DNA of 62,141 nt from Omnitrophica bacterium GWA2_41_15. GTDB lineage: Bacteria > Omnitrophota > Gorgyraeia > Gygaellales > Profunditerraquicolaceae. Positions within the stretch are counted from its first letter, which is position 1. Each line of letters starts with the position of its first letter. The notes under the pieces are model-generated. The model searched no databases, was not told the origin of the DNA, and saw nothing but the letters and a program-made list of their open reading frames with translations. A program made the position numbers and the translations under genes. Below are positions 1 to 62,141 of this stretch, piece after piece. The stretch spans positions 1-62,141 of the forward strand of contig CAKKQZ010000060.1 in assembly GCA_919902445.1 (NCBI GenBank), in the 5' to 3' direction.

Positions 1-2
1 TT

Positions 3-233
3 GAAGTTGAGCGGGAAGGCAGGCAAATCCAGCAAATTGTCTTTGGCGCGCAAGCAAAACTAACCAATATAGGCACAGTATCATTTAACCTAAGGAACAA
101 CTTAAACAAAGATATAGGCGCGGAACTTGAGTTGTCGCATAATATCTTTAACGAAGACGGACAGGTATTCCTGCGCCTGCTTAAAGAAAGACGGGAATTA
201 GCCATACTTGCAGGCGTTGGCTGGAGGTGGTAG
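3..233 (+). CDS. 3' end of an unidentified ORF running off the left edge (C-terminus ...LAILAGVGWRW)
   Basis: Frame 3 is open from the window edge to TAG 231-233. It is absent from the supplied track because no start codon lies inside the window. The aromatic C-terminus is weakly compatible with an outer-membrane beta-barrel. Confidence 0.3.
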   Translation, partial: EVEREGRQIQQIVFGAQAKLTNIGTVSFNLRNNLNKDIGAELELSHNIFNEDGQVFLRLLKERRELAILAGVGWRW

Positions 234-287
234 GAATACTTAAAAACGAAACAAAGTGATTTTGTCCCTCACAAAAAATTAAAATTC

Positions 288-316
288 TTGACAAAATCTT
301 ATATATGATATATAGT
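288..316 (+). promoter_or_regulatory. sigma70-type promoter (TTGACA-17 nt-TATAGT)
   Basis: TTGACA at 288-293, 17-nt spacer, TATAGT at 311-316, upstream of the MerR-like gene. Confidence 0.5.
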
Positions 317-327
317 TACTATAGTAT

Positions 328-345
328 TTATTGTAATTACAATAA
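328..345. promoter_or_regulatory. perfect 18-bp palindrome, candidate operator
   Basis: TTATTGTAATTACAATAA is its own reverse complement. It lies 12 nt downstream of the predicted -10 box. Confidence 0.4.
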
Positions 346-408
346 GTCTAAGATACATGTAAAATAATATTTCTGTATGCGAGGTGCTTTGTTAAATAAC
401 GAAAAGTT

Positions 409-645
409 ATGAACAAAAAGCTGATTACGGTAAAAGAAATTGTCAATAAATTCAATATTACATTTCAAACAGTTAATCACTATACCAACTTAGGCTTACT
501 GTCTGTGGTAACTAAAAAGGGAAATGTACGGCTGTATGGTGAGACAGAAGTTAGAGAGAGGTTAGCGCAAATAACAAGGCTTGTCAGTGAAGGATATTCG
601 CTGGGTTTAATTCGGAAGAAGTTAGTCGGGTTGCGAAGCATATAA
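409..645 (+). CDS. MerR-family helix-turn-helix protein
   Basis: N-terminus ITVKEIVNKFNITFQTVNHYTNLGLL is a typical MerR-type HTH. Small 78-aa protein. Confidence 0.65.
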   Translation: MNKKLITVKEIVNKFNITFQTVNHYTNLGLLSVVTKKGNVRLYGETEVRERLAQITRLVSEGYSLGLIRKKLVGLRSI

Positions 646-797
646 AAATGCAGATATAAGATGCTGTAAGTGCAATAGTTTCAAAAGGTTTTCTCTCTGC
701 TCTAAGCGATGTTCAGGAAATAGGTAGTCTATGGGAGACTATAATCTGTATTGAGAGGATGTGCTAAATAATAAGATGAACTTTCGGAGGTTTTTAA

Positions 798-1100
798 ATG
801 TCGCCGCAGCAAAAAGTAATTAAAGTTTTACGCAGGGAAATTCCTTATTTAAAAGAGAATTACGGCGTGAAAAAAATAGCGCTGTTCGGCTCGGTTGTTA
901 AGGGTAAATATACTAAATCTAGCGATATCGATATGGTAGTGAGATTTAAAGAGCCGGATTTTGATAAATTTATGGGCATGGCGTTTTATTTAGAGAATTT
1001 ATTTCACAGAAAAGTTGATATCCTAACCCCAGAGGGCATCAGGGGGATAAGGGTAAAAAAAGTAGCAGAGGATATTAAAAGGAGCTTGGTTTATGTCTAA
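798..1100 (+). CDS. mntA: MNT-type nucleotidyltransferase antitoxin
   Basis: GSVVKGKYTKSSDIDMVV matches the GS...D.D nucleotidyltransferase motif. It overlaps the downstream HEPN gene by 8 nt. Confidence 0.85.
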   Translation: MSPQQKVIKVLRREIPYLKENYGVKKIALFGSVVKGKYTKSSDIDMVVRFKEPDFDKFMGMAFYLENLFHRKVDILTPEGIRGIRVKKVAEDIKRSLVYV

Positions 1101-1428
1101 AAGAGGGGATATAGAATTTCTTAGCGATATCAAAGAAGCGATAAAAAGAATAGATGAATATACTAAAGAAATTGACTGCGGTAAATTCCTGAAAGATAAA
1201 AAAACCCAGGATGCCGTTGTTCGGAATCTTCAAATCATTGGTGAGGCGGCAAAAAATATCACCTCTGATTTTAAGAAAAAATATACGGATATTGAGTGGA
1301 AAAAGCTTGCTGGTTTAAGAGATAAGATTACCCATTATTATTTTGGGATAAACTGGGATATTGTCTGGGATGTGGCAAAGAATAAATTACCGGCATTATT
1401 CGGAAAAGTTAAAGATATCCTTAACTGA
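1093..1428 (+). CDS. hepT: HEPN (DUF86) toxin
   Basis: RNLQIIGEAAKNI plus RDKITHYY (R-x4-H HEPN motif). Translationally coupled to the MNT gene. Confidence 0.85.
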   Translation: MSKRGDIEFLSDIKEAIKRIDEYTKEIDCGKFLKDKKTQDAVVRNLQIIGEAAKNITSDFKKKYTDIEWKKLAGLRDKITHYYFGINWDIVWDVAKNKLPALFGKVKDILN

Positions 1429-1451
1429 TGGAAAGAAAATAAGGTGGATTT

Positions 1452-1514
<63 letters not shown>

Positions 1515-1550
1515 GATAACTGGCTTAGTAGCATATTTGGAAAAGTTAAG

Positions 1551-1586
1551 CCCGAGCGTCTAGTTTTTAGATGCTTGGGTTTTTTA
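1551..1586 (+). terminator. rho-independent terminator
   Basis: 12-bp stem CCCGAGCGTCTA / TAGATGCTTGGG (two G-U pairs), 5-nt loop, followed by TTTTTTATTT. Confidence 0.6.
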
Positions 1587-1602
1587 TTTCTTAAGGGTAG
1601 GT

Positions 1603-1839
1603 ATGGAATATAGAAATTATATGGAAGAGCTGGCGATGGAGATTTTGGAGGGTATCTTAAAGGATAAGAAAGAATTCTGCGGATGCCAGAGATGTAGATT
1701 GGATACAATCGCCCTTACTCTAAATAATCTTCCTGCTAAGTACTGTGTTACTGATATAGGATGGGCACATACCAAACTAAAAGCCGCAGAACTGCAATTT
1801 AGGGCAGATGTAGTTAGACGAATTGACCAGGCTTGCTAA
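1603..1839 (+). CDS. ComFB-family protein
   Basis: NYMEELAMEILE...CGCQRCRLDTIALTLNNLPAKY resembles the ComFB fold signature, including the Cys cluster. Confidence 0.55.
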   Translation: MEYRNYMEELAMEILEGILKDKKEFCGCQRCRLDTIALTLNNLPAKYCVTDIGWAHTKLKAAELQFRADVVRRIDQAC

Positions 1840-2101
1840 ATCAAAGGGCGTTAATCTTATCTCCATCACTCCTAAGCAAGTAAAGGAAAAAGAAGCCCAC
1901 TATAAAATTCTACCCATTGAGATGGAGATAGAATCTACCTATGAAGATTTGGGTATATTTTTAGGTGCATTAGATAAACTAGAAAAGAGTTTAGCTATCA
2001 TAGATAGTTTTAGCGTGATTTCGGAGAAAGAAAGGTCGTTAAAGCTCAAAACAAAACTAGTAATAAATATGTATCTGGTGAGCGGAGAATATGCAGAATA
2101 A
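1823..2101 (+). CDS. PilO-family C-terminal fragment, N-terminally truncated paralogue of the ORF at 27547
   Basis: Aligns by eye with the C-terminal half of the PilO-like ORF 27547-28107 (YEDLGIFLGALDKL vs YKNLGEYLHKLRTD). The frame is closed by TAG at 1811-1813, the start is TTG, and there is no TM or coiled-coil part. Confidence 0.45.
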   Translation: MTRLAKSKGVNLISITPKQVKEKEAHYKILPIEMEIESTYEDLGIFLGALDKLEKSLAIIDSFSVISEKERSLKLKTKLVINMYLVSGEYAE

Positions 2102-2516
2102 AAAATTGGTAGTATTGGCTGTTTTAGGGCTCCTGGCTATTTTTAGTTTATTCTACGGCATCTTCACTCCTTCTAAAACAAGACGTCTACCTCAAGTGAA
2201 AGAGTCAGATATTCAATCTGTGAGAAAAGTTTCAATGACAGAAAAACCTATTTTGGCCCAAAGAGTTACAAAGAGGACAAATTATACCTCTTGGGCTAGA
2301 AATCCGTTTACACTCCAGAAAACTTCATCCAAGGTATTTGAGGGCCTGATCTTGGGTGGTATAATGTGGGATAAAGAAAAACCTCTCGCGATAATAAACG
2401 ATGAGATAGTAAAAATAGGCGATAATGTTAGTGGGAATATAGTAGTTGATATTAAACAAGATAAAGTAATTTTAAAAGATGGCGCTAAGGATTTTGAACT
2501 TCGAATAGGAGAATGA
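2091..2516 (+). CDS. PilP-like small membrane-anchored pilus assembly protein, paralogue of 28110-28559
   Basis: N-terminal TM helix. C-terminus LILGGIMWDKEKPLAIINDEIVKIGDNV...DFELRI parallels LRLTGIVWDDKRPQALINGAIVQEGDAI...YFEIRL of ORF 28110. Confidence 0.5.
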   Translation: MQNKKLVVLAVLGLLAIFSLFYGIFTPSKTRRLPQVKESDIQSVRKVSMTEKPILAQRVTKRTNYTSWARNPFTLQKTSSKVFEGLILGGIMWDKEKPLAIINDEIVKIGDNVSGNIVVDIKQDKVILKDGAKDFELRIGE

Positions 2517-2843
2517 CGCAATCCTTTTGTACAAATATTTTTTAAGCCAATTAAGAAAAAAATCGCTTAAAGAGAAGGCAGAATGGAATAAGATTTATTA
2601 ACGAAAGGTAGTTTTTTAAAGAGATCTTCAAGGGTTTTTTCCTTAGAGGCAATAATGTAATGCTTCCTATGAGTCAAAGGAATTCCTAAACATTATCCTA
2701 CCGTACTTTCTTTTGTATAAATCTCAAAGGTATTATTCTTTAATCTTATCCTATTTATGCGGGACTTTGGAATCCAGAATTTCCTGCCATTATCTACCAG
2801 TATCGCCTTGTTTGTTTCAAACAGGCAGCCCACAGGAGAATCC

Positions 2844-2871
2844 TTGACTTCGCGGCTTTTGTGTGTATAAT
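2844..2871 (+). promoter_or_regulatory. sigma70-type promoter (TTGACT-16 nt-TATAAT)
   Basis: TTGACT at 2844-2849 and TATAAT at 2866-2871, about 75 nt upstream of eno. Confidence 0.5.
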
Positions 2872-2903
2872 TATCCTACTGCTTTGGAAGTTTTTATAAA
2901 ATT

Positions 2904-2925
2904 CCCTCTCCAAGCGGGGAGAGGG
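2904..2925 (+). other. GC-rich hairpin in the predicted eno 5' UTR
   Basis: CCCTCTCC (2904-2911) pairs with GGAGAGGG (2918-2925), followed by GGTTAGGGTGAGGGAGA that contains the RBS. Confidence 0.4.
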
Positions 2926-2934
2926 TTAGGGTGA

Positions 2935-4209
<1,275 letters not shown>

Positions 4210-4221
4210 ATATAGTGAGCG

Positions 4222-4506
4222 ATGCTACCGATATTAAGAAAGGCATTCTGGCTTTTTGGCCTCTCGGTTTTTTTACTGTTTATATTCTTGCCGGGTTACA
4301 CAAAGCTACAGGAATTAAGGGATAAGAATCGAGAGCTTGAAGTAAAGATAAAACATTTAAGCATAGATAACGCTCTTTTACAGCAGGAACTTAGCCGTAT
4401 CGAAAACGACCCCTTTTACCAGGAGAAAATAGCCAGGGAAAAGATGGGTGTTGTAAGAAAAGGCGAGGTTCCCGTAAAGATATTTATCGATAAAAATAAA
4501 AGATAA
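4222..4506 (+). CDS. ftsB: septum formation initiator FtsB/DivIC family
   Basis: One TM helix plus a coiled coil and DPFYQEKIAREKMGVVRKGE. Sits in the conserved position after eno. Confidence 0.75.
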   Translation: MLPILRKAFWLFGLSVFLLFIFLPGYTKLQELRDKNRELEVKIKHLSIDNALLQQELSRIENDPFYQEKIAREKMGVVRKGEVPVKIFIDKNKR

Positions 4507-4582
4507 TATACAATTCTCTGGCATTATCAGGATAATGTGATAAAATAAAATTCACTGTTCTTTAGAAAATTAAATAAGATTT

Positions 4583-4656
4583 AGCGGGGTGGAGCAGCCT
4601 GGTAGCTCGCAAGGCTCATAACCTTGAGGTCCTGAGTTCAAATCTCAGCCCCGCAA
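4583..4656 (+). tRNA. tRNA-Met (anticodon CAT), initiator-like
   Basis: A 74-nt cloverleaf folds by hand: acceptor GCGGGG/CCCCGC, D arm GAGC-AGCCTGGTA-GCTC, anticodon loop CTCATAA, T arm CTGAG-TTCAAAT-CTCAG. Position 1:72 is an A/A mismatch and 11:24 is A:T, as in initiator tRNA. No encoded CCA. Ends are +/-1 nt. Confidence 0.9.
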
Positions 4657-4662
4657 ATAAAT

Positions 4663-4704
4663 AAAGCCGTAGGAAGCTTAAATTTACCCTACGGCTTTAT
4701 TTTT
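4663..4704 (+). terminator. rho-independent terminator after the tRNA
   Basis: 11-bp stem AAAGCCGTAGG / CCTACGGCTTT followed by ATTTTTA. Confidence 0.6.
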
Positions 4705-4795
4705 ATCTTACGCTTTTATACTTAACATTTTAAAATAGTAATGTTTACCTAAAATGCCTTGAAAATGGCCGCTCCTTATGTTAACCTAATTCCCT

Positions 4796-6466
4796 ATGGA
4801 AAAACTCTGGGAATTTAAGTATCTATTAATTTTAATTATCCTTTCTTATTTTTTCCTGATGTTCGGGAACGGGATTCTTAGCCTGACTAATCCGGATGAG
4901 GTTTTTTACGCCCAGACAGCCAGGGAGATGGTTAAGCATAACAGCTGGATGACCCCTCACCTTTTCGGCCAGCCGCAGTTTGAAAAACCCATTCTTACCT
5001 ACTGGCTTTTAAGGCTCGCGTTCATTATCTTTGGGATTACTTCTTTTTCTGCGCGTTTCTTTCCTGCGCTTTTTGCAATGATTGGGGTTGTCGCTGTTTA
5101 TTTCTTCGGGCTGCTTTGGTTTAAAGACGAAAAAAAGGCATTTCTTTCCGGTTTAATCTTGATGTCCGGAGGGCTTTATATAGGGTTAGCCAGGACTTTA
5201 TTTACTGACCTGATTTTTTCAATTTTCATCCTGTTTTCATTATTGTCTTTTTTCTGGGGGTATTCTGCCCGAGACAAGAAGACAGCCGGATTATTGCTAT
5301 TTTTTATATTTTCTGCCTTAGCTGTTTTAACAAAAGGGCCGCTGGGATTTTTAATACCTATTTTTACCGTATGTGTATTCCTGTTTATTAAAGCAGATAT
5401 AAAATTTTTATTTTGCAAAAGTTTGGTTTGGGGTTTTTTAATATTTTTGGCGATATCCCTCCCATGGTATATGCTTATGGCCACTAAATTCGGACGCAGC
5501 TTTACCTACGAATTTTTCTATAATGACCATATCCGCCGCGTTTTAGAAGCAGAGCATAGCGGTAACGACACATGGTATTTTTACCCGGTCTCTATAATCG
5601 GGTGTATGTTTCCCTGGAGCCTGTTTGTTGCCGGCTCTTTGATGTACCTGCCGAAATATTTAAGGCGAAAAGAAAATCCGTTTCTTATATTTTTGGCCAG
5701 CTGGATCGTGGCTGTTTTTATCATTTTTCAATTCGCGCATTCAAAATTAACCAGCTATATTTTTCCGCTTTTCCCGGCGCTCGCCCTTTTTACCGCGCAT
5801 TTTATTACTGAAAAAATGGAAGCTAAAAAACGCATTATTTTATTCATCTCTTTGTTTAATATATTTATCCTTATTTTGATCCTGTCGGGGTTAATTTTTG
5901 GGTTAATCCGGTATCAGGGGCTAATAATTCAATATATGCAATCGGGCTTTCCGGTTTTTTTCCTGATCGCAGGTTTTTTCGCATTGATTATATTGATTAT
6001 AAAACTTATCCTTCAGAAAAAATTATTAAGGGCTGTGTGCTCTTTTGCCCTGGTTATGCCGGTAATATTAATCATTGTCCCTTTAATAAAAAATGGCATT
6101 GAGCAGTATCTGTCTTCAAAATTGGCAAGCGGCTACTTGTTAAAAAATTACGATGTGAAAAATACGATTATTTGCTCAAAGCCATATGTAAGGGGGGTGC
6201 GTTATTATACGCAAAAGGAGGTTGCCTGCACAAGTATCCCCGGGCTTCCTTTTTTTAGCCCTCACCCCATACCCTTCCTTAATAAGGATGAATTGGTGCA
6301 GGATTTCCTGCGTAAGCAATCCACAACTTATTGCGTGCTTAAGAAGTCTTCGATTGAGGATATCCAGCGTTTAACCGAAGGCAACGATTTCAAATGCACG
6401 TTATTAAAGGTAATCGGGAATGAATATCTTATAAAAATCGAGCATCTCTCCAAAGCTCAGAAATAA
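4796..6466 (+). CDS. ArnT/PMT-family (GT39/GT83-like) membrane glycosyltransferase
   Basis: Polytopic 556-aa protein. N-terminal PDEVFYAQTAREM...W..P...G.P.FEKP.L.YW motif is typical of ArnT/dolichyl-phosphate-mannose transferases. Confidence 0.75.
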   Translation: MEKLWEFKYLLILIILSYFFLMFGNGILSLTNPDEVFYAQTAREMVKHNSWMTPHLFGQPQFEKPILTYWLLRLAFIIFGITSFSARFFPALFAMIGVVAVYFFGLLWFKDEKKAFLSGLILMSGGLYIGLARTLFTDLIFSIFILFSLLSFFWGYSARDKKTAGLLLFFIFSALAVLTKGPLGFLIPIFTVCVFLFIKADIKFLFCKSLVWGFLIFLAISLPWYMLMATKFGRSFTYEFFYNDHIRRVLEAEHSGNDTWYFYPVSIIGCMFPWSLFVAGSLMYLPKYLRRKENPFLIFLASWIVAVFIIFQFAHSKLTSYIFPLFPALALFTAHFITEKMEAKKRIILFISLFNIFILILILSGLIFGLIRYQGLIIQYMQSGFPVFFLIAGFFALIILIIKLILQKKLLRAVCSFALVMPVILIIVPLIKNGIEQYLSSKLASGYLLKNYDVKNTIICSKPYVRGVRYYTQKEVACTSIPGLPFFSPHPIPFLNKDELVQDFLRKQSTTYCVLKKSSIEDIQRLTEGNDFKCTLLKVIGNEYLIKIEHLSKAQK

Positions 6467-6479
6467 CCCATTTTCCCAC

Positions 6480-6508
6480 TTGACAATATTCCCACTATAG
6501 TGTATACT
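6480..6508 (+). promoter_or_regulatory. sigma70-type promoter (TTGACA-17 nt-TATACT) with direct TTCCCACT repeats
   Basis: TTGACA at 6480-6485 and TATACT at 6503-6508. TTCCCACT occurs twice around the -35 box, a possible TA autoregulation site. Confidence 0.6.
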
Positions 6509-6529
6509 CTATGTGGAAAAGGAGGAGGT

Positions 6530-6874
6530 ATGAAAACAATTAAATCTCACAGCAAGACCAAGAAAGAAACAGTTGATATCCATGAGGAGTTCATCCCGTA
6601 CCAGACTAAGCCGCTTGACTCCAAATATAGGATTACTTTAGGTGGTAGACTTACTAAGTTAATTGGCAGGCGGATGAATGCGGAAGCATACCAGATTTTT
6701 GTCGGTAGAAATGGGGATATTTTGTTAAGGCCGTCAGTATCTATTCCTAGCAATGAGGCTTGGGTATACCAAAACCCTGAGGTCATTGAAAAGGTCCGTA
6801 AGGGTCTCCAAGAAGCACGGGAAGGCAAAACTGAACGCGTAGATGATCTGGAATCATTCTTGGATAAATTATGA
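6530..6874 (+). CDS. antitoxin, SpoVT/AbrB-like
   Basis: ATG 6530 is preceded by AAGGAGGAGG. The track start at 6500 (GTG) lies inside the -10 region. KYRITLGGRL looks AbrB-like. Overlaps the toxin gene by 4 nt. Confidence 0.55.
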   Translation: MKTIKSHSKTKKETVDIHEEFIPYQTKPLDSKYRITLGGRLTKLIGRRMNAEAYQIFVGRNGDILLRPSVSIPSNEAWVYQNPEVIEKVRKGLQEAREGKTERVDDLESFLDKL

Positions 6875-7167
6875 GGTTCTTCTTAAGCTTTACGCCAACC
6901 GCCAAGGCTAACCTTAAAGAGCTAAAGAAGCCAGTTCATCTTGAGAAGCGCTTTAAGTCAGTATCTAAAGCCTTGAAGTTTCTACAAGAGGACCCGCGCC
7001 ATCCTAGTTTGCAGACACATGAGTTCTCTTCGTTTAAGGGGCCCCGTGGAGAGAAAGTTTTTGAGGCTTATGCCGAGCAGAATACGCCTGCTGCCTATAG
7101 AATATTTTTCTTTTACGGCCAGCAGAAGGGAGAGATTGTTATTGTGGCAATCACGCCTCATCCATAG
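6871..7167 (+). CDS. RelE/ParE-family toxin
   Basis: 98 aa. DPRHPSLQTHEF...AYRIFFFY...IVIVAITPHP is a typical RelE/ParE C-terminus. Confidence 0.65.
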   Translation: MRFFLSFTPTAKANLKELKKPVHLEKRFKSVSKALKFLQEDPRHPSLQTHEFSSFKGPRGEKVFEAYAEQNTPAAYRIFFFYGQQKGEIVIVAITPHP

Positions 7168-7307
7168 AAGGAGGCAAGATCCTTGCTTGCGGTATTTGCA
7201 TTAAATCCCGCAATCAGGAAGGCACCGAGATGTGTCCTATCAACACGATGAAGGACATGTACTAAATCGTCAAGGAAAGCGATAAAGTAGTTACTTTTTA
7301 GATTGGA

Positions 7308-7664
7308 ATGAAAGAAAAAATAGAGAGCCTCTTTAAAACCATAGACAAAAAGGATGCAGCGGGATTCGTCTCTTTTCTCGCTGAAGGTGCCTCTTTTAAA
7401 TTCGCAAATACTCCGGAAGTAGTTGGCAGGGAGAATATCCAAAATGCTGTAGCTAACTTTTTCTCAAGTATAAAGGGCCTGCGCCACAGGATATTAATGG
7501 TATATGAAGCCGGAGATTTTTTAATTTGTGAAGGGGAGGTAACTTATATAAAGCATGACGGAACAGAATTGACCCTTCCATTCGCGGATATCCTGAAAAT
7601 CAAAGGCGGACTGATATCGGATTACCGCATTTATATGGACCCTTCCCCGCTTTACAATAAATGA
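7308..7664 (+). CDS. SnoaL/NTF2-like fold protein
   Basis: 118 aa. Pattern D...F..F......F.F......G...I......F resembles ketosteroid-isomerase-like proteins. Confidence 0.5.
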   Translation: MKEKIESLFKTIDKKDAAGFVSFLAEGASFKFANTPEVVGRENIQNAVANFFSSIKGLRHRILMVYEAGDFLICEGEVTYIKHDGTELTLPFADILKIKGGLISDYRIYMDPSPLYNK

Positions 7665-7686
7665 AAGTAATGTTATAATTAAACTC

Positions 7687-8181
7687 ATGAGAAATAAGAC
7701 AGTAGTAGAATCAGCGACAACGCTCTCAGAAGTAATGATGCCCATATACGCCAACCACTACGGAAGCGTGCATGGCGGGACGATTCTAAAGTTAGCCGAT
7801 GAAGCGGCATTTGTTAGTGCGACTAAACACGCCAGAAAAAATGTAGTAGTCGCCTCTATGGACCATATGGAATTCAGGCATCCTGTGAACGTCGGAGACC
7901 TGCTTTCCCTTTCCGCTTCAATATTCCACGTAGGAAGGACCTCAATGGATGTAGAGGTAAAAATTCAGGCGGAGAAGATCAAGGAGGGGAAGAAAGTCTA
8001 TATCGGCTCTGCGTACCTGACGATGGTGGCGCTTGATGAAAAAGGAAGGCCAACAAAAGTCCCGGGCCTTATTTTAAAGACAAAAGAGGAGAAGGAGAAA
8101 AGTAGAGAAATAAAATTAAGAAGAGAAAAGCGCATTGCGCACCTTGAGGGAAGAATAAAACTCAATGGACAATTGGAATAA
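7687..8181 (+). CDS. acyl-CoA thioesterase (hotdog fold, YciA-like)
   Basis: MPIYANHYGSVHGGTILKLADEAAFVSA and GRTSMDVEV motifs. Confidence 0.8.
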   Translation: MRNKTVVESATTLSEVMMPIYANHYGSVHGGTILKLADEAAFVSATKHARKNVVVASMDHMEFRHPVNVGDLLSLSASIFHVGRTSMDVEVKIQAEKIKEGKKVYIGSAYLTMVALDEKGRPTKVPGLILKTKEEKEKSREIKLRREKRIAHLEGRIKLNGQLE

Positions 8182-9649
8182 GTTAAATCTCCTCACCCGC
8201 AAAGAATTAAGGGAATTACAGAATAACAAACTGCGCTTTTTTCTATCCCGCCAGATATACCCCTTTAGCCAGTATTACCGCAAGTTATTAGACCAGCATA
8301 AGATCAAGCCGGAATATATAAAGACTGTCGAAGACCTTAGGATTATCCCCTTTACAAAAAAAGAAGATTTTCTTCCTACAAAAGAAAATCCCAGCCGTTT
8401 TGTTGATTTTATCCTTCATCCCGATGAATCGCTGATAAAAAAATACTGGCCAAAACATAAACTCCTTGGGATGCTGTTATTGAAGGCATTTAAAGGGAAT
8501 GAATATGTAAGGATGAGGCTTCAAAAAGAATACCGCCCGATTTTTCTGACCGCAACAACCGGCACCACAAACCAGCCGGTTTCTTTTTTGTACACCGATT
8601 ATGACATAGAAAATTTACGTATATCAGGATACAGGTTATTGGAGGTATTTGCGGGTAAAGGCGATATCCGCGCGGTAAATATTTTTCCTTATGCCCCGCA
8701 CCTTGCGTTTTGGCAGACAGTATTTGCAGGTTTAGCGCATAATAATTTTCTGCTTAGTACCGGAGGAGGAAAGGTAATGGGCACGCAGGGTAATATCGAC
8801 GCCATATCAAAAGCCAGGCCCAGCATTATCATTGGCGTGCCAAGTTATATGTATCATTTAATCCGCACAGCCAAAGAACTGGGCAAGGATTTTAGTTTTG
8901 TGCAGAAGGTTGTTTTAGGCGCCTCAGCTGTCCCTCTGGGGTTTAAAGAGAAGTTAGCCTCATTGTTAAAAAGCATGGGAGCAAAACACGTGAGAGTTTT
9001 CGGGACTTACGGGTTTACCGAGGCAAAATGCGCATGGGGAGAATGCCCTACTCCTGTAAAGATTTCAAGCGGATATCATACTTACCCTGATAAAGAAATT
9101 TTTGAGGTTATTGACCCGGAAACAGGCGACGTGAAAAATGAGGGAGAAGACGGAGAGCTTGTTTATACAAATATAGATGCGCGTGGAAGCTGCGTTTTGC
9201 GTTATCGCACAGGAGATTTAGTTAAAGGGGGGATTACTTATCAAAGATGCCCTTATTGCAAGAGGACCGTTCCGCGCATATCCAGCGAAATAACGCGCGC
9301 CTCTAATATTAAATCCTTACGCCTGTCAAAGATAAAAGGGGCATTGGTAAACCTGAATACCTTCGGCCAGATTTTAGAAGGGGAAAAAGTGGTTGAGGAG
9401 TGGCAGGTTGAAATCAGAAAAAAAGATAATGACCCTTATGAGGTTGATGAGTTGATTATTTACGTGAGTTTATCGCGCGGGGCCAAAGAGCAGGAGATAA
9501 AAGAGAAGTTAAGAAATAAGATTCATGATTCGACAGAAGTTACGCCGAATGAGGTAGTTGTCCTGCCGCATAAAGAGATGCTGGAACGGGTTGAGATGGA
9601 GATTTCCCATAAGGTAAAAAGGCTGGTTGACAAGCGGCCAAAGGCTTAA
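8165..9649 (+). CDS. PaaK-like adenylate-forming CoA ligase
   Basis: TATTGTTNQPVSF P-loop-like AMP motif, YGFTEA, and YRTGDL typical of phenylacetate-CoA ligase/F390 synthetase relatives. Confidence 0.7.
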   Translation: MDNWNKLNLLTRKELRELQNNKLRFFLSRQIYPFSQYYRKLLDQHKIKPEYIKTVEDLRIIPFTKKEDFLPTKENPSRFVDFILHPDESLIKKYWPKHKLLGMLLLKAFKGNEYVRMRLQKEYRPIFLTATTGTTNQPVSFLYTDYDIENLRISGYRLLEVFAGKGDIRAVNIFPYAPHLAFWQTVFAGLAHNNFLLSTGGGKVMGTQGNIDAISKARPSIIIGVPSYMYHLIRTAKELGKDFSFVQKVVLGASAVPLGFKEKLASLLKSMGAKHVRVFGTYGFTEAKCAWGECPTPVKISSGYHTYPDKEIFEVIDPETGDVKNEGEDGELVYTNIDARGSCVLRYRTGDLVKGGITYQRCPYCKRTVPRISSEITRASNIKSLRLSKIKGALVNLNTFGQILEGEKVVEEWQVEIRKKDNDPYEVDELIIYVSLSRGAKEQEIKEKLRNKIHDSTEVTPNEVVVLPHKEMLERVEMEISHKVKRLVDKRPKA

Positions 9650-9666
9650 AAGAAAGGTTAAAAGCA

Positions 9667-10914
9667 ATGCCGAGAATCGCGATAGTTGATGGGATAAGGA
9701 CGCCTTTTGCAAAGGCATGGACGGATTTCTGGGATATCCCGGCGCAGGAATTAGGAAGGATCGCGGTAAGGGAATTATTGGAGAGGAGTGCGCTTGAGCC
9801 AAAATTAATTGATGAGGTGATATTTGGGGCAGTGGCGCAGCCGGTTGAAGCGGCTAACGTCGCAAGGGTGATTTCTCTTTTAGCCGGAATCCCAAAAGAA
9901 AAGCGCGCCTACACTATATCGCGTAACTGCGCTTCGGGTTTTGAGTCAGTTACAAGCGCCGCGGAAAAAATAAATACCGGCCTTGATGAAATTGTGATTG
10001 CAGGGGGCGCTGAGTCTATGTCTAATATCCCGCTGCTTTACCGCAAAGATACCGCTAAGATATTTATGAAGATTAGCAGGGCAAAAAGCCCGCTTGAAAG
10101 ATTAAACTTGTTTTTAACTTTTCGGCCCAGCCATTTTTTAAAACCGGATATCGGCCTGCAATTCGGTTTAACTGACCCTGTCTGCGGTTTAAATATGGGC
10201 CAGACCGCGGAAGTATTGGCAAAAGAATTCGGAATTACCAAGATAGAGCAGGACGAGTTTGCTTTAATAAGCCACAAACGCGCATTGGCAGCCAGAGAGA
10301 AATTAAAAGAAGAAATTATTCCCGTGCCGGTTCCTCCTGAATATAAGAAATTCCTTGAGCGTGATAATGGCGTGCGCGAGAATATCACTATGGAAGACCT
10401 TGCTAAACTAAAGCCATATTTCGACAGATATTCCGGAACGGTAACAGTGGGTAATTCATGCCAGGTTAGCGATGGCGCCTGCGCGCTTTTAGTTATGAGG
10501 GAAGAAAAGGCAAAAGAATTAGGATTTACTCCTTTAGGGTATTTACGCGCCTATGCATATGTCGGTGTTGAGCCGCATAGGATGGGGATAGGCCCTGCTT
10601 TTGCTATCCCGGAAGTCCTGGAAAAAGCAAAACTTAAATTAAGCGAAATAGAGCTGATAGAAATAAATGAGGCATTCGCCGCGCAGGTAATTTCAGTTGA
10701 GAGGCAGCTTGAAACCAATAATATCGGAAAAATAAACAGGGATATACTCAATGTCAATGGAGGGGCAATCGCGCTTGGCCATCCTGTAGGCTCAACAGGG
10801 AGTAGGTTAATCCTCACGCTTCTTAAGGAGATGAAAAGAAGAAATCTTCATTTAGGTTTAGCTTCACTATGCGTGGGCGGCGGGCAGGGGGCGGCATTGG
10901 TTTTAGAGAGATAA
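9667..10914 (+). CDS. acetyl-CoA C-acyltransferase (thiolase)
   Basis: SRNCASGFES (active-site Cys), NVNGGAIALGHPVGSTG, CVGGGQG. Confidence 0.9.
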   Translation: MPRIAIVDGIRTPFAKAWTDFWDIPAQELGRIAVRELLERSALEPKLIDEVIFGAVAQPVEAANVARVISLLAGIPKEKRAYTISRNCASGFESVTSAAEKINTGLDEIVIAGGAESMSNIPLLYRKDTAKIFMKISRAKSPLERLNLFLTFRPSHFLKPDIGLQFGLTDPVCGLNMGQTAEVLAKEFGITKIEQDEFALISHKRALAAREKLKEEIIPVPVPPEYKKFLERDNGVRENITMEDLAKLKPYFDRYSGTVTVGNSCQVSDGACALLVMREEKAKELGFTPLGYLRAYAYVGVEPHRMGIGPAFAIPEVLEKAKLKLSEIELIEINEAFAAQVISVERQLETNNIGKINRDILNVNGGAIALGHPVGSTGSRLILTLLKEMKRRNLHLGLASLCVGGGQGAALVLER

Positions 10915-10916
10915 AG

Positions 10917-13013
10917 ATGAATTTAAAGTTAAGAATAGAAAATGAATTTGCGATAATAGAATTTGACCAGCCGGATTCCAAGGCGAATGTCTTGTCCCAA
11001 GCAAGCATGACGGAATTGCAGGAGATAATTCTTAAGCTAAATGCAAGAAATGATTTGAGGGGAGTTTGTATTTTAAGCAATAAACAGGATATCTTTATTG
11101 CCGGAGCGGATATAAAGGAGATTGAAAATATAACTACTGTTTCTGAGGCAATGGCAAAGGCGCAAGGGGGCCAGAAGATTCTGAATTCACTGGAAGGGCT
11201 TTCTATACCAACCATTGCCTTAATCAACGGAGCTTGTTTAGGCGGCGGTTTGGAATTGGCATTGGCGTGCGATTACCGCATCGCTGTTTTCGGCCATAAG
11301 GTAAAGATAGGCTTGCCCGAGGTAAAATTAGGGATAATCCCGGGGTTTGGCGGAACTAAGCGGCTTCCGCGGCTTATTGGTTTACGCAAAGGTTTAGAGC
11401 TTATACTCTCCGGTGAAGCCATATCCGCTAATGAGGCATTAAAGATTGGTTTAGTTGACGGTTTAACGGCCCAGAATAGGCTGCTTATCGAAGGAATGCA
11501 ATTCTTAAAGAAGAATAATTGCAAGCGCAAAGTTTATAAACCGAAACTTAAAGGTGGGTTTAATATTTTCTTAGATAAAACTTATCTTGGCCGCGCTATC
11601 TTAAAAAGCCGGACTAAAAAATTCGTCTTAAAAACTACCAAAGGGCATTACCCCGCTCCTTTAAAGGCGCTTGAGGTAGTTGCTAAAAATTACTCTTCTT
11701 CTAAAGAATTAGCCCTGTTAAGAGAGGCAAGAGTTTTCGGCGAATTGGCCATTGGAGCCATATCAAAGAATTTAATCTCTGTTTTTTACTTAGTTGAAAA
11801 ATATAAAAAGCAAAAGTGGGTAGAGGCCGAGCCGCGCCGGATACATAAGTGCGGGATATTAGGCGCAGGCGTTATGGGAGGAGGGATTGCCCAACTTTTC
11901 AGTTTTTACGGGCTGCCTGTGCGCATGAAGGATTTGAATTATCAGGCGCTCGGCTGCGCCTTAAGGCAGGCAAGAGAAGTTTATGAATATGCGGTTAAGA
12001 AGAAAAAGATAAGGCCTAATCAGGCGGTTGTCGGTGAGGGGTTGATTTCAACAACTACCGATTACAGCGGTTTTTCTAACGCGGATTTGATTGTTGAAGC
12101 AGTGGTTGAGGATATGAAGATAAAGAAATCCGTGTGGAAAGAGGTAGATGTTTTTACAAAGCCGGATGCAATATTTGCTTCTAATACATCCTGTTTATCT
12201 GTCAGTGAAATGACTGAAGGAGTAAAAAATAAATCGCAGGTTATCGGCATGCACTTTTTTAATCCTGTCCACCGCATGCCATTAGTCGAAGTTATACGCG
12301 CTAATGGGACAAGCGATGAAACTGTCGCAACAATAGTCGAATTCTCCAGGAAAATAGGAAAGACTCCTATTGTGGTAAAAGATTCCTGCGGATTTATGGT
12401 TAACAGGATTCTGCTTCCGTATCTGAATGAAGCGGGGTTCATGCTGGATGAAGGAATAAATTTTGAGAGGATTGATTCAATTTGTTTAAAATTTGGTATG
12501 CCGATGGGCCCTTTCAGTTTGGTAGATGAGATTGGTTTGGATGTGGGTTATAAAGTGGCTTTGATATTAGAAGAAAATTTTGGCGTTAGAATGAAAGTGG
12601 CTGAAATCTTAAAAAAGGCCTATGCTCAAAAATGGCTCGGAAAAAAGTGCGGAAAGGGTTTTTATATTCATAAAGGGAAAACCAAATTTCCTAATAAAGA
12701 AATTTATAATTTAACGCTCAGGCAGAAATCAAATGTATCTGACGAAGATATTTTAAAGCGCATGCTTTACAGGATGGTTAATGAGGCGGCGCTTTGCCTT
12801 CAGGAAAAAGTTTGCGCGCAGGCATCTGATGTAGATATAGGTCTGATTATGGGTATAGGCTTTCCGCCTTTTAGGGGAGGGCTCCTGCATTACGCGAATT
12901 CTGTAGGGTGCGATAAAATTAGAGGTGATTTAGAAAAATTTGCGCAACGTTTTAGTAATGACCGCTTTGCGCCTTGTGATTATTTAAAAAAACAGGGACG
13001 TTTCTTAACTTAG
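10917..13013 (+). CDS. bifunctional enoyl-CoA hydratase / 3-hydroxyacyl-CoA dehydrogenase (FadB/FadJ type)
   Basis: Crotonase part (FIAGADI, GGGLELALACD) followed by a Rossmann fold (GILGAGVMGGGIAQ). Start moved to ATG 10917 (MNLKLRIENEF), 3 nt after the thiolase stop. Confidence 0.9.
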   Translation: MNLKLRIENEFAIIEFDQPDSKANVLSQASMTELQEIILKLNARNDLRGVCILSNKQDIFIAGADIKEIENITTVSEAMAKAQGGQKILNSLEGLSIPTIALINGACLGGGLELALACDYRIAVFGHKVKIGLPEVKLGIIPGFGGTKRLPRLIGLRKGLELILSGEAISANEALKIGLVDGLTAQNRLLIEGMQFLKKNNCKRKVYKPKLKGGFNIFLDKTYLGRAILKSRTKKFVLKTTKGHYPAPLKALEVVAKNYSSSKELALLREARVFGELAIGAISKNLISVFYLVEKYKKQKWVEAEPRRIHKCGILGAGVMGGGIAQLFSFYGLPVRMKDLNYQALGCALRQAREVYEYAVKKKKIRPNQAVVGEGLISTTTDYSGFSNADLIVEAVVEDMKIKKSVWKEVDVFTKPDAIFASNTSCLSVSEMTEGVKNKSQVIGMHFFNPVHRMPLVEVIRANGTSDETVATIVEFSRKIGKTPIVVKDSCGFMVNRILLPYLNEAGFMLDEGINFERIDSICLKFGMPMGPFSLVDEIGLDVGYKVALILEENFGVRMKVAEILKKAYAQKWLGKKCGKGFYIHKGKTKFPNKEIYNLTLRQKSNVSDEDILKRMLYRMVNEAALCLQEKVCAQASDVDIGLIMGIGFPPFRGGLLHYANSVGCDKIRGDLEKFAQRFSNDRFAPCDYLKKQGRFLT

Positions 13014-13068
13014 CTATAAGGTGTCCCCATGGCGGGGACACCTTATATTCAGCTTAAGAAACGTCCCT
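12994..13068. repeat. 75-nt imperfect palindrome (REPIN-like) spanning the fadB-like stop codon
   Basis: 35-nt arms at 12994-13028 and 13034-13068 match at 15+13 positions around a 7-nt bubble. Outer arm is AGGGACGTTTCTT, inner arm is ATAAGGTGTCCCC. Confidence 0.7.
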
Positions 13069-13079
13069 ATGGAGAAGAT

Positions 13080-14945
13080 ATGGAGATGTATGATAAAAAG
13101 ATGAGCCATGAAAAAAAGGCGGCATTGGAATTGGCAGAGGCAAGCAGGCAGGCGGAATGGCTATATCCAAGTTTTGTGCGCGAGATTTTTCACGGCAAAT
13201 TATTCTGGAACCTGATTCATCCTTTTCCCCAGCAATCCCTTGAAGATAGGAAGATCGGCACGGAATATTCAGAAAAACTAAAAAGTTTTTTGTTAAATAA
13301 TCTTGACCCTGATCAGGTGGATAAGACCGGTGAAATACCTGATGAAGTTATCAAGGGTCTTAAGGATTTAGGCGCATTCGCCATGAAGATTTCACCCGAA
13401 TATGACGGGCTGGGGTTAAGCCAGGTCAATTACAACCGGGCAATTCATATGGTGGCAAGTTACTGCGGTTCTACCGCTGTTTTATTATCAGCTCATCAAA
13501 GTATAGGCGTTCCTTATCCGTTGAGCATTTTCGGGACCGAGGAGCAAAAAAGAAAATACCTTCCGCGGTTTAGAAAAGGCGCTATTTCCGGATTTGCCTT
13601 AACCGAGCCGGGCGCAGGCTCAGACCCTCACACTATGAAGACAATAGCTACGCCCGTTGAAGACGGAAAACATTATCTCATTAACGGAGAAAAATTATGG
13701 ATTTCAAACGGTAATATCGCGGATATTCTGGTAGTAATGTGCCTTACGCCTCCTAAAATAGAAAGAGGCAGAGAAAAAAAGCAGATTACCGCTTTTATTG
13801 TTGAAACAAATACTCCGGGATTCCAGGCAGCATACCGCTGCAGCTTTATGGGGCTTAACGGGGTAAAGTTAGGGCTTTTGAAGTTTAATAATGTCAAGGT
13901 TTCAAAAGAAAATATTCTCTTAGGCGAAGGCCAGGGTTTAAAATTAGCATTAGTTACTTTAAATACAGGCCGCCTTACCGTTCCTGCGGCAGTAACCGGA
14001 ATGAGCAAGTGGTGTATATCCGTAGCGCGCAAATGGGCGAAAGAAAGGAAACAGTGGGGAGCGCCGATAGGTGAGCACCAGGTAATAGCCACTAAGCTAG
14101 CGTCAATAACCTCATCCACATTTGCCATGGATGCAGTAACCTGGTTGACTTCTCATATGGCCGATGCAAAAAAACTGGATATAAGGCTTGAAGCGGCAAT
14201 GGCAAAGCTTTTTTGCACTGAGGCAAGCTGGAAGGTAATAGATGATACCTTTCAGATACGCGGAGGAAGGGGTTTTGAAACAGCCCTTTCTCTTAAAGGA
14301 AGGGGTGAGCCTGGGTATGCTGTTGAGCGTGCTTTCAGGGATTGCCGCGTAAACTTAATCATTGAAGGCACAAGCCAGATTATGCGGCTTTTTATCGCGC
14401 GTGAAGCATTAGATCCTCATTTAAAAAGAATTATGTCCATATTAAACCCCAGAGTTCCTATCCTAAAGAGAATAAAATCCGTTTTTTCAGCCGGGTTATA
14501 TTATATGTTTTGGTATCCGGGTTTATGGCTTCCAACCCTTGGTTTAAGAGGGGAGAAAGATTTACCGGTCCGGTTAAAAAAACATGTAAAATTCATACGT
14601 TGTAAGAGCAAACACTTAGCTAGGGAGATATTTTTAAAGATGATAATATACCAGCAGCGGCTGGAAGCAAAACAGAATATCTTAGCGCGCTTTGTGGATA
14701 TCGGCACCGATTTATTCGTTATGGCTTCAGCCTGCTCTTATGCCGCAAGCCTTGTTAACAAAAAAGATAACGCATACGGAAAAACTCCGGTTGAGTTGGC
14801 AGACCTTTTCTGCCGCGAGGCAAGGGCGCGCGTTACCAGGAATTTTCAGGATGTATGCAGGAATAACGACAAAATATCTACCGAAATCGGCAAAAAAATG
14901 CTTGGCAGCGAATATGAATGGTTAGAGAATGAAATCATCAAATAA
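13080..14945 (+). CDS. long acyl-CoA dehydrogenase (FadE-like)
   Basis: ACAD motifs (GFALTEPGAGSD, QIRGGRGF) plus a C-terminal extension. Start set at ATG 13080 after GGAGA, because the track start 13029 lies inside the palindrome. Confidence 0.85.
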   Translation: MEMYDKKMSHEKKAALELAEASRQAEWLYPSFVREIFHGKLFWNLIHPFPQQSLEDRKIGTEYSEKLKSFLLNNLDPDQVDKTGEIPDEVIKGLKDLGAFAMKISPEYDGLGLSQVNYNRAIHMVASYCGSTAVLLSAHQSIGVPYPLSIFGTEEQKRKYLPRFRKGAISGFALTEPGAGSDPHTMKTIATPVEDGKHYLINGEKLWISNGNIADILVVMCLTPPKIERGREKKQITAFIVETNTPGFQAAYRCSFMGLNGVKLGLLKFNNVKVSKENILLGEGQGLKLALVTLNTGRLTVPAAVTGMSKWCISVARKWAKERKQWGAPIGEHQVIATKLASITSSTFAMDAVTWLTSHMADAKKLDIRLEAAMAKLFCTEASWKVIDDTFQIRGGRGFETALSLKGRGEPGYAVERAFRDCRVNLIIEGTSQIMRLFIAREALDPHLKRIMSILNPRVPILKRIKSVFSAGLYYMFWYPGLWLPTLGLRGEKDLPVRLKKHVKFIRCKSKHLAREIFLKMIIYQQRLEAKQNILARFVDIGTDLFVMASACSYAASLVNKKDNAYGKTPVELADLFCREARARVTRNFQDVCRNNDKISTEIGKKMLGSEYEWLENEIIK

Positions 14946-16968
14946 CGATTACCCATTTTTTTCCCGGCAAGACCCGGACAGGTCCTTTATCGTCAATTAC
15001 GCCCCTATCTTTGCGCATCTTGATACTCTGGCCAAGAATATAATTATAGAAAAAAGTAAGGTAGTCGAGTATAAAAAAGGGGATATCGTCTATAAAAAGG
15101 GAGACCCTCCGGATGCATTTTATTGCCTGATAACGGGGAGGGTGAGGGTTTTTAATTATGGGGTTGAGAAAAAGAATACACTTGAGTATTTAAACTGCGG
15201 AAAATATTTTGGTATGATTTCAGTGTTAACTGGCGAACCGCATTCTGTTAGCGCAGAGGCAGTTAATGACTCAAAAATCTTAAGGATAAACAAAGAGGAT
15301 TTTAAGGAGATTCTGGATAGAATACCGAAATTGGCTATCGATTTAAGCAAAACGCTCTCGCGCCGCCTGAGAAAGAAGGATATAGATGAAAAAAAGATTT
15401 TTGAAAGCAGCATAATATCTATTTTTAGCGCAGTCCCGGAAGTCGGCCGCACGGCATACGCGGTTAACCTTGCGCATAGCTTGAAGAAAGAAACCGGCAG
15501 GAATGTTATCCTGATAAATGTACGCGAAAGCAAAAGTGAAGTAAGTGAGTCCCTGAACTTACTAGGGGCACATTTTCTTACAGACAGCGCAATAAAAGCG
15601 GCAATACCTAAAGACCAGTATAGGGATTTAAGTTTTTTAAATCTTAAGCATGAGAGCGAACACAGCGCGTATTTTAATAATCTTAATGCGCTTCTTACGT
15701 ATCTAACCGGAGAATACCATTTCATAATTGTTGACCTTCCGGTTTTAAAGGACCAGTGTATTTTTCAGATACTGAACCAGTCGGATAGCATCCATATCAT
15801 AACGGATTATGATATTTATAACCTGCAACAAACCAGATTCCTGATATCAGAACTTTTCCAGAAAGTCAATTACCCGCAGGATAAAATTAAGGTCATTACG
15901 AATGCGGGAAAGCATGGTAATACACGCGAGTACGATAAAGTATTCAGGTATTTGGATTACAGGGTATACGCAACACTCCCCACAGTTTCTATCTTAAGCG
16001 CAAATATAGTTTTAGAATCTCCGGAAACAGAATACTCAAAAGCAATCAGAAGAATAGCCAGAGAAGTTGGGGATGTGCGAGTTGGCCTTGCTTTAAGCGG
16101 CGGGGCGGCTTTCGGCATTGCGCATATGGGGGTAATAAAGGCTTTAGAAAAAGAGAATATAACGGTTGATATGGTTGTGGGTTCCAGCATCGGCGCTTTG
16201 GTCGGCGCTTTATGGGCAGCGGGATTAAATAGCAAAGAATTAGAAAAAATCGGCATGTGGCTTAATAATAATAAAAAAAGGGTATTCCGACTTCTGGTTG
16301 ACCCGTGTTTTCCTAAACTGTCTCTTGCCAAAGGAAGAGGGATAAGAAAGTTCTTAGAGAAGTATCTGGGCAATAAGACATTTCAGGATGTAAAATTCCC
16401 GTTTAAAATAGTTGCCTGCAACTTAAGCAAAAGGCAGGAGGTAATTTATGATTCAGGCAAGCTCCTTGATGCGGTTATGGCAAGTATCGCGATCCCCGGG
16501 GTTTTTGCTCCCGTAAAAAAAGAGGGTGAACTTATTATTGACGGAGGCATCGTAGAGCCTGTTCCTGTCGGAGCAATGGTCAGGATGGGGATAAAGAAAT
16601 TAATCGCGGTAAATGTTTTCCCCAGCCCCGAAGACATTGCCCATACCTGCGAGTTTAACAAAAAGCGCGCGGATGAGGAAAAGAAAAAGTGCGCAGCAAA
16701 AGGTTTTTTTGCTAAAATAATCTATAGTTTAGGTGCCCGGCTTAATAAGATGTTCTTCCCGAACATAATGGATGTTATTGTCAATAGTATCCAGGCACTG
16801 GAGTATGTGGTAGCGGAAAGCAATTGCCGGAGCGCGGATATAGTTTTAAGGCCTATTGTAACAGGGGTGGACTGGTTTGAATTTTTTAAGTCTGAGGAAA
16901 TGATTAAAAAAGGCGAGGAAGAAACCCTTAAGTTGCTTCCGGCAATAAAAACACTCATAAGCGAATAA
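14929..16968 (+). CDS. three-domain protein: cNMP-binding + degenerate MinD/ParA-like + patatin-like phospholipase
   Basis: CAP-type cNMP domain (YKKGDPPDAFYCLITGRVRV). Middle domain SAVPEVGRTAYAVNLA is a Walker A lacking Lys. Patatin motifs GLALSGGAAFG and GSSIGA, with DGG near VPV. Confidence 0.8.
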   Translation: MKSSNNDYPFFSRQDPDRSFIVNYAPIFAHLDTLAKNIIIEKSKVVEYKKGDIVYKKGDPPDAFYCLITGRVRVFNYGVEKKNTLEYLNCGKYFGMISVLTGEPHSVSAEAVNDSKILRINKEDFKEILDRIPKLAIDLSKTLSRRLRKKDIDEKKIFESSIISIFSAVPEVGRTAYAVNLAHSLKKETGRNVILINVRESKSEVSESLNLLGAHFLTDSAIKAAIPKDQYRDLSFLNLKHESEHSAYFNNLNALLTYLTGEYHFIIVDLPVLKDQCIFQILNQSDSIHIITDYDIYNLQQTRFLISELFQKVNYPQDKIKVITNAGKHGNTREYDKVFRYLDYRVYATLPTVSILSANIVLESPETEYSKAIRRIAREVGDVRVGLALSGGAAFGIAHMGVIKALEKENITVDMVVGSSIGALVGALWAAGLNSKELEKIGMWLNNNKKRVFRLLVDPCFPKLSLAKGRGIRKFLEKYLGNKTFQDVKFPFKIVACNLSKRQEVIYDSGKLLDAVMASIAIPGVFAPVKKEGELIIDGGIVEPVPVGAMVRMGIKKLIAVNVFPSPEDIAHTCEFNKKRADEEKKKCAAKGFFAKIIYSLGARLNKMFFPNIMDVIVNSIQALEYVVAESNCRSADIVLRPIVTGVDWFEFFKSEEMIKKGEEETLKLLPAIKTLISE

Positions 16969-16969
16969 A

Positions 16970-18937
16970 ATGAAGATAAAGACAGCGAAGAAAAAAATCC
17001 TGCGAAAAATCAGTTATATTAACTTATATCAGCCCGGTTTATTTCAGGACTTGATGAATAATACCACTGACGTGATTTATTTTAAGGATAAAGAGGGGAG
17101 ATTGATACTTGTTAACAGCGCGCACGCAAAATGCCTTGGGCTTACGCCCGAGCAGGTAGTCGGAAAAACTGATTTCGATATATTTGGCAGGGAGCGCGCA
17201 AAAAAGATGATCGAGGATGACCTGAGGGTAATAAAAACAGGAAAGCCTATCATTGATAAGGTAGAAAGGGGCACGCGCGCAGACGGGGTTGATAATTATG
17301 TTTCTACCACCAAGGTGCCAAGATATGACAAAAAGGGAAACATCATCGGGCTCATCGGCATTACGCGGGATATCACCAAACGTATGCAGCTTGAGCGCCT
17401 TAAGAATGAAAAGGCGCGTATCGAGAAAAAACTCGAGGCATTGCAGGAACTGAATAAATTAAAATCAGAGTTTATCTCAATCGTCTCTCACGAATTAAGG
17501 ACTCCGCTTGCAATAGTAAAAGAAGCGGTGCATCTTATTTCAGATGAGGTTCCGGGCCCGATTAACCTAAAACAGCGGGGTGTCCTTGAGAAAGCTCACA
17601 GTAATATTCAGCGGCTAAAAAAGCTGATTGACGACCTGCTGGATATTTCGCGCATAGAAGGAGCGCGACTCAAACTGCATTATTCTCTAGTTAATTTAAA
17701 TGACCTTTTGGATGAGTCAGATGATTTCTTCAAAAATTCCGCGCGTGAAAAAGGGGTTGATTTAAGCTATTCTTTACCTAAGAAGCAAGCCAATATCTTT
17801 ATTGATGCCGAGAGGATAAATCAGGTTATTTCCAACCTCATAAACAACGCCATAAAGTTTACTGAACAGGGAGGAAAAATCAGGGTCGAAGTCAAGGTAA
17901 TGGAAAATAAAGTAAGGGTAGGCGTTATAGATACCGGTATAGGAATATCCAGGCAGGATCTTAGTAAATTATTCCATAAATTTACTCAAGTTTCGGAAAA
18001 TGCCGAGGCGCAGAGGCAGGGGCTGGGTTTAGGTATTTATATTGCCAAGGAACTCATTGAGATGCACGGAGGAGAGATATGGGTAGAATCAAAATTTGGG
18101 GTGGGGAGTAAATTTTACTTCACCCTTCCGAGGTTCTATTCAAAGAACCTTTTAGATAAACATGTCAGAGAGCAGCTCAATGGCCTTTTAAGTACGGGTG
18201 TTTCTGTTTATCTTATCAACGTATTAATCGTTAACTTCACCAGGCTAAGAAAACAACTTAGATTGAAACCGCTAAAGTTTTTTGAAGAGTTAAAACACCT
18301 TATAAATCAAATAGTTGTGAATTTTAAGACTGCGCATAAAGAAAAGCCGCAGGTTTTATTGGTGAATATGGAAAACGCGGAAATAAGCCTTCTTTTCCCT
18401 AGGGCCAGCGAAAAAGAAGCCACGAGGCTATGCACCTTGGTTAAGGATGAAGTAAACAAATTCCTTAAAGAGAATAAAATAGATGGCATTTTTGTAAATT
18501 TAGCGGTCCTTTCTTATTCGCCGCAGGGTGAACCTATGACTAGTAAGGAACTCTTGGCGAATTTTAATATCAAGAAACTTTATATCGGCTCAGAGGTGCG
18601 CCGCCATAAAAGGATTAGTTACTCCTGCGAGATAGAAATATTGCATGAGGGCGGAAAAAAAGAATCCGCTCAAACTGTAGATATCTCAATAGGAGGCATC
18701 TGTTTTATGAGCAGGGAGCCGCTTGAGACCGACTCACGGATACGTATAAAGATGAAGCTTCCTGAGGAGGTAAAATCGCTGGTTATGCAAGGCAGGATCG
18801 CCTGGATAAAAAACATTATTGAGGATCTTACCGGAAAGAGGGCCATTAAGTACAAAATAGGTCTTGAGTTCACTGCCCTAGAAGGTAAAACCAAAAGAAT
18901 CCTCTCCAGATTTTTAAAGTATATATCAATAAAATAA
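16970..18937 (+). CDS. PAS sensor histidine kinase with C-terminal degenerate GGDEF-like and PilZ domains
   Basis: PAS, HisKA (SHELRTPL), HATPase (GLGLGIYIAKELIEMHGG). NMENAEISLLFP sits where GGDEF-AVLLP would be. PilZ motifs RRHKR and DISIGG. Confidence 0.8.
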   Translation: MKIKTAKKKILRKISYINLYQPGLFQDLMNNTTDVIYFKDKEGRLILVNSAHAKCLGLTPEQVVGKTDFDIFGRERAKKMIEDDLRVIKTGKPIIDKVERGTRADGVDNYVSTTKVPRYDKKGNIIGLIGITRDITKRMQLERLKNEKARIEKKLEALQELNKLKSEFISIVSHELRTPLAIVKEAVHLISDEVPGPINLKQRGVLEKAHSNIQRLKKLIDDLLDISRIEGARLKLHYSLVNLNDLLDESDDFFKNSAREKGVDLSYSLPKKQANIFIDAERINQVISNLINNAIKFTEQGGKIRVEVKVMENKVRVGVIDTGIGISRQDLSKLFHKFTQVSENAEAQRQGLGLGIYIAKELIEMHGGEIWVESKFGVGSKFYFTLPRFYSKNLLDKHVREQLNGLLSTGVSVYLINVLIVNFTRLRKQLRLKPLKFFEELKHLINQIVVNFKTAHKEKPQVLLVNMENAEISLLFPRASEKEATRLCTLVKDEVNKFLKENKIDGIFVNLAVLSYSPQGEPMTSKELLANFNIKKLYIGSEVRRHKRISYSCEIEILHEGGKKESAQTVDISIGGICFMSREPLETDSRIRIKMKLPEEVKSLVMQGRIAWIKNIIEDLTGKRAIKYKIGLEFTALEGKTKRILSRFLKYISIK

Positions 18938-19085
18938 TTCTGCCCCGCTTAATGAGCCAAAATCATCTTGCAATAAACTTTAGTTTAGTATAGAACATAA
19001 TTGTTATTGATAAGTATTATACAGGGTAAGTTATTATTGTATAACAATACTACTATAGTTATACAATCGAGTCAGGGAGAAAGTT

Positions 19086-19283
19086 GTGCTAGCTAAAAAT
19101 CTAAAGAAATACCGCAAAAAACTTAAACTAACTCAGGAAGGATTAGCCAGAAAAGCGAATATTTCATATAATACGGTAATAAAGTTAGAATCAAGGGGAA
19201 TCACTGATCCAAGAATGAATACTTTGAGAAAACTGGCTGTTGCTCTTGGCGTGAGCATTGATGGCCTTGTGGGGAAGGCCTGA
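19086..19283 (+). CDS. XRE-family HTH regulator
   Basis: LKKYRKKLKLTQEGLARKANISYNTVIKLE. GTG start after GGGAGA. Confidence 0.8.
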   Translation: MLAKNLKKYRKKLKLTQEGLARKANISYNTVIKLESRGITDPRMNTLRKLAVALGVSIDGLVGKA

Positions 19284-19298
19284 TCAGGGAGGTAGCGA

Positions 19299-19582
19299 AT
19301 GTCGCCACAGCAAAAAGCAATTAGAGTTTTACGCAGAGGAATTCCTTATTTAAAAGAGAATTACGGCGTGAAAAAAAAATAGCGCTGTTCGGTTCATTTG
19401 TGAAGGGTAAATATACTAAGACAAGCGATATTGATATGGTAGTAGAATTCATTAGGCCAATCGGCCTTAGGTTTATGGATTTGGCAGAATACCTTGAGAA
19501 AAGATTAGGCAGGAAAACTGATATCTTGACTGCCGACGGCATAAAAAGCATAAGAATTAAGAAAGGTTGCCCAGGATATTAA
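19299..19582 (+). pseudogene. frameshifted MNT nucleotidyltransferase, paralogue of 798-1100
   Basis: The first ~80 nt are nearly identical to 798-880, but the A7 run there is A9 here, giving TAG in frame. The rest continues in another frame (GKYTKTSDIDMVV), and a further shift occurs near the 3' end. Confidence 0.7.
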
Positions 19583-19596
19583 AAGGAGCCCGCTCT

Positions 19597-19689
19597 ATGT
19601 CTAAGAGACAGGATTTTGAGCTGCTTTGCGACATAAAAGAAGCTGTCAAAAGGATATCTACTTATATTGGTGAGTTAAGCTATTCTTGA
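19597..19689 (+). pseudogene. truncated HEPN (DUF86) remnant
   Basis: MSKRQDFELLCDIKEAVKRI matches MSKRGDIEFLSDIKEAIKRI of hepT at 1093, but stops after 30 codons where the promoter of the next gene begins. Confidence 0.6.
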
Positions 19690-19714
19690 CATAATGTACA
19701 AAATAGAGTATTCT
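19686..19714 (+). promoter_or_regulatory. sigma70-type promoter (TTGACA-17 nt-TATTCT), near-leaderless
   Basis: The -10 ends at 19714 and the ATG is at 19726, leaving only about 5 nt of leader and no RBS. Confidence 0.5.
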
Positions 19715-19725
19715 ATTATGCAGAT

Positions 19726-21012
19726 ATGATTAAAGAGAGAAAGGTATTCAAAAAACTATTAGTTGAAACGGGCAATGATAAGGTGTCGGTTGTATTGGGG
19801 CCGCGTCAGACCGGTAAAACCACCGCCCTTAAGTTTATACATGAAGCGCTAATAGGCCGCGACAAGGCGAGCGGCATATTTCTGGATTTGGACATATATT
19901 CCAATTTTGAGAAGGTCTCAAGCTACGAAAACGCATTGGCTACTTTTAAGTTAGCTGGGTATAATCCACAAAGCCCAAAGAGATTTTATGTCTTTCTCGA
20001 TGAGTTTCAAAGATTTAATGACCTCTCCATAATCATCAAAAATATTTATGACCATCATAAGAATATAAAAATATACGCTACCGGCTCATCATCTTTGGCT
20101 ATAAAACACAAAATACAGGAGAGCCTGGCCGGCAGAAAGATAATCACCCATTTATATCCGCTGGACTTTGAAGAATTTCTGCATTTTAAAGGAAGGAAAG
20201 AGCTGGTTACACAGGTAAAAAATACTTCTTTGTTAAATGGAGATAATTTATTTAGAGCCACCAGGGAACTTTATGCTGGGTTAGAGGAGTTTATAATTTT
20301 CGGCGGTTACCCTGAAGCCGCCTTAGTGGATAAAAAACAGACAAAGATAGAGATCCTAAAGAGCATCTTTGATCTATATGTAAAGAAGGAGCTGGTTGAA
20401 TACCTCAAACTTGATAAAATCCTTGAAGTAAAAAAACTGATTCAATATTTAGCGGTCAATAATGCCCAGAAGATCAAATATCAGAATATCGCCCAGATCG
20501 CAGGCCTATCACAAAAGACAGTGAAGATCTATATAGAGCTGCTTAAGGAAACTTTCCTGATAGCCGAAGTAAAGCCATTTTTCACGAATAAAAACAAGGA
20601 ATTAGTAAAAATTCCTAAGGTTTATTTTTTAGATTCAGGCGTTGCCAATTTTTTTATTAATAATTTTAACGGCTTTGAATTAAGGAAGGACGCACCCTTT
20701 TTGTTTGAAAATTATGTCCTCTCGGAATTGATTAAAGGCGGCATAGAGCCGGATACAATTAAATTCTGGCAGGATAAAAACCAAACTGAAGTAGACTTTC
20801 TGCTTGAAGGAAGCAAAAAGTTAACAGCAATAGAGGTAAAATTTAAACAGTCGTTGGCAAGCGACGATTTATCCGCGTTTAAAATCTTTGGAAGGGGCTA
20901 TTCCGGCGCGAGGTGCTTTTTAGTTAACTTATCCTGTCAGAAAGCCTTTAAAAAAGTAAAGGCGTTACTGCCTTATAAAGTTGCGCATACGATTCTTTCA
21001 TTTCATGCATAA
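19726..21012 (+). CDS. AAA+ ATPase with DUF4143-type C-terminal domain (COG1373 family)
   Basis: Walker A GPRQTGKTT and Walker B VFLDEFQ. Overall pattern is shared with the ORF at 23978. Confidence 0.8.
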   Translation: MIKERKVFKKLLVETGNDKVSVVLGPRQTGKTTALKFIHEALIGRDKASGIFLDLDIYSNFEKVSSYENALATFKLAGYNPQSPKRFYVFLDEFQRFNDLSIIIKNIYDHHKNIKIYATGSSSLAIKHKIQESLAGRKIITHLYPLDFEEFLHFKGRKELVTQVKNTSLLNGDNLFRATRELYAGLEEFIIFGGYPEAALVDKKQTKIEILKSIFDLYVKKELVEYLKLDKILEVKKLIQYLAVNNAQKIKYQNIAQIAGLSQKTVKIYIELLKETFLIAEVKPFFTNKNKELVKIPKVYFLDSGVANFFINNFNGFELRKDAPFLFENYVLSELIKGGIEPDTIKFWQDKNQTEVDFLLEGSKKLTAIEVKFKQSLASDDLSAFKIFGRGYSGARCFLVNLSCQKAFKKVKALLPYKVAHTILSFHA

Positions 21013-21030
21013 TGAGGACGGGAAAAAAAG

Positions 21031-21405
21031 ATGGACAAAATACTGATTATTCAAGACAGCCCTTCCGTGAATGCGATGTTTAAGTTCAGATTGGAATCAG
21101 CGGGGTTTTTCGTAGAGACAGCAGAGTCCGGTGAAGAGGGGATTAAAAAGGCAAAAGAAGCGCAATACCAACTTATCTTATTAGATTACACCCTTCCCTG
21201 TATGGATGGCGCAGAAGTATGCCGGATTTTAAAAAGCCAAAAGCATACCAAAGATATACCGGTGGTGTTTATGTCCGCTAAAGAAGAAGACGAGATATGC
21301 AAAATTACAGAAGACGCAGGCGCTAACGGTTATGTTTGCTTACCTCTTGAAGGAAAAGAATTGGTGGAGAAGATAGAAAGCCTGATAAAAAGTAGTAAGT
21401 TGTAA
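21031..21405 (+). CDS. single-domain response regulator (CheY-like)
   Basis: Receiver motifs ILIIQD, LILLDYTLPCMDG, VVFMSAK. Confidence 0.85.
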   Translation: MDKILIIQDSPSVNAMFKFRLESAGFFVETAESGEEGIKKAKEAQYQLILLDYTLPCMDGAEVCRILKSQKHTKDIPVVFMSAKEEDEICKITEDAGANGYVCLPLEGKELVEKIESLIKSSKL

Positions 21406-21422
21406 GTGGTAAGTCGTAAGTG
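21395..21422. repeat. tandem heptamer (GTAAGTN)4
   Basis: GTAAGTT GTAAGTG GTAAGTC GTAAGTG overlaps the CheY-like stop codon. The 12-mer AAGTCGTAAGTG recurs at 23887-23898, on the MCP stop codon. Confidence 0.6.
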
Positions 21423-21439
21423 AGAATGGAGATTATCTG

Positions 21440-21946
21440 ATGGAAGAAGAAAAGAAAATTACCCTTTACGAAGCGGATATCTATGAAAGGCAAGAGCCCA
21501 AAGAGGAAACACGGCAATTCATAATCTTTCGGATTTCCTCTGAATGGTATGCGCTTGAGATTATCAAGGTAAGAGGGATAACTAAGATAGACAAGATTAC
21601 TTATTTACCTTCTGCCCCGGGATATATTTCCGGGATTGTAAATTTGAGAGGCAATATTTTATCGGTTACAGATTTAAAAACCATCTTTGGCCTTGCTCAA
21701 GAGGAATTGACAGAAAAATCAAGGTTAATCGTAATTGAATTTGGGCCTTTAGAGACCGGTCTTTTGGTGGATGAAGTGGCTTGTGTGGCGGATGTCGCTG
21801 TAACCAGAATTGACCCCACGCTTACTACTTTGCCGCCAGAGAAAGCAGGGTATATTGAAGGAGAATTTAAATTAGAAGATAGATTAGTGGGGATATTAAA
21901 GGTAGAGAAGATATTAGCCAAGATTGAACCGCAAGTGGCAGGATAA
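21440..21946 (+). CDS. cheW: chemotaxis coupling protein CheW
   Basis: FIIFRISSEWYALEI...GIVNLRGNILSVTDL...VDEV is the CheW-domain pattern. Confidence 0.85.
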   Translation: MEEEKKITLYEADIYERQEPKEETRQFIIFRISSEWYALEIIKVRGITKIDKITYLPSAPGYISGIVNLRGNILSVTDLKTIFGLAQEELTEKSRLIVIEFGPLETGLLVDEVACVADVAVTRIDPTLTTLPPEKAGYIEGEFKLEDRLVGILKVEKILAKIEPQVAG

Positions 21947-21986
21947 CTTACGGCTTATGATTTACGACTGAAACGGAGGCAGGACA

Positions 21987-23894
21987 ATGACAAATATATT
22001 TAATAAGAGTTTAAAGAATAAAATTATCACCCTGGTTTTATCGCTAGTGCTTATTTGTATCGCGGCTGTGGGAGCCTTAGGTTACTTCTCAGGAAAGGCC
22101 GCGATTGAGAAGCAGGTTAAGGCCGGTTTACTCTCTATTGCTGAGTCACGGGAGCAGGCGATTGCCCAACTTTTAAAATTCCGCTTTGAGGAGATTGAGA
22201 TTTTGGCTACGAATAAAATCTTACAGGATATTATGGAGGCATGGAACAAAATAGAAGCGGGTGAGCCGGTGGAGAGGATTGCCTTAAAGAAAAATACGGA
22301 TAGCTTTGTGGAAATAGAGCTTCCTGAATATAGGCAAGTTGCGCCGTCTTTTTACGATTATATTTTTATCGGAAAGACAGGTAAGGTTTATTTTGCCACG
22401 GATAAATCTATAATAGGTAAAAACCTATCCGAGGATTAGAGATTTAAAAGAGGCCTAAAAGAAAAATTCCTTAGTGATGTAAAAATGGATGAGAAAACCG
22501 GCAAGCCGCATAGAGAAACGATTGTGCCCATATTTTCACATCAGGCAATACATAAAGAGCCGATAGGCGTAGTGATGGTGAAGACAAAAGTAGAGGTGCT
22601 GAATAAGGTTACTACGAATAGGAAAGGGATGGGTGAGACCGGCGAAGTTTATATTGTGAATAAAGACGGCTTTATGATTACTGAAAGCAGGTTTATAAAA
22701 GACGCGATTCTTAAACAAAAGGTAGATACTGAACCGGTAAGGTTGTTTCAGAGAGAGAAGAAGGTGATGACCGGCGTTTATCCGGATTACCGCGGGGTGC
22801 CGGTTTTGGGCGCTTCTATGGGTGATGAGCTGGCAGAAGAATTTGGTTATTTAGGCTGGACAATTCTTGCAGAGATAGATGCTCAAGAGGCATTTGCGCC
22901 GATTATTGCCTTAAGAAATCACATCCTATTTGTGGGTCTTCTGATGAGTATTTTAGCGGTTTTAATTGCTTATTATTTAGCTATCCAGATTTCCCGGCCC
23001 CTAAAAGAAATTTCTATTCTGGCTAAGGCCGTGGCAGGAGGTTACTTAAACCAAGAAGTTAAAGAATATAAGTCAGAAGATGAGGCCGGGGTGCTTTCAA
23101 GGAGTATGAAGGAGATGGTCACAAATTTAAGGGGATTGGTCAGCCAAATTAACACCGCCTCCCTCTCTATAACCTCCAGCGTCTCTCAAATCCACTCTTC
23201 GGTGGAAGAAGAAGCCAGCGGAGCCCAGGAGCAGTCCTCATCCATCACTGAAATCGCCTCTACCATTCAGGAATTCTCTGCCACTGCCGCCAAGATTGCC
23301 GAAGGAGCGGAGAAAGTAGCTTTAGTCGCGGAAAAGACCCTCTCCGGCATCCAGCAGATGCATACCAAGATAGAGGAGACTTCTCAAAAGATGCTCTCAC
23401 TTGGCCAGCGCTCCCAATCCATAGGTAATGTCACCAAGCTTATTGATGATATTGCCGAGCAGACCAACCTCTTGGCCTTAAACGCGGCTATTGAGGCCGC
23501 CAGAGTCGGTGAGCAGGGTAGAGGTTTTGCCGTAGTGGCTTCAGAAATCAGGAAATTAGCCGAGCGCTCCAGTGAGTCTACCACGGATATCCGTAACCTG
23601 ATCACAGAAATCCAGAATGAAACCTCCTCCACCATTATGGGCATTGAAGAATCCTTAAAATGGGCGCAAAAAGGCTTAGAGCTTACCCAGGAAACCACCC
23701 AGACCGCCAAAGAAATCTCGCTTGCCACCCAGCAACAACGCTCTGCCTCAGAGCAGACGGTTATCGCAGTCCAGTCTATCAACACCGTGGCCAAACAATT
23801 TGCCGCCTCAGCCAAGCAGACCGCTGCCTCAGCCACACAATTAAACCGGCTGGCAGGCGAACTGAAGAAGGCAGTGGGAGGGTTTAAGTCGTAA
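21987..23894 (+). pseudogene. methyl-accepting chemotaxis protein interrupted by one in-frame TAG (22437-22439)
   Basis: ORFs 21987-22439 and 22485-23894 are in the same frame with no other stop between them. Read-through gives TM1 - Cache-like - TM2 - HAMP - MCP signalling domain ([33 protein letters not shown]). Confidence 0.75.
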
Positions 23895-23942
23895 GTGGTC
23901 AAATGTGAGAAGTAAAAAGTGCATTAAGAATGCAAATTTGTC

Positions 23943-23971
23943 TTGACACACCATAACCATAATGATATAAA
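23943..23971 (+). promoter_or_regulatory. sigma70-type promoter (TTGACA-17 nt-TATAAA) giving a leaderless mRNA
   Basis: The -10 ends at 23971 and the ATG at 23978 is exactly where a transcription start is expected. Confidence 0.55.
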
Positions 23972-23977
23972 GAAGTT

Positions 23978-25207
23978 ATGCTAAGACAAAAAGATAAATA
24001 TATTCCTCGATTTATAGAAAAGGCCCTAAAAAATTCGCTGAAATATTTTCCTGCTTTAGCTCTTAGCGGCCCACGTCAATCTGGCAAGTCTACTTTGGTT
24101 AAACATATTTTTTCTAAGACCCATACATTTATTTCATTTGATGACCCGGTTACCAGAGAGATGGCAATTTCTGACCCCAGATTATTTTTAGAAACCTGCG
24201 GCGAAAAGATAATCCTTGATGAGATCCAATATGTCCCTGAGTTGCTCGCGTATATTAAGATACTCATTGATAATAGGCGCCAAAAAATGGGCAGGTTTGT
24301 TATTACCGGTTCGCAGCAGTTTAATCTGATAAAAAATATTGGAGATACCTTGGCGGGGAGAATCGCATTATTTGATTTACTCCCTTTTAGTATTGAAGAA
24401 AAAGGAGAGGTTTCATTCTTAAGCAAGATACTTTCCTCTGCCGAGGGCTGTTTTATACACTCTTGTTTACGAGGCTCTTTCCCCGAGGTTACTATTCAGG
24501 CGAATATAGATGCGCGCACCTGGTATGGTAGTTACTTGCAGACGTATCTTGAGCGAGATATCCGCACAATTTACGACGTAGGTATTTTGAGAGAATTCCA
24601 GCAGTTCTTGCGGTTATTGGCCGCTCGCACTGCGCAAATATTGAATTTAAGTAGCCTGGCTTCAGATTTAGGAGTAAGTGTTAACACAATTAAAAAATGG
24701 CTTTCAATATTAGAGGCGAGCCGGATTGTTTATCTCTTAGCCCCTTACTACCGAAATTTAGGTAAACGAATCAGCAAGAGCCCAAAGATATATTTTTTAG
24801 ATTTAGGATTAACCTGCTATTTGACCGGCATAAGCAATAAAGAGAGCCTGCTCGGCGGGCCTTTATCCGGAGCATTATTTGAGAATTTTATTATCCAAGA
24901 GACATTAAAATACTTTTTTAATAGAGGCATAAGCCCAAATCTATTTTACCTGCGGACCCATAATAATCTGGAGATTGATTTGATTATAGAAAATAATCTT
25001 GAGCTTTATCCGTTTGAGATTAAATTGACTAAAACGCCCAATATAAGAATGGCCGATTCTATAGAAAGATGCAAAAAAATATTCTCCAAATTAAAGATTA
25101 ATACGGGCAGGATTATTTCTTTAGCCCAAAACGACATAAATCTCACCAAGAACGTATCAGTAATGGGGCTGAATTCCTATCTGAGATATTTAAAGCGGTT
25201 TATTTAG
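23978..25207 (+). CDS. AAA+ ATPase with DUF4143-type C-terminal domain (COG1373 family), second paralogue
   Basis: Walker A GPRQSGKST and Walker B IILDEIQ. Same architecture as 19726-21012. Confidence 0.8.
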   Translation: MLRQKDKYIPRFIEKALKNSLKYFPALALSGPRQSGKSTLVKHIFSKTHTFISFDDPVTREMAISDPRLFLETCGEKIILDEIQYVPELLAYIKILIDNRRQKMGRFVITGSQQFNLIKNIGDTLAGRIALFDLLPFSIEEKGEVSFLSKILSSAEGCFIHSCLRGSFPEVTIQANIDARTWYGSYLQTYLERDIRTIYDVGILREFQQFLRLLAARTAQILNLSSLASDLGVSVNTIKKWLSILEASRIVYLLAPYYRNLGKRISKSPKIYFLDLGLTCYLTGISNKESLLGGPLSGALFENFIIQETLKYFFNRGISPNLFYLRTHNNLEIDLIIENNLELYPFEIKLTKTPNIRMADSIERCKKIFSKLKINTGRIISLAQNDINLTKNVSVMGLNSYLRYLKRFI

Positions 25208-25210
25208 TAG

Positions 25211-25891
25211 ATGGATAACCAAAGCGTAGACAAACTATTCGAACTTTCCATATTGGCAGAGAGAATAATGCAGGATTATTATTCTGGTTTGACCGAGAAG
25301 TTTTCTCACCTGCCGCAAATCCAGGCTTTTTGGCAGAGTATGGCTGATGACGAAATCGAACACATCCAGGAATTAGAAAATACCCGCAAAGAGATAGGAT
25401 TTGAGAAACTCTTTTTACCGGTTGGCCCTGAACTATTTGAAAAAATAAAGTGCGGCTTAAAGTTTTCCGTCCTGGATATGTTAGGGAAAGTTAAAAATTT
25501 AGATGAGGCCTATGAATTTAGCCATGAGCTGGAGTATTCTGAGTCAAACGCAATCTTTAAGTTCCTAGCCACAAAGTTTATCAGCTCTTTAGAGCGGGAG
25601 AAGTTTGTGAGTGAAATAATTGCCCGCGCAAATTCAAATTTAGCTTCTGCCCTTACTGTAGATACCAGCGCAAACGTAACCGGGCTTTTGTATCAATACG
25701 ATACTACTAATACCGGAGAAACAGATATTGCCTCCGCAACCATAACCGGAAGCCTGATTGCAAATCAATTTGACGGGAACTCCATAAGCTCTATGACTAT
25801 AACCTATAATCCTTCGGCTATTCCTGACCCGCCGCCAGAAGGTTTTGATGGTTTTACCACCAAGAAGGCAGATTCCTGGAGCGGAAATTGA
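25211..25891 (+). CDS. ferritin/rubrerythrin-like N-terminal domain fused to an unrelated Thr/Ser/Asn-rich C-terminal segment
   Basis: N-terminal ~135 aa has ferritin-like helices (MADDEIEHIQELE, ELEYSESNA). From about 25620 the character changes to TVDTSANVTGLLYQYDTTNTGE...ITYNPSAIPDPPPEG. Confidence 0.45.
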   Translation: MDNQSVDKLFELSILAERIMQDYYSGLTEKFSHLPQIQAFWQSMADDEIEHIQELENTRKEIGFEKLFLPVGPELFEKIKCGLKFSVLDMLGKVKNLDEAYEFSHELEYSESNAIFKFLATKFISSLEREKFVSEIIARANSNLASALTVDTSANVTGLLYQYDTTNTGETDIASATITGSLIANQFDGNSISSMTITYNPSAIPDPPPEGFDGFTTKKADSWSGN

Positions 25892-25930
25892 TACAATTAT
25901 TTAGATTTTATGCTATACTGTTAAATTAAT

Positions 25931-27550
25931 ATGAAAGCCGAATTCGAAAAAATCCTAGCTAATTTATTCTCCAAGAAAATTACTTCTATTATTGTAGTTG
26001 ATATCAGCTCCGAACTTAAACTGCTTAATGTTGAACTTAATGGCCAGCCGAAAATCACAGCCATTAAAACAACCGTTCTGCCTACGGATAAAAAGGACGA
26101 GTCCATCATTGAGTCGCTGCGCTCATTTATTAAAGAAAATAACATCCATCATAATAACGCAATCCTTAGCCCGGCATTAAAATCATTCCTTATTAAGCGC
26201 CTGCAACTGCCGGCAGTGCCTAAGCAGGAATTGCCGCAGACTTTAAGGTGGCAGATTAAGGATGAGGCATCCTTTGATGCTTCAAAGGCTCTCCTTGATT
26301 ATCAGATTATCAAAAAGACAGTTAAAAGCGATGGTTCAGAGGTTCTCGATATTATCTGTGTTGCTGCAGAATACGAAGAGGTTAAAAAACAGGTTCTGTT
26401 ATTAAAGCAGTCAGGCCTTACCTGCCATTCGGTAAATATCCTTCCCTTCGGATATGCAAGGTTAATAGAAAAATATATTAACCAGCAGGATAGCCAGGCA
26501 ACCGGGGTTTTACATCTTAAAGAAGATGCCTGCTACATTGCGCTTTTTAAAAATAACAAACTGGATTTTTATAGAGATATTCCGGTGACAATTAACAGGT
26601 TAAAAGAGCTGCTGGGAGGCACGTTGGTTACGGATGCCGGAAAAGTTCAATTGACTGCCCTGGAAATCGAGGAAGCTTTGTTCAAACAAGGGATTCCTGT
26701 CGAAGTTTCCGCGAACGTTAAGGGGATGACCGCAGGGCAGATTTTAGGGATGTTGCGCCCGGAATTAGAACGGCTGGCACAGGAGATAAAGCGCTCCCTC
26801 GCTTATTATGATTCACAGTTTCAAGGAGGCCCTGTTAAAAAGATTCTGCTATCCGGAAAAGGGGCAGGGATAGTTAATTTGGATAAGTTTTTAAGCAGTG
26901 AGTTGGCTATGGATATTTCCAACCTTTCCTTGGCGCAAAATATCGGCTTAAGCCGGGGAGTAAATCCTGATTTACTATCGGAAAATTACGCCGCCTTTGG
27001 TTTGACTTTTGACTGTGAAACAGGAGTAAACCTCCTTCCGCCAGAATTCCGCAGCGAGAAGATAGAAAAGTTTCAAAAGGTGTCTTTGCGTTGGATAGCT
27101 TTTGTTGCGGCATTGCTTCTTATTTTATCTTTTTTCTTAGGAAAAGCAAGGATAGCGGCTTATCAGAAGCGCCTTGAAAATTCACTCTATCAGTTGACTA
27201 TATTATCGGAGATTAAACAAATAAAAGTGCGTATCGATGCTCTTAATACCTTCGAAGCGCAGATCCGCGGATTGGAAAGCCCGTTAGGCGCTATCTTAAA
27301 GAAAATAAGCAATATTGCGCCCAAGGAATTGTTTTTTAACACGCTATCACTGGATTGCGAAACTAAGTTAGGTTCCATAAGCGGATTCGTCAAGGGGGCA
27401 GGCGGTAATCCGGATAGCATCCTCACTCAGTTTATAAGCGATATGAATAGTTCCGGTTATTTTAAGAATATAAATATTTCCTCGGTGACAAAGAGTTTCG
27501 TACAGGGCCAAGGGGTGGCTGCTTACGAAGTCAACTTTAAAGTGCAATGA
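25931..27550 (+). CDS. pilM: type IV pilus assembly PilM-PilN fusion
   Basis: Actin-like PilM region of about 370 aa, then LLPPEFRSEKIEKFQK plus a TM helix and a PilN-like periplasmic part. Confidence 0.75.
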   Translation: MKAEFEKILANLFSKKITSIIVVDISSELKLLNVELNGQPKITAIKTTVLPTDKKDESIIESLRSFIKENNIHHNNAILSPALKSFLIKRLQLPAVPKQELPQTLRWQIKDEASFDASKALLDYQIIKKTVKSDGSEVLDIICVAAEYEEVKKQVLLLKQSGLTCHSVNILPFGYARLIEKYINQQDSQATGVLHLKEDACYIALFKNNKLDFYRDIPVTINRLKELLGGTLVTDAGKVQLTALEIEEALFKQGIPVEVSANVKGMTAGQILGMLRPELERLAQEIKRSLAYYDSQFQGGPVKKILLSGKGAGIVNLDKFLSSELAMDISNLSLAQNIGLSRGVNPDLLSENYAAFGLTFDCETGVNLLPPEFRSEKIEKFQKVSLRWIAFVAALLLILSFFLGKARIAAYQKRLENSLYQLTILSEIKQIKVRIDALNTFEAQIRGLESPLGAILKKISNIAPKELFFNTLSLDCETKLGSISGFVKGAGGNPDSILTQFISDMNSSGYFKNINISSVTKSFVQGQGVAAYEVNFKVQ

Positions 27551-28107
27551 AAAAACTTTCTCGTGAGCAGGAAAAGATTATTTATATTACCGGTGTGGCA
27601 ATAATCTTTTTAATTTTATTTATTATCTTTGTTTATTCCCCCCAGAAGCGAAAATTATCCGATATCAAAAAGAAATTAAGCTATGCTGAAAGCGAGATTG
27701 CCGAGATTAACCGGATAACGCAAGGCAAACCCCTCGAGCAGGCAGTCAGCGGCCTGAATCTACAGCTTAAGAATCTTACTGCGCAGTTGCCTTTTAGGAT
27801 AGAAGATGTGGTAAAGAGCTTATCGGATGCAGCAAGGCAATTTAAAGTAGATGTAAAAAATATTGCCTTTTCAGCGGAGCAGAAATATTCCGGTAAAATC
27901 CCCGGTTATATTGTTAAAGAACTGCCTATTTCCATGAAACTTTCCAGCGAATACAAGAACTTGGGCGAGTATCTGCATAAATTAAGGACAGATTTTCCGG
28001 TTTTTATCAGAGTGAAGCAGCTTGCCATAGAGGGTAGCGGAGAAGGAGTGCCTGAGCTATCAGTATCTTTACAGGTCTCTGCTTATTTATCGGAAAGCCA
28101 GCAATAA
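27547..28107 (+). CDS. pilO: type IV pilus assembly PilO-like protein
   Basis: N-terminal TM, coiled coil and C-terminal ferredoxin-like part. Translationally coupled to pilMN. Confidence 0.65.
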   Translation: MKKLSREQEKIIYITGVAIIFLILFIIFVYSPQKRKLSDIKKKLSYAESEIAEINRITQGKPLEQAVSGLNLQLKNLTAQLPFRIEDVVKSLSDAARQFKVDVKNIAFSAEQKYSGKIPGYIVKELPISMKLSSEYKNLGEYLHKLRTDFPVFIRVKQLAIEGSGEGVPELSVSLQVSAYLSESQQ

Positions 28108-28109
28108 AG

Positions 28110-28559
28110 ATGGATGATAAACAGCGAAAACTCTTAATTATAACTCTTATTTTAATCCCTGTTTTCATTCTTGCTTTAGCTAGTAGTATAAGAAAAATAC
28201 AGCCAAGATATAAGCCGTTGCCTAATTTATCAACGCCTGCTGGGCAATTACCTGTATTATCCACAGCAGAAGCCCCTAATTCAGCTGTACCGGTTGGCGC
28301 ACCCGAGCAGAAAAAAGATGATTCAGATTGGATAAGATGCCCCTTTAGCGGAAAGATTTATTCCGGCAGGGAAGGCGGGACAATAGATTTAAGGCTTACG
28401 GGAATTGTCTGGGATGATAAAAGGCCGCAGGCATTGATCAACGGAGCAATTGTGCAGGAGGGTGATGCCATCGGAAACTTTAGAGTCCTAAAGATATATA
28501 AAGATAAAGTTAAGATCTTCTCAGAGGGGACTTATTTTGAAATTCGGCTAGAGCAATAG
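28110..28559 (+). CDS. PilP-like small membrane-anchored pilus assembly protein
   Basis: TM helix, Pro-rich linker, and a C-terminal beta domain shared with ORF 2091-2516. Confidence 0.5.
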   Translation: MDDKQRKLLIITLILIPVFILALASSIRKIQPRYKPLPNLSTPAGQLPVLSTAEAPNSAVPVGAPEQKKDDSDWIRCPFSGKIYSGREGGTIDLRLTGIVWDDKRPQALINGAIVQEGDAIGNFRVLKIYKDKVKIFSEGTYFEIRLEQ

Positions 28560-28565
28560 AGCAAT

Positions 28566-28590
28566 AGGGACGTTCCCTCAGGTGCCACCC
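28566..28590. repeat. left REP-like inverted repeat AGGGACGTTCCCTCAGGTGCCACCC
   Basis: Its reverse complement matches 29279-29303 at 21 of 25 positions. Contains the hairpin AGGGA-CGT-TCCCT. Confidence 0.7.
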
Positions 28591-28688
28591 TTGACTTACG
28601 TAACCCATTGATTTCCGTTAAGTAAAAAAAATAGTCGTTAGATTTTCCCTCCACAAGCGTCAATTATAGTAGAAAGGAGGGATTTTTT

Positions 28689-29279
28689 ATGCCTAGAAGA
28701 GCGAGGGTTTTAATCGATGGGGGTTATTATCATATCCTAACAAGGGGTAATGACCGCAGAAAGCTATTTCGCTACAAATCAGATTACAGGTATTTCATAA
28801 ATATCTTGAAAAAATATTTAGCTAAATCTAATCTCAATATTCTTAATTACTGTATTATGCCAAACCATATTCATTTATTGATTCGCGCGGAAATTGCCCA
28901 GGAATTACCTAAGTTTATGCAGGGGGTTCTTCAAGTGTACGCGGATTGTTTTCGCAAAAAATACAATTCTACGGGATTTGTTTTCCAAAACAGATACAAA
29001 AGTTTACTTATTGAGAAGGATAGTTACCTTTTTGAGTACGGGCGCTATATCGAACGCAATCCTTTAAGGGCCGGTATAGTTCAAAACCTCTCTGATTACG
29101 AATTCAGTAGTTATGCCTTTTATGCGGAGGGGATAAAAGATAAGCTAATCACAGTAATGAATCCGTTATATTTGGAATTAGCTCAGAATGAAATAGAGCG
29201 CCTGCAGTTATACAAAAAGTATGTTTTAACTGAGAGGCCTTACGAAGTCATAGTAGATCAAGCACTTAGGATAAGCTAG
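28689..29279 (+). CDS. REP-associated tyrosine transposase (IS200/IS605 TnpA-like, Y1 HUH)
   Basis: YHILTRGNDRRKLF, HUH motif MPNHIHLLI, FQNRYKS, and catalytic-Tyr region YGRYIERNPLRAG. Confidence 0.85.
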   Translation: MPRRARVLIDGGYYHILTRGNDRRKLFRYKSDYRYFINILKKYLAKSNLNILNYCIMPNHIHLLIRAEIAQELPKFMQGVLQVYADCFRKKYNSTGFVFQNRYKSLLIEKDSYLFEYGRYIERNPLRAGIVQNLSDYEFSSYAFYAEGIKDKLITVMNPLYLELAQNEIERLQLYKKYVLTERPYEVIVDQALRIS

Positions 29280-29303
29280 GGTGGTACCTAGGGGAACGTC
29301 CCC
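29279..29303. repeat. right REP-like inverted repeat GGGTGGTACCTAGGGGAACGTCCCC
   Basis: Partner of 28566-28590. Overlaps the RAYT stop codon and the last five codons plus the stop codon of ispH on the opposite strand. Confidence 0.7.
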
Positions 29304-30127
29304 AGGTGTTTTATAACTTCTTGAGTGGTGGAATCAGGGGTGGAAGCGCCGGCAGTAACGCCGACGCTTTTTGTATTTTTAAACCATTCTTTTTTTATCT
29401 CACTCTTAGAACTTACCCAATGAGACCGATCATTCAAAGATTTAGATATCTCGTAAAGCCGCTTGGTATTAGCGCTTGATTTTGAGCCGATAATAATCAT
29501 CACATCATTTTCTTTGGGCATTATTTTTATCTCTTGTTGCTTTCTACGGGTGTGATTACAAATGGTATTGCAAAATTTTAGCTCTTTGATAGGTTGCCTT
29601 AAGGCATTCACTATCCGGAGGACATTCTCAAGATTTTGGGTTGACTGTACTACAACCGCAGCTTTACCTATATTTTTAAGTTGCCTTAGCGGAATATGGG
29701 CTGCATTGTCAATAACTATGGCCTTAGTTTTAAGTTGCCCTATTATCCCCTGCACTTCATCATGCTTTTTATCTCCGACCACAATGATTTTATAACCCCC
29801 ATGTTCCATTTCTTTGGCAATTTTATGTATCTCTTTAACCATCGGGCAGGTTGCGTCTATAATTTTGTAGCCGAAGGCGCTTGCCTTATCAAAAGTGTTT
29901 ATCGGAGAGCCGTGCGCGCGGATTAAAAGAGTTTTATTTTTTCCTTTACCAAGCCCTTTAATCTTTTTTATACCGGATTTTTCCACTTCCCGCACCACAT
30001 CTTCGTTGTGCACGATATCCCCGAGCATATAAACCTTTTTTTCGGATTTCGCCGTGTCAAAGGCAATATTCAAAGCCCTTTTCACTCCAAAACAAAACCC
30101 AGCCGACCTAGCCAAATTTATTTTCAT
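29288..30127 (-). CDS. ispH: 4-hydroxy-3-methylbut-2-enyl diphosphate reductase
   Basis: MKINLARSAGFCFGVKRAL, HNEDVV, ATCPMV, and CNHT region. Start set at the second Met (30127), because the first 8 codons of the track ORF are encoded by a repeat element. Confidence 0.9.
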   Translation of the reverse strand: MKINLARSAGFCFGVKRALNIAFDTAKSEKKVYMLGDIVHNEDVVREVEKSGIKKIKGLGKGKNKTLLIRAHGSPINTFDKASAFGYKIIDATCPMVKEIHKIAKEMEHGGYKIIVVGDKKHDEVQGIIGQLKTKAIVIDNAAHIPLRQLKNIGKAAVVVQSTQNLENVLRIVNALRQPIKELKFCNTICNHTRRKQQEIKIMPKENDVMIIIGSKSSANTKRLYEISKSLNDRSHWVSSKSEIKKEWFKNTKSVGVTAGASTPDSTTQEVIKHLGTFP

Positions 30128-30209
30128 AGGGACACCCTTGAAACTAATCAAGGGACACCCTTAGCTTTGGCAGAAAGAACGGCTTAGCTTTGGCAAAAAG
30201 GATATCCCT
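30128..30209. repeat. 59-nt TIR element (copy A, 30151-30209) plus an extra AGGGACACCCTT half-site (30128-30139)
   Basis: GGGACACCCTTAGCTTTGGCAGAAAGAACGGCTTAGCTTTGGCAAAAAGGATATCCCT aligns with the reverse complement of 57632-57690. Confidence 0.65.
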
Positions 30210-30256
30210 AATATTTATGATAACATATTTAAATCCCCGAATCCAGAATAATTTAC

Positions 30257-30285
30257 TTGCAAAGATTATTTATTTGTGCTATAAG
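30257..30285 (+). promoter_or_regulatory. sigma70-type promoter (TTGCAA-17 nt-TGcTATAAG)
   Basis: -35 at 30257-30262. Extended -10 TGCTATAAG ends at 30285, upstream of the nqr operon. Confidence 0.5.
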
Positions 30286-30328
30286 AATACTTTCAATGCA
30301 CTTTATAATGGTGTTTACACAATAGATA

Positions 30329-31828
30329 ATGTTTAAAGCATTCAGGACATTTAAAGGCGGCTTCAGGTTTAAAAACTACGCAGGACAGGCCTTACCTATA
30401 CTAATAGAGTCCAGGATTCCTTCCCGTGTTATCATTCCGTTAAGGCAGGGTTTTGGTACAGAAGTAAAACCACTTGTAAAAGTAGGGGATGCGGTTTTTG
30501 CCGGGCAGATTATCGCAAGGGATGATGCCACTATATCGTCTCCCATACATTCATCCATAAACGGAGTAGTTGAAGATATAAAGCGGATGAACTATTTCAA
30601 GCGCGAGATCAACATGGTGGTAATCCGCGCAAGCAACCTTTCTGCGGAAGTCCCGCGGCTTACCGGACATTCCCATGAATGGTGGAAACTAAGCAACGAG
30701 CAGATAGAAGAATTAATTTACCTCTCGGGGGCTGGTTCTCTTGACAGGGAAGGCATCCCCACCCATTTTAAAAGTTCAATAATCTCACCCGAAGATGTCA
30801 AGCACCTGATTATACATGGCGTCGGCTCAGAACCATATAATATTTCGCTGGATTTATTGCTGGAAGGCAAGAATTTCCTGCATTTTTTCGAAGGAGTAAA
30901 AATACTAAAAAGGATAATGCCAAAGGCCAAAGTGCATCTGGCTATCAATGCGCATAAGCGCAAGATTATCGAGCAACTCGTGAAGTTATCTACAGAGCTG
31001 GACTGGCTTGATATTTACCCGCTGGAACCAAAATACCCACAGGGTTATGATGAGATGCTCGTGCCTACGATCTTAGGGCAAAAATTCCCATACGGGTATT
31101 CTGCGGCTAATATCGGAGCTGTTGTTTTAAATATTCAGGCAGTATTGGGGGTTTACAATGCGGTGGTTGAAGGAATGCCTTTAGTTGAAAGGATTATAGC
31201 CCTCTGCGGCCCAAACATAAAAGAGAATATCCATGTAAGGGTGCGCGTAGGTACCCCGCTTAGCGAATTTATCACAGAGCGCCTTAAAACAGAGGAATCT
31301 GCAAGGGTGGTATTGAACAGTTTACTTACCGGCTTTACCTTAAACGAATTCTCTCTTCCTATTGATAGGACATTTTCCCAGATAATCGCAATATCAGAAA
31401 ATAAGCAGAGAAAGTTTTTAGCTTTTATGCGCCCGGGCTCAAAGCGCGATTCCTACACACGGGCGTTTCTTTCGAAATGGATTCCCGGAGCTCCGAAGAT
31501 ATCCGATACAAATAAACACGGAGATGAAAGGCCCTGTATATCCTGCGGTTTTTGCGAAGAGGTTTGCCCTGTAAGGATAATACCGCATCTTTTAAGTAAA
31601 TACGTAACACGCAATATTATAGATGAGGCATTGACAAATTATAATATCTTTTATTGTATCGAATGCGGGTTATGCAATTTTACCTGCCCTTCAAAAATTT
31701 CTTTGATGCAGCATATAAAGGAAGGGCAGGATAAATTAACTATGGAGGGCTGTGACCGCGGGCAGTGCATATTACCGTATTTTGACCTTAAGGGGATAGA
31801 GGAGTACCGCGGTGTCACCAAGCTTTAA
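30329..31828 (+). CDS. nqrA: NqrA/RnfC-family subunit retaining two C-terminal 4Fe-4S ferredoxin motifs
   Basis: RnfC_N-like VIIPLRQGFGTEVKPLVKVGDAVFAGQIIA. Degenerate nucleotide site SGAGSLDREGIPTHFK. CISCGFCEEVCP and CIECGLCNFTCP. Confidence 0.75.
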   Translation: MFKAFRTFKGGFRFKNYAGQALPILIESRIPSRVIIPLRQGFGTEVKPLVKVGDAVFAGQIIARDDATISSPIHSSINGVVEDIKRMNYFKREINMVVIRASNLSAEVPRLTGHSHEWWKLSNEQIEELIYLSGAGSLDREGIPTHFKSSIISPEDVKHLIIHGVGSEPYNISLDLLLEGKNFLHFFEGVKILKRIMPKAKVHLAINAHKRKIIEQLVKLSTELDWLDIYPLEPKYPQGYDEMLVPTILGQKFPYGYSAANIGAVVLNIQAVLGVYNAVVEGMPLVERIIALCGPNIKENIHVRVRVGTPLSEFITERLKTEESARVVLNSLLTGFTLNEFSLPIDRTFSQIIAISENKQRKFLAFMRPGSKRDSYTRAFLSKWIPGAPKISDTNKHGDERPCISCGFCEEVCPVRIIPHLLSKYVTRNIIDEALTNYNIFYCIECGLCNFTCPSKISLMQHIKEGQDKLTMEGCDRGQCILPYFDLKGIEEYRGVTKL

Positions 31829-31838
31829 AGGATAAATT

Positions 31839-32876
31839 ATGCGCATTTTACATAAGGTAATAGATAGTATGTACGGCTTGATAGGAAAGAATAAATTTCT
31901 TAGCAAGTTTAAGCCGGTGCTTGTTGCTACCGATGAGTTCTTTTTTGGTACTGATAAGGTAACCAACCTGCCGCATATAGTTGACTATATGGATATCAAG
32001 CGCTTTATGGCATTGGTGGTTGTCGCGCTTATACCTGTTACGATAGCTTCCGTATATTTCTGGGGTTTACGTGTTTTAGCAATAATCGCTGTTTCTTATG
32101 CTTTTGGCGGAATGGTAGAGGTTGCTTTTGCGGCAATTAGAAAAAAGGAGATCCACGAAGGATTTCTGGTAACGGGCCTTATATTCCCGCTGATACTTCC
32201 TCCCACAACCCCCTTATGGGTGGTAGCGGTAGGTGTGGTATTCGGGGTTTTATTCGGCAAGGAGGTTTTTGGGGGCACGGCGCGTAATATCTTTAATCCA
32301 GCCATAGTCGGAAGGATATTTTTAAGTATCGCATTCCCTAAAATAATGAGCAGCGAATGGCGGGTCCCTTTAACTGACGCCATAACTTCTGCAACTCCGC
32401 TGGTGCTTTTTAAGAATCAGGGGATAATAACCTCCTACACTGATATGCTCTTTGGTTTTAATTCCGGTTGCATCGGAGAAACATTCCGTATCGGTATCAT
32501 TGCCGGAGGAATCTTTTTGATTCTTTTAAAAATAGTTGACTGGCGGATACCTTTTGCGTTTTTAACAACTGCCGCGGCCTTTCCTTGGATTAGTAATCAT
32601 CTGTTTCACACAAATTTTGCTCCGCCATTATTCCAACTGCTTTCTGGAGGCCTGCTTTTCGGAGCCTTCTTCATGGCTACTGACCCCGTAACCAGCCCGT
32701 TTACAAGGTCCGGAAAGTGGATTGCAGGAATATTGCTTGGTTTTTTAACCGTTTTAATCAGGGCGCTCTCAGGTTATGTTGAAGGCGTTATGTTTAGCAT
32801 ACTTTTAGTGGATACCTTCACTCCGTTAATAGATACATTAGTGCTAGGGGCAAGATACAAGAAGAAAACAAAATAA
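31839..32876 (+). CDS. nqrB: NqrB/RnfD-family membrane subunit
   Basis: Polytopic. FNPAIVGR and the FMN-attachment region DAITSATPL. Confidence 0.85.
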   Translation: MRILHKVIDSMYGLIGKNKFLSKFKPVLVATDEFFFGTDKVTNLPHIVDYMDIKRFMALVVVALIPVTIASVYFWGLRVLAIIAVSYAFGGMVEVAFAAIRKKEIHEGFLVTGLIFPLILPPTTPLWVVAVGVVFGVLFGKEVFGGTARNIFNPAIVGRIFLSIAFPKIMSSEWRVPLTDAITSATPLVLFKNQGIITSYTDMLFGFNSGCIGETFRIGIIAGGIFLILLKIVDWRIPFAFLTTAAAFPWISNHLFHTNFAPPLFQLLSGGLLFGAFFMATDPVTSPFTRSGKWIAGILLGFLTVLIRALSGYVEGVMFSILLVDTFTPLIDTLVLGARYKKKTK

Positions 32877-32877
32877 A

Positions 32878-33444
32878 GTGAAAGCATTAAAAATTTTTAT
32901 TTTTGTGTTGGTAATGGGGACGGTTTCAGGCGCTATGCTGGTGGGGATAAGCGCCTTTACTTCCCCTTTGATTCAAAAGAATGAAGAGTTCAGATTAAAA
33001 TCCGCTATTCTTGATGTCCTTGAAATTCCTCATGAAAAACCCACCGTTGTAAAGATATTTGATGAGCAGGTAAAGATAATAAAAAAGGGAAATTATACAT
33101 TTTATAATGCTACAGACGGAAGCCTTGCTTTTGAATTCCGCGGGCCTGGGCTGTGGGGGCCTGTCGTAGGGATCATTAGTTTAGAGAAGGACCTGAAGAC
33201 AATACGCAAGATTAAAGTTACCTATCAGGAAGAAACCCCCGGTTTAGGCAGCCGTATCGCAGAGTCAAATTACCTGAAGCAGTTTAAAAGTAAGGAATTC
33301 TCACCGCGCCTGGTATTTGTACCGGAGGGAAAAGCCAGCGGAAAGAATCAAGTGGATGCCATAACCGGAGCCACAGGTTCAAGTAAGGCCTTTGAAAAAC
33401 TTATTAATGAGAATGTGCAGAAATATTTAGCGGTATTAAAATAA
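32878..33444 (+). CDS. nqrC: NqrC/RnfG-family FMN-binding subunit
   Basis: N-terminal TM and the FMN attachment motif DAITGATGSS. GTG start. Confidence 0.8.
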   Translation: MKALKIFIFVLVMGTVSGAMLVGISAFTSPLIQKNEEFRLKSAILDVLEIPHEKPTVVKIFDEQVKIIKKGNYTFYNATDGSLAFEFRGPGLWGPVVGIISLEKDLKTIRKIKVTYQEETPGLGSRIAESNYLKQFKSKEFSPRLVFVPEGKASGKNQVDAITGATGSSKAFEKLINENVQKYLAVLK

Positions 33445-33447
33445 TCC

Positions 33448-34077
33448 ATGCCGAAAAAACAATTTAAAAGGAGTTTTAAACAGGCAAAGTGGTTTAAGGT
33501 TTTAACTGCCGGGCTTTGGCAGGACCATCCCACATTCTGCATGGTCTTAGGCATATGCTCTATGTTAGCAGTTACAAACCGCGTTGATAATGCCATTGCC
33601 ATGGGGGCTGGTGTTACATTCTGCACCGCATTCAGTTCGCTATTCGTTTCCCTTTTCCGTAATACAATACCGAGCAGGGTAAGGATGCTTGCTTATATGG
33701 TTATTATCGCGACATTTGTTATTTGCGTGGATAGGTTTCTAAAAGCGTATTTTCCTCCCATAAGCGAGGCGTTAGGCCCGTATGTAGGTTTGATTATTAC
33801 TAACTGCATCCTTATGGGCCGGGCCGAGGCATTTGCCATTAAAAACGGGCCGTGGTTATCCTTTTTAGACGGATTAGGATGCGGTGTGGGTTATAGTTTT
33901 ATGCTTGTTTTAATGGGTATTATCAGGGAGCCCTTAGGTTTCGGGACTCTTTTAGGCCACAGGGTAATGCCGAGTTCCTGGACAAACTGGGTAGTTTTAA
34001 CCTTAGCTCCCGGAGCATTCTTTTTATTAGGTGTGTATTTGTGGATTTTTAGGACTATAGCCAAAAAAACGGAGTAG
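33448..34077 (+). CDS. nqrD: NqrD/RnfE-family membrane subunit
   Basis: Six-TM pattern. NP.F..VLG.C and GLIITNCILMGRAEAFA. Confidence 0.85.
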   Translation: MPKKQFKRSFKQAKWFKVLTAGLWQDHPTFCMVLGICSMLAVTNRVDNAIAMGAGVTFCTAFSSLFVSLFRNTIPSRVRMLAYMVIIATFVICVDRFLKAYFPPISEALGPYVGLIITNCILMGRAEAFAIKNGPWLSFLDGLGCGVGYSFMLVLMGIIREPLGFGTLLGHRVMPSSWTNWVVLTLAPGAFFLLGVYLWIFRTIAKKTE

Positions 34078-34080
34078 ATA

Positions 34081-34674
34081 ATGAACACAACCAGCCCTTT
34101 AATTTTACTTATTGCTTCAATATTCACCCATAATATCGCCCTTACCTATATATTGGGGATGTGCCCGTTTATAGTCATCTCCAAGAATTTTAAAACAGCG
34201 GTCGGTATGGGGGTTTCGATTATCTTTGTAGTTACCTTGACCGCAGTCATCAACTGGCCCATATACTGGCTTATTCTGGTTCCGGCAAAAGCGCAGATTG
34301 TTTCGTATTTAATATTTATCATCGTGATTGCGGCAACGGTCCAATTACTTGAGATGCTTATTGAAAAATTCTTTCCTACTTTGCAGTCTTCCTTCGGAAT
34401 ATTCCTTCCCTTGATTACGGTTAACTGTATTGTTTTGGCTGTATGTTTATTCATGGTCTTAAGGAATTATAATTTTATCCAGACGGTTTTTTATTCTTTC
34501 GGCACAAGCGCCGGCTGGGCGTTCGCCATCGTTATTATGGCGGCAATAAAAGAAAAACTTGCGTTAGTCGCAGATATACCCTTAGGGCTAAGAGGGGCGG
34601 GTATCACCATGATTATCGCAGGGCTTATGGCTTTTGCTTTTATGGGTTTTGCCGGGATGATTACCCTCCAGTAA
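34081..34674 (+). CDS. nqrE: NqrE/RnfA-family membrane subunit
   Basis: FTHNIALTYILGMCPF and LITVNCIVLAV motifs. Confidence 0.85.
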   Translation: MNTTSPLILLIASIFTHNIALTYILGMCPFIVISKNFKTAVGMGVSIIFVVTLTAVINWPIYWLILVPAKAQIVSYLIFIIVIAATVQLLEMLIEKFFPTLQSSFGIFLPLITVNCIVLAVCLFMVLRNYNFIQTVFYSFGTSAGWAFAIVIMAAIKEKLALVADIPLGLRGAGITMIIAGLMAFAFMGFAGMITLQ

Positions 34675-34720
34675 CTAATATTTGATACGAGAACTGAGAA
34701 TCTAGCATCAAGGATATAGA

Positions 34721-35794
34721 ATGATACCAATATTCATAATGAATGGAATTCTGGTAGTGATTGCCATACTCCTGGTTGTGGCGGAGAAATTCCTTGTTAC
34801 TTACGGTGAATGTAAGATTACCATCAATAAAGAGAAAATATTAACTGTAAGCGGAGGTGAAAATTTATTAAGTTATTTTGGGCAGAATAAAATATTCATT
34901 CCTTCGGCTTGCGGCGGAAAGGCAACCTGCGGCTATTGTAAGGTGGAGGTTTTAAGCGGGGGCGGCCATATCCTGCCTACGGAAGAAGTTTTTATCCCGC
35001 GCAAAGACCGGCTTAAGGGGGTGCGGCTCGCCTGCCAAGTCAAGGTAAAAAACGATATTGATGTCTTGATTTCCTCTGACCTTTTGGAAGCCCAGGAGTT
35101 TAAAGTAACCGTTTCGCAGATAAAAGACCTTACTTCGGATATAAAGCTGGTATATTTAAGGTTAGATGAGCCCTCATCGCTGAAATTTAAACCCGGGCAA
35201 TACGTTCAGTTTAAAATCCCCGAGACAGATGAACTCCGCGCTTATTCTATCGCCTCGCCTCCTTCTTCGGAGAATGCGATAGAGCTTGTTGTGCGCTTAG
35301 TGCCGGGAGGGATCTGCTCTACATATATCCATGAGGTATTGGATATAAACGACACAATTACTATAACCGGCCCATTTGGGGATTTTTATTTAAGGGAGGA
35401 TTCTGGCAGGAATATAGTCTGTATCGGCGGCGGCTGCGGCATGGCACCTATACGCTCAATTTTATTGCATTTGAAAGAAAAAGGCATCCCCAGAAAGACC
35501 ATGTATTTCTTCGGCGCGCGCAGCAAAAAAGATTTGTTTTTTACGGAAGAACTTTTTGCTTTGGAGCGCGAATACCCTAATTTTAAATATATCCCCGCGC
35601 TCTCCGAGCCAAAACCGCATGATAACTGGGATGGCGAGACCGGCCTTATAACACAGGTAGTGGAAAGGCTTGTCCATGACGGGCCGAACACAGAAGCGTA
35701 TCTTTGCGGCCCTCCTCCTATGATTGATGCGTCTATAAAGGTGCTTACGAAAAAGGGCGTCCACGAGATACACATCTATTACGATAAATTTTAA
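34721..35794 (+). CDS. nqrF: NqrF (TM + 2Fe-2S ferredoxin + FAD/NADH oxidoreductase)
   Basis: CGGKATCGYCKV...LACQ (2Fe-2S), RAYSIAS (FAD), GGGCGMAP (NADH). Confidence 0.85.
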   Translation: MIPIFIMNGILVVIAILLVVAEKFLVTYGECKITINKEKILTVSGGENLLSYFGQNKIFIPSACGGKATCGYCKVEVLSGGGHILPTEEVFIPRKDRLKGVRLACQVKVKNDIDVLISSDLLEAQEFKVTVSQIKDLTSDIKLVYLRLDEPSSLKFKPGQYVQFKIPETDELRAYSIASPPSSENAIELVVRLVPGGICSTYIHEVLDINDTITITGPFGDFYLREDSGRNIVCIGGGCGMAPIRSILLHLKEKGIPRKTMYFFGARSKKDLFFTEELFALEREYPNFKYIPALSEPKPHDNWDGETGLITQVVERLVHDGPNTEAYLCGPPPMIDASIKVLTKKGVHEIHIYYDKF

Positions 35795-36732
35795 TGAGCA
35801 CAAAAGAATCCTCTTCATTGAGAAAATGGCTGAAAGCTATCCGCGTGCCTTTTTCTACCGCAACCATAATCCCCATTACGCTGGGGGCAATAATTGGCTG
35901 GTTTGATACGGGGGTTTTTTTGTGGATGAGGTTCTGGCTGACTCTTTGCGGAGGCCTGATTATCCATTTTGCCACAAATATGGCTAATGATTATTTTGAC
36001 CATGTAAGCGGCTGCGATGAGGCAAACCCTACGCCCACACCTTTTAGCGGAGGCAGCAGGGTAATACAGGAGGGACTGATCCCCGCAAAACATGTTTTAT
36101 ATGCCTGCCTGATTGCCTTTAGCATCGGCGCAGCAATAGGCCTTTACCTTAATTATATTTCCGGCGGGAATGTAATTCTTATCTTAGGGTTGATAGGGAT
36201 ACCTTTAGCATTTTTTTATACCGCAAGGCCCCTGCGTTTGGGTTACGGGGCTTTTGGGGAAATTGCCGTGGGGGTCGGATTTGGGCCGCTGATGGTATTG
36301 GGTTCTTATTATGTCCAGGCGCAGGCGCTCTCACTTAGGGCGTTTCTTGTTTCAATTCCGGTCGGGATTCTTATCGCCTTAGTTTTATATATCAACGAAT
36401 TTCCCGACTATACGGGAGACAAAAGCGTAGGTAAAAGAAATTTAGTGGTATTGCTCGGAAAAAAACGGGCGGTGATTTTGTACCATATTTTACTTGCCAG
36501 CGTATATTTGATTATACTTTTATTAGTGATATTCAAATTTTTACCGTTAATAGCGCTGATTGTTTTTTTAAGTTTGCCCCTGGCATTAAAGGCATACGCG
36601 GTTTCTAAGAAAAATTTTGACAAAGTTTTTGAATTACTTCCGGCAAACGCATCGACAATAGGTTTACATTCTCTTATCGGATTATTACTCTGTGCAAGTT
36701 TTATATTGGAAAAACTTTTCGGTAAAGGTTAG
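35794..36732 (+). CDS. menA: UbiA-family prenyltransferase, MenA-like (DHNA polyprenyltransferase)
   Basis: NMANDYFDHVSGCD plus the second Asp-rich region YINEFPDYTGD. Polytopic. Confidence 0.75.
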   Translation: MSTKESSSLRKWLKAIRVPFSTATIIPITLGAIIGWFDTGVFLWMRFWLTLCGGLIIHFATNMANDYFDHVSGCDEANPTPTPFSGGSRVIQEGLIPAKHVLYACLIAFSIGAAIGLYLNYISGGNVILILGLIGIPLAFFYTARPLRLGYGAFGEIAVGVGFGPLMVLGSYYVQAQALSLRAFLVSIPVGILIALVLYINEFPDYTGDKSVGKRNLVVLLGKKRAVILYHILLASVYLIILLLVIFKFLPLIALIVFLSLPLALKAYAVSKKNFDKVFELLPANASTIGLHSLIGLLLCASFILEKLFGKG

Positions 36733-36741
36733 AAGGTCGTT

Positions 36742-37725
36742 ATGCGGTTAAAAGATATTTATCAGCCAATCAGTAAAGAATTAGATGATGTTGAGGATTT
36801 ATTAAGGGTAAGCCTTGCCAATACAGGTTACAAGTCCATATCAGAAGTAAACAATTATTTGTTGGAGGCGAAAGGAAAAAGGTTAAGGCCTGCATTGGTA
36901 ATATTCTCCGCCAAGGCAGCCAAGGAAACTCATCAGTTAAATAAGCATTCAATGGCTTCGCTTGCCTGTGCCGTAGAGCTAATCCATATCGCCTCTTTAA
37001 TCCACGACGATGTTATGGACCACGCTGCCTTAAGGCACCATAAGCCGACAATAAATTCAAGGTACGGTGAGGATGTTTCCATAACTTTAGGCGATTACCT
37101 TTATTCAAAGGCCTTTGAGTTGATTGCGAATTGCAAGGATATAGATATATTATCATGCGTTAGCCAGGCAACGCGGCTTATGTGCGAGGGCCAGCTAATA
37201 CAGGTTTGCGAAAGGGATAATTTAGAGTTGTTAAAAAGCAGGTATATTATCGTGGTCAAGAAAAAGACCGCCGCGCTTTTTGCGGCTTCCTGCCGGGCAG
37301 GAGCGATACTCGCCGATGCCAGGGATCCTTATAAAAATACCCTGGGAGAATACGGCCTTAATTTTGGGGTAGCCTTTCAAATAATAGATGACTGCCTTGA
37401 TTTAATCGCGAAGGTCGAGGATCTCGGAAAAGACCCCGGGGCTGACCTGAAAATGGGTGAGTTAACGCTTCCGGTATTAAATTTACTCTCTAAGGCCAAG
37501 GATAAAAACAGGATACTGTCATTAATAAGTGCGAAGGATAATGGGGAAACGTTCAGGGAGCTAAGGGAAAGGTTTATTAATTCCGAGGCAGCGCTTGCTA
37601 CAAAAAAAGATATTTTATTTTACATCAGGAAAGCCAAGAAGAGTTTAAGCGGGCTTGAAGAATCCTGCTTCAAGCAAAGTATGTGCGCGTTAGCGGATTT
37701 TATGGTTGAGAGATTAAAGCTATGA
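36742..37725 (+). CDS. long-chain polyprenyl diphosphate synthase
   Basis: FARM LIHDDVMD and SARM IIDDCLD. Confidence 0.85.
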   Translation: MRLKDIYQPISKELDDVEDLLRVSLANTGYKSISEVNNYLLEAKGKRLRPALVIFSAKAAKETHQLNKHSMASLACAVELIHIASLIHDDVMDHAALRHHKPTINSRYGEDVSITLGDYLYSKAFELIANCKDIDILSCVSQATRLMCEGQLIQVCERDNLELLKSRYIIVVKKKTAALFAASCRAGAILADARDPYKNTLGEYGLNFGVAFQIIDDCLDLIAKVEDLGKDPGADLKMGELTLPVLNLLSKAKDKNRILSLISAKDNGETFRELRERFINSEAALATKKDILFYIRKAKKSLSGLEESCFKQSMCALADFMVERLKL

Positions 37726-38939
37726 TTAGTGTTGATGATGCCTTAAGAAAAGTGCTTAAGGCAATAAAAGTTATCGGTAAAGAAACAATAGCGCTTAGGG
37801 ATTCTTTGGGCAGGGTCTTAGCAGAAGATATTTATTCTGATTCTGATATCCCCGGGTTTGACAACTCTGCCATGGATGGATACGCGCTAAATTTTACGGA
37901 TACAACCAAGGCATCTGTTGAAGACCCTAAGATATTAGAAGTAATAGAAGATGTTAAGGCAGGGGATATCCCCAAGAAGAAATTAAATAAACTTCAGGCA
38001 ATAAGGATTATGACCGGGGCAATACTTCCTAAAGACGCTGACGCGGTAGTAATGGTGGAGGTAACGAAGAAGGTAAAAATTAAGGGAAAAGAATTTGTAG
38101 AAATATACAAGTGCGCCAAGCGCAATGAGAATGTAAGAAGAGCAGGGGAAGATATAAAAAAGGGCGAGTTAGTTTTACGTAATGGCACCCTCTTAAATAG
38201 CGCGCATATAGGGGTATTGGCAAGCGTGGGAAAATCTAAAGTGCGCGTGGCAAGAAAGCCAATGGTAGCTATTTTAGCCACGGGAAATGAAGTAATTGAT
38301 GTTAATGAAAGGTTGACTCCCGGTAAGATCCGCAGTTCCAATTCTTATACTTTATACAGCCAGGTTATTAGCGCCGGAGGTATTGCGAAAAATTTAGGCA
38401 TTGCAAAGGATACTCCCTCGCAGCTAATAAACAAGATTAAGCAATCGCTTGGCTGCGATTTGCTCATTACATCAGGCGGCGTATCCGTGGGTGATTATGA
38501 CCTGGTCAAAGATATATTATCAAAGTTAGGTACAAATATAGAGTTCTGGAAGGTAGCTATGCGCCCGGGTAAACCTATGGTCTTCGGGCTCATCAGGGGC
38601 ATTCCCGTATTCGGCCTTCCCGGAAATCCCGTATCCAGTATGGTGGCATTTGAGGTTTTTGTAAGGCCTGCAATCGCAAAAATGCTAAATCAGAGTGCGC
38701 CTTCCCGTAAAGAAGCTGAAGCAATACTGCAAGAAGATATCAGCAAGAAAAAGGGTTTAAGGTATTTTTTAAGAGGCAACACTACCTGGAGGAATAGTTC
38801 CTATCAGGCCCGCACCACTGGCCCGCAGGGCTCAGGTATCTTAAAGTCTATGGCGCAAGCCAATAGTCTAATCATCCTTCCTGAAGAAAAAGAGGTTATA
38901 AAAAAAGGATCGAAGGTAAAGGTAAGGTTACTGGATTAA
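37722..38939 (+). CDS. moeA: molybdopterin molybdenumtransferase
   Basis: SAMDGYA, RIMTGA, ATGNE, TSGGVSVGDYD, and PGKP..FG..PGNPVS. Confidence 0.9.
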   Translation: MISVDDALRKVLKAIKVIGKETIALRDSLGRVLAEDIYSDSDIPGFDNSAMDGYALNFTDTTKASVEDPKILEVIEDVKAGDIPKKKLNKLQAIRIMTGAILPKDADAVVMVEVTKKVKIKGKEFVEIYKCAKRNENVRRAGEDIKKGELVLRNGTLLNSAHIGVLASVGKSKVRVARKPMVAILATGNEVIDVNERLTPGKIRSSNSYTLYSQVISAGGIAKNLGIAKDTPSQLINKIKQSLGCDLLITSGGVSVGDYDLVKDILSKLGTNIEFWKVAMRPGKPMVFGLIRGIPVFGLPGNPVSSMVAFEVFVRPAIAKMLNQSAPSRKEAEAILQEDISKKKGLRYFLRGNTTWRNSSYQARTTGPQGSGILKSMAQANSLIILPEEKEVIKKGSKVKVRLLD

Positions 38940-38942
38940 AAA

Positions 38943-40121
38943 ATGATTTCCTGGACAAAATTATTATCCTCCCCGAATGATTTAAAGAGGGGTTTTGAGA
39001 ATAACGGCCAGGATATAAAACCGGTAATAGTCTGGAATATAACTTCGTCCTGCAACCTCTCATGCTGTCATTGTTACCTTGAGTCATCAAAGATTCCTGC
39101 AGCCGAGATTCTCGATACGCAAAAATGCAAGAAAATCATCCTTGATTTAGCGGGATTTGGCGTTCCTGCGCTTCTTTTTTCCGGAGGAGAGCCGCTTTTA
39201 CGCAAAGACATATTTGAACTGGCAGAATTTTCCCGCCGATACGGTATAAGGCCGGTGCTTTCCAGCAACGGAACTTTAATTACCGAATCTAAGGCAAGGA
39301 AGATAAAAACTTCAGGCATAGAATATGCCGGTATAAGTATTGACGGTAAACCGGATACTCATGATAAATTGCGCGGCGAGAAAGGTTCATTTAAGAAGGC
39401 CGCCCTTGGGATAAGGAATTGTAAAGATGCGGGGGTAAAAGTTGGCGTGCGCTTTACTTTAATGAAGGATAATTCAAAAGATTTAGATTTTATTTTTAAT
39501 TTTGCGAGAAAAGAAAAGGTCAATCGCCTCTGCATTTACCATTTGGTTTATTCCGGGAGAGGAAGGCGGGAGAAAGAACTTTCCTTGGAAGAGAAAAGGG
39601 ACTGCCTTGAATTAATCTGGAATTACTCGGATACTTTCCATAGAGAGGATGAGCAAACCGAGATTCTTACAGTGGATAACCACTGCGACGGGGTATGGAT
39701 TTACCATAAAATGCTAAAATTCGATGAAGAGAGGGCAAACAAAATATTGAATTCTCTTTTGAAAAGCGGGGGAAACCAATCAGGGGTTTGTATCGGCTGC
39801 ATTGATTACCGGGGAGATGTTTATATAGATCAGTTTACGCGCGGGCATTCTTTAGGTAATGTAACCAAGAGGAAATTCGGTGAAATATGGGAGGATGAAA
39901 GCAATCTTTTGCTTTACGGATTAAGGCACCGCAAGGATTTTATCAAAGGAAGGTGCAAAGGATGCAGTTTTTTTTCTATCTGTAACGGCAATATGCGCGC
40001 CAGGGCGCAAGCAGTATACGGAGATTTCTGGGAAGAAGACCCCGGCTGTTACTTAAGCAACGAGGAGATAAATGTTGACGGATATCCGGCTGATATTCTG
40101 GGAAACTACAAGGGCTTGTAA
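38943..40121 (+). CDS. radical SAM/SPASM protein, AhbC/AhbD/NirJ family
   Basis: CNLSCCHCY radical SAM cluster, GGEPLL, and a C-terminal Cys-rich SPASM-like region CKGCSFFSICNGNMRA. Confidence 0.7.
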   Translation: MISWTKLLSSPNDLKRGFENNGQDIKPVIVWNITSSCNLSCCHCYLESSKIPAAEILDTQKCKKIILDLAGFGVPALLFSGGEPLLRKDIFELAEFSRRYGIRPVLSSNGTLITESKARKIKTSGIEYAGISIDGKPDTHDKLRGEKGSFKKAALGIRNCKDAGVKVGVRFTLMKDNSKDLDFIFNFARKEKVNRLCIYHLVYSGRGRREKELSLEEKRDCLELIWNYSDTFHREDEQTEILTVDNHCDGVWIYHKMLKFDEERANKILNSLLKSGGNQSGVCIGCIDYRGDVYIDQFTRGHSLGNVTKRKFGEIWEDESNLLLYGLRHRKDFIKGRCKGCSFFSICNGNMRARAQAVYGDFWEEDPGCYLSNEEINVDGYPADILGNYKGL

Positions 40122-41112
40122 CCTCGGATGCCCTCATTGTAGGGCTAGCGCAACCACTGAACCTTCACCCGAAGATTTAACCACGGATGAAGTAAAGAAA
40201 TTTATGGAACAGGCGGCTACATTTAGCAGGCCGATTTTAGTATTTTCCGGAGGAGAGCCGATATTGCGTAATGATCTGTATGAACTGCTTAGTTACGCAA
40301 ACAAGTTGGGATTAAAGCCGGCGCTGGCAACCAACGCCACTTTGATTTCCGAAGAAATTGCCTATAAATTAAAAGATAATGGCCTTAGCCTTGCTTCTGT
40401 TTCGATTTATGGCGCAAATGCAGAATCTCACGATTCATTTTGCGGGTTAAACGGCGCCTTTGAGAAGACATTAAAAGGAATAAATAATCTAAAAAAGGCA
40501 AAAGTCAATGTGCAGATAAATACTACTATAAGCAAAAAAAATTTAAAAGAATTGGAGGTAATAGGAGATTTTGCTTTAAAAATCGGCGCAGTAGCGTACC
40601 ATACCTTCTTTTTAGTTCCCACAGGCAGAGGAAGATATATCGAGGATGATGAAATATCCTCTCAAGAATATGAGAAGGCATTCAATCGCTTATATGATTA
40701 TCAGAAAGTTTTTCCTCTACGCATAAAAGCAACTTGCGCTCCCCATTATTACCGGATTTTACATATGAAAGAAGCAAAAACTAACGAAAGGTCAGACAAT
40801 GAGAAAAGTCGAGGCAAAGGATGCCTTGCCGGTCAGGGTGTTTGCTTTATCTCTCATAAGGGTGAGGTATTTGGTTGTGGATATTTACCTATTATAGCCG
40901 GTAACATTAGAAAACAAGATTTTAGGGATATTTGGTTTAAAAGTGAACTTTTTATAACCTTAAGAGATAATTCAAGATTACAGGGTAAATGCGGAGTTTG
41001 TGAATTTAAGGATGTCTGTGGTGGTTGTAGGGCGCGTGCCTATGCAGCCACAGGAAATTATTTAGAGGAGGATACAAAATGCGCCTATCAGCCCTTGACA
41101 AAAAGATTTTAA
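40072..41112 (+). CDS. radical SAM/SPASM protein, AhbC/AhbD/NirJ family (second copy)
   Basis: CNLGCPHC, GGEPIL, and C-terminal CGVCEFKDVCGGCRARA. Confidence 0.7.
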   Translation: MLTDIRLIFWETTRACNLGCPHCRASATTEPSPEDLTTDEVKKFMEQAATFSRPILVFSGGEPILRNDLYELLSYANKLGLKPALATNATLISEEIAYKLKDNGLSLASVSIYGANAESHDSFCGLNGAFEKTLKGINNLKKAKVNVQINTTISKKNLKELEVIGDFALKIGAVAYHTFFLVPTGRGRYIEDDEISSQEYEKAFNRLYDYQKVFPLRIKATCAPHYYRILHMKEAKTNERSDNEKSRGKGCLAGQGVCFISHKGEVFGCGYLPIIAGNIRKQDFRDIWFKSELFITLRDNSRLQGKCGVCEFKDVCGGCRARAYAATGNYLEEDTKCAYQPLTKRF

Positions 41113-41528
41113 ATAAAATTCAAGAAGATATTCCGTTAGTTCCTGAGCCATTTAAGGCATTGGCTAAAGATACAGGCGTTACTGAAGAGGATTTATTTAA
41201 GAGAATAGAAGAATTAAAAAACAAAGGAATCATCAGAGGCCATGCTGTAGGCATAAATCATAAAATTTTAGGTTTTAAGAGTACGCTTTTGGGCTTAAGA
41301 GTGTTGCAAGATAAGGTTGAAAGCTTAGGTAAAGAACTTGCGGCATATCCGGAAATTACCCATTGTTTCCAGCGTAAAGGTGAATTTAATCTCTGGGCTG
41401 TATTCATTTATAAGGATGGGAGATTAAAAGAGTTCCTGGATAAACTTGGCCAAAAAATTGGCAAAGAAAATATCTTGAATCTCAAGACATTAAGAAAGTT
41501 TAAGCTAAAGACAAGATTGAAGATTTAA
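41079..41528 (+). CDS. AsnC/Lrp-fold siroheme decarboxylase subunit (AhbA/AhbB/NirDLGH family)
   Basis: LDKKILNKIQEDIPLVPEPFKALAKDTGVTEEDLFKRIEELKNKGIIRG is the typical N-terminus of this family. Confidence 0.7.
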   Translation: MRLSALDKKILNKIQEDIPLVPEPFKALAKDTGVTEEDLFKRIEELKNKGIIRGHAVGINHKILGFKSTLLGLRVLQDKVESLGKELAAYPEITHCFQRKGEFNLWAVFIYKDGRLKEFLDKLGQKIGKENILNLKTLRKFKLKTRLKI

Positions 41529-41541
41529 ATGAAAATTTTTC

Positions 41542-41570
41542 TTGACAAACAGGATTAAGTTATTTATCAT
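41542..41570 (+). promoter_or_regulatory. sigma70-type promoter (TTGACA-17 nt-TATCAT)
   Basis: The TTG taken as the ORF start in the track is the -35 hexamer. The -10 is at 41565-41570. Confidence 0.55.
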
Positions 41571-41622
41571 AGGTTTATTCAGTTGTTTATTCAGTAACAG
41601 GTGTGCCATGAGGGAGGTTAGG

Positions 41623-42963
41623 ATGGGAAGAAAAAATCTGGTATTGTTAGGTATAAGTTTTTTTATGAGTTTATTTTTTATTAATTCTGCTTTTGCTATA
41701 CCTACCTTTGCCCGTAAGTATCGCACCAGTTGTAATACCTGCCATATAGCCATACCCAAACTAACTGCTTTTGGTGAATCTTATCGTTTGAATGGTTATC
41801 AGATTCCCGAAGGAGATGCAGCCTATGTAAAAGAAGAGCCGGTAAGTTTAGGTGCGCCTGCCTGGAAAAGGGTCTGGCCCGAGGCAGTTTGGCCGGGTAT
41901 GATTCCAGGGCCGGTGCCACTTTCCGTAAGAATCATTTCTGATTTTAAAGTTAATCAGGCAAGTGAAGCCGCAAGTACAGACTTTAATTTTCCCCATGAA
42001 ATAGAGTTGATGATGGCTGGCCTTTTAGATGAAAATCTGCCATTTTTTGCCGAAATTGAATTTGAAAAAGAGACTAGTTCAAGTTCAGTAGAAACTGATG
42101 TTGAGGCCTGGCTTGGTTTCTATAATCTATTTAGTAATGCATTACCGGAAAGGGCTCTTAATCTGAAAGTGGGAACGCTGGGGATTAATCCTTTACCTAT
42201 GGCTAATGACCACCTAAGAATCGGAAAGAACCACTATTTATATAATGACTGGAGATTAAGTAGCGCTTCTTCTGGAGCCAATGGTTTTCGTTTGAGAGAT
42301 CATCGAGGAGGTTTAGAACTGAATGGAATTTTGGCTGACCGCTTCTGGTACGGTGGCGGTGTAGTTAATGGAGTAAATTCTACGGATAAAGACGGTTATA
42401 TTATTACAAGATATAAATTCGGCGGGACACCTTTTAGCAAGTCAGCTCCTGGCGGAGGAACTGAAGAGGCCATAAAAGGGAAGGCAAGTGGTTTCTGGGT
42501 GGATAATGCCTTGGAGTTAGCCAGCTTTGGCTATTTTGGTTCCACGGAGATTGGTGCAGCAGCTACTGCTAACCAGGAAGACGATAAATTCTGGCGCGCG
42601 GGATTTGCTTTGCGCAATACCTACCAAAATTTTGATCTTAATGCCGGCTATATCTGGGGCAACAATGATGATCCTTATGGTAGTAGTAGCGCTCAGAACA
42701 TAAATTCACAAAGTTGGTTTGTGGAGACAAACTATGTATTTAAACCCTGGCTTATCGGAGAATTAAGATACGAAGCACTTGACGTAGATATGCCCACAGA
42801 TTTCACAGTTACCAATTTAGATAGGGCAAGGTGGGTTCCTGGTTTAATCTTTCAGATCAGGCCCAATATTAAGCTGGTGGCAGAGGCTTTAATCTACAGT
42901 AAGTATAAAGTAGCCAGTGATAGACAGAATAACTTTGTAGCGCGTTTGGATGCCAACTTTTAG
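41623..42963 (+). CDS. fused monoheme cytochrome c / outer-membrane beta-barrel, Cyc2-like candidate
   Basis: ATG 41623 after GGGAGG. Signal peptide ending SAFA, then PTFARKYRTSCNTCH (single CXXCH). About 400 aa rich in Gly and aromatic residues, ending in ...FVARLDANF (OMP-type C-terminal Phe). Confidence 0.6.
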   Translation: MGRKNLVLLGISFFMSLFFINSAFAIPTFARKYRTSCNTCHIAIPKLTAFGESYRLNGYQIPEGDAAYVKEEPVSLGAPAWKRVWPEAVWPGMIPGPVPLSVRIISDFKVNQASEAASTDFNFPHEIELMMAGLLDENLPFFAEIEFEKETSSSSVETDVEAWLGFYNLFSNALPERALNLKVGTLGINPLPMANDHLRIGKNHYLYNDWRLSSASSGANGFRLRDHRGGLELNGILADRFWYGGGVVNGVNSTDKDGYIITRYKFGGTPFSKSAPGGGTEEAIKGKASGFWVDNALELASFGYFGSTEIGAAATANQEDDKFWRAGFALRNTYQNFDLNAGYIWGNNDDPYGSSSAQNINSQSWFVETNYVFKPWLIGELRYEALDVDMPTDFTVTNLDRARWVPGLIFQIRPNIKLVAEALIYSKYKVASDRQNNFVARLDANF

Positions 42964-43004
42964 TGAGTGTTAGCAGTATCTTAGTTTGGCTACTTAAAAT
43001 TGAG

Positions 43005-43044
43005 AACCCTTCCCCCCTTTTTATGAGGGGAAGGGTTATTTTTT
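43005..43044 (+). terminator. rho-independent terminator
   Basis: 11-bp stem AACCCTTCCCC / GGGGAAGGGTT followed by ATTTTTT. Confidence 0.65.
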
Positions 43045-43058
43045 AAGGAGGTAAGCAA

Positions 43059-43640
43059 ATGGGAAGAGTCATTTCTATTTTTTTGTTTTTGGTTATTTTC
43101 TGTTCAGAACCCTCTTTTGCAGGAGTAATTAAAGGCAAAGTTTCAACAGCGAAGTTAAAGGCACCCAAAGACATTGTAGTATATATAGACAAAATAGAAG
43201 GAAAAGAGCTTTCTTCATCTGGAGAGCCTGCAAAGATGGACCAGATTAAGCTGGTGTTTATCCCTTATGTTCTTCCTATAATCAAAGGCACAACTGTTGA
43301 GTTTCATAATAGTGATGATGTAAAGCATAATGTCTTTGCTGTAGGTACAGAAAATTTTGATTTAGGTACCTGGACCAAGGGGATCACCAAGTCATATACC
43401 TTTAATAAATTAGGAGATACAGCCATTCTTTGTAATGTGCATCCTGAAATGGAGGCATATGTTTTTGTGCTCCAGAATCCCTATTTTGCTATTACTGATG
43501 AAAATGGACAATACCAGATAAAAGATGTTCCCAGTGGTAGCTATAAATTAAAGGCCTGGCATAATCGGTTAAAGCCGGTTACAAAAGATGTGGATGTAGC
43601 TGCATCAGGAGAACTAAGTGTAGATTTTGAGCTCAAATAG
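43059..43640 (+). CDS. secreted type-1-like cupredoxin fused to a carboxypeptidase-regulatory-like (CarboxypepD_reg) domain
   Basis: Signal peptide. Candidate Cu ligands FHNSDDVKHNV ... CNVHPEM. Then ITDENGQYQIKDVPSGSYKLKAWH. Confidence 0.7.
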   Translation: MGRVISIFLFLVIFCSEPSFAGVIKGKVSTAKLKAPKDIVVYIDKIEGKELSSSGEPAKMDQIKLVFIPYVLPIIKGTTVEFHNSDDVKHNVFAVGTENFDLGTWTKGITKSYTFNKLGDTAILCNVHPEMEAYVFVLQNPYFAITDENGQYQIKDVPSGSYKLKAWHNRLKPVTKDVDVAASGELSVDFELK

Positions 43641-44150
43641 ATGAAAATAAAAAACAATATTCTTATCTTAGGTTTTTTATTTTGTGGTCTGGGTATTTTA
43701 GCAGGCCTTTTGCTGGCGAAGGCTAAGGTTTCTCTTCCTGTGCATAGACAGATTAGTATTGTATCTTATAAATATGGATATGAGCCAGCTGTGATACGGG
43801 TAAATCAAGGAGATACGATTACTTTGAAGTTAAAATCTAAAGACGTAACCCATGGTTTTTATCTTGAGGGGTATGATTTTGATGCCAAGGTAAGAGGGGA
43901 GATGCCGAGTTTCTGGATCAGGCATCCTTCGAAAAGCGAAGAATACGATAAAAACCCGATAGAAACCTATACCTTTGTGGCAAATAAGCCGGGTAAGTTT
44001 CGTTACCGTTGTTCTATAACTTGCGGCTCATTTCACCCATTTATGCAGGGAGAAATGATTGTTGTGCCCAATTACCTCTTCCCTGTTTCTACCGGGTTAG
44101 CTTTAGGTATGGTCTTTACCTGCCTGATTTATTTTAAGCGAAAAAGATGA
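43641..44150 (+). CDS. membrane-anchored cupredoxin with CuA-type motif (type A)
   Basis: N- and C-terminal TM helices. DVTHGF plus CSITCGSFHPFM (C-x3-C-x3-H-x2-M). Paralogue of 57711-58187. Confidence 0.65.
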   Translation: MKIKNNILILGFLFCGLGILAGLLLAKAKVSLPVHRQISIVSYKYGYEPAVIRVNQGDTITLKLKSKDVTHGFYLEGYDFDAKVRGEMPSFWIRHPSKSEEYDKNPIETYTFVANKPGKFRYRCSITCGSFHPFMQGEMIVVPNYLFPVSTGLALGMVFTCLIYFKRKR

Positions 44151-46978
44151 TTGATTTATTTGAAAAATTGCCCTTTTTATTAAAAGTCTGTAAAAGCCGA
44201 TGGCTGCAGTTTATCATTGTCTTTCCTACCTTATTAATATTTATTGTTTTTCTTTATGCCGGCATTTTTGGAACTCCGGTAGGAAACAAAAATATTATCA
44301 TTGTGTTTGTTTGGATTTTCTGGTGGATTTTGCTTATCGGTTTTATGGTGCCATTTGCATCACGTATATGGTGCTTGGTATGTCCTTTCCCGATTATTGG
44401 CGAATGGCTTCAACGTATGGCATTTATTAAGGTAAGGACTAGCGATACCCTATCAGGCTTAAAAAGTAAATACTTCGGAAAAAATAAACCTTGGCCAAAG
44501 AAACACAGGCACATCTGGTTTCAAAGCCTGGGTTTTCTATCCTTGGCGGTATTCAGCCCATTTTTAGTTACGCGCCCCTTTGTAAGTTTCATTGTCTTGG
44601 GTGGGTTATTTGCGGCGGCAACAGCATTAAGTTTAATCTATAAACAAAGGGTATTTTGTATGTATCTTTGCCCGGTAAGTGGATTCTTAGGGCTTTATTC
44701 TATGACCTCAAAACTTGGGCTTCGGGCAAAAGATGTAGAGTTGTGCAACCGCATTAAGAAAGATGAAGAGTTTAATTTTGATTATGGCATTGCAGCTTGT
44801 AGATTAAGCTGTCCCACAGGCATGGATGCCTCAAGTTATATTGCACTTATAGGCAGAGGCAGATACAAAGAAGCCCTGGAGGTAATAAAAGAAGCATCCC
44901 CCTTTGCTGGCGTTTTAGGCAGGGTGTGCACTCACCCCTGCGAGACTGAATGTGTTCGCAAAGAACTGGATGAGCCCATTTCTATTTGCCGCCTGAAGAG
45001 GTTTGTGGGAGATTATATAGGCTACAATGAGATGCAGCCAGCACAGGAGTTTAAACCGCGTTATAAAGAAAAAATAGCTATTATAGGCGCTGGACCTGCA
45101 GGTTTATCCTGCGCCTATCATTTAGTCAGGAATGGATACCAGACTACTGTTTATGAGGCACTTCCTGTTGCCGGCGGGATGATAAGAGTGGGCATTCCTT
45201 CATATAGACTGCCCAAAGACATTGTTGATAGAGAGATAGAGTATATAAAAAATAGTGGCGCGGATATTCGGACCAATATAGAGATTGGTCGGGATTTAGA
45301 TTTTGAGGAATTAAGAAAGGAGAACCAAGCAATATTTATTGCTGTTGGCGCTTCAGAGTCAAGGAGGCTGAAGATAGAAGGAGAGGATTTAAAAGGTGTT
45401 TACAATGCAATAGATATTTTACAGAAAGTAAGTTTGGGAGAGAAATTAGATTTGGGTAAAAGGGTTATAGTTATTGGCGGAGGTGATACAGCAATAGATA
45501 CAGCCCGGGCAATGCTCAGGCTGGGTTGCAATGAAGTCAGGATAGCATATCGGCGCACTAGAGACGAAATGCCTGCTATACCTGAAGAGGTAGTTGCTGC
45601 AGAAAAGGAAGGTATAAAAATAGATTTTCTTACTGCGCCGGTAAAGATTGAAGGAAGCAATGGCAGGGCAACATCCCTTCTCTGCACAAAGATGAGGTTA
45701 GGTCAACCTGATGAATCTGGAAGGCCACAACCTGTGCAAATCAAGGGTTCTGAGTATCTGATTTCAACTGACAGTATAATTGTAGCTACCGGACAATATT
45801 CAGATATAAACTTTTTACCCAAGGAATTAAGCATAAGTACTGCTGGCACCATAATCGTGGATACTCAAGACATGGTTACTAATATCCCTGGTATTTTTGC
45901 TGGTGGAGATGTGGTGAGCGGGCCTGATATTCTCGTTAAGGCCTTAGGTATGGGTAGGAGGGCTTCTATCGCCATTGACAGGTACCTGCGAGGTGAAGAA
46001 TTAAGCCGTATTTCTTTTTATCCTTCAGAGAAGAGGGTTGAGGAGGTACCCATAGGAATAATTGACAGAGAAGATAGGGTTAAATCACGCTTTCGACCAA
46101 TTGAGGAACGCATTAAAGATTTTAAAGAAGTAGAAGAGGTGTTTACAGAAAATATGGCAGTTCGGGAAGCCAAGAGATGCTTGAGTTGCGGAATATGCGG
46201 GGCGTGTTACCGTGGTTCAGATAAAGGATGGGCCTGCGCTTGGTTTGAAAAGATGGGGGGAATGGATAGAAATAATTATTGTGGCTTATGTATGGAGTGC
46301 GTAAAAAGCTGCCCCTATGATAATATCGGGCTCTATTGGCGGCCATTTGCTTGGGATAAAGATATCAAGGGTTATGATGAATCCTGGAAGTCCTTTATTA
46401 TGCTAGTCTTAGCGATTATTTATTCTATCAATTTGTTAAGCCCTTGGGGCAAGCTTAAGAATTTTCTTAACTTTACTGAAACAGGCACAGTAGGTCATTT
46501 TATCTTACTTAGTGTGAATATGCTTTTATGGTGCCTGGCACTATTTCCATCTATTCATTATCTCTTCTGCAAATTTTCCCAGTTGTTATCTAGGTCTAAA
46601 GAGGTGGAGACAAAAGAATTATTCTTAAAGTATTCCTATGCTTATGTTCCTTTGGGTCTTATGGCCTGGGTGTGTTTTAGCGTGCCGCTACTATTGATTA
46701 ATGGCAGTTATATCCTGGCAGTGATTTCCGACCCCTTTGGTTGGGGCTGGAACCTTTTTGGCACAGCGCATCTTCATTGGAGCCCTATATTACCGCACTG
46801 GGTTCCTTACATACAGGCACTTTTTATATTAGCAGGACTTTTCTACTCTGTAGTATCTGTATTTAAAATAGCCAAGAGGATATTTTCTCAAAAAGAAGAG
46901 GCTTTAAAAAGTATTATTCCCATAGTTGCGCTGCTTTTAATAATAACTATAATCTTTTTTAGGTTATATTTGGGTTAG
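44147..46978 (+). CDS. NapH-like polytopic Fe-S membrane protein with an inserted GltD-like NAD(P)H flavoprotein module
   Basis: WCLVCPFP and FCMYLCPVSG in the TM region. Insert carries CPTGMD...CTHPCETEC, IAIIGAGPAGL and VIGGGDTAID. It rejoins at CGLCMECVKSCPYDN, and the C-terminal TM part ISDPFGWGWNLFGTAH is shared with ORF 58180. Confidence 0.75.
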   Translation: MIDLFEKLPFLLKVCKSRWLQFIIVFPTLLIFIVFLYAGIFGTPVGNKNIIIVFVWIFWWILLIGFMVPFASRIWCLVCPFPIIGEWLQRMAFIKVRTSDTLSGLKSKYFGKNKPWPKKHRHIWFQSLGFLSLAVFSPFLVTRPFVSFIVLGGLFAAATALSLIYKQRVFCMYLCPVSGFLGLYSMTSKLGLRAKDVELCNRIKKDEEFNFDYGIAACRLSCPTGMDASSYIALIGRGRYKEALEVIKEASPFAGVLGRVCTHPCETECVRKELDEPISICRLKRFVGDYIGYNEMQPAQEFKPRYKEKIAIIGAGPAGLSCAYHLVRNGYQTTVYEALPVAGGMIRVGIPSYRLPKDIVDREIEYIKNSGADIRTNIEIGRDLDFEELRKENQAIFIAVGASESRRLKIEGEDLKGVYNAIDILQKVSLGEKLDLGKRVIVIGGGDTAIDTARAMLRLGCNEVRIAYRRTRDEMPAIPEEVVAAEKEGIKIDFLTAPVKIEGSNGRATSLLCTKMRLGQPDESGRPQPVQIKGSEYLISTDSIIVATGQYSDINFLPKELSISTAGTIIVDTQDMVTNIPGIFAGGDVVSGPDILVKALGMGRRASIAIDRYLRGEELSRISFYPSEKRVEEVPIGIIDREDRVKSRFRPIEERIKDFKEVEEVFTENMAVREAKRCLSCGICGACYRGSDKGWACAWFEKMGGMDRNNYCGLCMECVKSCPYDNIGLYWRPFAWDKDIKGYDESWKSFIMLVLAIIYSINLLSPWGKLKNFLNFTETGTVGHFILLSVNMLLWCLALFPSIHYLFCKFSQLLSRSKEVETKELFLKYSYAYVPLGLMAWVCFSVPLLLINGSYILAVISDPFGWGWNLFGTAHLHWSPILPHWVPYIQALFILAGLFYSVVSVFKIAKRIFSQKEEALKSIIPIVALLLIITIIFFRLYLG

Positions 46979-46983
46979 GGGTA

Positions 46984-47457
46984 ATGAAAAAAGAAAATAT
47001 AATAGAGATTTTTCTTTTAGTTTTAGTGGTGGCGTCGGTCATTTTACTCCCCCTTGTTATTATAAAAATTGATAAATACTATCTGGCCAGAAAATTTCCT
47101 AAAAATGCACAGGTGATAACCCTTTACGGCATAGCCAAGGGAGGCCTCTGGACCCAGGAACCGGTTAACAGCTTTAATTACTGGTGGAAGAGGTTTAAAC
47201 GTGCAGAAGAAATTCCCATCCGTGATGACGGCACTCCTATTTTTTTCCGCATAACCAGCACAGACGTGGTACACAGTTTTGCTATTCCTCTTTATCGTAT
47301 AGGTCCTTATGATATAAAGCCAGGAGAATTTACAGAGGTTGAACTTAAAACAGATAAAGAATTAGTAGATACGGGCTTTCTCTGTTGGCAATATTGCGAT
47401 AAAGACCACGAACATATGAAAGGCAGATTAGTTATCTTACCTAAAAATGAGGAGTGA
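46984..47457 (+). CDS. N-terminally anchored cupredoxin with CuA-type motif (type B)
   Basis: TM helix. DVVHSF plus CWQYCDKDHEHM (C-x3-C-x3-H-x2-M). Paralogue of 59609-59998. Confidence 0.6.
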   Translation: MKKENIIEIFLLVLVVASVILLPLVIIKIDKYYLARKFPKNAQVITLYGIAKGGLWTQEPVNSFNYWWKRFKRAEEIPIRDDGTPIFFRITSTDVVHSFAIPLYRIGPYDIKPGEFTEVELKTDKELVDTGFLCWQYCDKDHEHMKGRLVILPKNEE

Positions 47458-48110
47458 AAATTTTTAAAAAATTTATTTTTGTTAGCTTTTTAGCAATATT
47501 TTTTTCACTTATTATAGCCAGCCTCTTTCCTGAAGAAGCTAGCCATAAGTATTTCTATCAGGCACCTTGGTTTAAGTTCCTCTGGTTTATTGTTTCTATT
47601 GGTATAATTATTGTTTTTGTTAATTCTGTCCAAAGAAGAGATTTTGGATTTTCTATAATTTACCTGGGCCTTCTTCTTGTTTTACTGGCGGGCCTTTTGG
47701 CATCCTTATTCAAAGAAGAAGGGTTTATGGAGATGAAAAAAGGCCAGACTCAAGATGACTTCTGGATTAATGATGAGTCTTCAAAATCCTTAGGCTTTTC
47801 CCTATCTTTAAAGGATTTTTCAGTGGAATTTTATCCTAAAGAAGTAAAAGGGATGCGTTTTATTAAAGCTTATAAGACTTCCGTAGGAATTAGCAGAAAT
47901 GGGAAATTGCTTAAAGAGGCTACTATCGAAGTAAACAAGCCTTTAACCTTTGAGGGGTTTTGGTTTTATCAGTATGGTTATGAACCTAAGCTTCCTGAGC
48001 AAACTGTCCTGCAAGTAGTTAAAGATCCCGGACTTCCTTTAGCCTATAGTGGATATTTAATTTTGATGTTAGGTCTAGTGTTCTCATTCAGACGCCTATG
48101 GAAAATTTAG
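47454..48110 (+). CDS. ccsB: short ResB/CcsB-like cytochrome c biogenesis protein
   Basis: TM helices flank LSLKDFSVEFYP...EVNKPLTFEGFWFYQYGY...VVKDPGLP, a ResB-like periplasmic pattern. Much shorter than typical ResB. Confidence 0.6.
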   Translation: MKIFKKFIFVSFLAIFFSLIIASLFPEEASHKYFYQAPWFKFLWFIVSIGIIIVFVNSVQRRDFGFSIIYLGLLLVLLAGLLASLFKEEGFMEMKKGQTQDDFWINDESSKSLGFSLSLKDFSVEFYPKEVKGMRFIKAYKTSVGISRNGKLLKEATIEVNKPLTFEGFWFYQYGYEPKLPEQTVLQVVKDPGLPLAYSGYLILMLGLVFSFRRLWKI

Positions 48111-48862
48111 TTTTAATTTTATATTTACTTTCTTTACTTTTCTATTTTTTATCTTATTTTTTTAAACATAAGTTTTTTTCTCGCTTAGGCTTAATATTTT
48201 TAAGCACAGGACTCCTGTGTAGCTTCTATTTAGCAAGCACACATTTTTATACTACTCAACGCTTACCCTTAACTAACACATCTGAGACTCTTTTTTCACT
48301 GGTTACTCTTGTGGTTCTAGTGTATCTGGCATTAGAATGGAAGTTAGGATTGCCCAGAATATTGGGCTTGAGTGTTAGCTTGATTTCTCTTTCAGGTCTA
48401 TATTTAGCCTTTTACTTTTTCAAAAAGCCTTTGTTGCCTTTACTGCCTGCCCTGCAGAGCAGATGGCTGGTTTTTCATGTTTCAAGTTGTATTGTTGCTT
48501 ATGGTTTTTTTACCCTTGCATTTATCTGCGCAATAATTTACCTTGCCAGGAGCAATCCCGCGCTCATTATTTTCTCTATTATGCACCGTTCTATCTCTGT
48601 GGGGTTTTTATTTCTAACGCTGGGAATAATCTTGGGTTCAATCTGGGGTAAGTCTGCGTGGGGGCACTGGTGGAATTGGGATCCCAAGGAGACCTGGGCG
48701 TTAATTACCTGGTTTATTTATGCTGGCTATATGCATGCCAAATTATTTGGTAATTGGCCTAAAAGGAAACTTGCCCAAATAGCCGTCTTAGGATTTTTGT
48801 CTTGTCTTTTTACTTACCTAGGTGTAAATTATATTTTAAGAGGTTTACATAGCTATGCGTAA
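48098..48862 (+). CDS. ccsA: cytochrome c assembly protein CcsA (system II)
   Basis: Trp-rich WAWGHWWNWDPKETWALITW motif and polytopic profile. Confidence 0.85.
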   Translation: MENLVLILYLLSLLFYFLSYFFKHKFFSRLGLIFLSTGLLCSFYLASTHFYTTQRLPLTNTSETLFSLVTLVVLVYLALEWKLGLPRILGLSVSLISLSGLYLAFYFFKKPLLPLLPALQSRWLVFHVSSCIVAYGFFTLAFICAIIYLARSNPALIIFSIMHRSISVGFLFLTLGIILGSIWGKSAWGHWWNWDPKETWALITWFIYAGYMHAKLFGNWPKRKLAQIAVLGFLSCLFTYLGVNYILRGLHSYA

Positions 48863-49652
48863 AAATAAAATTAAAAATCAAAAAACTCTGCCAGAGAACG
48901 CGGTATATTCACCAATAATTATGGTGGAAAAAATAAAAATTATATTTGGCCTTTTACATTTTGTATCTGTCTTGTTGTTGCCTAGCATTGGATTTTGTGA
49001 CGTCTTGCGTTTGAGAGAAGTCCCAAAAGACAAAGAGGGAAATGAAGTTGAAATCTTGGAGGAAAAAGCAGACGCCTTTATTATTAAGGTTCCCAAGGAC
49101 GAGATTGAAGTAATCCTGAGAAAGCGCCCCACAGAGGCGAAGCTTTGGCATGAAAAACGAATTCTCTGGGAAGAAACCGGCGACTACATAACTATTTATT
49201 TACCAAAAGAAAAGATTATACTTCCTGAGGACTATAAAGGCGATGAATATGATGCCGCCAAAGGCTTAAAAAAAGAACTAACCTCAACAGGAGCTGAAGG
49301 AAGGCCTCCGGAGGCTACTTTTTGGAAAGGCACAAGCAAGATAACTGGTAGAATTTTAAATGGAGGAAACCCTTTATCTGGAGTTAAGATTAGAATTGTC
49401 AATGTTCCTTCTCAGGTGAGCGCGCTCTCCCAGATTCTTGGACCAAAGGTAGAAAGTCAGAAGGAATTGGTCTTTGATGCTACGACAAATGAATTAGGCT
49501 GGTATGAGTTAACTAATATCCCTATGGGAGAATATGATATCTTTTGGTCACTTCCCGGCAGTGAAAGTTGGTATCGCAAGCTAAGTGAAAAACCCAACAT
49601 CACCGTAAGACCGGGTGAGACAGTAAATTATCCAGATATAGAAACAAAATAG
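48855..49652 (+). CDS. secreted hypothetical protein with a CarboxypepD_reg-like C-terminal domain
   Basis: Hydrophobic N-terminus. ITGRILNGGNPLSGVKIRIVN and GWYELTNIPMGEYDIFW. Start codon is uncertain. Confidence 0.4.
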   Translation: MRKNKIKNQKTLPENAVYSPIIMVEKIKIIFGLLHFVSVLLLPSIGFCDVLRLREVPKDKEGNEVEILEEKADAFIIKVPKDEIEVILRKRPTEAKLWHEKRILWEETGDYITIYLPKEKIILPEDYKGDEYDAAKGLKKELTSTGAEGRPPEATFWKGTSKITGRILNGGNPLSGVKIRIVNVPSQVSALSQILGPKVESQKELVFDATTNELGWYELTNIPMGEYDIFWSLPGSESWYRKLSEKPNITVRPGETVNYPDIETK

Positions 49653-49657
49653 CGAAA

Positions 49658-50752
49658 ATGGACTTTTTGATTTTAGGGTTAAATCATAAAACTGCGCCTG
49701 TAGAAATTAGAGAAAGGGTTTCTTTTTCTACATCCGGTATTTCCTGCGCCTTAAGACTCTTACAAAAATACCCTTTTGTTAGTGAGTCTCTTATACTTTC
49801 TACCTGTAACCGAGTTGAGCTCTATGCAGTTGTGGAAGATAAAGTAGAAGGTTTAAAGAGCCTTAAAGAATTTCTATACCGATATCATGAACTCAAAGAT
49901 TCCTTAGACCCGTATCTTTATTTTTATGAAAATGAGCTTGCGCTTAGACATACCTTTAGAGTTACATCATCATTAGACTCTATGGTCGTAGGAGAAAATC
50001 AGATACTCCATCAGGTAAGGCAGGCGTATCTGAGGGCGCAGGAAGCAGGTTCAACGGGTAGAGTTTTAACTTCCGTCTTTCAGGAGGCCTTGCGGGTGGC
50101 AAAGATGGCGCGCACTCAAACTGGAATCAATAAAGGAGCCGTTTCCATAGGTAGTGTAGCTGTAGAATTGGCAAAGGAGATATTAAAGGATTTAAAAGAT
50201 AAAAAAATATTAATTATTGGTGCAGGAAAAGTTAGTGAGCTAACAGTAAAAAACTTAGCAGAGCGAGGAGTAAATTTAATTCTGGTGGCAAACCGTACCT
50301 TTGAAAATGCTCTAAAGCTTGCCCAAATCTTTCAAGGTGAGGCTATAAAGTTTGATAAGTTAAATGAGGTTTTAAAAGAGGTTGATATTGTAATCAGTTC
50401 TACCAATTCTCCCCATTATATTTTAAGAAAAAAAGATATACTTTCAGTTATTAGTGAAAGAGGCCATAAGCCATTATTTCTTATCGACTTAAGCGTTCCC
50501 AGAAATATAGAACACGCTGTCTCAGAGATCAAAGATACGCATCTTTATAATATTGATGACCTTCAGAAGATAAGCCAGTTAAATCTAAAGGAAAGATTAA
50601 AAGAAGCCCATAAAGCAGAGAAAATAGTTAAAGAAGAATCAGATAAGTTTTATGCTAAGATAACAGATATCTTTTTATATGGGCATATGATTGTTGATGT
50701 GAAAGAGGCAATGATGGGATGTTTAAACATCCCCTTTGTGGGTAGTTCATAA
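49658..50752 (+). CDS. hemA: glutamyl-tRNA reductase
   Basis: LGLNHKTAPVEIRE, LSTCNRVELY, GENQIL, IGAGK. C-terminal dimerisation region is shorter than usual. Confidence 0.9.
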   Translation: MDFLILGLNHKTAPVEIRERVSFSTSGISCALRLLQKYPFVSESLILSTCNRVELYAVVEDKVEGLKSLKEFLYRYHELKDSLDPYLYFYENELALRHTFRVTSSLDSMVVGENQILHQVRQAYLRAQEAGSTGRVLTSVFQEALRVAKMARTQTGINKGAVSIGSVAVELAKEILKDLKDKKILIIGAGKVSELTVKNLAERGVNLILVANRTFENALKLAQIFQGEAIKFDKLNEVLKEVDIVISSTNSPHYILRKKDILSVISERGHKPLFLIDLSVPRNIEHAVSEIKDTHLYNIDDLQKISQLNLKERLKEAHKAEKIVKEESDKFYAKITDIFLYGHMIVDVKEAMMGCLNIPFVGSS

Positions 50753-50795
50753 AAAGCCTTGACAATCGCAATGGTTAGTTATATTTTTTGAATTG

Positions 50796-51176
50796 ATGGC
50801 TAATACAAAAATACTGATAGTTGACGACGAAAAAGAGATATTAGATGCCTTAAGCAGTATTTTAAAGCGCGCTAACTATAAAGTTTTCCACAACTAAAGG
50901 AAAAGAGGCGGTTGATTAGCCAAAAAAATAATTCCTGACGCAATTATCCTGGACATTATGATGCCTGATATGTCAGGAGATGAAGTTACTGCCGCGCTAT
51001 TAAAAGGCCATTCCACTGCAAAAATCCCCATAATATTCTTAACCGCAATCCTTACCAAAGAAGAAGAAATGGTAAGAGGAAATTTTGGCAGGCAGTTTGT
51101 CATAGTAAAGCCTACCACCGTAGAGAAAATCCTGGAAATGGTTAAGAACGTCCTTGCCGCTAATCCAGCCAGTTAA
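50796..51176 (+). pseudogene. response-regulator receiver with a compensated pair of frameshifts
   Basis: MANTKILIVDDEKEILD...KVF in frame A. STTKGKEAVD is readable only in frame +1 (50887-50916). LAKKIIPDAIILDIMMPDMSGDEV...VIVKP is back in frame A. Frame A has TAA at 50895 and TGA at 50913. Confidence 0.65.
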
Positions 51177-51207
51177 ATCTTAAATGACACCCAGCATACT
51201 AAAAAAC

Positions 51208-51235
51208 TTGACACCTGTGAGTTTTATATTATACT
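51208..51235 (+). promoter_or_regulatory. sigma70-type promoter (TTGACA-16 nt-TATACT)
   Basis: -35 at 51208-51213 and -10 at 51230-51235, upstream of the Rrf2 gene. Confidence 0.5.
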
Positions 51236-51272
51236 AATTTAAGATAAAAATAGTCCCAAATAAAATCAACCC

Positions 51273-51677
51273 ATGCAATTTATCCTACGCAATTCTGACT
51301 ACGCATTAAGAAGCCTCAGCTTTTTGGCAGGCCTTCCTAGGGGTAAGAAAATCAAAGTAAGCACAATAGCGGAAAAACAGGATCTGCCCCCTGCTTTTTT
51401 AAGGAAGATCCTTCTTAAGCTATCCAAGGCGAGGATTGTTGAGTCCAGATCCGGGCCCTGCGGAGGTTTCTCTTTGTCAAGGAAGCCGTCTCAGATTAGC
51501 TTAAAAGAGGTTTTAGAGGCGGTTCAGGGCCGCGTTTCCCTGAATGACTGCCTGTATGATTCTAATTTCTGCAGCCGCTGGAGAAGGTGCAGTGTCAGGC
51601 CGGGGTTATCCGTAATACAGGATAAGTTAATAGGCCTGCTCGATGAATGTAATCTCGGGGATTTTCTTAAGTTATGA
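51273..51677 (+). CDS. Rrf2-family (IscR/NsrR-like) Fe-S transcriptional regulator
   Basis: N-terminal wHTH (DYALRSLSFLA) and a three-Cys cluster CLYDSNFCSRWRRC. The stop codon overlaps the start of the molybdoenzyme gene. Confidence 0.85.
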   Translation: MQFILRNSDYALRSLSFLAGLPRGKKIKVSTIAEKQDLPPAFLRKILLKLSKARIVESRSGPCGGFSLSRKPSQISLKEVLEAVQGRVSLNDCLYDSNFCSRWRRCSVRPGLSVIQDKLIGLLDECNLGDFLKL

Positions 51678-54600
51678 AAAAAATAACACGTAAGCAGTTT
51701 TTAAAGATTTCCCTTGCTTCTTTTGCCGGGTTAATGATGAGTAAGCCGCTCCTTGCAAGCCTCAAGGTAATCCCTGAAGTAGATGATCCATTGCAATATT
51801 ATCCTGATAGGGACTGGGAGAAGATTTACCGCGACCAGTATAGGTATGACTCAACCTTTCACTTCCTATGCGCGCCCAATGATACGCATAACTGTTTATT
51901 AAAGGCTTATGTAAAGAACGATACTGTAATCAAAATAGGCCCGAGTTACGGATACGGAAAGGCAAAGGATATTTACGGTAATCAGGCAAGCCACAGGTGG
52001 GATCCCCGCCTTTGCCAAAAAGGATTGGCTTTAATCCGCAGGATCTACGGCCCAAGAAGAGTGAAGTATCCGATGGTAAGGGAGGGTTTTAAGAAATGGC
52101 TGGATGCAGGATTCCCGAGGGATGAACTGGGGAGGATTCCTCAGGAGTACATTAACCGCGGGAAAGAATCATTTGTAAAGGTTACCTTTGAAGAGGCGAG
52201 CGAGATCGTAGCAAAGGCAATGGTTAATATCGCAACTACTTACACCGGGGATACCGGCAAAGAATTACTGACTAAACAGGGATATGATGAAGCGATGATT
52301 GAGGCAATGAAAGGTGCCGGGACGCAGGTATTAAAGGTACGCGGCGGAATGCCGCTTTTAGGCGCAACCAGGATTTTTGGATTCCAACGTTTTGCTAATT
52401 CCATTGCCTTGCTTGATGATAAAATCAGGAATGTTGGAAAAGAGAACGCCATAGGCGCGCGCAGCTGGGATAGTTATTCTTGGCATACGGATTTGCCTCC
52501 GGGCCACACCATGGTCTGCGGCCAGCAGACAATAGATTTTGATTTAGCCACGGTAGAAAATTCAAAGATAGTGATCTGCTGGGGGATGAACTGGATTTCA
52601 ACCAAGATGCCCGACGCGCATTGGCTCACCGAGGCAAGGGTTAAAGGGACAAAGGTAATAACAATAGCTTGCGAATACCAGTCTACCTCCAATAAGGCAG
52701 ACGCAGCGATAGTCATCCGTCCGGGAAGCGACACTGCTTTTGCGCTGGGGATGGCCAATATTATAATCAGCGAGAAACTTTATGACGTTGATTTTATAAA
52801 AGCCCAGACAGACCTCCCGTTTTTAGTGCGTATGGATACCCTTAAACTTTTAAAGCCGCAGGATGTTATACGTGATTATAAAAATAAGGAATTGCAAAAT
52901 ACGCAGGTTCTTAAAAAAGGAGAAGAAGCCCTAGCGCCTATAAAACAGGACCGCCAGGTAATCGCGGAAAATTTGCGGGAAGAATGGGGAGATTTTCTCG
53001 TATGGAGCCTTGATAAAAATAAAATAGAGGTGATTAGCAGGGATGATGCCGCGGTTGCGGGTAATTTTGCCCTGGAAGGAGAATTTACCCTTGAAACAGT
53101 TGACGGCAAGAAAATTACTGCGCGCCCGGTATTTGATTTAGTAAAAGAGAATGCCTCTTATTTTACTCCGGAAGTAACAAGCGATATCTGCCATGTGAGC
53201 AAAGAGGCGGTAGTTGAGCTTGCGCGTCAAATAGCCGCAGATAAATCCCAAACCTTAATCGCTGTCGGCATGGGGCCAAATCACTTCTTTAATAATGACC
53301 TTAAAGACCGCGCGATATTCCTCGTATGCGCCCTGACAAAAAACATCGGATTCCATAGCGGTAATATAGGCAGTTTCGCCGGAAATTACCGCGGCGCGTA
53401 TTTTAACGGACTGCCTTTTTATATTACAGAAGACCCGTTCAATATAGAATTAGAGCCGGAGAAATTACCGCATAAAAAATCTTACTACAAGGCAGAGTCA
53501 GCGCATTATTATAATTACGGCGATAGGCCTTTACGGGTAGGCAACAAGCTTTTTACAGGTAAGACCCACATACCCACCCCTACTAAATTTATGTGGTTTG
53601 GAAACGGAAATTCCATTCTCGGCAATTTGAAGTGGCACCATGATTTTGTGATGAACACCCTCCCTAAGATAGAATGTGTAGTGGTTAACGAATGGTGGTG
53701 GACTGCATCCTGCGAATACGCTGATGTTGTCTTTGCGGTTGATTCCTGGGCGGAGTTTAAATTCCCGGATATGACAGCCGCCGTGACAAACCCGTTTTTT
53801 CAAATATTTCCCCGCACGCCTTTAAAAAGGCTGCACGACACAAGAAGCGATATTGAGACATTTGCGCAGGTAAGCAAGGCGCTGGCAGCAATTACAGGCG
53901 ACAGCCGTTTTATTGACTACTGGAAATTCGTGCATGAAGGCAAAGTTGAAACTTATTTACAAAGGATAATCGATAATTCGAGCACGCTTAAAGGTTATAA
54001 TATAGAAGAAGTAGAGGCGAATGCAAAAGAAGGGATACCCGCTTTGATTATGACGCGCACCTATCCGAAAATAATGGGTTGGGAGCAGTCAAATGAAAAC
54101 AAGCCGCATTATACAAAATCGGGAAGGATGGAGTTTTACCGGGATGAAAACGAATTTTTAGAGTACGGTGAAAATATTCCGGTGCACCGCGAGCCTGTGG
54201 ATGCGACTTTTTATGAGCCGAATGTTATTGTCTGCGGAGCAAAAGATTTAATCAGGCCCAAGGGCCCGCAGGATTACGGATTATCCCTTGAGGATCAATC
54301 CTGCGAAGTGAGGCAGGTGCGCAATGTGGTGGTTGCCCCGGCAAATCTTACAAAAACCAAACATCCAAGAATAAAAGACGGCTTAGCATTTATTTATATC
54401 ACCCCTAAGTACCGCCACGGAGCGCATACGACTCCGGTTGATACCGATATTATCTCCATGTGGTTCGGCCCGTTCGGCGACCCGTATCGCAGGGACAACA
54501 GGATGCCCTGGGTCGGCGAAGGTTATGTGGATATAAACCCTGAAGACGCCAAGGAATCAGGTATCGAAGACGGGGATTACGTATATATTGACGCTGATCC

Positions 54601-55096
54601 TGATGACAGGCCTTTCAGGGGTTGGCAGAAAAAACCTGAAGACTATAAAGTGCACCGGGCGATGATGCGCGCAAGATATTATCTTGGTATTCCAAGGGGG
54701 ATTTTACGCTCGTGGTTTAATATGTACGTTGCTACCTACGGCTCAGTTGAAGGGCATGAGCAGAATTCGGATAAACTCGCCAGAAACCCGCGCACTGGAT
54801 ATCAGGCGATGTTTAGATACGGGTCGCATCAATCGGCAACAAGGGCGTGGCTTAAGCCGACCTTGATGACAGACTCCTTGGCAAGGAAAGAATACTTCGG
54901 CCAGGTTATAGGAAAAGGTTTTGCCGCCGATATCTACTGCACTACCGGAGCTCCGAAAGAATCATTTGTAAAGATAAGCAAGGCAGAGGATGGCGGGATA
55001 AAGGATAAATTATGGCGGCCTGCAAAATTGGGTTTGCGCCCGGGATATGAAACTGAAGCAATGAAAAAATTCCTCAAGGGAGAATTTATTACATGA
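51674..55096 (+). CDS. type II DMSO-reductase-family molybdopterin oxidoreductase, alpha subunit (Nxr/Nar/Ser/Ebd-like, periplasmic)
   Basis: 1140 aa. Tat-like TRKQFLK signal. N-terminal Fe-S site [12 protein letters not shown]...C. Length and pattern match NarG/NxrA-type catalytic subunits. Confidence 0.85.
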
Positions 55097-56235
55097 ACTA
55101 TAAGGTTTATAACTGGCAATTAAAACGCCAGATGGATTATAAATACCCGGATAACCGGCCTAAAAAGCAGGTTGCCTGGGTTTTTGATACCAATAAATGC
55201 ATTGCCTGCCAGACCTGCACGCTTGCCTGCAAGAATGCCTGGACATCCGGAAAGGGCCAGGAGTATATGTGGTGGAATAATGTAGAGTCCAAGCCCTGGG
55301 GATTTTATCCGTTAGGTTGGGATGTGCGGCTTCTGGAAAAATTAGGGCCCCAGGACTGGAAGGGGGATAAATATATAGGTAAGACCATTTTTGAAAGCGC
55401 ACCCGAAGGCGAGGAGGTGTTGGGGATTACACCGGAAGTAGTTGAGTGGGTGTACCCGAATATCGGAGAAGATGAGGTGAGCAGCATTATACATAATAAG
55501 GATTATATAAAGATCCCGCAGCAGCCATGGATGTTTTATTTACAGAGGATCTGTAATCACTGCACCTATCCCGGCTGTTTGGCTGCCTGTCCGAGGAAGT
55601 CTATTTATAAAAGGCAGGAGGACGGGATAGTCCTTATCGACCAGGAAAGATGCCGCGGGTACCAGGAGTGCGTGCAGGGCTGCCCGTATAAAAAATCGAT
55701 GTTTAGGCCTCATACGCAAAAGTCAGAAAAATGCATCTCTTGTTATCCCGCAGTAGAAAAGGGAATGCAGACCCAGTGCGTGATAAATTGTATCGGAAAA
55801 ATTAGGTTATTCGGTTTTAAAGGCAGATACGGCTCGCCGCGCGAAGATAACCCTATAGACTACCTCATACATTTTAAAAAAATTGCCTTGCCGCTTTATC
55901 CGCAGTTTGGCACTGAGCCGAATGTTTATTATATCCCGCCGATAAATGTCCCGCACGCCTTTAACCAGCAATTATTCGGCCCCGGCTCGAAAAAGTCCGT
56001 TGAGTCATACAAAAAGGCTGTTGAGGATAAGCGCCTTATAGGGCTGCTGATGCTTTTCGGCGCTACTGATTTGATTATTGATTCATTTGATGTCAAGGGG
56101 GGTATAAATGACGGCTTTTGCATCGGCTATAACGATAAGGGTGAAGAGATTGTAAGGGTTCCTTTAAAAGAGCCGGTTATTATTAGGAAAGAATATGATG
56201 AAGAGCGAGATGTGCGTAGAGTTAGTATTACCTAA
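55093..56235 (+). CDS. Fe-S beta subunit (NarH/NxrB-like)
   Basis: Four Cys groups: CIACQTCTLAC, CNHCTYPGCLAACP, CRGYQECVQGCP, CISCYP...CVINC. Confidence 0.85.
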   Translation: MNYKVYNWQLKRQMDYKYPDNRPKKQVAWVFDTNKCIACQTCTLACKNAWTSGKGQEYMWWNNVESKPWGFYPLGWDVRLLEKLGPQDWKGDKYIGKTIFESAPEGEEVLGITPEVVEWVYPNIGEDEVSSIIHNKDYIKIPQQPWMFYLQRICNHCTYPGCLAACPRKSIYKRQEDGIVLIDQERCRGYQECVQGCPYKKSMFRPHTQKSEKCISCYPAVEKGMQTQCVINCIGKIRLFGFKGRYGSPREDNPIDYLIHFKKIALPLYPQFGTEPNVYYIPPINVPHAFNQQLFGPGSKKSVESYKKAVEDKRLIGLLMLFGATDLIIDSFDVKGGINDGFCIGYNDKGEEIVRVPLKEPVIIRKEYDEERDVRRVSIT

Positions 56236-56794
56236 ATCAAAAGCGTTATCAAGCCAATTCGAAAAAGTTGCGCAGGAGAGGCTGTTTGCTTATAAAATGT
56301 TTTCTGCGGCGTTCAATTATCCAGACGATACCTTTTTAAGTTTTTTCCCGGAAGAAAATAAAGAAAAGCTTTTACCGGAATATGATTCGCTTTTCCGCGC
56401 CAATGAAATCTGGCTTTATAGCACAGAGTATTTGGCTGAAAATGAATTCCAGAGGGCAAATTTCCTTGCCGATATATCCGGTTTTTACCGCGCCTTCGGG
56501 CTAGAAATAGATAAAGAAAGGCCTGATTTCCTGGCCACGGAGCTTGAATTTATGCATTTTCTGATTTTTAAGCAGATGTACGCTCTTTGCCGTAATATCA
56601 ATGATTCAAAAGAAAAAGCCGCCATATGCCTTGATGCTCAAAAAAAGTTTTTCAATACATATATTTATCCCTCAGCAAAAAGAATCGCTCAAAAAGTTAT
56701 TGGCAAGAGCAAAGCGGGCTTTTATAAAAGAAAAGCGATAGAGATGCTTGAGTTTCTTGAGTTAGAAATGAAATACATGGAAAAGAAGAAATGA
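56195..56794 (+). CDS. TorD/NarJ-family maturation chaperone (delta subunit)
   Basis: RLFAYKMFSAAFNYP...YDSLF...PDFLATELEFMHFL matches the TorD-like pattern. Start is uncertain because of a 41-nt overlap with the beta subunit. Confidence 0.65.
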   Translation: MMKSEMCVELVLPKSKALSSQFEKVAQERLFAYKMFSAAFNYPDDTFLSFFPEENKEKLLPEYDSLFRANEIWLYSTEYLAENEFQRANFLADISGFYRAFGLEIDKERPDFLATELEFMHFLIFKQMYALCRNINDSKEKAAICLDAQKKFFNTYIYPSAKRIAQKVIGKSKAGFYKRKAIEMLEFLELEMKYMEKKK

Positions 56795-57633
56795 AGAAAT
56801 CTGTTATAATCCTGATCTGCATTGCGGCAGTAATATTATTCGCTCTCCTTGTCAATTACGGAGCTACACATGTCAGGGGAGTTCCGGTTAAAATAGTAGA
56901 ACAGAAGGCCGAGGTTCTTGAAGTGCCGTTTTTTGACAAAGACATAGACTTGAATAAGGGCATTGCAACGGATTTCTGGAGCGGCCTTAAGCCGCAGGAA
57001 ATAAAACTTATTTATCAACTCATGGCCTTACCCTGGCCAAAAAGCTCAACGCCTATGGTTAAAGTAACAGCGTTTCATAATACCAAAGATATTTATTTTT
57101 ACATGGAATGGATTGATGAGACTGAGGATAAGATTTTAGGAGTAAATAAGTTCTCTGATGCCTGCGCAATTATGTTTCCGATGGATGAAAAGGCGCAGGC
57201 CCCGACGCTGATGATGGGTTTTCTGGGAAGAGCGGATATCTGGCACTGGAAGGCAAGCCGGGACATTCAGTTCTGGTTGAAGGAAGAGCCTGTAAATAAT
57301 AAGGTGTATGTAGACCTGTATTATCCGTTTGAAGACAAAGAGACGCTGGTAGTTTCCAAGGAAATCGTAAAGTCAGCAGTAAATGACCTTACGGCTATAA
57401 GAGTAGGCACGGTTACTCCTAAAGAAAACCAGTATGTTGAGGGAAGAGGGTTTTATAATCAGGGTGTATGGCAGGTAGTCTTTAAACGTTCACTTAAAGC
57501 GGTTGATGCGCAGAATGATGCGATTTTTAATAGCGGCAAGCGGCTATGCGCCTTTGCCGTCTGGAACGGCTCAAAAGGAGAGCGCGGCGGCAGAAAATCC
57601 ATCTCAGACTGGGTAGAACTACTAATTAAATAG
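56791..57633 (+). CDS. heme-b gamma subunit, ethylbenzene-dehydrogenase-gamma (EB_dh) family
   Basis: N-terminal hydrophobic segment. SDACAIMFPMDE...MMGFLGRADIWHWKA...AFAVWNGS resembles EbdC/SerC/NxrC-type gamma subunits. Confidence 0.65.
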   Translation: MKKSVIILICIAAVILFALLVNYGATHVRGVPVKIVEQKAEVLEVPFFDKDIDLNKGIATDFWSGLKPQEIKLIYQLMALPWPKSSTPMVKVTAFHNTKDIYFYMEWIDETEDKILGVNKFSDACAIMFPMDEKAQAPTLMMGFLGRADIWHWKASRDIQFWLKEEPVNNKVYVDLYYPFEDKETLVVSKEIVKSAVNDLTAIRVGTVTPKENQYVEGRGFYNQGVWQVVFKRSLKAVDAQNDAIFNSGKRLCAFAVWNGSKGERGGRKSISDWVELLIK

Positions 57634-57690
57634 GGACACCCTTTCTGCTAAAGCTAAGCCGCTCTTTCTGCCAATCTTAAGGGTGTCCCC
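57632..57690. repeat. 59-nt TIR element (copy B)
   Basis: AGGGACACCCTT ... AAGGGTGTCCC terminal inverted repeats (11 bp). The interior matches copy A at 30151-30209 in reverse orientation. Confidence 0.7.
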
Positions 57691-57710
57691 AATAAGGTAA
57701 GGAATAAGAA

Positions 57711-58187
57711 ATGAAAAAACTAATTATTGTCCTGCTCTCGGTTTTATGTTTTACAGCTACTTCTTACGCAGCTGAAAGGTTCTTTGAAATCAAGGCGAAA
57801 AGATTTGTCTATACTCCCAGCATTATCAAGGTAAATAAGGGTGATTTAGTCAGGATCCGCCTTATTAGCGAAGATGTGACCCACGGTTTTTTCCTCGACG
57901 GTTACGGCCTAAATACGTCTACGCATCCGGGACAGGAAGGATTCCTGCAATTTGTTGCGGATAAGCCGGGAAGATTTACTTTTAGGTGCTCGGTTACCTG
58001 CGGAGAATTTCATCCTTATATGGTAGGATATTTTGTAGTAGAAAAAAACCTGCGCCTTTACTTATTTGTGCTTTTGACCGTTCTTTTAGGAGTGGGAAGC
58101 CTTTTAATAATTCTTAAGAATAAACCGCAACAGGCTCATGATAATAATCCGCCGCAGGAGCCAACTATGAATACCAGTAATGGATAA
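57711..58187 (+). CDS. cupredoxin with CuA-type motif (type A), signal peptide plus C-terminal TM anchor
   Basis: DVTHGF plus CSVTCGEFHPYM. Paralogue of 43641-44150. Confidence 0.65.
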   Translation: MKKLIIVLLSVLCFTATSYAAERFFEIKAKRFVYTPSIIKVNKGDLVRIRLISEDVTHGFFLDGYGLNTSTHPGQEGFLQFVADKPGRFTFRCSVTCGEFHPYMVGYFVVEKNLRLYLFVLLTVLLGVGSLLIILKNKPQQAHDNNPPQEPTMNTSNG

Positions 58188-59604
58188 TAAAGATAAATTA
58201 TTCGGCTTGATAGATCTAAACTGGAGGTTTGAACTCACAAAGTTTAAGCAGGTCGGGAAGCTTTTTAAATCCCGCTGGTTTCCGCTCCTTCCTATTATCG
58301 TAAATCTTTTTATTTTTGTCATAATTTTACTCGCCGGTTTTATCGGAGGCTATTCCTCCGGGAGTTACAATTTCGGGATCATGATTGTCTGGATACTCTG
58401 GTGGGTAATGCTGATGTTTATTCTGGTTCCCGGTTTTTCGCGGTCATGGTGCCTTATGTGCCCGTTTCCCATATTCTCCGACTGGTTTCAAAGGAAAAGG
58501 CTCTTCGGCGTCAGGCAGGGTAAGCTGGAAGGGCTGGGGCTTAAATGGCCGAAACAACTTAAAAATATGTGGGTGATGAATATCGGTTTTTTAGTCACGA
58601 CATTCTTCTCCGGGCTTTTTACCGTAAAACCTTTCGCTACTTTTGTGCTTTTGGGAGGAATAATTCTGCTTGCTTTCTTAATCGGTTTAATCTTTGAAAA
58701 GCGCTCTTTTTGTTTGTACGTCTGCCCGGTTTCAGGATTCCAGGGGCTTTATGCACAGTTTGCGACTGCTGAAATAAGAAGGATGAACCCTGAGCTTTGC
58801 AAGAACCATAAAGTTAAAACCTGTTTTGTGGGTAATGAATGCGGATACGGCTGCCCTTGGATGCTCACCCCCTTTGATTTTAAGAAAAATACTTACTGCG
58901 GTATGTGCCTTGAATGTTTTAAGACCTGCCCTTATGATAATATGGGATTTTTCCTAAGGCCGCCCGGAGTAGATTTGCTTTCCGATACTCCGAGAGAGCC
59001 GCGCCGGCTTGATGAGGCGTGGAAGGCCTTTATTATGCTTGGGATTGCCGCTGTGTTTTTCTTAACTATGCAGGGGCCATGGGGGGTATTAAAGGATATG
59101 GTCCGCCAGGCGACATTTAAGGGCTGGCTTATTTTTATAACCCTGCATTCATTCTTCTGCCTTGTCGGTATACCGGGGATTTTCTTTATCTTCTCATGCC
59201 TCTCCAAATTATTCAGCGGAAACAAAGAGGTTTCCTTAAGGCAAATTTTTATAAATTTCGCTTACACTCTTGTGCCTATTGGGTTAGGCGTTTGGATTGC
59301 ATTTAGCGTCGGGATAATACTTCCTAACGGCAGCTACCTCATTCATGTGATCTCTGACCCCTTTGCCTGGGGTTGGAATCTTTTTGGCACAGCGCATTTC
59401 CCTTGGACTCCGGTATTCACCGGAAGCTTGGGGTATATACAAGGCTTTGTCCTGGTAATTTTTTACTTATTCGCAACAGCCTTAGGGTTTCGTCTTTCAA
59501 AGCAGACTTACCTCGACTTAAGCCAGGCAAAGCGGGGTTGGATTCCGATTTTAATATTCTTAACTTTAGTTACGATATTATTTTTGTGGTTATATCTGGG
59601 GTGA
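58180..59604 (+). CDS. NapH-like polytopic Fe-S membrane protein (no flavoprotein insert)
   Basis: WCLMCPFP, FCLYVCPVSG, CFVGNECGYGCPW, CGMCLECFKTCPYDN, and C-terminal ISDPFAWGWNLFGTAH. Collinear with the N- and C-terminal parts of ORF 44147. Confidence 0.7.
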   Translation: MDNKDKLFGLIDLNWRFELTKFKQVGKLFKSRWFPLLPIIVNLFIFVIILLAGFIGGYSSGSYNFGIMIVWILWWVMLMFILVPGFSRSWCLMCPFPIFSDWFQRKRLFGVRQGKLEGLGLKWPKQLKNMWVMNIGFLVTTFFSGLFTVKPFATFVLLGGIILLAFLIGLIFEKRSFCLYVCPVSGFQGLYAQFATAEIRRMNPELCKNHKVKTCFVGNECGYGCPWMLTPFDFKKNTYCGMCLECFKTCPYDNMGFFLRPPGVDLLSDTPREPRRLDEAWKAFIMLGIAAVFFLTMQGPWGVLKDMVRQATFKGWLIFITLHSFFCLVGIPGIFFIFSCLSKLFSGNKEVSLRQIFINFAYTLVPIGLGVWIAFSVGIILPNGSYLIHVISDPFAWGWNLFGTAHFPWTPVFTGSLGYIQGFVLVIFYLFATALGFRLSKQTYLDLSQAKRGWIPILIFLTLVTILFLWLYLG

Positions 59605-59608
59605 GAAT

Positions 59609-59998
59609 ATGCAGAAAAAAGAATTAATCGCTGGTTTACTAGTGGTTTTATCAACAGTAGGGACTGTTGCCGGTATTTACGGTATTGAGAATTACCGCAG
59701 GAAAAAATTCTATACTGTTGAACTTATTGCCCGGGCCCCTGAAAACGGAAATTGGTACCCGCAGCAGCTCAAAATCCCCTACGGGATGAAAGAAGTGAAG
59801 ATCCTCATACGCAATATAGAAACTGTTACCCACGGATTCGCTATTCCTGATTTAGGTGTTGCGGTTGGCCAGATTAAGGCAGGAGAGGTAAAGGTAGTCA
59901 GGTTTATCCCTGACAAAAGAGGAACTTTCCCGTTTATGTGCACGGTCTGGTGCTCAACCCGCCATATGCAGATGCGCGGCGAATTGATTATTGAATAA
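59609..59998 (+). CDS. N-terminally anchored cupredoxin with CuA-type motif (type B)
   Basis: TVTHGF plus CTVWCSTRHMQM. Paralogue of 46984-47457. Its 3' end overlaps the convergent kinase gene by 11 nt. Confidence 0.6.
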   Translation: MQKKELIAGLLVVLSTVGTVAGIYGIENYRRKKFYTVELIARAPENGNWYPQQLKIPYGMKEVKILIRNIETVTHGFAIPDLGVAVGQIKAGEVKVVRFIPDKRGTFPFMCTVWCSTRHMQMRGELIIE

Positions 59999-61106
59999 TA
60001 AAATCACGTTTAGTGTTTTTGTTAAGGGTGAGAAGTTCAAAATAGAATTTGCTTCCTTTAGCCACCGTGCTCTCAACCCAGATTCTTCCATGATGCATTT
60101 CCAAAATCCGCTTACTTATAGTTAGGCCCAAGCCGCACCCGCCGTATTTTCTCTTTCCCGAAGAATCCACCTGATAAAATTTATCAAAAATCCTATCCAG
60201 TTTATCCTGTGTTATTCCTATACCTGTATCCAAGATGCAAAAAACTATCTTCTCATTTTGCGTAGAAGTATCCGCAGCTATAGAAACTTTACCTCCCGCA
60301 CGGTTGAATTTAATCGCATTCTCAAGAAGATTGGTTATTACCTGCAGTATCCTTTCTGCGTCAGCTAATACCAAAGGCAGGCCTTTTGGCAGGCTGTTTT
60401 CCAGGGTAATGCCCTGTTCGTTTGCAAGAATCTGCAGGGAAGCTTTTGCTTTTTCCGCAACTTCCAAAATATCCACAGGGCGCAGGTTAACCTTGAATTC
60501 CCCAGCTTCTATCTTTGAAAGATCCAGCAGTTCTTCTATCAAATGGTTAAGATGAATAGCGCTTTCTTCGCTTAGCCGTAGGCATTCTTTTTGCCCGGGA
60601 TTTAAACTTCCGGATTTCTCGCTTATTAAAAAAGAAATGTACCCTTGTATAGTGGTAAGCGGCGTGCGTAATTCATGGGAGACCATGGATAAAAAATTAG
60701 ATTTAAGCCGGTCTAATTCCTTTAGCTTTTTATTTACAAGTTCCAGTTCCAGGTTTTTTTTGATAAGGTTTTTTTCAAATTCCTCTATTTTCTGTTGTTT
60801 GGTCTGCCTTATAGTCCCCATTGCCCCGAAGACTACGCCAAAAAATAGAGGATGCAGCAGGAATATGATTTGAAAAGGGTGGATAGAGATTAAATGGTTT
60901 ATATTGGATAGAGTTACATTTAGCCCCGAGGAAAGTAAGTCAATCCCTAAGGTTACAAAGGGTATGGGAATACCCCAGAGAATGCCAAAGAAACAATACC
61001 AGTTTTTAAAGAGATTATAAGTTCTTTTCTGGCAAAGGGCCCTTATAAATTCCCTGACTACCTGCGCGAAAGACGCAAAATCAATATTTAAACCGGGTTT
61101 ATCCAT
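59988..61106 (-). CDS. membrane sensor histidine kinase
   Basis: TM N-terminus, HisKA SHELRTPL, HATPase GGCGLGLTISKRILEMHHG. Confidence 0.85.
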   Translation of the reverse strand: MDKPGLNIDFASFAQVVREFIRALCQKRTYNLFKNWYCFFGILWGIPIPFVTLGIDLLSSGLNVTLSNINHLISIHPFQIIFLLHPLFFGVVFGAMGTIRQTKQQKIEEFEKNLIKKNLELELVNKKLKELDRLKSNFLSMVSHELRTPLTTIQGYISFLISEKSGSLNPGQKECLRLSEESAIHLNHLIEELLDLSKIEAGEFKVNLRPVDILEVAEKAKASLQILANEQGITLENSLPKGLPLVLADAERILQVITNLLENAIKFNRAGGKVSIAADTSTQNEKIVFCILDTGIGITQDKLDRIFDKFYQVDSSGKRKYGGCGLGLTISKRILEMHHGRIWVESTVAKGSKFYFELLTLNKNTKRDFIIQ

Positions 61107-61678
61107 TATTCAATGAGGAGGTATTCTTTGATTTTTTTTACCAGTTCCTGGGCTTTAAAGGGCTTGGAAATGTAGTCACTTGCTCCGCAGGAGAGCATTT
61201 TCTTAACTTCCTTGGGGCCTTTTAAGACTGTCACCGCTATAATAGGTATATCCTTGGTTTTTTCGTCAGCCTTAAGCTGTTTGCATACTTCAAAACCGTT
61301 CATTTCCGGCATAAGGAAATCAAGAATCACTATATCCGGGAGTTCTTTAGAGATCAATAGCCCCGCCTGAAATCCGCTGCTTGCGGTTGAAACTTCAAAA
61401 TCCGCTTCTGCCGAAAGTACGGTTTCAATCATCCTCAGGATCTTTGGGTCATCATCCACAACCAATACCCTGTGTTTTTCCGCTTTCAGCAATTCTTCAG
61501 GGATGGGCATATTATTTTTCTTCATCAGTTTTAATAAATCATCCCTTTTGATTCTGCGATGGCCTCCGGGAGTGGAATAGGCAGGGAGCAGGCCTTCCTT
61601 TACCCAGTTTATGACCGTGGTAGGATAGACATCGCAGAATTTGCTTATTTCATGCGTGGTATAAAATTTTTTACCCAT
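61106..61678 (-). CDS. response regulator with N-terminal excisionase/MerR-type HTH
   Basis: YTTHEISKFCDVYPTTVINWVKEGLLPAYSTPGGHRRI, then receiver motifs VLVVDDD, VILDFLMPEMNG and TVLKGP. Confidence 0.85.
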   Translation of the reverse strand: MGKKFYTTHEISKFCDVYPTTVINWVKEGLLPAYSTPGGHRRIKRDDLLKLMKKNNMPIPEELLKAEKHRVLVVDDDPKILRMIETVLSAEADFEVSTASSGFQAGLLISKELPDIVILDFLMPEMNGFEVCKQLKADEKTKDIPIIAVTVLKGPKEVKKMLSCGASDYISKPFKAQELVKKIKEYLLIE

Positions 61679-61697
61679 CTTTAATCACCCCGATTAC

Positions 61698-61726
61698 ATT
61701 TTATCCTATTAAGATTACTTTGTCAA
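61698..61726 (-). promoter_or_regulatory. sigma70-type promoter on the minus strand (TTGACA-17 nt-TAAAAT)
   Basis: Reverse complement of 61721-61726 is TTGACA and of 61698-61703 is TAAAAT. Drives the RR-HK operon. Confidence 0.5.
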
Positions 61727-61745
61727 ACTTAAAGTAAAATTCTGC

Positions 61746-61774
61746 TTGACAAATAGGCTATAATATTGTATAAA
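61746..61774 (+). promoter_or_regulatory. sigma70-type promoter (TTGACA-17 nt-TATAAA), divergent from the previous one
   Basis: -35 at 61746-61751 and -10 at 61769-61774. Confidence 0.45.
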
Positions 61775-62031
61775 TACAAAAAGTAGTAAAGATAGTATTA
61801 GTCCTTTTTTTATTCCCTGCGCATATAAAATTTGCTTACATTAAGGAGGTTAGAAAATGGAGCCTTTTAAGTTTTACAAAGCGCCGCTGAGCCTGAAACT
61901 TTTGGTAACCATGGCGCTTTTTCAATTGACTTATATACATTCTTTGTATACAATCTATGAATAAGGTTTATATTAAAAATAGCATTCCTACAAATAACTT
62001 AACAACTATTTTTAAGAAAGGAGAAGCTAAG

Positions 62032-62141
62032 ATGCGTAAGTATGTTTTTTGTGCAGGGTTGATTTCGGCTTTTATTTTGATGTCCAACATTACTTTTGTA
62101 AAGGCTGATGAGCGTGACGATGAAATAGGGGCCTTAAAAAC
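62032..62141 (+). CDS. 5' end of a secreted protein running off the right edge
   Basis: ATG after AAAGGAGAAG. MRKYVFCAGLISAFILMSNITFVKA looks like a signal peptide. The frame is open to the window end. Confidence 0.4.
   Translation, partial: MRKYVFCAGLISAFILMSNITFVKADERDDEIGALK

Follow-up and report, generated by a model that had tools for sequence, protein, structure and literature searches.

A gene cluster resembling a wire between the NADPH/quinone pool and the cell exterior in an uncultured Omnitrophota bacterium

Gene content of the cluster and its surroundings

The window analysed here is a stretch of 62,141 nucleotides from an uncultured Omnitrophota bacterium; the protein-coding features given below with a coordinate range (n..n) lie on its forward strand. 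At positions 41542-49652 it carries eight genes, all present in the order and with the domain content that a preliminary description had given (ORF and profile analysis). As that description also stated, hemA follows the cluster, and the genes for MoeA and for AhbC/NirJ1-like, AhbD-like and AhbA/B-like proteins of alternative haem synthesis lie 5′ of it. The Ahb genes (38943..41528) are directly upstream; their assignments are best profile matches that stay under the curated cut-offs. Translational coupling extends from the type-1 cupredoxin gene through to hemA, with intergenic gaps of -13 to +5 bases across 43059-50752. Haem-copper oxidase subunit I, bc1, alternative complex III and multihaem cytochromes are absent from the window, again as described, and the sole CXXCH among its 156 ORFs of at least 60 aa belongs to the Cyc2-like ORF. 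The window also encodes beta-oxidation, an Rnf/Nqr-type complex and MenA, which suggests that the host is an organotroph with menaquinone.

The first gene encodes a Cyc2-type monohaem cytochrome-porin of the outer membrane (41623..42963; motif AIPTFARKYRTSCNTCHIAIPKL). Its long ORF (41542-42963) has no Pfam match. The start is probably ATG 41623 and not TTG 41542; the NCBI model of the protein has 446 aa, and the TTG coincides with the first base of the region's best sigma-70-like -35 hexamer. The protein ends in F, its AF2 model has 16 strands, and Foldseek matches the model to PorB, OmpF, OprP and OprO. By all published criteria of sequence and fold, this outer-membrane protein is a Cyc2. 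A GC-rich hairpin of 13 pairs with a T-run (43005..43037), picked up purely by consensus scan, separates it from the cupredoxin gene and may be an attenuator or terminator.

The next gene encodes a secreted type-1 cupredoxin with a signal peptide, fused to a CarboxypepD_reg beta-sandwich (43059..43640; Pfam and NCBIfam). The CarboxypepD_reg domain exceeds its cut-off; the Copper-bind match is weak (19.2 bits vs a cut-off of 21.2), and the H...C-x2-H-x2-M ligands are present. This gene adjoins the Cyc2-like gene in 55 of 60 loci. Besides, an exported CarboxypepD_reg protein with an N-terminal hydrophobic segment (48855..49652; Pfam) has homologues in L001, L089, L091 and 10 metagenome loci, and is a recurrent partner of the Cyc2/cupredoxin pair.

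Two further cupredoxins carry CuA motifs. CuA cupredoxin A (43641..44150; motif CSITCGSFHPFM) matches Cupredoxin_1 above cut-off (29.8 bits) and consists of an N-terminal signal or anchor, a periplasmic domain, a C-terminal TM helix and a KRKR tail; in P0027, P0024 and P0032 it is fused to the NapH-like protein. CuA cupredoxin B (46984..47457; motif CWQYCDKDHEHM), with an N-terminal TM anchor and a periplasmic COX2-like domain, matches COX2 above cut-off (25.9 bits) and CoxB (51.7 bits). Homologues conserve the ligands of the type-1 site and of both CuA sites. Specifically, all five close homologues have the type-1 ligands H and C-x2-H-x2-M, the latter of which recurs in 59 of 62 metagenome homologues. 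The H and C-x3-C-x3-H-x2-M of CuA cupredoxin A are invariant (13/13 homologues), and eight of nine homologues of CuA cupredoxin B keep its ligands, the remaining one having a one-residue insertion. The preliminary description had counted three cupredoxins, which is correct for the cluster; the window holds five, because of a paralogous CuA/NapH-like/CuA set at 57711-59998 that it had overlooked.

Cytochrome maturation and haem genes belong to the same coupled set. A short CcsB/ResB-like protein (47454..48110; PF05140, 88 bits), which is fused to CcsA in L001 and L089, is followed by the System II haem lyase/channel CcsA (48098..48862; TIGR03144, 192.1 bits vs a cut-off of 187.6). The final gene encodes a short glutamyl-tRNA reductase HemA without the dimerisation domain (49658..50752; TIGR01035, 394.7 bits); its position is identical in L001, L002, L089 and L091.

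The NapH-like/NfnB-type fusion protein

Between the two CuA genes lies the gene for a NapH-like poly-Fe-S membrane protein with an inserted NfnB-type NADPH/FAD/2x[4Fe-4S] domain (44147..46978; 943 aa, nine TM helices), which carries NapH-like CX2-3CP motifs, Fer4_20, Pyr_redox_2 and a ferredoxin motif. Residues 1-200 (44147..44746) comprise TM1-4 and C200; two invariant motifs, C76-x2-C79-P and C171-x3-C175-P, lie at the cytoplasmic face of the membrane. The insert (residues 215-685; 44789..46201) contains Fer4_20, the FAD motif GxGxxG (312-319), the NADPH Rossmann motif (441-451) and a YRR motif, both Rossmann motifs being invariant. The NapH-type ferredoxin cysteines are found within residues 678-730 (46178..46336), namely C678, C681 and then the invariant C712-x2-C715-x2-C718-x3-C722-P. 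Residues 743-943 (46373..46978) comprise TM5-9 and a conserved periplasmic loop, S861-D-P-x3-G-W...T873...W878-x-P. The insert falls within the cytoplasmic ferredoxin domain, in its first cluster loop; C200 precedes it and the 'GWAC(A/P)W' cysteine follows, a position that ties it into the Fe-S chain.

Previously, the flavin part had been labelled GltD. An NAD(P)H/FAD module is indeed present, but it is nearer to NfnB-type subunits than to GltD and is inserted in a NapH-like protein of nine TM helices. The insert scores 432 bits against 9bov_A, the NADPH-binding subunit of NfnABC, and shows 44% identity by Foldseek. Without the insert, the fusion is 50-59% identical to Cyc2-associated NapH-like proteins vs 37-40% to Nar-associated ones. 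The full fusion is rare: 1.84 billion representatives contained about seven 50%-identity clusters of it.

The flavin module and the cupredoxins lie on opposite sides of the membrane, in the cytoplasm and the periplasm respectively. The K+R count is about 20 in predicted cytoplasmic loops vs 4 in periplasmic ones, and the AF2 model of the fusion has nine TM helices. Furthermore, natural fusions (P0027, P0024, P0032 and the Undinarchaeales protein P0346) run from signal peptide to CuA domain, TM helix and NapH-like N-terminus. This order puts the cupredoxin outside and gives the NapH-like protein a cytoplasmic N-terminus. In the NapH-like part, conservation analysis found neither His nor Cys nor Met to be invariant in the TM helices or the periplasmic loops; no cofactor is thus visible for the crossing step, which has to assume a quinone. 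The wiring suggested earlier, from outer-membrane haem through periplasmic copper and a membrane Fe-S protein to a cytoplasmic flavin module, fits these parts and their sidedness, but it ignored a probable role of menaquinone and the want of conserved His, Cys or Met to carry electrons through the membrane part.

Recurrence in other genomes and relation to known systems

The rare membrane Fe-S flavoprotein fusion, the Cyc2 and the three cupredoxins are real parts that recur in other genomes. The arrangement is not due to chance, because the gene order is repeated in at least nine independent contigs from several phyla (L001, L088, L089, L090, L091, L092, L099, L169 and L173). CuA cupredoxin A, the fusion and CuA cupredoxin B occur together in L001, L089, L090 and L173. 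In the close clade, the Cyc2-like and type-1 cupredoxin genes are upstream wherever the contig extends that far (the window, L088 and L173), and L088 and L089 contain SCO1 copper chaperone genes. Equivalents of the whole cluster in L091, L092, L099 and L169 have an unfused NapH-like protein. A distant fusion clade (L003, L004 and L008), near a haem-copper oxidase, has a YtkA-like protein, CcdA and thioredoxins as neighbours and no cupredoxin, which points to a different, perhaps maturation-type, use of the fusion.

The link between an outer-membrane cytochrome and a pyridine-nucleotide flavoprotein, proposed from this one locus, is real and recurrent. An NfnB-like gene accompanies this Cyc2 clade in 20 of 80 metagenome loci; it encodes a soluble 630-aa protein and follows the Cyc2/cupredoxin pair. 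In at least six of the 20 loci (L120, L136, L148, L153, L171 and the less complete L165), Rieske, cytochrome b6-like, SUIV-like, octahaem and monohaem genes come next. This architecture is shared with the Rieske/cytochrome b complex of anammox bacteria, which has an NAD(P) oxidoreductase subunit. Cyc2 and the type-1 cupredoxin form a portable outer module that, in metagenomes, docks either on CuA-NapH complexes or on Rieske/cytochrome b complexes with a separate NfnB-like subunit.

Downstream of the cluster, the window encodes an Rrf2 regulator and a type II DMSO-reductase-family enzyme (51273..57633): an alpha subunit with a TAT-like signal, a beta subunit, a NarJ-like chaperone and an EB_dh haem-b gamma subunit. 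This enzyme is Nar/Nxr-like, of the Methanoperedens type. Alongside it, 8 kb downstream of the cluster, lies the paralogous inner module without flavin insert (57711..59998), made up of CuA_A2 (57711-58187), a NapH-like protein of 474 aa (58180-59604) and CuA_B2 (59609-59998). From genome sequences alone, a CuA-NapH-like-CuA trio has already been assigned to the non-canonical Methanoperedens nitrate reductase (NarGH-Orf7) as its membrane part. There, it belongs to the nar operon, is highly expressed and was interpreted as the donor to the periplasmic reductase. The inner module of the cluster described here is the same trio, with an NfnB-type domain inserted in this lineage. The preliminary description knew of no system with the composition of the cluster, and we found no paper describing it. 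The CuA-NapH-CuA trio, the pairing of Cyc2 with blue copper in Acidithiobacillus and, as a proposal, the NAD(P)-reductase-bearing membrane complexes of anammox bacteria are nevertheless known.

Electron flow and alternative explanations

Our preferred reading, to which we give about an even chance, is a trans-envelope electron conduit built from two portable modules, with NADPH to copper to Cyc2 and outward as the likeliest path. The outer module would consist of the Cyc2 porin in the outer membrane and the soluble periplasmic type-1 cupredoxin, probably with the exported CarboxypepD_reg protein, and would be served by the dedicated CcsBA, with haem-synthesis genes in the same coupled set. The inner module would be a single cytoplasmic-membrane complex of the two single-span, periplasm-facing CuA cupredoxins and the NapH-like protein, which in this lineage carries the NfnB-type domain in its first cluster loop. 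Electrons from cytoplasmic NADPH would pass through FAD and the [4Fe-4S] chain to a Cys4 site formed by the CX2-3CP motifs, cross the membrane by way of menaquinone, and continue through CuA and type-1 copper to the Cyc2 haem and a high-potential extracellular acceptor. Alternatively, they may remain in the periplasm and end at the neighbouring nitrate-reductase-type enzyme.

Textbook potentials are about +250 mV for CuA or type-1 copper, -70 mV for menaquinone and -320 mV for NADP+. The preliminary description had allowed flow in either direction, which is doubtful: from copper to NADP+ electrons would climb about 570 mV and move against the membrane potential as well, and no coupling device for such uphill flow is evident. 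Direct flow from Fe(II) to NADP+ is implausible; only NADPH-to-copper flow or a quinol-bifurcating scheme appears thermodynamically reasonable. Copper centres at about +250 mV are poor reductants of Fe(III) oxides, and the exit route would therefore need an unusually oxidising acceptor. Against the conduit, NADPH-to-copper flow, for which no energy conservation is evident, would waste over 500 mV, every biochemically tested Cyc2 is an Fe(II) oxidase and hence an electron-uptake device, unfused clusters (L091 and L092) function without an NADPH domain, and the distant fusion clade has no cupredoxin.

Quinol bifurcation is an unlikely alternative that would make the cluster an NADPH generator. 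Here, the NapH-like/CuA complex would oxidise menaquinol, sending one electron downhill to CuA, type-1 copper and Cyc2 or the nitrate reductase, and the other uphill through the Fe-S chain and FAD to NADP+. The overall reaction would be near equilibrium, the closest solved relatives of the insert are bifurcating enzymes, and the scheme would account for the invariant cytoplasmic clusters of NapH-type proteins despite their periplasmic partners. The NfnB-like protein after Cyc2/cupredoxin in 20 of 80 loci, with the anammox-type architecture in at least six, also fits. However, neither b haems nor any other cofactor is present to move the low-potential electron across the membrane, we know of no Qo-like site in NapH proteins, and the bifurcation scheme proposed for the anammox complexes is itself unproven. 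Electron uptake, which we regard as quite unlikely, would have Cyc2 oxidise Fe(II) or another outside donor and pass electrons through type-1 copper and CuA to the adjacent periplasmic nitrate-reductase-type enzyme. In variants of it, electrons would join the menaquinone pool together with those of NADPH (bifurcation reversed), or the pmf would drive NADP+ reduction as in the 'uphill' branch of Acidithiobacillus. Acidithiobacillus likewise pairs Cyc2 with a blue copper protein, high-potential carriers suit Fe(II)-to-nitrate flow, and the Nar/Nxr-like enzyme with its TAT-like signal and own CuA pair is 2 kb away; elsewhere the outer module adjoins Rieske/cytochrome b complexes, a device for uphill flow. 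Besides the 570 mV climb, it is opposed by the organotrophy to which the window points and by the point that a nitrate sink would make both the NADPH domain and tight coupling to a membrane Fe-S protein needless; a quinone loop arranged like this would draw on the pH gradient only.

An improbable explanation takes the fusion out of the respiratory chain and makes it a CcoG-like, NADPH-driven reductase that helps to assemble the neighbouring copper proteins, either by supplying Cu(I) or by keeping cysteines and copper sites of the periplasm reduced. CcoG is a NapH-type cupric reductase, SCO1 and CcsBA genes occur in the clusters, and the neighbours of the distant fusion clade would suit such a role. 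The domain search, however, detected no FixG_C or CcoG-type domains. In addition, several lineages have CuA cupredoxin A covalently joined to the NapH-like protein, whose gene always lies between the two CuA genes, as befits subunits and not substrates, and the Methanoperedens nar operon contains the paralogous trio as a stoichiometric, highly expressed part. Finally, the genes might form no system at all, being neighbours in a cofactor-biosynthesis operon through a shared need for haem and copper. The haem and molybdenum cofactor genes around the cluster agree with this highly improbable view, which is contradicted by the gene order in at least nine independent contigs of different phyla, by the gene fusions and by the translational overlaps.

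Outer-membrane cytochrome and its gene cluster

Nine ORFs occupy the + strand between 41.5 and 50.8 kb, and the ORF map together with the Pfam and NCBIfam content bears out the gene order of the preliminary description, i.e., a Cyc2-like porin-cytochrome, a type-1 cupredoxin, a CuA cupredoxin, a NapH-like/flavoprotein fusion, a second CuA cupredoxin, CcsB, CcsA, a CarboxypepD_reg protein and HemA. The overall observation holds with two small corrections. The true start of the Cyc2-like gene is most probably ATG 41623, not TTG 41542, and a 13-pair GC-rich hairpin with a T-run (43005-43037) lies between this gene and the cupredoxin gene. From the type-1 cupredoxin through hemA, the inter-gene gaps measure only -13 to +5 bases. 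The long form of the Cyc2-like ORF (+ strand) encodes 473 aa, with one CXXCH and no Pfam or NCBIfam family match, and the NCBI gene model has 446 aa. TTG 41542 is also the first base of an 11/12 match to TTGACA-17-TATCAT in a consensus promoter scan, in which the total of 29 matches was not above that in shuffles (33.4). This match (41542-41570) is the best sigma-70-like one of the region and overlaps the TTG opening the long ORF. The promoter-like match and the hairpin suggest that the dosage of the outer-membrane protein may be controlled separately.

Cyc2 has been defined by six features, namely a signal peptide, a single CXXCH, a length of at least 365 aa, a 16-strand porin, the motif AXPXFAR[Q/K][T/Y], whose R precedes the first Cys by five residues, and a PXL placed four residues past the His (Keffer et al. 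2021, PMC8406198). The window protein has a signal peptide, judged by eye, with a hydrophobic h-region and an AFA site (MGRKNLVLLGISFFMSLFFINSAFA, cut before IP), and a single CXXCH within AIPTFARKY-RTS-CNTCH-IAI-PKL. Its 446 residues form 16 strands in the AlphaFold2 model (pLDDT 80.4, pTM 0.79). Exactly one CXXCH occurs in 119 of its 120 best homologues and a C-terminal Phe in 109 of them; F29, R31, C37, C40 and H41 are invariant across 46 homologues. A PDB sequence search with the protein gave no match. Foldseek matched the model to 16-strand porins, including OprP (2o4v) and OprO (4rjx), whose structures are cited by Keffer et al. (PMC8406198). By sequence and predicted fold, the outer-membrane protein can be assigned to Cyc2.

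The maturation genes follow the second CuA gene on the + strand. The ResB-like protein (CcsB) is unusually short at 218 aa (PF05140, 88 bits), and CcsA scores above the NCBI equivalog cut-off of TIGR03144 and bears the W-rich motif WGHWWNWDPKETW, so that the pair has the composition of System II (CcsBA). A 265-aa CarboxypepD_reg protein (+ strand) stands between CcsA and HemA. Genes for MoeA and for AhbC-, AhbD- and AhbA/B-like proteins lie upstream of the cluster. HemA (49658-50752) is short as well, with 364 aa, no GlutR_dimer domain and an odd C-terminus, matching only positions 1-337 of the 416-position profile; its relatives at the same cluster position are likewise short (326-348 aa).

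The Cyc2-like ORF holds the sole CXXCH among the 156 window ORFs of at least 60 aa. This count and the annotation agree with the earlier statement that the window has no haem-copper oxidase subunit I, bc1, alternative complex III or multihaem cytochrome. Nothing of the COX1 type lies beside a CuA gene or anywhere else in the window, and the Rieske protein and cytochrome b6/SUIV of the anammox-type complexes are absent from it too.

Copper proteins and the NapH-like/NfnB fusion

The type-1 cupredoxin (43059..43640, + strand, 193 aa) consists of a signal peptide, a plastocyanin-type domain and a CarboxypepD_reg domain. Its score of 19.2 bits falls below the Pfam Copper-bind gathering score (21.2), and it is a divergent member of that family; the ligand set H...C-N-V-H-P-E-M is invariant in 5/5 close homologues. 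Among 62 metagenome homologues, C-x2-H-x2-M is found in 59 by one count and in all 62 by a recount, and the upstream D-x-V-x-H in 46. Both CuA proteins, CuA_A (43641..44150, +, 169 aa; Cupredoxin_1, 29.8 bits against a cut-off of 27) with CSITCGSFHPFM and CuA_B (46984..47457, +, 157 aa; COX2-type, 25.9 bits against 22) with CWQYCDKDHEHM, contain the binuclear ligand set H plus C-x3-C-x3-H-x2-M. These ligands are invariant in 13/13 homologues of CuA_A and kept in 8/9 of CuA_B, the exception having a one-residue insertion. Conservation of the copper ligands, on which the preliminary description had made its reading depend, was thus found for all three proteins. SCO1/SenC copper chaperone genes occur in related clusters.

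The fusion protein (44147..46978, + strand, 943 aa) is 100% identical to an NCBI protein of a 'Candidatus Omnitrophota bacterium' MAG. Its N-terminus matches Fer4_5 weakly, residues 216-615 match Fer4_20 and Pyr_redox_2 strongly, and a ferredoxin motif lies around 710-730. Its insert (residues 215-685) had been called a GltD module. The NADPH flavoprotein nature stands, with Fer4_20 and FAD and NADPH Rossmann folds as in NfnB and GltD (Pfam, 75.9 and 116.3 bits), but the insert is nearer to the corresponding subunits of the bifurcating NfnABC, StnABC and NfnI than to GltD, the small subunit of glutamate synthase: the NADPH-binding subunit 9bov_A scored 432 bits (44% identity) and GltD about 240 bits. 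Foldseek likewise found the insert 36-44% identical to the NADPH/FAD/2x[4Fe-4S] subunit of NfnAB/NfnABC/StnABC (probability 1.00). No NfnA/S-type partner of the bifurcating enzymes was seen in the window.

By their motifs, the parts flanking the insert appear to be a NapH-like membrane protein. C76-x2-C79-P, C171-x3-C175-P and C712...C722-P are all invariant; despite these NapH motifs, Pfam Fer4_5 reaches only 16.2 bits against a cut-off of 22. A 474-aa paralogue (58180-59604) shares the CX2-3CP motifs, the ferredoxin motif and the C-terminal 'SDPF(A/G)WGWNLFGTA' loop. Over 27 fused and unfused members, the four CX2-3CP cysteines, C200, C712/C715/C718/C722 and the loop S861-D-P...G-W...T873 are invariant. 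In the same 27 members, the membrane and periplasmic parts have no conserved His, Cys or Met, and ligation of haem b or copper there was rejected. The four CX2-3CP cysteines sit at the cytoplasmic ends of TM2 and TM4. Since C200 precedes the insert and the next cysteine of the first ferredoxin cluster follows it, the flavin domain is wired into the Fe-S chain. A PDB sequence search with the unfused NapH-like protein gave no match, and a fold search with the fusion model returned flavin-domain relatives only, so that the membrane fold is without a detectable solved relative. CcoG-type Fer4_18 and FixG_C were not found by Pfam at E up to 0.1, and NapG/NosG and NapA/NosZ are absent from the window.

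Hydropathy and the AF2 model agree on nine TM helices and place both the N-terminus and the large domain on the inner side, and the loops hold about 20 K+R inside versus 4 outside. Natural fusions fix the membrane sides independently. The homologue P0027 runs from a signal peptide through CuA_A and a TM helix into the fusion, P0024 has a thioredoxin-like domain in front of the same order, and P0032 and several Nar-type proteins join CuA_A, a TM helix and the NapH-like part in one chain. Therefore, the flavin module is cytoplasmic and the cupredoxins are periplasmic, on opposite sides of the membrane as the preliminary description had proposed. For the N-terminal thioredoxin-like domain of Latescibacter-type fusions, a peroxiredoxin or Sco function was rejected because the requisite cysteines are missing.

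Relatives of the inner and outer modules

The closest relatives retain both the fusion and its neighbors. Two loci with 75% identical fusions (L001 and L089) run SCO1, type-1 cupredoxin, CuA_A, (PilJ-like,) fusion, CuA_B, ResB/CcsA, CarboxypepD_reg, hemA and ahb genes. L173 (80%) has Cyc2-like, type-1 cupredoxin, PilJ-like, CuA_A, fusion and CuA_B genes, and L088 (67%) a regulator, Cyc2-like, type-1 cupredoxin, SCO1, a second type-1 cupredoxin, CuA_A, PilJ-like and fusion genes. L090 (58%) has a cupredoxin, CuA_A, the fusion and CuA_B. The PilJ-domain protein of about 295 aa beside CuA_A (L088:6935-7831, L089:1777-2661, L173:2123-3007) is absent from the window, to whose cluster these three loci are the closest relatives. 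In a Latescibacter MAG, the surroundings of the fusion (49%) comprise a barrel without haem, ending in ...GLAF, and mono-, di- and hexahaem cytochromes as proteins of their own. In a distant clade of Dehalococcoidia and others (38%; L003:9408-14316, L004:934-7188, L008:9359-19967), cupredoxins are lacking and the neighbors are a YtkA-like protein, thioredoxins, an ArsP-type permease and CcdA; in L008 the fusion is near a haem-copper oxidase with COX2/COX1/CtaB-like genes. This context points to a putative copper- or thiol-directed reductase role.

Clusters without the insert are similar. One of them, L091, comprises Cyc2-like (69%), type-1 cupredoxin, CuA_A, 474-aa NapH-like, CuA_B, ResB, CcsA, CarboxypepD_reg and hemA genes, and three resembling it (L092 from Acidobacteriota, L099 and L169) have CuA_B fused to a cytochrome c domain. 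Without its insert, the fusion is 59%, 56% and 50% identical to Cyc2-associated NapH-like proteins versus 37-40% to Nar-associated ones. These values indicate two NapH-like orthologous groups, with the flavin domain gained inside the Cyc2-associated one. Full-length fusions are rare: they make up about 31 clusters at 90% identity and about seven 50%-identity representatives among 1.84 billion. A genome-collection scan with the full fusion alignment gave one full-length match, L008, the rest being NfnB/GltD-only proteins because the chosen pattern sat in the flavin domain.

The Nar-associated group is represented in the window itself. Beyond hemA, after a 520-base gap, an Rrf2 regulator precedes a divergent member of the type II DMSO-reductase family (together 51273-57633). 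The alpha subunit of this enzyme has 1140 aa and a TAT-like TRKQFLK signal, and it is accompanied by beta, a NarJ-like chaperone and an EB_dh haem-b gamma subunit. The paralogous trio CuA_A2, 474-aa NapH-like protein and CuA_B2 (57711-59998) follows, and the whole set spans 51273-59998. In Methanoperedens, the nar operon reads NarG, NarH, NarJ, Orf7, HCO-II, NapH, HCO-II and all its genes are highly transcribed; the first HCO-II has a signal peptide and one TM helix, the second one TM helix, and NapH nine, i.e., four and five extra (Arshad et al. 2015, PMC4683180). The enzyme is now named a non-canonical nitrate reductase (PMC13079737). By gene order, the window has the full set with the Mo enzyme at 51674-59998. 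In order and topology, CuA_A, the fusion and CuA_B agree with the published HCOII-NapH-HCOII table too. Unlike the Methanoperedens trio, however, this copy is coupled to Cyc2 and the type-1 cupredoxin and has an NfnB-type flavin domain; linkage to NarG-NarH-NarJ-Orf7 is found for the paralogue only. The Methanoperedens module has so far been described from genomes.

The same Nar-type cluster occurs in 'Ca. Hakubella', an Undinarchaeales archaeon and other bacteria. Among the best 120 homologues listed, the identity of its NapH-like subunit stays at 62-94% from one bacterial phylum to another and to DPANN archaea, which indicates strong constraint and horizontal spread. In the Undinarchaeales locus (L006:12251-15502), AhbA/B- and AhbC/D-like genes, a second EB_dh gene and SCO1 directly follow, a haem-gene linkage mirroring that of the window. 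An anammox origin, with the Kuenenia nxr cluster as the CuA/NapH source, was rejected, as that cluster has cytochromes and a bd-like protein instead and the contig is labelled Omnitrophota.

Scanning metagenomes with the Cyc2-like alignment yielded 80 loci. In 55 of the 60 with at least 700 bases downstream, a type-1 cupredoxin gene adjoins the Cyc2-like gene (52 after, 3 before). Where at least 2.8 kb lies downstream (33 loci), CuA_A, NapH-like and CuA_B genes continue in 4, and a soluble 630-aa NfnB-like protein, with a C-terminal 2x[4Fe-4S] domain and 33-43% identity to the fusion insert, in 14. The NfnB-like gene is present in 20 of the 80 loci overall, and at least 6 of these continue with Rieske, cytochrome b6-like, SUIV-like, octahaem and monohaem cytochrome c genes. 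L136:4020-13047 (also L120, L148, L153 and L171) has this order from Cyc2-like, type-1 cupredoxin and NfnB-like/2x[4Fe-4S] to monohaem cytochrome c. Judged by gene content, such a cluster would join an NAD(P)-linked Rieske/cytochrome b complex of the anammox kind to an outer-membrane cytochrome. Other loci combine the pair with a Rieske/cytochrome b set that lacks the flavoprotein, with cytochromes c and a 13-TM protein, or with a Mo/Fe-S enzyme exported by the TAT route. The outer module is thus repeatedly linked to a pyridine-nucleotide flavoprotein, in two membrane contexts that are unrelated, and the window fusion can be regarded as the fused case of this link.

Proposed electron flow and relation to described systems

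Beyond the observed parts, ligands, membrane sides, gene coupling and co-conservation, the natural fusions and the Methanoperedens precedent suggest a single complex of CuA_A, the fusion and CuA_B. By analogy with rusticyanin, the type-1 cupredoxin may shuttle between CuA and the Cyc2 haem. With no conserved ligand in the membrane part, menaquinone would be the only reasonable carrier across the membrane, a role suggested by MenA in the window and by NapH proteins being quinol dehydrogenase subunits. The potential of NADP+/NADPH is -320 mV and that of menaquinone about -70 mV; CuA and type-1 copper lie roughly at +180 to +370 mV, and neutrophilic Cyc2 reportedly at about +200 mV. On textbook potentials, electron transfer from NADPH to copper is strongly downhill, and the reverse, from copper to NADP+, would have to climb about 570 mV and run against the membrane potential as well. 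Because a quinone loop arranged in this way carries protons along with the electrons, it could tap only the pH gradient. These potentials lead us to take as the most likely flow, with about as much belief as doubt, that electrons would pass from NADPH, and probably menaquinol, to copper and on to Cyc2 or, at an alternative end of the route, to the neighboring periplasmic nitrate-reductase-type enzyme.

The anammox-like loci make a quinol bifurcation scheme attractive. The Kuenenia complexes Kustd1480-1485 and Kuste4569-4574 are Rieske/cytochrome b complexes with an NAD(P) oxidoreductase subunit, for which NAD(P)H formation by quinol-based bifurcation was proposed and has lately gained support from Rieske potentials and models (Hauser et al. 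2025, PMC12954380). They share with the proposed window complex high-potential centers on the positive side and a cytoplasmic Fe-S/FAD/NAD(P) module; however, the window has CuA and a NapH-like protein instead of Rieske, cytochrome b and multihaem cytochrome, and its flavin module is part of a fusion, not a subunit of its own. As a haem-free analogue, the window complex would split menaquinol's two electrons, one passing through high-potential copper to outer-membrane Cyc2 or nitrate and the other through the cytoplasmic Fe-S chain to NADP+. Because the trans-membrane cofactor for such a split is lacking in the window complex, we consider this scheme doubtful. If true, the Cyc2/type-1-cupredoxin pair would be a general outer plug for bifurcating membrane complexes, and the so far puzzling cytoplasmic clusters of NapH-type proteins would gain a function. 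Electron uptake from Fe(II), which fits the known behavior of Cyc2 and the high potentials, leaves the NADPH domain without explanation and is unlikely. It is highly improbable that the fusion is a CcoG-like maturation reductase, as the distant fusion clade might suggest, since that function conflicts with the subunit-like fusions.

The preliminary description knew of no system with this composition. We found no description of the Cyc2-cupredoxin-CuA/NapH cluster or of a NapH-NfnB fusion in the open-access literature, yet relatives of all the building blocks have been described (Cyc2 with rusticyanin, the Methanoperedens HCOII-NapH-HCOII module and the NAD(P)-linked Rieske/cytochrome b complexes of anammox bacteria), and the cluster is therefore not categorically new. 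The rus operon of Acidithiobacillus ferrooxidans sends electrons from Cyc2 to a periplasmic type-1 copper protein of the same operon, as is proposed for the window. That chain runs on to cytochrome c and aa3 oxidase or, for the uphill branch, to bc1 and NDH-1, whereas the window has no oxidase subunit I, bc1 or further cytochrome c, its inner partner would be a CuA/Fe-S/flavin complex, and its cupredoxin bears a CarboxypepD_reg domain. NapGH/NosGH resemble the window protein in four N-terminal TM helices, two CX3CP-type motifs, a cytoplasmic poly-ferredoxin domain and the proposed role of a membrane donor to a periplasmic redox enzyme. In contrast to them, the window has no NapG/NosG Fe-S partner and no NapAB/NosZ; it has five extra TM helices, and its periplasmic partners are CuA cupredoxins. 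Unlike its counterparts in the bifurcating enzymes NfnAB/NfnABC/StnABC, the insert is membrane-embedded, no NfnA/S-type partner was seen for it in the window, and its bifurcation would be putative. MtrCAB and PioAB/MtoAB share the logic of a trans-envelope electron conduit and their own maturation genes; they have twenty or more haems versus one haem and three copper centers here, and their inner end is linked to a quinol-oxidizing tetrahaem protein versus NADPH in the fused form.

How cytoplasmic Fe-S clusters serve periplasmic enzymes has been a long-standing puzzle for NapH/NosH/NosR-type proteins. The fusion to an NADPH flavoprotein and the attached or flanking CuA partners provide a defined donor and acceptor, hence a direct test case, and the cluster is a test case also for the role of non-canonical Cyc2 homologues. 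The Methanoperedens HCOII-NapH-HCOII part appears to be a membrane module that is portable and widespread and serves with an outer-membrane cytochrome too. Cyc2 homologues are widely used as a marker of iron oxidation. A large Cyc2 clade nearly always accompanied by a blue copper protein, and docking on varied inner-membrane complexes, many with an NAD(P) module, bears on the route between outside electrons and the pyridine-nucleotide pool and on whether such homologues signify iron oxidation at all. A mainly-copper conduit instead of multihaem cytochromes would also be an unusual design for extracellular electron transfer.

Elsewhere, the window has genes for enolase, for enzymes of beta-oxidation and for proteins of chemotaxis and pili, as well as for an Rnf/Nqr-type complex and MenA. 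The hybrid Rnf/Nqr set (30329-35794) comprises RnfC-like, RnfD, FMN-binding RnfG-like, two Rnf/Nqr membrane subunits and an NqrF-like subunit of the 2Fe-2S/FAD/NAD type; MenA, a polyprenyl synthase and MoeA come after it. The beta-oxidation genes (7687-14945) code for a thioesterase, an acyl-CoA ligase-like protein, a thiolase, a hydratase/3-hydroxyacyl-CoA dehydrogenase and an acyl-CoA dehydrogenase, and suggest an organotrophic Omnitrophota bacterium. Two AAA_14/DUF4143 ATPase genes and an IS200-like Y1 transposase gene (19726-21012, 23978-25207 and 28689-29279) lie amid the chemotaxis and pilus genes.

What the first reader, a model, noticed from the sequence alone, without database searches (positions are those of the whole stretch)
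41623..42963. Candidate Cyc2-like fused monoheme cytochrome-porin on its own promoter and terminator
- The mature protein would start IPTFARKYRTSCNTCHIAIPKLTAFGESYRLNGY. A single CXXCH lies about 15 residues after the signal-peptide cleavage site.
- About 400 residues of Gly/aromatic-rich sequence follow, ending in the OMP-type signature ...FVARLDANF.
- A short N-terminal heme domain fused to a beta-barrel of this size is the architecture of Cyc2, the outer-membrane iron oxidase of acidophilic and neutrophilic iron oxidisers.
- The FAR..(4-5 aa)C..CH....P.L..FG context matches my recollection of the conserved Cyc2 N-terminus.
- It is the only secreted ORF with a CXXCH that I found in the window.
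- It is followed by cupredoxins and ccsBA. In Acidithiobacillus, cyc2 is likewise linked to the blue-copper protein rusticyanin and a CuA-containing oxidase.
Basis: partly seen in the sequence, partly recalled or inferred. Interest (0 to 1): 0.7.

Follow-up and report, generated by a model that had tools for sequence, protein, structure and literature searches.

The report
Cyc2-type cytochrome-porin with copper partner
This gene from a groundwater Omnitrophota bacterium encodes an outer-membrane pore fused to a single haem, a true but distant relative of the Cyc2 iron oxidase; it is almost always paired with a blue-copper protein, so it is a credible but untested entry point for electrons from dissolved iron.

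Summary
Window 41623-42963 (+) encodes a 446-aa secreted protein with one CXXCH, the only one in the 62 kb window.

It meets every published sequence criterion for Cyc2:
- AIPTFARKY motif with canonical spacing to CXXCH
- PKL after the haem site
- length above 365 aa
- C-terminal Phe

AlphaFold2 (pLDDT 86) gives a 16-strand barrel that matches 16-strand porins, including OprP.

Pfam and NCBIfam find nothing and NCBI calls it hypothetical. An HMM built from 94 Cyc2 proteins taken from Gallionella, Sideroxydans and other genomes hits it full-length (E 1.6e-20). Profile-profile probability is 99.8%, and 97.3% for the barrel alone.

It belongs to a large, separate clade (595 representatives at E<=1e-30, about 19% identity to canonical Cyc2) with a clade-specific conserved insert.

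The gene is followed by a type-1 copper protein in 75% of 55 metagenomic loci. Beyond that lie either a Rieske/cytochrome b complex or, as here, CuA proteins and a NapH-like membrane protein.

Fe(II) oxidation is the most likely function, but it is inferred and not shown; electron export is the main rival. I rate it a new member of a known kind, of moderate interest.

The parts
41542..41570 (+). Sigma-70-like promoter, TTGACA-17 nt-TATCAT
   Evidence: 11 of 12 consensus matches, 53 nt before the ATG. This is a consensus match only. In other lineages a sensor kinase and sigma-54 activator lie upstream instead (24 of 41 loci).
41611..41618 (+). Ribosome-binding site GAGGGAGG
   Evidence: Read directly from the sequence. 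It lies 5 nt before ATG 41623, which supports this start over the in-frame ATG at 41608 and the TTG at 41542.
41623..42963 (+). cyc2-like gene: 446-aa fused monohaem cytochrome c and 16-strand outer-membrane porin
   Evidence: It is identical to NCBI 'hypothetical protein AABY28_05445 [Candidatus Omnitrophota bacterium]'.
41623..41697 (+). Sec signal peptide (residues 1-25, cleavage after AFA)
   Evidence: By inspection: n-region MGRK, a hydrophobic core and A-F-A at -3/-1. AF2 predicts a helix at residues 3-18 and low confidence at 20-26. No SignalP run was possible.
41698..41805 (+). Cytochrome region (residues 26-61): A-I-P-T-F-A-R-K-Y-R-T-S-CNTCH-I-A-I-P-K-L-T-A-F-G...N-G-Y. CXXCH is at nt 41731-41745.
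   Evidence: It matches the Cyc2 consensus in PMC8406198. Columns A25, P27, F29, A30, R31, C37, C40, H41, P45, L47, F50, G51, G58 and Y59 are conserved in both the 88 family members and the 94 canonical Cyc2.
41806..41919 (+). Clade-specific conserved segment (residues 62-99: PEGDAAYVKEEPVSLGAPAWKRVWPEAVWPGMIPGPVP)
   Evidence: K70, G77, K82, P86, W90, P91, P95 and P99 are invariant or at least 90% conserved in the family. About 19 columns of this segment are gapped against canonical Cyc2 in hhalign. Its function is unknown.
41923..42957 (+). 16-strand beta-barrel (residues 101-445) ending in Phe
   Evidence: DSSP on the AF2 model lists 16 strands between residues 101 and 445. Foldseek matches 16-strand porins. 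The barrel-only hhalign against Cyc2 barrels gives 97.3%, E=2e-11. The C-terminal residue is aromatic in 82 of 88 family members.
43005..43046 (+). Intrinsic-terminator-like hairpin plus T-run between cyc2-like and the copper-protein gene
   Evidence: The intergenic fold has an energy of -33 kcal/mol. Comparable GC-rich hairpins follow the gene in several related loci, which suggests attenuation or transcript stabilisation rather than full uncoupling.
43059..43640 (+). Conserved partner: secreted type-1 (blue) copper domain fused to a CarboxypepD_reg beta-sandwich, 193 aa
   Evidence: H90, C125, H128 and M131 (CNVHPEM) are invariant in 11 of 11 orthologues. Pfam hits are, and weak PDB matches to amicyanin and a NirK cupredoxin domain are. 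It is present within 3 kb downstream of the cyc2-like gene in 41 of 55 metagenomic loci, and within about 3 kb in all 8 related loci looked up individually (L124-L131).
43641..44150 (+). Membrane-anchored CuA-type cupredoxin, 169 aa (DVTHGF ... CSITCGSFHPFM)
   Evidence: The best solved relative is the Thermus ba3 oxidase CuA domain. An orthologue occupies the same position in Acidobacteriota locus L124.
44147..46978 (+). 943-aa polytopic NapH-like Fe-S membrane protein with a GltD-like NAD(P)H Fe-S flavoprotein module inserted at about residues 216-672
   Evidence: Fer4_20, Pyr_redox_2, PRK12771. The two halves are 49-51% identical to the uninterrupted 472-aa orthologue in L124, and 38-39% identical to window 58180-59604.
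46984..47457 (+). Second membrane-anchored CuA-type cupredoxin, 157 aa (DVVHSF ... CWQYCDKDHEHM)
47454..48862 (+). ccsB (ResB-like, short) and ccsA: system II cytochrome c maturation
   Evidence: These are needed to attach haem to the window's only c-type cytochrome. The same pair follows the cyc2-like gene in L126 and in some metagenomic loci.
48855..49652 (+). 265-aa accessory protein of unknown function with a CarboxypepD_reg C-terminus
   Evidence: Its N-terminal half resembles the 233-aa proteins that directly follow the cyc2-like gene in L126 and L127 (sequence comparison by eye).
38943..41528 (+). Alternative haem biosynthesis genes ahbC-like, ahbD-like and ahbA/B-like, directly upstream
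   Evidence: TIGR04546/TIGR04054, TIGR04545, NF040708/NF040707; all below the equivalog cut-offs.

Best explanation
**What it is.** The gene encodes a Sec-exported outer-membrane protein in which a short monohaem c-type cytochrome region is fused to a 16-strand porin barrel. It is a distant but genuine member of the Cyc2 superfamily. It belongs to a large, uncharacterised clade with FARKY in place of FARQT and an extra conserved segment of about 35 residues.

**How it most likely works.** Dissolved Fe(II) reaches the haem at or inside the pore and is oxidised. The electron passes to the periplasmic type-1 copper protein encoded next door. In this organism it then passes to membrane-anchored CuA proteins and a NapH-like Fe-S membrane protein carrying an NAD(P)H-binding module. 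From there it could reach a high-potential acceptor, or be pushed uphill to NAD(P)+. An anammox-type nitrite oxidoreductase/nitrate reductase lies 9 kb downstream and is one candidate acceptor.

**Shown:**
- the architecture
- homology to Cyc2
- invariance of the haem site
- the conserved copper partner
- the conserved respiratory neighbourhood

**Inferred:**
- haem attachment
- outer-membrane location
- Fe(II) as substrate
- direction of electron flow
- every partner contact
For: **Architecture**
- One CXXCH, a signal peptide and a C-terminal Phe.
- AF2 model with pLDDT 86.4, pTM 0.84 and 16 strands.
- Foldseek matches 16-strand porins; OprP has the highest query TM-score listed, 0.53. Keffer et al. 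name the same structural relatives for Cyc2.

**Family membership**
- Literal match to the published Cyc2 signature.
- Same FAR-x5-C spacing as Cyc2 from Gallionella and Sideroxydans genomes.
- The family profile hits 93 of 94 canonical Cyc2 and no decoys.
- The canonical HMM hits the target full-length at E=1.6e-20, hits all 88 relatives, and hits no decoys.
- hhalign gives 99.8%, and 97.3% for the barrel alone.

**Function**
- Members of three Cyc2 clusters have been shown to oxidise Fe(II) (PMC8406198, PMC7029218).
- The next gene is a blue-copper protein with invariant His/Cys/His/Met. It is present downstream in 41 of 55 loci. This parallels Cyc2-rusticyanin in Acidithiobacillus (PMC10654088).
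- Copper centres and Rieske clusters typically have high potentials. The anammox Rieske proteins measure +303 and +335 mV (PMC12954380), and the Cyc2 PV-1 haem measures +208 mV. A chain at these potentials suits electron uptake from Fe(II), and suits delivery to Fe(III) oxides poorly.
- The source is Hainich groundwater well H51. Planktonic Omnitrophota MAGs there carry CO2-fixation pathways.
Against: - No experiment exists on any member of this clade.
- Identity to characterised-type Cyc2 is only about 19-25%.
- Pairwise BLASTP is borderline: best E is 5e-7, and 1.8e-4 to Gallionella.
- Cyc2 homologues are common in organisms not known to oxidise iron (PMC7029218, PMC12442345).
- No terminal oxidase subunit I lies in the window, so the acceptor is unknown.
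- The NAD(P)-linked Rieske/cytochrome b complexes that accompany many clade members have been proposed to send electrons outward to a high-potential acceptor. That would fit export as well.
- No conserved distal haem ligand was identified, so the haem potential cannot be guessed.
- The hairpin after the gene may uncouple it transcriptionally from the copper genes.
Confidence: 0.6

Rival explanations
1. It is the same Cyc2-type cytochrome-porin, but it works as an exit. Electrons from quinol or NAD(P)H pass through the inner-membrane complex and the copper proteins to the haem. From there they reach an extracellular or pore-accessible oxidant such as chelated Fe(III), Mn(III/IV) or oxidised humics. 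It would serve as the high-potential branch of a bifurcating complex.
For: - Many clade members sit in front of a GltD-like subunit, Rieske, cytochrome b and multihaem c set.
- Anammox complexes of that composition have been proposed to split quinol electrons between NAD(P)+ and an unidentified favourable acceptor (PMC12954380).
- FeGenie surveys describe Omnitrophica, Zixibacteria and Ignavibacteriales as having both iron-oxidising and iron-reducing gene sets (PMC8478452).
- In the window the flavoprotein module is fused to the membrane protein, giving a short NAD(P)H-to-periplasm route.
Against: - Every Cyc2-family protein tested so far oxidises Fe(II).
- Keffer et al. argue that a single haem in a narrow 16-strand pore can only react with dissolved species, not solid oxides.
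- Blue-copper, CuA and Rieske centres are usually too oxidising to reduce Fe(III) oxides at neutral pH (established redox chemistry; for the Rieske values).
Confidence: 0.2
2. It takes up electrons from a soluble donor other than Fe(II), for example Mn(II), reduced humic or quinone compounds, or a reduced sulfur or nitrogen species. The Cyc2 fold would be reused for another small substrate.
For: - The clade is separate from all canonical groups, at about 19% identity.
- It has its own conserved segment next to the haem region.
- It replaces the canonical Q-T-G-M before the haem site with K-Y-R-T.
- The literature notes many Cyc2 carriers that are sulfur oxidisers or otherwise not known iron oxidisers.
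Against: - No evidence points to any specific alternative substrate.
- The cytochrome signature around the haem is otherwise conserved with proven iron oxidases.
Confidence: 0.12
3. It has a non-respiratory role: a porin whose haem senses redox state or iron, or that helps iron or haem acquisition. On this view it sits among haem-biosynthesis and cytochrome-maturation genes simply because it needs haem.
For: - In the window it is flanked by ahbC/D/A-B, ccsBA and hemA.
- Its barrel resembles solute-specific porins such as OprP.
Against: - The ahb and hemA linkage is not conserved in other lineages.
- The copper protein and respiratory complexes are conserved.
- Sigma-54 two-component control together with electron-transfer operons points to energy metabolism.
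Confidence: 0.05
4. It is an ordinary porin with a chance CXXCH, or a mis-called ORF.
For: - No Pfam, NCBIfam or PDB sequence hit.
- It is annotated as hypothetical.
Against: - CXXCH is invariant in 88 of 88 relatives, and it sits within a signature of about 35 residues shared with 94 canonical Cyc2.
- The chance expectation is 0.0014 per protein.
- The profile finds 595 representative relatives at E<=1e-30.
Confidence: 0.01

Closest known systems
Cyc2 of neutrophilic iron oxidisers (Cluster 1: Mariprofundus ferrooxydans PV-1 Cyc2, Gallionellaceae and Sideroxydans Cyc2; PMC8406198)
   Same: - Signal peptide, a single N-terminal CXXCH, A-x-P-x-F-A-R-[Q/K]-[T/Y], FAR-x5-C spacing, and F-G...G-Y after the haem site.
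- About 400-450 aa, a 16-strand barrel and a C-terminal aromatic residue.
- Significant full-length HMM and profile-profile matches.
   Different: - About 19-22% identity.
- K-Y-R-T in place of Q-T-G-M before the haem.
- CH-x3-P, where the Gallionellaceae type has CH-x4-P (FQHFP).
- An extra conserved segment at residues 62-99.
- It forms its own cluster.
- A different gene neighbourhood, with a conserved blue-copper partner.
Acidithiobacillus ferrooxidans Cyc2 in the rus operon (cyc2-cyc1-cup-coxBACD-rus; PMC10654088)
   Same: An outer-membrane monohaem cytochrome-porin is genetically linked to a periplasmic blue-copper protein and to CuA-containing proteins. The same logic applies: outer-membrane haem to copper protein to inner-membrane complex.
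   Different: - The copper partner here is an amicyanin-like domain fused to a CarboxypepD_reg domain, not rusticyanin.
- The window has no cyc1-type cytochrome c4 and no oxidase subunit I.
- The CuA proteins are stand-alone, and they flank a NapH-like/GltD-like membrane protein instead of an aa3 oxidase.
- No direct sequence comparison was possible, because the A. ferrooxidans sequence was not on hand.
Leptospirillum Cyt572 and the FeGenie Cyc2 cluster associated with it
   Same: - It is a diverse, deep-branching part of the Cyc2 family.
- FeGenie surveys report this cluster type as dominant at most of the DeMMO subsurface sites. The same paper reports iron-cycling genes in Zixibacteria, Omnitrophica and Ignavibacteriales, the phyla that carry the present clade (names).
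   Different: Not compared directly, so assignment of the target to this cluster is untested.
Phosphate-selective porins OprP/OprO (2O4V, 4RJW) and general 16-strand porins (PorB, OmpF, VhChiP)
   Same: A 16-strand barrel fold. Foldseek probability is 1.0 with TM-scores of 0.45-0.53 on the query.
   Different: - No detectable sequence similarity.
- These porins have no haem domain.
Porin-cytochrome complexes MtrCAB, MtoAB/PioAB and Geobacter PCC
   Same: They also move electrons across the outer membrane.
   Different: They use a 26-strand barrel plus separate multihaem proteins. The target is a single polypeptide with one haem and 16 strands.
Anammox Rieske/cytochrome b complexes with an NAD(P) oxidoreductase subunit (Kustd1480-1485, Kuste4569-4574; PMC12954380)
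   Same: The gene set downstream of many clade members has the same composition: a GltD-like flavoprotein, Rieske, a b6-like cytochrome b, a subunit-IV-like protein and a multihaem c.
   Different: - This is neighbourhood context only, not the target itself.
- The window lacks the Rieske/b set and has CuA proteins and a NapH-like protein instead.
- Orthology to the Kuenenia subunits was not tested.

Membership tests
Cyc2 fused cytochrome-porin (criteria of Keffer et al. 2021, PMC8406198) | N-terminal signal peptide | tested here: met
   By inspection: MGRK, a hydrophobic core, then AFA|I. AF2 predicts a helix at residues 3-18 followed by a low-confidence linker. No dedicated predictor was run.
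Cyc2 fused cytochrome-porin (criteria of Keffer et al. 2021, PMC8406198) | Exactly one CXXCH, near the N-terminus | tested here: met
   CNTCH at residues 37-41 is the only CXXCH in the protein and in the window. There is one per protein in 88 of 88 relatives and 94 of 94 canonical Cyc2.
Cyc2 fused cytochrome-porin (criteria of Keffer et al. 2021, PMC8406198) | A-X-P-X-F-A-R-[Q/K]-[T/Y] upstream of CXXCH, said to be unique to Cyc2 | tested here: met
   A25-I-P-T-F-A-R-K-Y33. The spacing FAR-x5-C is identical to Cyc2 of Gallionella and Sideroxydans genomes.
Cyc2 fused cytochrome-porin (criteria of Keffer et al. 2021, PMC8406198) | P-X-L four residues after CXXCH | tested here: met
   H41-I-A-I-P45-K-L47. 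P45 and L47 are conserved in both groups.
Cyc2 fused cytochrome-porin (criteria of Keffer et al. 2021, PMC8406198) | Length of at least 365 aa | tested here: met
   446 aa. The family median is 430 aa.
Cyc2 fused cytochrome-porin (criteria of Keffer et al. 2021, PMC8406198) | Porin domain: a 16-strand beta-barrel structurally like OprO/OprP | tested here: met
   16 DSSP strands in a model with pLDDT 86. Foldseek matches 16-strand porins, with OprP 2O4V at TMq 0.53.
Cyc2 fused cytochrome-porin (criteria of Keffer et al. 2021, PMC8406198) | Sequence similarity to reference Cyc2 (BLASTP E<=1e-5, or a FeGenie HMM score above cut-off) | tested here: met
   - BLASTP in an nr-sized search space: 2 of 94 references pass 1e-5 (best 5e-7), and Gallionella scores 1.8e-4.
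- Surrogate HMM of 94 Cyc2: 79.5 bits, E=1.6e-20, full length.
- hhalign: 99.8%.
- FeGenie's own HMMs and cut-offs were not available.
Cyc2 fused cytochrome-porin (criteria of Keffer et al. 2021, PMC8406198) | Placement in phylogenetic cluster 1, 2 or 3 | tested here: inconclusive
   The target clusters apart from both the Gallionellaceae-type and the 'TVFPELT'-type canonical groups. The nearest canonical sequence is from an Ignavibacteriales genome. Reference sequences for A. ferrooxidans Cyc2 and Leptospirillum Cyt572 were not on hand.
Cyc2 fused cytochrome-porin (criteria of Keffer et al. 2021, PMC8406198) | Covalently bound haem, outer-membrane location and Fe(II) oxidation activity | not testable with these tools
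   Needs expression, haem staining, fractionation and Fe(II) kinetics as done for Cyc2 PV-1. Only indirect support exists: ccsBA in the operon and a C-terminal Phe.
Pfam Porin_O_P / Porin_4 (phosphate-selective and general porins) | Match to the family HMM above the gathering threshold | tested here: not met
   No Pfam family at E<=0.01. Only one relative, P0066, carries a precomputed Porin_4 hit. The resemblance is at fold level only.
Porin-cytochrome complexes (MtrAB/MtoAB/PioAB type) | A 26-strand barrel enclosing a separate decahaem cytochrome | tested here: not met
   The target has 16 strands, one haem and a single polypeptide. There is no multihaem ORF in the window.
Type-1 (blue) copper proteins, for the partner gene 43059-43640 | His ... 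Cys-Xn-His-Xn-Met ligand set in a cupredoxin fold | tested here: met
   H90, C125, H128 and M131 are invariant in 11 of 11 orthologues. There is a weak Copper-bind Pfam hit and weak amicyanin/NirK PDB hits. No structure was predicted.

The most novel reading that the evidence does not exclude
The Cyc2-like haem and its blue-copper partner feed electrons from groundwater Fe(II) into an almost haem-free, copper-based periplasmic relay of three stand-alone CuA proteins.

That relay would branch two ways:
- to an anammox-type NXR working as a nitrate reductase, giving enzymatic nitrate-dependent iron oxidation in Omnitrophota
- to a NapH-like membrane protein with a built-in GltD-like module that drives reverse electron flow straight to NAD(P)+ for autotrophy

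More broadly, the FARKY clade plus its copper partner would be the missing extracellular donor or acceptor module of the enigmatic NAD(P)-linked Rieske/cytochrome b complexes known from anammox bacteria.
Probability: 0.12. Interest if true: 0.8.

Novelty: new member of a known kind. Interest (0 to 1): 0.45.

Why it matters
Cyc2 is the main marker gene used to infer microbial iron oxidation from metagenomes, yet only a few proteins, all from Proteobacteria and Leptospirillum, have been tested.

This gene belongs to a large clade, with hundreds of 50%-identity clusters across Omnitrophota, Acidobacteriota, Ignavibacteria, Zixibacteria, Desulfobacterota and Scalindua. Standard annotation leaves the clade as 'hypothetical', and pairwise BLAST barely links it to Cyc2.

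Knowing that it is a bona fide Cyc2 relative with a conserved blue-copper partner gives three things:
- a concrete two-protein system to express and assay
- a way to ask whether abundant subsurface phyla take up electrons from iron
- a candidate external redox partner for the NAD(P)-linked Rieske/cytochrome b complexes, whose favourable half-reaction is unknown for at least one of the two Kuenenia complexes

If the clade proves not to oxidise iron, that would be an important caution for marker-gene surveys.

Tried and rejected
**Searches that led nowhere**
- Pfam and NCBIfam scans of the target gave nothing.
- A profile search of PDB sequences gave nothing even at E<=10, so no solved structure of a close sequence relative turned up.
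- A literature search for a printed Cyc2 sequence ('FARQT') returned only OCR noise.
- The Keffer supplement holds identity tables and figure legends, not sequences.
- Two literature queries failed on syntax.

**Analyses that could not be completed**
- FeGenie HMMs and the 1,593-sequence reference alignment are not available here. I built a surrogate reference set from a genome scan for F-A-R-Q-T-G-M-x-C-x-x-C-H. By construction this set samples only FARQTGM-type Cyc2. It excludes other variants, and A. ferrooxidans or Leptospirillum sequences were not identified in it.
- I looked for a conserved distal haem ligand. No Met or His is conserved in both groups; H125 is only 75% conserved in the family. 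No claim is made.
- The AF2 coordinates could not be inspected, so the position of the haem region relative to the pore is unknown.

**Ideas considered and rejected**
- An incidental CXXCH: rejected because the motif is invariant.
- A MtrAB-type conduit: rejected because of the strand count and haem count.
- ahb/ccs/hemA linkage as a guide to function: rejected because it is not conserved outside this lineage.
- The 265-aa CarboxypepD_reg protein (48855-49652) as a second copper partner: rejected because it has no copper motif and no hit to the partner profile.
Full report
**1. The observation.**

The ORF is real and at the stated coordinates. It runs from ATG 41623 to the stop at 42963 on the + strand and encodes 446 aa. 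GAGGGAGG lies 5 nt upstream.

The product begins MGRKNLVLLGISFFMSLFFINSAFA|IPTFARKYRTSCNTCHIAIPKLTAFGESYRLNGY and ends FVARLDANF. The exact protein is on record as 'hypothetical protein AABY28_05445 [Candidatus Omnitrophota bacterium]'. It also occurs on contigs from the Hain_H51 assemblies, in the 0.2 and 0.1 um fractions. H51 is a groundwater well of the Hainich aquifer transect (PMC12930757).

The single CXXCH (residues 37-41) is not a chance motif:
- About 0.0014 are expected per protein of this composition, and about 0.06 in all + strand ORFs.
- It is the only CXXCH in any ORF of 80 aa or more in all six frames of the 62 kb window.
- C37, C40 and H41 are invariant in 88 aligned homologues.

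A TTGACA-17-TATCAT site lies at 41542-41570, and a GC-rich hairpin with a T-run lies at 43005-43046. These are consensus matches only.

**2. Structure.**

Pfam and NCBIfam return nothing for the protein. A family profile finds no PDB sequence.

AlphaFold2 on an 88-sequence alignment gives a confident model (pLDDT 86.4, pTM 0.84). It has a signal-peptide helix, a small helical N-terminal region and exactly 16 long beta-strands between residues 101 and 445.

Foldseek against the PDB returns 16-strand porins at probability 1.0, among them PorB, chitoporin and OmpF. OprP (2O4V) has the highest query TM-score, 0.53. Keffer et al. (PMC8406198) predicted a 16-strand barrel with OprO/OprP as structural relatives for Cyc2.

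**3. Is it Cyc2?**

Keffer et al. define the family by these features:
- a signal peptide
- one CXXCH
- an A-X-P-X-F-A-R-[Q/K]-[T/Y] motif described as unique to Cyc2
- P-X-L after the haem site
- at least 365 residues
- a porin

The target reads A-I-P-T-F-A-R-K-Y, then R-T-S, CNTCH, I-A-I, P-K-L. This is a literal match.

I scanned one genome per GTDB species for DNA encoding F-A-R-Q-T-G-M-x-C-x-x-C-H, a pattern with fewer than 0.1 expected chance matches. The hits include Sideroxydans, Gallionella, Gallionellaceae and Chlorobiota genomes. From these loci, 94 complete proteins of 365 aa or more were extracted. They show the same FAR-x5-C spacing as the target and continue ...CH-T-V-F-P-E-L-T-P-F-G-R-x-F-K-L-N-G-Y, against the target's ...CH-I-A-I-P-K-L-T-A-F-G-E-S-Y-R-L-N-G-Y.

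The tests gave these results:

| Test | Result |
|---|---|
| Target-family profile vs canonical set + window decoys | 93 of 94 canonical at E<1e-3 (Z=1e6); only decoy hit is the target itself |
| Canonical HMM vs target | E=1.6e-20, 79.5 bits, one alignment over HMM 1-421 / target 1-433 |
| Canonical HMM vs family + decoys | all 88 relatives hit, no decoys |
| hhalign, full length | 99.8% probability, E=4e-29, 373 columns |
| hhalign, cytochrome region removed from both | 97.3%, E=2e-11, 280 columns |
| BLASTP, nr-sized search space | best 5e-7 and 1e-6; Gallionella 1.8e-4 |

The barrel-only result shows that the barrels are homologous too. The borderline BLASTP values may explain why the protein is still unannotated.

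**4. Where it sits in the family.**

The target's relatives form their own cluster. Within-cluster identity is 41%. Identity to the canonical proteins is about 19% (maximum 25%). That is the same range Keffer et al. report between Cyc2 clusters.

The nearest canonical sequence comes from an Ignavibacteriales genome. The clade is clearly not the Gallionellaceae/Zetaproteobacteria type, which has CH-x4-P.

I could not assign the clade to cluster 2 or 3 without the Acidithiobacillus and Leptospirillum references. The published consensus already allows K and Y at the two variable positions. FeGenie surveys also report Leptospirillum-associated Cyc2 as the dominant type at most DeMMO subsurface sites. 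The same paper reports iron-cycling genes in Zixibacteria, Omnitrophica and Ignavibacteriales (PMC8478452). The clade is therefore probably already inside published Cyc2 trees.

An exhaustive profile search of 1.84 billion representatives finds 595 proteins at E<=1e-30, 2,153 at E<=1e-10 and 4,615 at E<=1e-3. Named members come from Omnitrophota, Acidobacteriota, Desulfobacterota, Scalindua, Ignavibacteria, Zixibacteria and others.

Two features distinguish the clade:
- K-Y-R-T replaces Q-T-G-M before the haem site.
- There is a conserved segment of about 35 residues (KEEPVSLGAxAWKxVWPxAVWPG, residues 62-99). About 19 columns of it are gapped against canonical Cyc2.

**5. Neighbourhood and likely mechanism.**

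Each downstream protein can be described more precisely:
- **43059-43640.** This is a secreted type-1 copper domain with an amicyanin-like C-x2-H-x2-M loop, fused to a CarboxypepD_reg domain. Its four copper ligands are invariant in 11 orthologues.
- **43641-44150 and 46984-47457.** These are membrane-anchored CuA proteins with the complete C-x3-C-x3-H-x2-M motif.
- **44147-46978.** This lies between the two CuA genes. It is a NapH-like polytopic Fe-S membrane protein into which a GltD-like NAD(P)H flavoprotein module of about 450 residues has been inserted. An Acidobacteriota orthologue and a window paralogue lack the insert.

The copper partner is the conserved feature of the clade. A copy lies within about 3 kb downstream in all 8 related loci looked up individually.

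In an independent set of metagenomic loci:

| Feature | Count |
|---|---|
| Copper partner within 3 kb downstream | 41 of 55 |
| Copper partner directly adjacent | 38 of 55 |
| Rieske/cytochrome b set further downstream, often with a multihaem cytochrome c and sometimes a GltD-like subunit | 11 of 25 |
| CuA plus NapH-like set, as in the window | 4 of 25 |
| Sigma-54 activator upstream | 24 of 41 |

The Rieske/cytochrome b gene set has the same composition as the NAD(P)-linked Rieske/b complexes of anammox bacteria (PMC12954380).

A different cytochrome-porin fusion in locus L125 also sits next to a copy of the copper partner.

The parallel with Acidithiobacillus, where Cyc2 passes electrons to rusticyanin and then to CuA-containing oxidase or an uphill bc1 branch, is therefore real at the level of logic.

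My preferred mechanism is: Fe(II) to haem to type-1 copper to CuA or multihaem carriers to inner-membrane complex.

The direction of flow is inferred from two things. All characterised Cyc2 proteins are iron oxidases. The chain also has a high-potential character. The Cyc2 PV-1 haem measures +208 mV and the anammox Rieske proteins about +300 mV, and copper centres are typically similar. Such a chain suits uptake from Fe(II) better than reduction of Fe(III) oxides.

The main rival is outward flow, as the favourable branch of a bifurcating complex. I cannot exclude it.

**6. Candidate acceptor.**

Nine kilobases downstream, behind an Rrf2 regulator, lies a complete type II DMSO-reductase-family operon. 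Its alpha subunit aligns end to end with the solved Kuenenia nitrite oxidoreductase NxrA (7B04, E=1.6e-270) and has a Tat-like leader. A third CuA protein and a second NapH-like protein follow it.

This makes nitrate a plausible acceptor, with nitrite oxidation as an alternative metabolism. Nothing links the two operons beyond proximity and shared protein types.

No oxidase subunit I is present in the window.

**7. Verdict.**

The interpretation as a Cyc2-like fused monohaem cytochrome-porin is supported by every test I could run. The iron-oxidase function remains an inference, at about even odds taken alone.

The protein is a new, unannotated member of a known family. The conserved blue-copper partner and the link to NAD(P)-coupled membrane complexes are the parts that a specialist might find new and testable.

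Noticed in passing
window 51273-59604: An Rrf2 regulator is followed by a complete anammox/Nitrospira-type periplasmic nitrite oxidoreductase operon. NxrA matches Kuenenia NXR-A (7B04) end to end at E=1.6e-270 and has a TRKQFLK Tat-like leader. NxrB, a NarJ-like chaperone and an EB_dh haem-b gamma subunit follow, then a CuA cupredoxin and a NapH-like membrane protein. Finding NXR in an Omnitrophota genome from groundwater seems noteworthy in its own right.
   Followed up: partly
window 44147-46978: A GltD-like NAD(P)H Fe-S flavoprotein module (about residues 216-672) is inserted into a polytopic NapH-like Fe-S membrane protein. The uninterrupted form exists in Acidobacteriota (L124:11534-12952) and as a paralogue at window 58180-59604. 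This would wire NAD(P)H directly to a membrane Fe-S protein flanked by CuA proteins. I know of no described equivalent.
   Followed up: partly
window 43641-44150, 46984-47457, 57711-58187: Three stand-alone, membrane-anchored CuA-type cupredoxins carry complete C-x3-C-x3-H-x2-M motifs. There is no haem-copper oxidase subunit I anywhere in the window. The respiratory region is copper-rich and has only one c-type cytochrome.
   Followed up: partly
window 41806-41919 (residues 62-99 of the target): A clade-specific, highly conserved Trp/Pro/Lys-rich segment (KEEPVSLGAxAWKxVWPxAVWPG) lies between the haem region and the barrel. It is largely absent from canonical Cyc2. Its role is unknown; it could be part of the haem pocket, a plug, or a partner docking site.
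   Followed up: partly
window 48855-49652; L126:10458-11159; L127:10467-11168: A protein of unknown function with no Pfam match in its N-terminal half (motif ...EVEILxExxDAFIxKxPKxE...KLWxEKxILWE...) recurs next to cyc2-like genes in three lineages. It may be a further accessory component.
   Followed up: no
L129:8001-11048; L125:1935-4381: L129 carries two tandem paralogues of the FARKY-type cytochrome-porin. L125 carries a second, unrelated cytochrome-porin fusion (KCGRCH plus Porin_O_P) beside an Rrf2 gene and another copy of the blue-copper partner. This suggests the copper protein serves several outer-membrane cytochrome-porins.
   Followed up: partly
window 38943-41528 and 47454-50752: The cyc2-like operon is bracketed by alternative haem biosynthesis genes (ahbC-, ahbD- and ahbA/B-like; ahbC and ahbD overlap by 50 nt), system II cytochrome c maturation genes (a short ResB-like ccsB, and ccsA) and hemA. 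This linkage was not seen in other lineages.
   Followed up: partly
window 30329-38939: A six-gene Nqr/Rnf-type complex is followed by a UbiA prenyltransferase, a polyprenyl synthase and MoeA. Together these form a compact respiratory and cofactor island upstream of the haem genes. The six genes are: an NqrA/RnfC-like subunit, NqrB/RnfD, an FMN-binding subunit, two Rnf-Nqr membrane subunits and an NqrF-like 2Fe-2S/FAD/NAD subunit.
   Followed up: no
window 21987-23894: Two adjacent ORFs carry the N-terminal part (150 aa) and the C-terminal part (469 aa, with HAMP and MCP signalling domains) of one dCache_1 chemoreceptor. This is probably a frameshifted or split gene, or an assembly error.
   Followed up: no
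window 19726-21012, 23978-25207, 28689-29279: Two DUF4143/AAA_14 ATPase genes and an IS200-like Y1 transposase are interspersed among chemotaxis and type IV pilus genes. These are possible mobile or selfish elements.
   Followed up: no

Follow-up and report, generated by a model that had tools for sequence, protein, structure and literature searches.

A cassette of two different CuA-motif cupredoxins and one nine-helix Fe-S membrane protein is encoded twice in a 62,141-nt stretch of the genome of Omnitrophica bacterium GWA2_41_15 (GCA_919902445.1, contig CAKKQZ010000060.1, positions 1-62,141 of the forward strand; hereinafter the window) and is found in more than 10 phyla. We propose, with a probability of roughly 60%, that each of these gene triads encodes a three-subunit, heme-free copper/Fe-S inner-membrane complex that conveys electrons from a reductant in the cytoplasm or the membrane to partners in the periplasm and the outer membrane. 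The initial annotation, which presented positions 43641-47457, had read the cassette as an electron-transfer module reused for two different partners, and synteny, conservation of the CuA ligands and natural gene fusions agree with this reading. The two partners are a periplasmic enzyme of the nitrite/nitrate oxidoreductase (NXR) type and an outer-membrane Cyc2-type cytochrome-porin accompanied by a type-1 copper protein (Table 1). No functional name for the cassette exists in the databases searched, and no published description was found in the literature.

Table 1. Features of the window that bear on the two triads
Feature	Coordinates	Strand	Length (aa)	Evidence
AhbC/NirJ1-like and AhbD-like radical SAM proteins, AhbA-like siroheme decarboxylase subunit	38943..41528	+		NCBIfam, strong yet below curated cut-offs (462 vs 650, 456 vs 500, 114 vs 140 bits)
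Cyc2-family fused monoheme cytochrome-porin, outer membrane	41542..42963	+		Diagnostic motif, fold
PcCPD, secreted type-1 (blue) copper-like domain + CarboxypepD_reg Ig-like domain	43059..43640	+		CarboxypepD_reg 37.4 bits
cupA1, type-A CuA-motif cupredoxin	43641..44150	+	169	Pfam Cupredoxin_1 29.8 bits
mem1, nine-helix Fe-S membrane protein + inserted GltD-like module	44147..46978	+	943	Pfam Pyr_redox_2 116 bits, Fer4_20 76 bits
cupB1, type-B CuA-motif cupredoxin	46984..47457	+	157	Pfam COX2 25.9 bits (cut-off 22); NCBIfam CoxB E 8e-14
System II cytochrome c maturation	47454..48862	+		Pfam/NCBIfam
 ResB-like (short)	47454..48110	+		Pfam ResB 88 bits
 CcsA/CcsB	48098..48862	+		Pfam Cytochrom_C_asm 148 bits; NCBIfam CcsB 192 bits (cut-off 188)
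End of the triad 1 gene string	48855..50752	+		Pfam
 Secreted CarboxypepD_reg protein	48855..49652	+
 Glutamyl-tRNA reductase HemA	49658..50752	+		GlutR families, assigned on an identical contig
Rrf2-family regulator	51273..51677	+		NCBIfam rrf2_super 97.6 bits (cut-off 73.3)
Periplasmic NXR-type molybdoenzyme operon	51674..57633	+
 NxrA	51674..55096	+
 NxrB	55093..56235	+
 TorD/NarJ-like chaperone	56195..56794	+
 NxrC (heme b subunit)	56791..57633	+
cupA2, type-A CuA-motif cupredoxin	57711..58187	+	158	Pfam COX2 31.5 bits, Cupredoxin_1 36.6 bits
mem2, nine-helix Fe-S membrane protein, unadorned family form	58180..59604	+	474	Pfam Fer4_5 27.2 bits
cupB2, type-B CuA-motif cupredoxin	59609..59998	+	129	Pfam Cupredoxin_1 36.3 bits; COX2 21.8 bits, just below the cut-off of 22

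All six ORFs of the two triads are found at the positions given in the initial annotation. The duplicated three-gene order, with paralogy at each position, is borne out by pairwise BLASTP: cupA1 and cupA2 are 38% identical (E 2e-28), mem1 and mem2 align in two blocks, the N-terminal 212 aa at 39% identity (E 1e-42) and the C-terminal 264 aa at 38% (E 5e-62), and cupB1 and cupB2 share 37% over 57 aa (E 4e-9). Because the copies are 38% identical whereas mem2 is 62-94% identical to its best 120 database matches, several of which are assigned by their sources to other phyla, the two triads are old, diverged copies rather than the outcome of a recent duplication.

Each of the four small proteins carries the complete H...C-x3-C-x3-H-x2-M ligand spacing, as had been claimed, and among the window's ORFs of at least 50 aa in six frames the core C-x3-C-x3-H-x2-M occurs in exactly these four. 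The motifs read DVTHGF...CSITCGSFHPFM in cupA1, VVHSF...CWQYCDKDHEHM in cupB1 and VTHGF...CTVWCSTRHMQM in cupB2; most of the cupredoxin motifs given in the initial annotation are present as quoted, the exception being cupB1, where VVHSF stands in place of VTH[SG]F. The type-A proteins combine an N-terminal signal or anchor with a C-terminal transmembrane helix (residues 3-21 and 145-163 in cupA1; a signal peptide and C-terminal helix in cupA2), and the type-B proteins possess an N-terminal anchor (a single transmembrane segment, residues 9-27, in cupB1). The CuA domain of the Thermus ba3 oxidase aligns with cupA2 (E 2e-12 to 2e-10), every ligand being in register, and models of the NosZ CuA domain match cupB2 at E 8e-13. 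Conservation of the Cys/His/Met motif among homologs had been named as a test of the CuA assignment; the ligands are retained in 103 of the 115 cupredoxins examined, from many phyla (45/47 free A-type, 15/21 fused A-type and 43/47 B-type); all four domains of the window are predicted to hold copper.

Both membrane proteins contain the motifs WCLVCPFP/WCLMCPFP, FCMYLCPVSG/FCLYVCPVSG, CG.C.EC.K.CPYDN and ISDPF.WGWNLFGTAH; all of these had been noted before, although the first is spaced C-x2-C-P rather than C-x3-C-P. Eleven cysteines of mem2 are invariant (C91/C94, C178/C182, C207, C215, C225 and C240/243/246/250), only seven of them in the cytoplasmic domain, compared to eight in a classical 2x[4Fe-4S] ferredoxin. 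In the topology predicted from hydropathy and the positive-inside rule, the Fe-S/GltD loop is cytoplasmic and the conserved SDPFxWGW loop periplasmic. The AF2 model of mem2 has pLDDT 86 and pTM 0.87, and neither sequence nor fold searches identified a PDB relative. The module is of the NapGH/NosGH/NosR kind, but the earlier description of its membrane protein as NapH-like applies no further than the shared Fer4_5 domain: the NapH/MauN family model fails (21 bits against a cut-off of 213), and nine helices are predicted instead of the four of NapH. Accordingly, a quinol site should not be assumed from homology, and a quinol-dehydrogenase role is putative. The homologue comparison revealed no invariant His and no conserved periplasmic metal ligands, so the electron route across the ~30 Å membrane is not evident.

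The mem1 protein is twice as long as mem2 owing to an insertion of ~460-500 residues (roughly 215-700) that comprises a GltD-like module, with Fer4_20 ([4Fe-4S]) and FAD/NAD(P) domains, and is bounded on both sides by regions paralogous to mem2; the initial annotation did not mention this insertion. Against the NCBIfam model PRK12771 ("NAD(P)-binding protein"), mem1 reaches 491 bits, under the cut-off of 516. The fusion is present in about 30 database proteins, some of them named Scalindua and Latescibacter, that align with 98-100% of the mem1 length and contain the same GltD-type Pfam domains, and a separate GltD-like gene follows the mem gene in all three actinomycetotal loci scanned (L078, L088 and L089). 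From its sequence, copy 1 is predicted to be wired to NAD(P)(H) via this flavoprotein.

Synteny outside this genome had likewise been proposed as a test: the order cupA-mem-cupB is complete in 43 of the 69 loci for which sequence is available on both sides, across Omnitrophota, Chloroflexota, Bacteroidales, Desulfobacterota, Planctomycetota, Archaeoglobus and other groups. Natural fusions join cupA to the membrane protein (27 of 150 family representatives, plus many close homologs), NxrC to cupA (two Brocadiaceae loci) and cupB to a C-terminal cytochrome c (Chloroflexota L014 and L025, Acidobacteriota L090 and Planctomycetes L092). Some membrane proteins have something other than a cupredoxin as their N-terminal periplasmic domain; this is then a cytochrome c or a c554-like multiheme domain, in keeping with a module that trades electrons with a one-electron carrier in the periplasm.

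The cupB-cytochrome c fusions resemble the caa3 arrangement, and the architecture as a whole mimics oxidase subunit II. Furthermore, as the initial annotation had stated, oxidase subunit I and NosZ were not seen in the window (no Pfam match among the ORFs scanned), and neither is found among the scanned recurrent neighbour families; Chloroflexota, the source of most of the triads found, have no linked partner enzyme, a point that also weighs against the favored electron-transfer reading. The triad itself might therefore be a novel terminal oxidoreductase, in which electrons would come in through the CuA domains, as they do in heme-copper oxidases and NosZ, and the membrane protein, or a site to which it contributes, would reduce, for instance, O2, NO, N2O or a metal ion. 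We consider this very unlikely given that the membrane and periplasmic loops contain no conserved His, Met or acidic cluster that could form a catalytic metal site, the invariant motifs consist of cytoplasm-facing cysteines only, both copies in the window are attached to recognisable partners, and the GltD module speaks for a role on the donor side.

Many triads also travel with copper-related genes. Among the recurrent neighbours are genes for a PCYCGC protein (23 loci), an HMA protein (6), a multicopper oxidase (4) and Sco1, and one locus includes a CopY/BlaI-type repressor with a YtkA-like protein. In some family members the cupA domain is replaced by the copper chaperone NosL or by YHS/TRASH metal-binding domains, and in some homologs Sco1-like domains are fused to cupB or to the membrane protein. 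The cassette is conserved as such, but to call it self-contained, as the initial annotation did, is too strong because Sco1, PCYCGC, NosL and HMA genes often accompany it. All these neighbours and fused domains may serve the assembly of the CuA centres, and they would fit a role in copper homeostasis equally well. Under the latter scenario, the membrane protein, which shares the Fer4_5 domain with CcoG/FixG, would be a CcoG-like cupric reductase (CcoG reduces cupric copper) or a thiol/metal reductase that provides the periplasm with Cu(I) or reducing power; the cupredoxins would then buffer or carry copper, or be clients in which this reductase keeps the CuA cysteines reduced. This appears unlikely. 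The strictly conserved binuclear CuA ligands characterise electron-transfer sites and not chaperones; the fusions with NxrC and cytochrome c fit electron transfer rather than copper trafficking, and the remaining N-terminal replacements are c-type cytochromes; the FixG_C and Fer4_18 domains typical of CcoG were not found by Pfam; and copper-handling neighbours are in any case expected for the assembly of two CuA centres.

Copy 2 closes the nxrA-B-chaperone-C operon in a gene string headed by the Rrf2-family gene (a sigma-70-like site at 51208-51235 matches the consensus at 11 of 12 positions, a consensus match only). NxrA aligns over its full length with Kuenenia NXR-A (7b04_B; E 1.6e-270) and retains the C-x2-N-D motif (Cys67/Asn70/Asp71) together with the Mo-ligand Asp; NxrC matches 7b04_C and keeps the heme ligands Met155 and Lys305. 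Models for the type II DMSO-reductase beta subunit, chaperone and gamma subunit match the respective genes, all under curated cut-offs. Omnitrophota, Hakubella, Brocadiaceae and an unclassified bacterium share a conserved nxr-triad string. Electrons that reach the NXR-C heme cannot go further within NXR (Chicano et al., 2021); this dead end implies that an external carrier is required.

Copy 1 follows the genes for the Cyc2-type protein and PcCPD. The former, for which the likely true start is ATG 41623 (a 446-aa form, as annotated at NCBI), contains AIPTFARKY-x3-CNTCH-x3-PKL, in agreement with the diagnostic Cyc2 motif AXPXFAR[Q/K][T/Y]...CXXCH...PXL (Keffer et al., 2021). Of 120 homologs, 112 contain this motif and 119 have a single CxxCH; among the window's ORFs of at least 90 aa no other contains CxxCH. 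The AF2 model consists of an N-terminal helical region followed by ~16 beta strands and in Foldseek matches the 16-strand porins PorB and OmpF as well as OprP (E 1e-10 to 1e-12). PcCPD scores 19.2 bits against Pfam Copper-bind, under the cut-off of 21.2, and shows the ligand pattern H...C-N-V-H-P-E-M; its gene is always positioned between cyc2 and cupA, and the C-x2-H-x2-M core is present in 10 of 10 homologs from Cyc2-linked loci (the upstream His in 9). A conserved cyc2-T1Cu-triad string is shared by Bacteroidales, Marinimicrobia, Desulfobacterota, Acidobacteriota and Planctomycetes; a Scalindua contig (L008) encodes cyc2, T1Cu, Sco1, cupA and mem but ends before any cupB. Downstream, the ResB-like/CcsA block overlaps the end of triad 1 (start/stop codon overlaps of 4 to 13 bases), and the string ends with the genes for the CarboxypepD_reg protein and HemA. 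HemA is also encoded near the triad of a Latescibacter locus (L007). Directly upstream of cyc2 lie the Ahb-like genes for alternative heme b synthesis, possibly a part of the same supply chain.

Cyc2 is a validated iron oxidase in neutrophilic and acidophilic iron oxidizers, and the same complex could conceivably operate in reverse, passing periplasmic electrons (from Fe(II) via Cyc2 and type-1 copper, or from nitrite via NXR) to the quinone pool or NAD(P)+, and thereby provide biosynthesis with NAD(P)H by reverse electron transport or quinol bifurcation. Such a device would resemble the "uphill" branch of iron oxidation in Acidithiobacillus and, in anammox bacteria, the proposed Rieske/cytochrome b complexes that include an NAD(P) oxidoreductase subunit. 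Indeed, in one locus (L091) cyc2-T1Cu is followed by GltD-like, Rieske, cytochrome b and multiheme c genes in place of the triad, which suggests that the triad is interchangeable with a bc-type complex that carries an NAD(P) module, and GltD-type domains of known enzymes work in both directions. Nevertheless, inward transfer seems improbable: the step from copper centres, with typical potentials of +0.2 to +0.4 V, to NAD(P)+ (-0.32 V) is steeply uphill and opposes the membrane potential; the fold search detected no likeness of the nine-helix protein to known ion-translocating modules; most Cyc2-linked triads lack the GltD module; and several host lineages give the impression of anaerobic heterotrophs or fermenters.

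In the outward-directed complex that we favor, the Fe-S clusters of the nine-helix subunit would lie at the cytoplasmic face, in the ferredoxin-like domain and, where this face meets the membrane, at two Cys-x2/3-Cys-Pro motifs. The cupredoxins would be tethered beside this subunit, type A by its C-terminal and type B by its N-terminal helix, with the binuclear CuA centres exposed in the periplasm and adjoining the conserved NGSY...SDPFxWGW loop. Reducing equivalents would pass from the membrane subunit to the CuA domains and on to high-potential periplasmic partners, a direction suggested by general redox-potential reasoning; since there is no conserved heme ligand, electrons would have to cross the membrane by way of a bound quinone or by aromatic hopping. 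Other genes of the window specify Nqr/Rnf, a MenA-like enzyme and enzymes of beta-oxidation, which makes NAD(P)H and menaquinol plausible donors. Copy 2 would draw on a cytoplasmic donor and/or menaquinol and deliver electrons to the heme b subunit NxrC, with the NXR-type enzyme then running as a nitrate reductase. Copy 1 would be fed by NAD(P)H through its built-in GltD-like flavoprotein and discharge to the type-1 copper protein and the outer-membrane Cyc2 cytochrome-porin, a copper chain that would trade electrons with the outside of the cell, through Fe(II)/Fe(III) or some other extracellular couple. The cassette probably connects these partner enzymes to the electron supply of the cell.

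Two triads of the same gene order are encoded in the window, each consisting of a type-A cupredoxin with a CuA motif (cupA), an Fe-S membrane protein (mem) and a type-B cupredoxin with the same kind of motif (cupB). Both are on the forward strand, and the ORFs sit exactly where the initial annotation put them (see the table), with neighbouring genes within each triad either overlapping or separated by no more than 5 bases. The paralogy proposed for each position likewise holds: cupA1 and cupA2 are 38% identical (E 2e-28), mem1 and mem2 are 39% identical in the N-terminal half (E 1e-42) and 38% identical in the C-terminal half (E 5e-62), and cupB1 and cupB2 share 37% identity over the half that contains the copper site (E 4e-9). 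The description of the membrane proteins has to be corrected in that mem1 is twice as long as mem2. The contig is part of a Candidatus Omnitrophota MAG, and its sequence has also been assembled, in identical form, from Hainich groundwater.

Features of the window and of homologous loci in other genomes (L, loci; P, family proteins; positions without a label are those of the window)
Feature	Location	Strand	Remarks
cupA1	43641-44150	+	ORF, triad 1
mem1	44147-46978	+	ORF, triad 1, 943 aa
cupB1	46984-47457	+	ORF, triad 1
cupA2	57711-58187	+	ORF, triad 2
mem2	58180-59604	+	ORF, triad 2, 474 aa
cupB2	59609-59998	+	ORF, triad 2
Cyc2-like gene	41542-42963		
Type-1 copper-like protein gene	43059-43640		
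Rrf2 regulator and nxr genes	51273-57633		
Ahb-type genes	38943-41528		
ResB-like gene	47454-48110		218 residues
Hairpin	43005-43037		13 bp
Sigma-70-like sites	41542-41570; 51208-51235		11 of 12 positions
Histidine kinase gene	59988-61106	-	
Rnf/Nqr hybrid	30329-35794		six genes
Beta-oxidation set	8165-14945		
Y1 transposase gene	28689-29279		IS200-like
Split chemotaxis protein gene	21987-22439; 22485-23894		two ORFs
AAA_14 + DUF4143 ATPase genes	19726-21012; 23978-25207		paralogous
NxrC-cupA fusions	L011 8496-9956; L012 8574-9977		486 or 467 aa, Brocadiaceae MAGs
Cyc2 locus with cytochrome b	L091 8001-17090		JGI 3300009538, 606-kb contig
N-terminal domain swaps in mem family	P0274, P0293, P0295, P0306; L069, L071		
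PCYCGC/HMA/multicopper oxidase examples	L025 8500-8970; L015 1305-1637; L062 6701-8314		Chloroflexota

All four cupredoxins carry the full ligand set His...Cys-x3-Cys-x3-His-x2-Met, as the initial annotation had noted, and a search of all six reading frames finds the C-x3-C-x3-H-x2-M core in four ORFs only, namely these four. The more specific motifs offered alongside stand except in two places: cupB1 has VVHSF in place of the pattern given for type B, and the first motif of the membrane proteins is in fact C-x2-C-P. Each cupredoxin is recognized by the Pfam model Cupredoxin_1, by COX2 or by both. In searches with the COX2 profile (PF00116, cut-off 22), cupA2 (31.5) and cupB1 (25.9) score above the cut-off and cupB2 (21.8) just below it; cupA1 matches only Cupredoxin_1 (PF13473, 29.8 against a cut-off of 27). 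The matches of the cupredoxins to the NCBIfam models of CoxB and of the NosZ CuA domain are below threshold. In an alignment with the soluble ba3 oxidase CuA domain from Thermus (E 2e-12 to 2e-10), cupA2 has all five subunit II ligands (two His, two Cys and one Met) in register. The type-A proteins are predicted to possess an N-terminal signal or anchor and a C-terminal helix, and the type-B proteins a single N-terminal helix. As had been observed from the sequence, the window encodes neither oxidase subunit I nor NosZ, no such Pfam family being present among the ORFs scanned; neither subunit I nor the NosZ propeller was detected among the recurrent neighbour families scanned in related loci. 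On these scans of window ORFs and recurrent neighbour families, a hidden oxidase or NosZ operon is rejected. By sequence tests, these cupredoxins qualify as CuA domains, yet they come without the partner, oxidase subunit I or NosZ, that defines such domains elsewhere. Subunit II of heme-copper oxidases (Thermus ba3, caa3) resembles them in the fold, the in-register ligands and the membrane anchor, and the likeness to caa3 extends to the C-terminal cytochrome c that B-type cupredoxins often carry. The differences are that two distinct CuA proteins would belong to each complex, with no subunit I seen, and that the type-A protein is anchored C-terminally and often fused to the Fe-S membrane protein.

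The designation of the membrane protein as NapH-like is only partly apt. The single Pfam domain detected in mem2, Fer4_5 (27.2 bits, cut-off 22), is indeed shared with NapH, whereas the match to the NapH/MauN family model (TIGR02163; 21 bits, E 2e-4) is far below the cut-off of 213. Members of that family are characterized by four transmembrane helices, two C-x3-C-P motifs and two 4Fe-4S motifs (PMC3475470). By contrast, mem has nine predicted helices, one C-x2-C-P and one C-x3-C-P motif, one canonical CxxCxxCxxxCP motif and three further invariant cysteines. In total, 11 cysteines are invariant (in mem2, C91-x2-C94-P, C178-x3-C182-P, C207, C215, C225 and C240-x2-C243-x2-C246-x3-C250-P), as are many tryptophans, and no histidine is conserved across the family, which excludes a transmembrane wire of b-type hemes. 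The C-terminal half comprises five helices and a conserved NGSY...SDPFxWGW loop. The AF2 model of mem2 is confident (pLDDT 86, pTM 0.87). No PDB sequence matched mem2 at E values up to 1, and a Foldseek search of the PDB with the model yielded a best E value of 0.08 and TM scores of 0.12-0.15, hence no structural analogy; none of the triad proteins is named by an NCBIfam model above its cut-off. The cupric reductase CcoG/FixG, which is likewise connected with copper biology, also combines a Fer4_5 membrane part with [4Fe-4S] clusters in the cytoplasm. It differs in the number of helices and in that mem accompanies CuA cupredoxins rather than cbb3 oxidase assembly genes; furthermore, Pfam detects no Fer4_18 or FixG_C domain in mem2, in which it recognizes Fer4_5 alone.

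The additional length of mem1 comes from a nearly complete GltD/NfnB-like module inserted in the loop after helix 4, in which Pfam recognizes Fer4_20 (75.9 bits) and Pyr_redox_2 (116.3 bits) along with NAD_binding_8 and Pyr_redox, and which scores just below the cut-off of PRK12771 (491 against 516 bits). Flavoproteins of the GltD/NfnB/SudA type combine the same Fer4_20 and FAD/NAD(P) domains and transfer electrons between NAD(P)(H) and chains of Fe-S centres; in mem1, however, the module resides within a loop of an integral membrane protein, an arrangement for which no described precedent was found. Because NAD(P)H is cytoplasmic and the charges of the mem loops obey the positive-inside rule, the Fe-S domain is predicted to face the cytoplasm and the SDPFxWGW loop the periplasm.

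The nearest known way of working is that of NapGH, NosGH and NosR, in which a membrane polyferredoxin feeds a periplasmic metalloenzyme. These are also Fer4_5 proteins with Cys-x-Cys-Pro motifs at the cytoplasmic face of the membrane and cytoplasmic [4Fe-4S] motifs, encoded beside the periplasmic metalloenzyme whose electron source they are thought to be, and the recipient in the case of NosR/NosH is the CuA domain of NosZ. They possess 4-6 helices as opposed to the nine of mem, with its C-terminal five-helix half and SDPFxWGW loop, and the place of the periplasmic NapG/NosG ferredoxin or FMN domain is taken in the triad by two tethered CuA cupredoxins. Judged by this analogy, the triad is a variant on the scheme of a membrane polyferredoxin with a periplasmic redox partner.

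The mem family is large, with 1,852 clusters at 50% identity (E up to 1e-3), 250 of them at 1e-30. Scanning one genome for each species, we confirmed 195 loci and retrieved the best 80; these 80 belong to Omnitrophota, Brocadiaceae, Bacillota, many Chloroflexota, Zixibacteria, Bacteroidales, Marinimicrobia, Desulfobacterota, Planctomycetota, Acidobacteriota, Actinomycetota, Nitrospirota and Archaeoglobus. Together with loci from earlier look-ups, 79 loci were scored after removal of duplicates. A type-A cupredoxin is located upstream of mem or fused to it in 60 of these, and the complete order cupA-mem-cupB occurs in 43 of the 69 loci with sequence on both sides, which bears out the expectation that the triad is syntenic beyond this genome. 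The CuA ligands are conserved in 45/47 free and 15/21 fused A-type proteins and in 43/47 B-type proteins, with the consensus sequences C-S-V-T-C-G-x-[LMF]-H-P-F-M and C-T-R-W-C-[GS]-x-N-H-W-R-M, respectively. Given these counts, two of the outcomes that the initial annotation had named as telling against it, a motif unconserved in homologs and a triad without synteny elsewhere, are not observed. In the source databases, the proteins bear generic names such as '4Fe-4S binding protein', 'polyferredoxin', 'cupredoxin domain-containing protein', 'FAD-dependent oxidoreductase' or 'hypothetical protein'.

Domain fusions link the parts of the triad to one another. cupA is fused to the N-terminus of mem in 27 of the 150 representatives of the family, as well as in several proteins closely related to mem2; in the loci of both Brocadiaceae MAGs, NxrC and cupA form a single polypeptide encoded directly upstream of mem; cupB carries a C-terminal cytochrome c domain in two Chloroflexota (L014 and L025), one acidobacterial (L090) and one planctomycete (L092) locus; and Sco1-like domains are fused to cupB or mem in some homologs. 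The GltD module is inserted in mem in about 30 proteins, some of them under the names Scalindua and Latescibacter, and a GltD-like protein is encoded as a separate gene next after mem in the three Actinomycetota loci scanned. At the N-terminus of mem, the CuA cupredoxin may also be replaced by a monoheme cytochrome c, a c554-like multiheme domain, NosL or a YHS/TRASH domain. Such NosL and YHS swaps, along with the many copper-related neighbours of the triad, would suit a role in copper handling, with mem acting as a CcoG-like cupric or thiol reductase; we consider this unlikely, since the CuA sites are conserved and fusions with NxrC and with cytochrome c occur.

In Chloroflexota, where most of the triads were found, no linked partner enzyme was detected. 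Genes seen repeatedly near these triads encode a PCYCGC-motif protein, a histidine kinase and a LuxR-type regulator, sometimes accompanied by HMA and multicopper oxidase genes; the PCYCGC-motif protein (PF13798) is encoded upstream of the triad in 23 cases, with an HMA-domain protein nearby in six and a multicopper oxidase in four. These neighbours may deliver copper to the CuA sites or may be a sign of copper homeostasis. The stand-alone chloroflexotal loci, together with the subunit II-like architecture of the cupredoxins, could also be taken to indicate a novel terminal oxidoreductase with CuA as the entry point, a reading rendered very improbable by the lack of candidate catalytic ligands.

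The two copies in the window belong to two subfamilies, each with a genomic context of its own. Since the contexts of mem1-type and mem2-type loci differ, the copies are best regarded as long-diverged members of the family with different partners, and the suggestion that the cassette is used for two partners is upheld: the mem2 type goes with an nxr gene string, and the mem1 type with genes for a Cyc2-like protein and a type-1 copper-like protein. A recent tandem duplication or an assembly artefact is rejected: the copies are just 38% identical and belong to subfamilies with different conserved contexts, and triad 1 and its flanks are present on two other independently assembled contigs.

Triad 2 closes a gene string that encodes an Rrf2 regulator, NxrA, NxrB, a TorD-like chaperone and NxrC. 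NxrA aligns over its full length (residues 3-1139) with Kuenenia NXR-A (7b04_B, E 1.6e-270); the second-best match is the molybdopterin subunit of a type II enzyme of the DMSO reductase family (4ydd_A, E 4e-61). The signature of NXR includes Cys67/Asn70/Asp71 (FS0-substrate), the Mo ligand Asp275 and the NXR-C heme residues Met155/Lys305 (Chicano et al., 2021). In the alignments, CAPND and WHTD of NxrA fall on CSPND and WHGD of the Kuenenia protein, and the heme-ligating Met and Lys are retained in NxrC. The N-terminus of NxrA, aligned to KLTRRAFLQ of Kuenenia, is Tat-like except for R-K in place of R-R. By the full-length similarity and the signature residues, the enzyme is of the periplasmic NXR type and is closer to NXR-A than to Nar, Ebd or Pcr. 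The whole string nxrA-B-chaperone-C-cupA-mem-cupB recurs in the loci nearest to mem2, in an Omnitrophica MAG, Candidatus Hakubella, two Brocadiaceae MAGs and an unclassified bacterium, with a Sco1 gene inserted in some cases. A histidine kinase gene convergent with cupB2 overlaps the last 11 bases of the latter and is followed by the gene for a response regulator with an HTH_17-like N-terminus; this pair may regulate the nxr-triad string.

In the canonical nxr clusters of Kuenenia, Nitrospira and Nitrospina, the genes for NxrABC and a TorD-like chaperone are accompanied by those for two copper proteins resembling cupredoxins and for a membrane protein presumed to connect NXR with the respiratory chain (Lücker et al., 2013). 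The mention of these two cupredoxin-like proteins is the nearest statement that we found in the literature, and their likeness to cupA and cupB is one of description. The membrane component of those clusters resembles cytochrome bd oxidase, with 14 helices and ligands for heme b, and is encoded alongside c-type cytochromes, as opposed to the heme-free Fe-S protein found here. No description of the cassette itself was found in full-text literature searches on NXR, NapH-like proteins or Cyc2 together with cupredoxins, or on polyferredoxin/NosR/CuA.

Triad 1 is preceded by a gene of the Cyc2 family of cytochrome-porins and then by a gene for a secreted protein in which a type-1 copper ligand pattern (C-N-V-H-P-E-M) is fused to a CarboxypepD_reg domain (hereafter the T1Cu protein). 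Diagnostic of Cyc2 is a single CXXCH that is closely preceded by PXFAR[Q/K][T/Y] and followed, at a distance of four residues, by PXL (Keffer et al., 2021); the protein in the window reads AIPTFARKY-RTS-CNTCH-IAI-PKL. The motif together with CxxCH is present in 112 of 120 homologs, always with a 3-residue spacer (given as '5 amino acids upstream' by Keffer et al., 2021, a figure that does not agree with the spacer as counted here), and 119 of the 120 have exactly one CxxCH. With a length of 446-473 aa, the Cyc2-like protein exceeds the required minimum of at least 365 residues, and its AF2 model (pLDDT 80), with about 16 long strands, agrees with the 16-strand porin expected behind the heme domain and retrieves PorB, OmpF and OprP (2o4v) in Foldseek at E 1e-10 to 7e-12.

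This protein is the sole candidate c-type cytochrome of the window. Triad 1 is followed without a break by the ResB/CcsA genes for the maturation of cytochrome c and by those for a CarboxypepD_reg protein and HemA. The ResB-like protein covers profile positions 152-266 of 486 and is unusually short for a system II component. Directly upstream of the Cyc2-like gene are AhbC/NirJ1-like, AhbD-like and AhbA-like genes for siroheme-dependent heme b synthesis, so that, with HemA and ResB/CcsA downstream, heme supply is clustered with the only c-type cytochrome. The Cyc2-like and T1Cu genes are separated by a G+C-rich hairpin that has T-runs on either strand, and the best sigma-70-like sites precede the Cyc2-like and Rrf2 genes; these are weak hints, and the site counts in the promoter and terminator scan do not exceed those in shuffled sequence.

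In mem1-type loci, the order is cyc2, T1Cu gene, cupA, mem and cupB, mostly without the GltD insertion, and the hosts are Bacteroidales, Marinimicrobia, Desulfobacterota, Acidobacteriota and Planctomycetes. A Scalindua contig (L008) carries cyc2, the T1Cu gene, Sco1, cupA and a GltD-bearing mem, and stops before any cupB. In another locus (L091), the place of the triad after cyc2 and the T1Cu gene is taken by genes for a GltD-like flavoprotein with Fe-S clusters, a Rieske protein, cytochrome b and multiheme c-type cytochromes, a set that looks like a functional substitute for it. The same arrangement favours a reading in which the complex would run in reverse, yielding NAD(P)H by reverse electron transport or quinol bifurcation, which we regard as improbable on energetic grounds.

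The rus operon of Acidithiobacillus ferrooxidans (cyc2, cyc1, coxBACD, rus) encodes a copper-rich chain from the outer to the inner membrane. The loci described here are similar in that a Cyc2 cytochrome-porin is encoded together with a type-1 copper protein and a CuA-bearing protein, subunit II in the case of rus. They differ in that the inner-membrane end is an Fe-S protein, to which an NAD(P)H module is added in this genome, instead of an aa3 oxidase, and in that no periplasmic Cyc1 is encoded. The hosts of cyc2-triad loci are, in our impression, neutrophilic and probably anaerobic.

Taken together, these observations lead us to infer the following function, copper content and direction of electron flow. 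The three proteins of a triad would form one complex, with the Fe-S clusters at the cytoplasmic face of the membrane and two CuA centres at the periplasmic face. The donor would be NAD(P)H through the GltD module in the case of copy 1, and menaquinol or a cytoplasmic donor in the case of copy 2. The window contains a MenA-like gene and a polyprenyl synthase gene, which makes menaquinone plausible and does not imply menaquinol oxidation by mem. As no heme ligand is conserved, electrons would have to cross the membrane through a bound quinone, a cluster on the four interface cysteines or aromatic hopping along the many invariant tryptophans.

CuA and type-1 copper centres normally have potentials of about +0.2 to +0.4 V. 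The Met/Lys-ligated heme of NXR-C is likely to be of high potential as well, electrons cannot pass beyond it within the NXR complex, and the Kuenenia enzyme works in both directions in vitro (Chicano et al., 2021). On these potentials, the simplest flow would be from a low-potential donor through the membrane subunit and the copper centres to NXR acting as a nitrate reductase. The Cyc2-like and T1Cu proteins would join the same copper pool to the cell exterior and, on potential grounds, are more likely to serve the entry of electrons from Fe(II) than their exit to ferric minerals.

The rest of the window offers some context. Upstream of the region of triad 1, the Ahb-type, MenA-like and polyprenyl synthase genes are joined by MoeA and an Nqr/Rnf operon. 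The latter is a six-gene Rnf/Nqr hybrid, the first subunit of which combines RnfC_N, a Nuo51 FMN domain, Fe-S motifs and NQRA_SLBB, and the last of which is NqrF-like (2Fe-2S, FAD and NAD domains); an IS200-like Y1 transposase is encoded between pilus genes and this operon. A beta-oxidation set (AMP-binding enzyme, thiolase, fused enoyl-CoA hydratase/3-hydroxyacyl-CoA dehydrogenase and acyl-CoA dehydrogenase) suggests an organotrophic source of NAD(P)H. A methyl-accepting chemotaxis protein is apparently split over two ORFs, with dCache_1 positions 2-87 in the first and 133-193, along with HAMP and MCPsignal, in the second, a case of frameshift, pseudogene or assembly error. Paralogous ATPases with AAA_14 and DUF4143 domains flank the small cheY/cheW/MCP group.

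The triad is real, widespread and structurally uncharacterised, and no explanation for it was found. With a probability of roughly 0.2, it is a previously unrecognised class of respiratory complex, a heme-free copper/Fe-S quinol- or NAD(P)H:periplasmic-acceptor oxidoreductase that takes the role of bc1 or Alternative Complex III in many anaerobes, the two copies in this genome making up one complete enzymatic chain. In such a chain, Fe(II) outside the cell would donate electrons that travel via Cyc2 and the type-1 copper protein to copy 1, where those of NAD(P)H would join them, and copy 2 and NXR would pass them on to nitrate.

To our knowledge, CuA centres are confined to cytochrome oxidases, NosZ and a small number of related proteins; a family of separate CuA proteins that are tethered to the membrane and cooperate there with an Fe-S membrane protein would be a new setting for the cofactor, and a NAD(P)H flavoprotein inside the loop of a membrane protein is unusual in itself. 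The triad further bears on two questions, the membrane connection of periplasmic NXR and the inner-membrane end of Cyc2 pathways. Regarding the former, the role of the accessory proteins of nxr clusters was only speculative (Lücker et al., 2013), and the NxrC-cupA and cupA-mem fusions provide a concrete, biochemically testable candidate for the link. Regarding the latter, the triad is a candidate for the inner-membrane end in organisms other than the classical iron oxidizers, and nitrate-dependent iron oxidation by Omnitrophota becomes testable. Should the triad indeed be an unrecognised respiratory complex, the long-sought membrane link of periplasmic NXR-type enzymes would be identified, and enzymatic nitrate-dependent iron oxidation would have a genetic basis.
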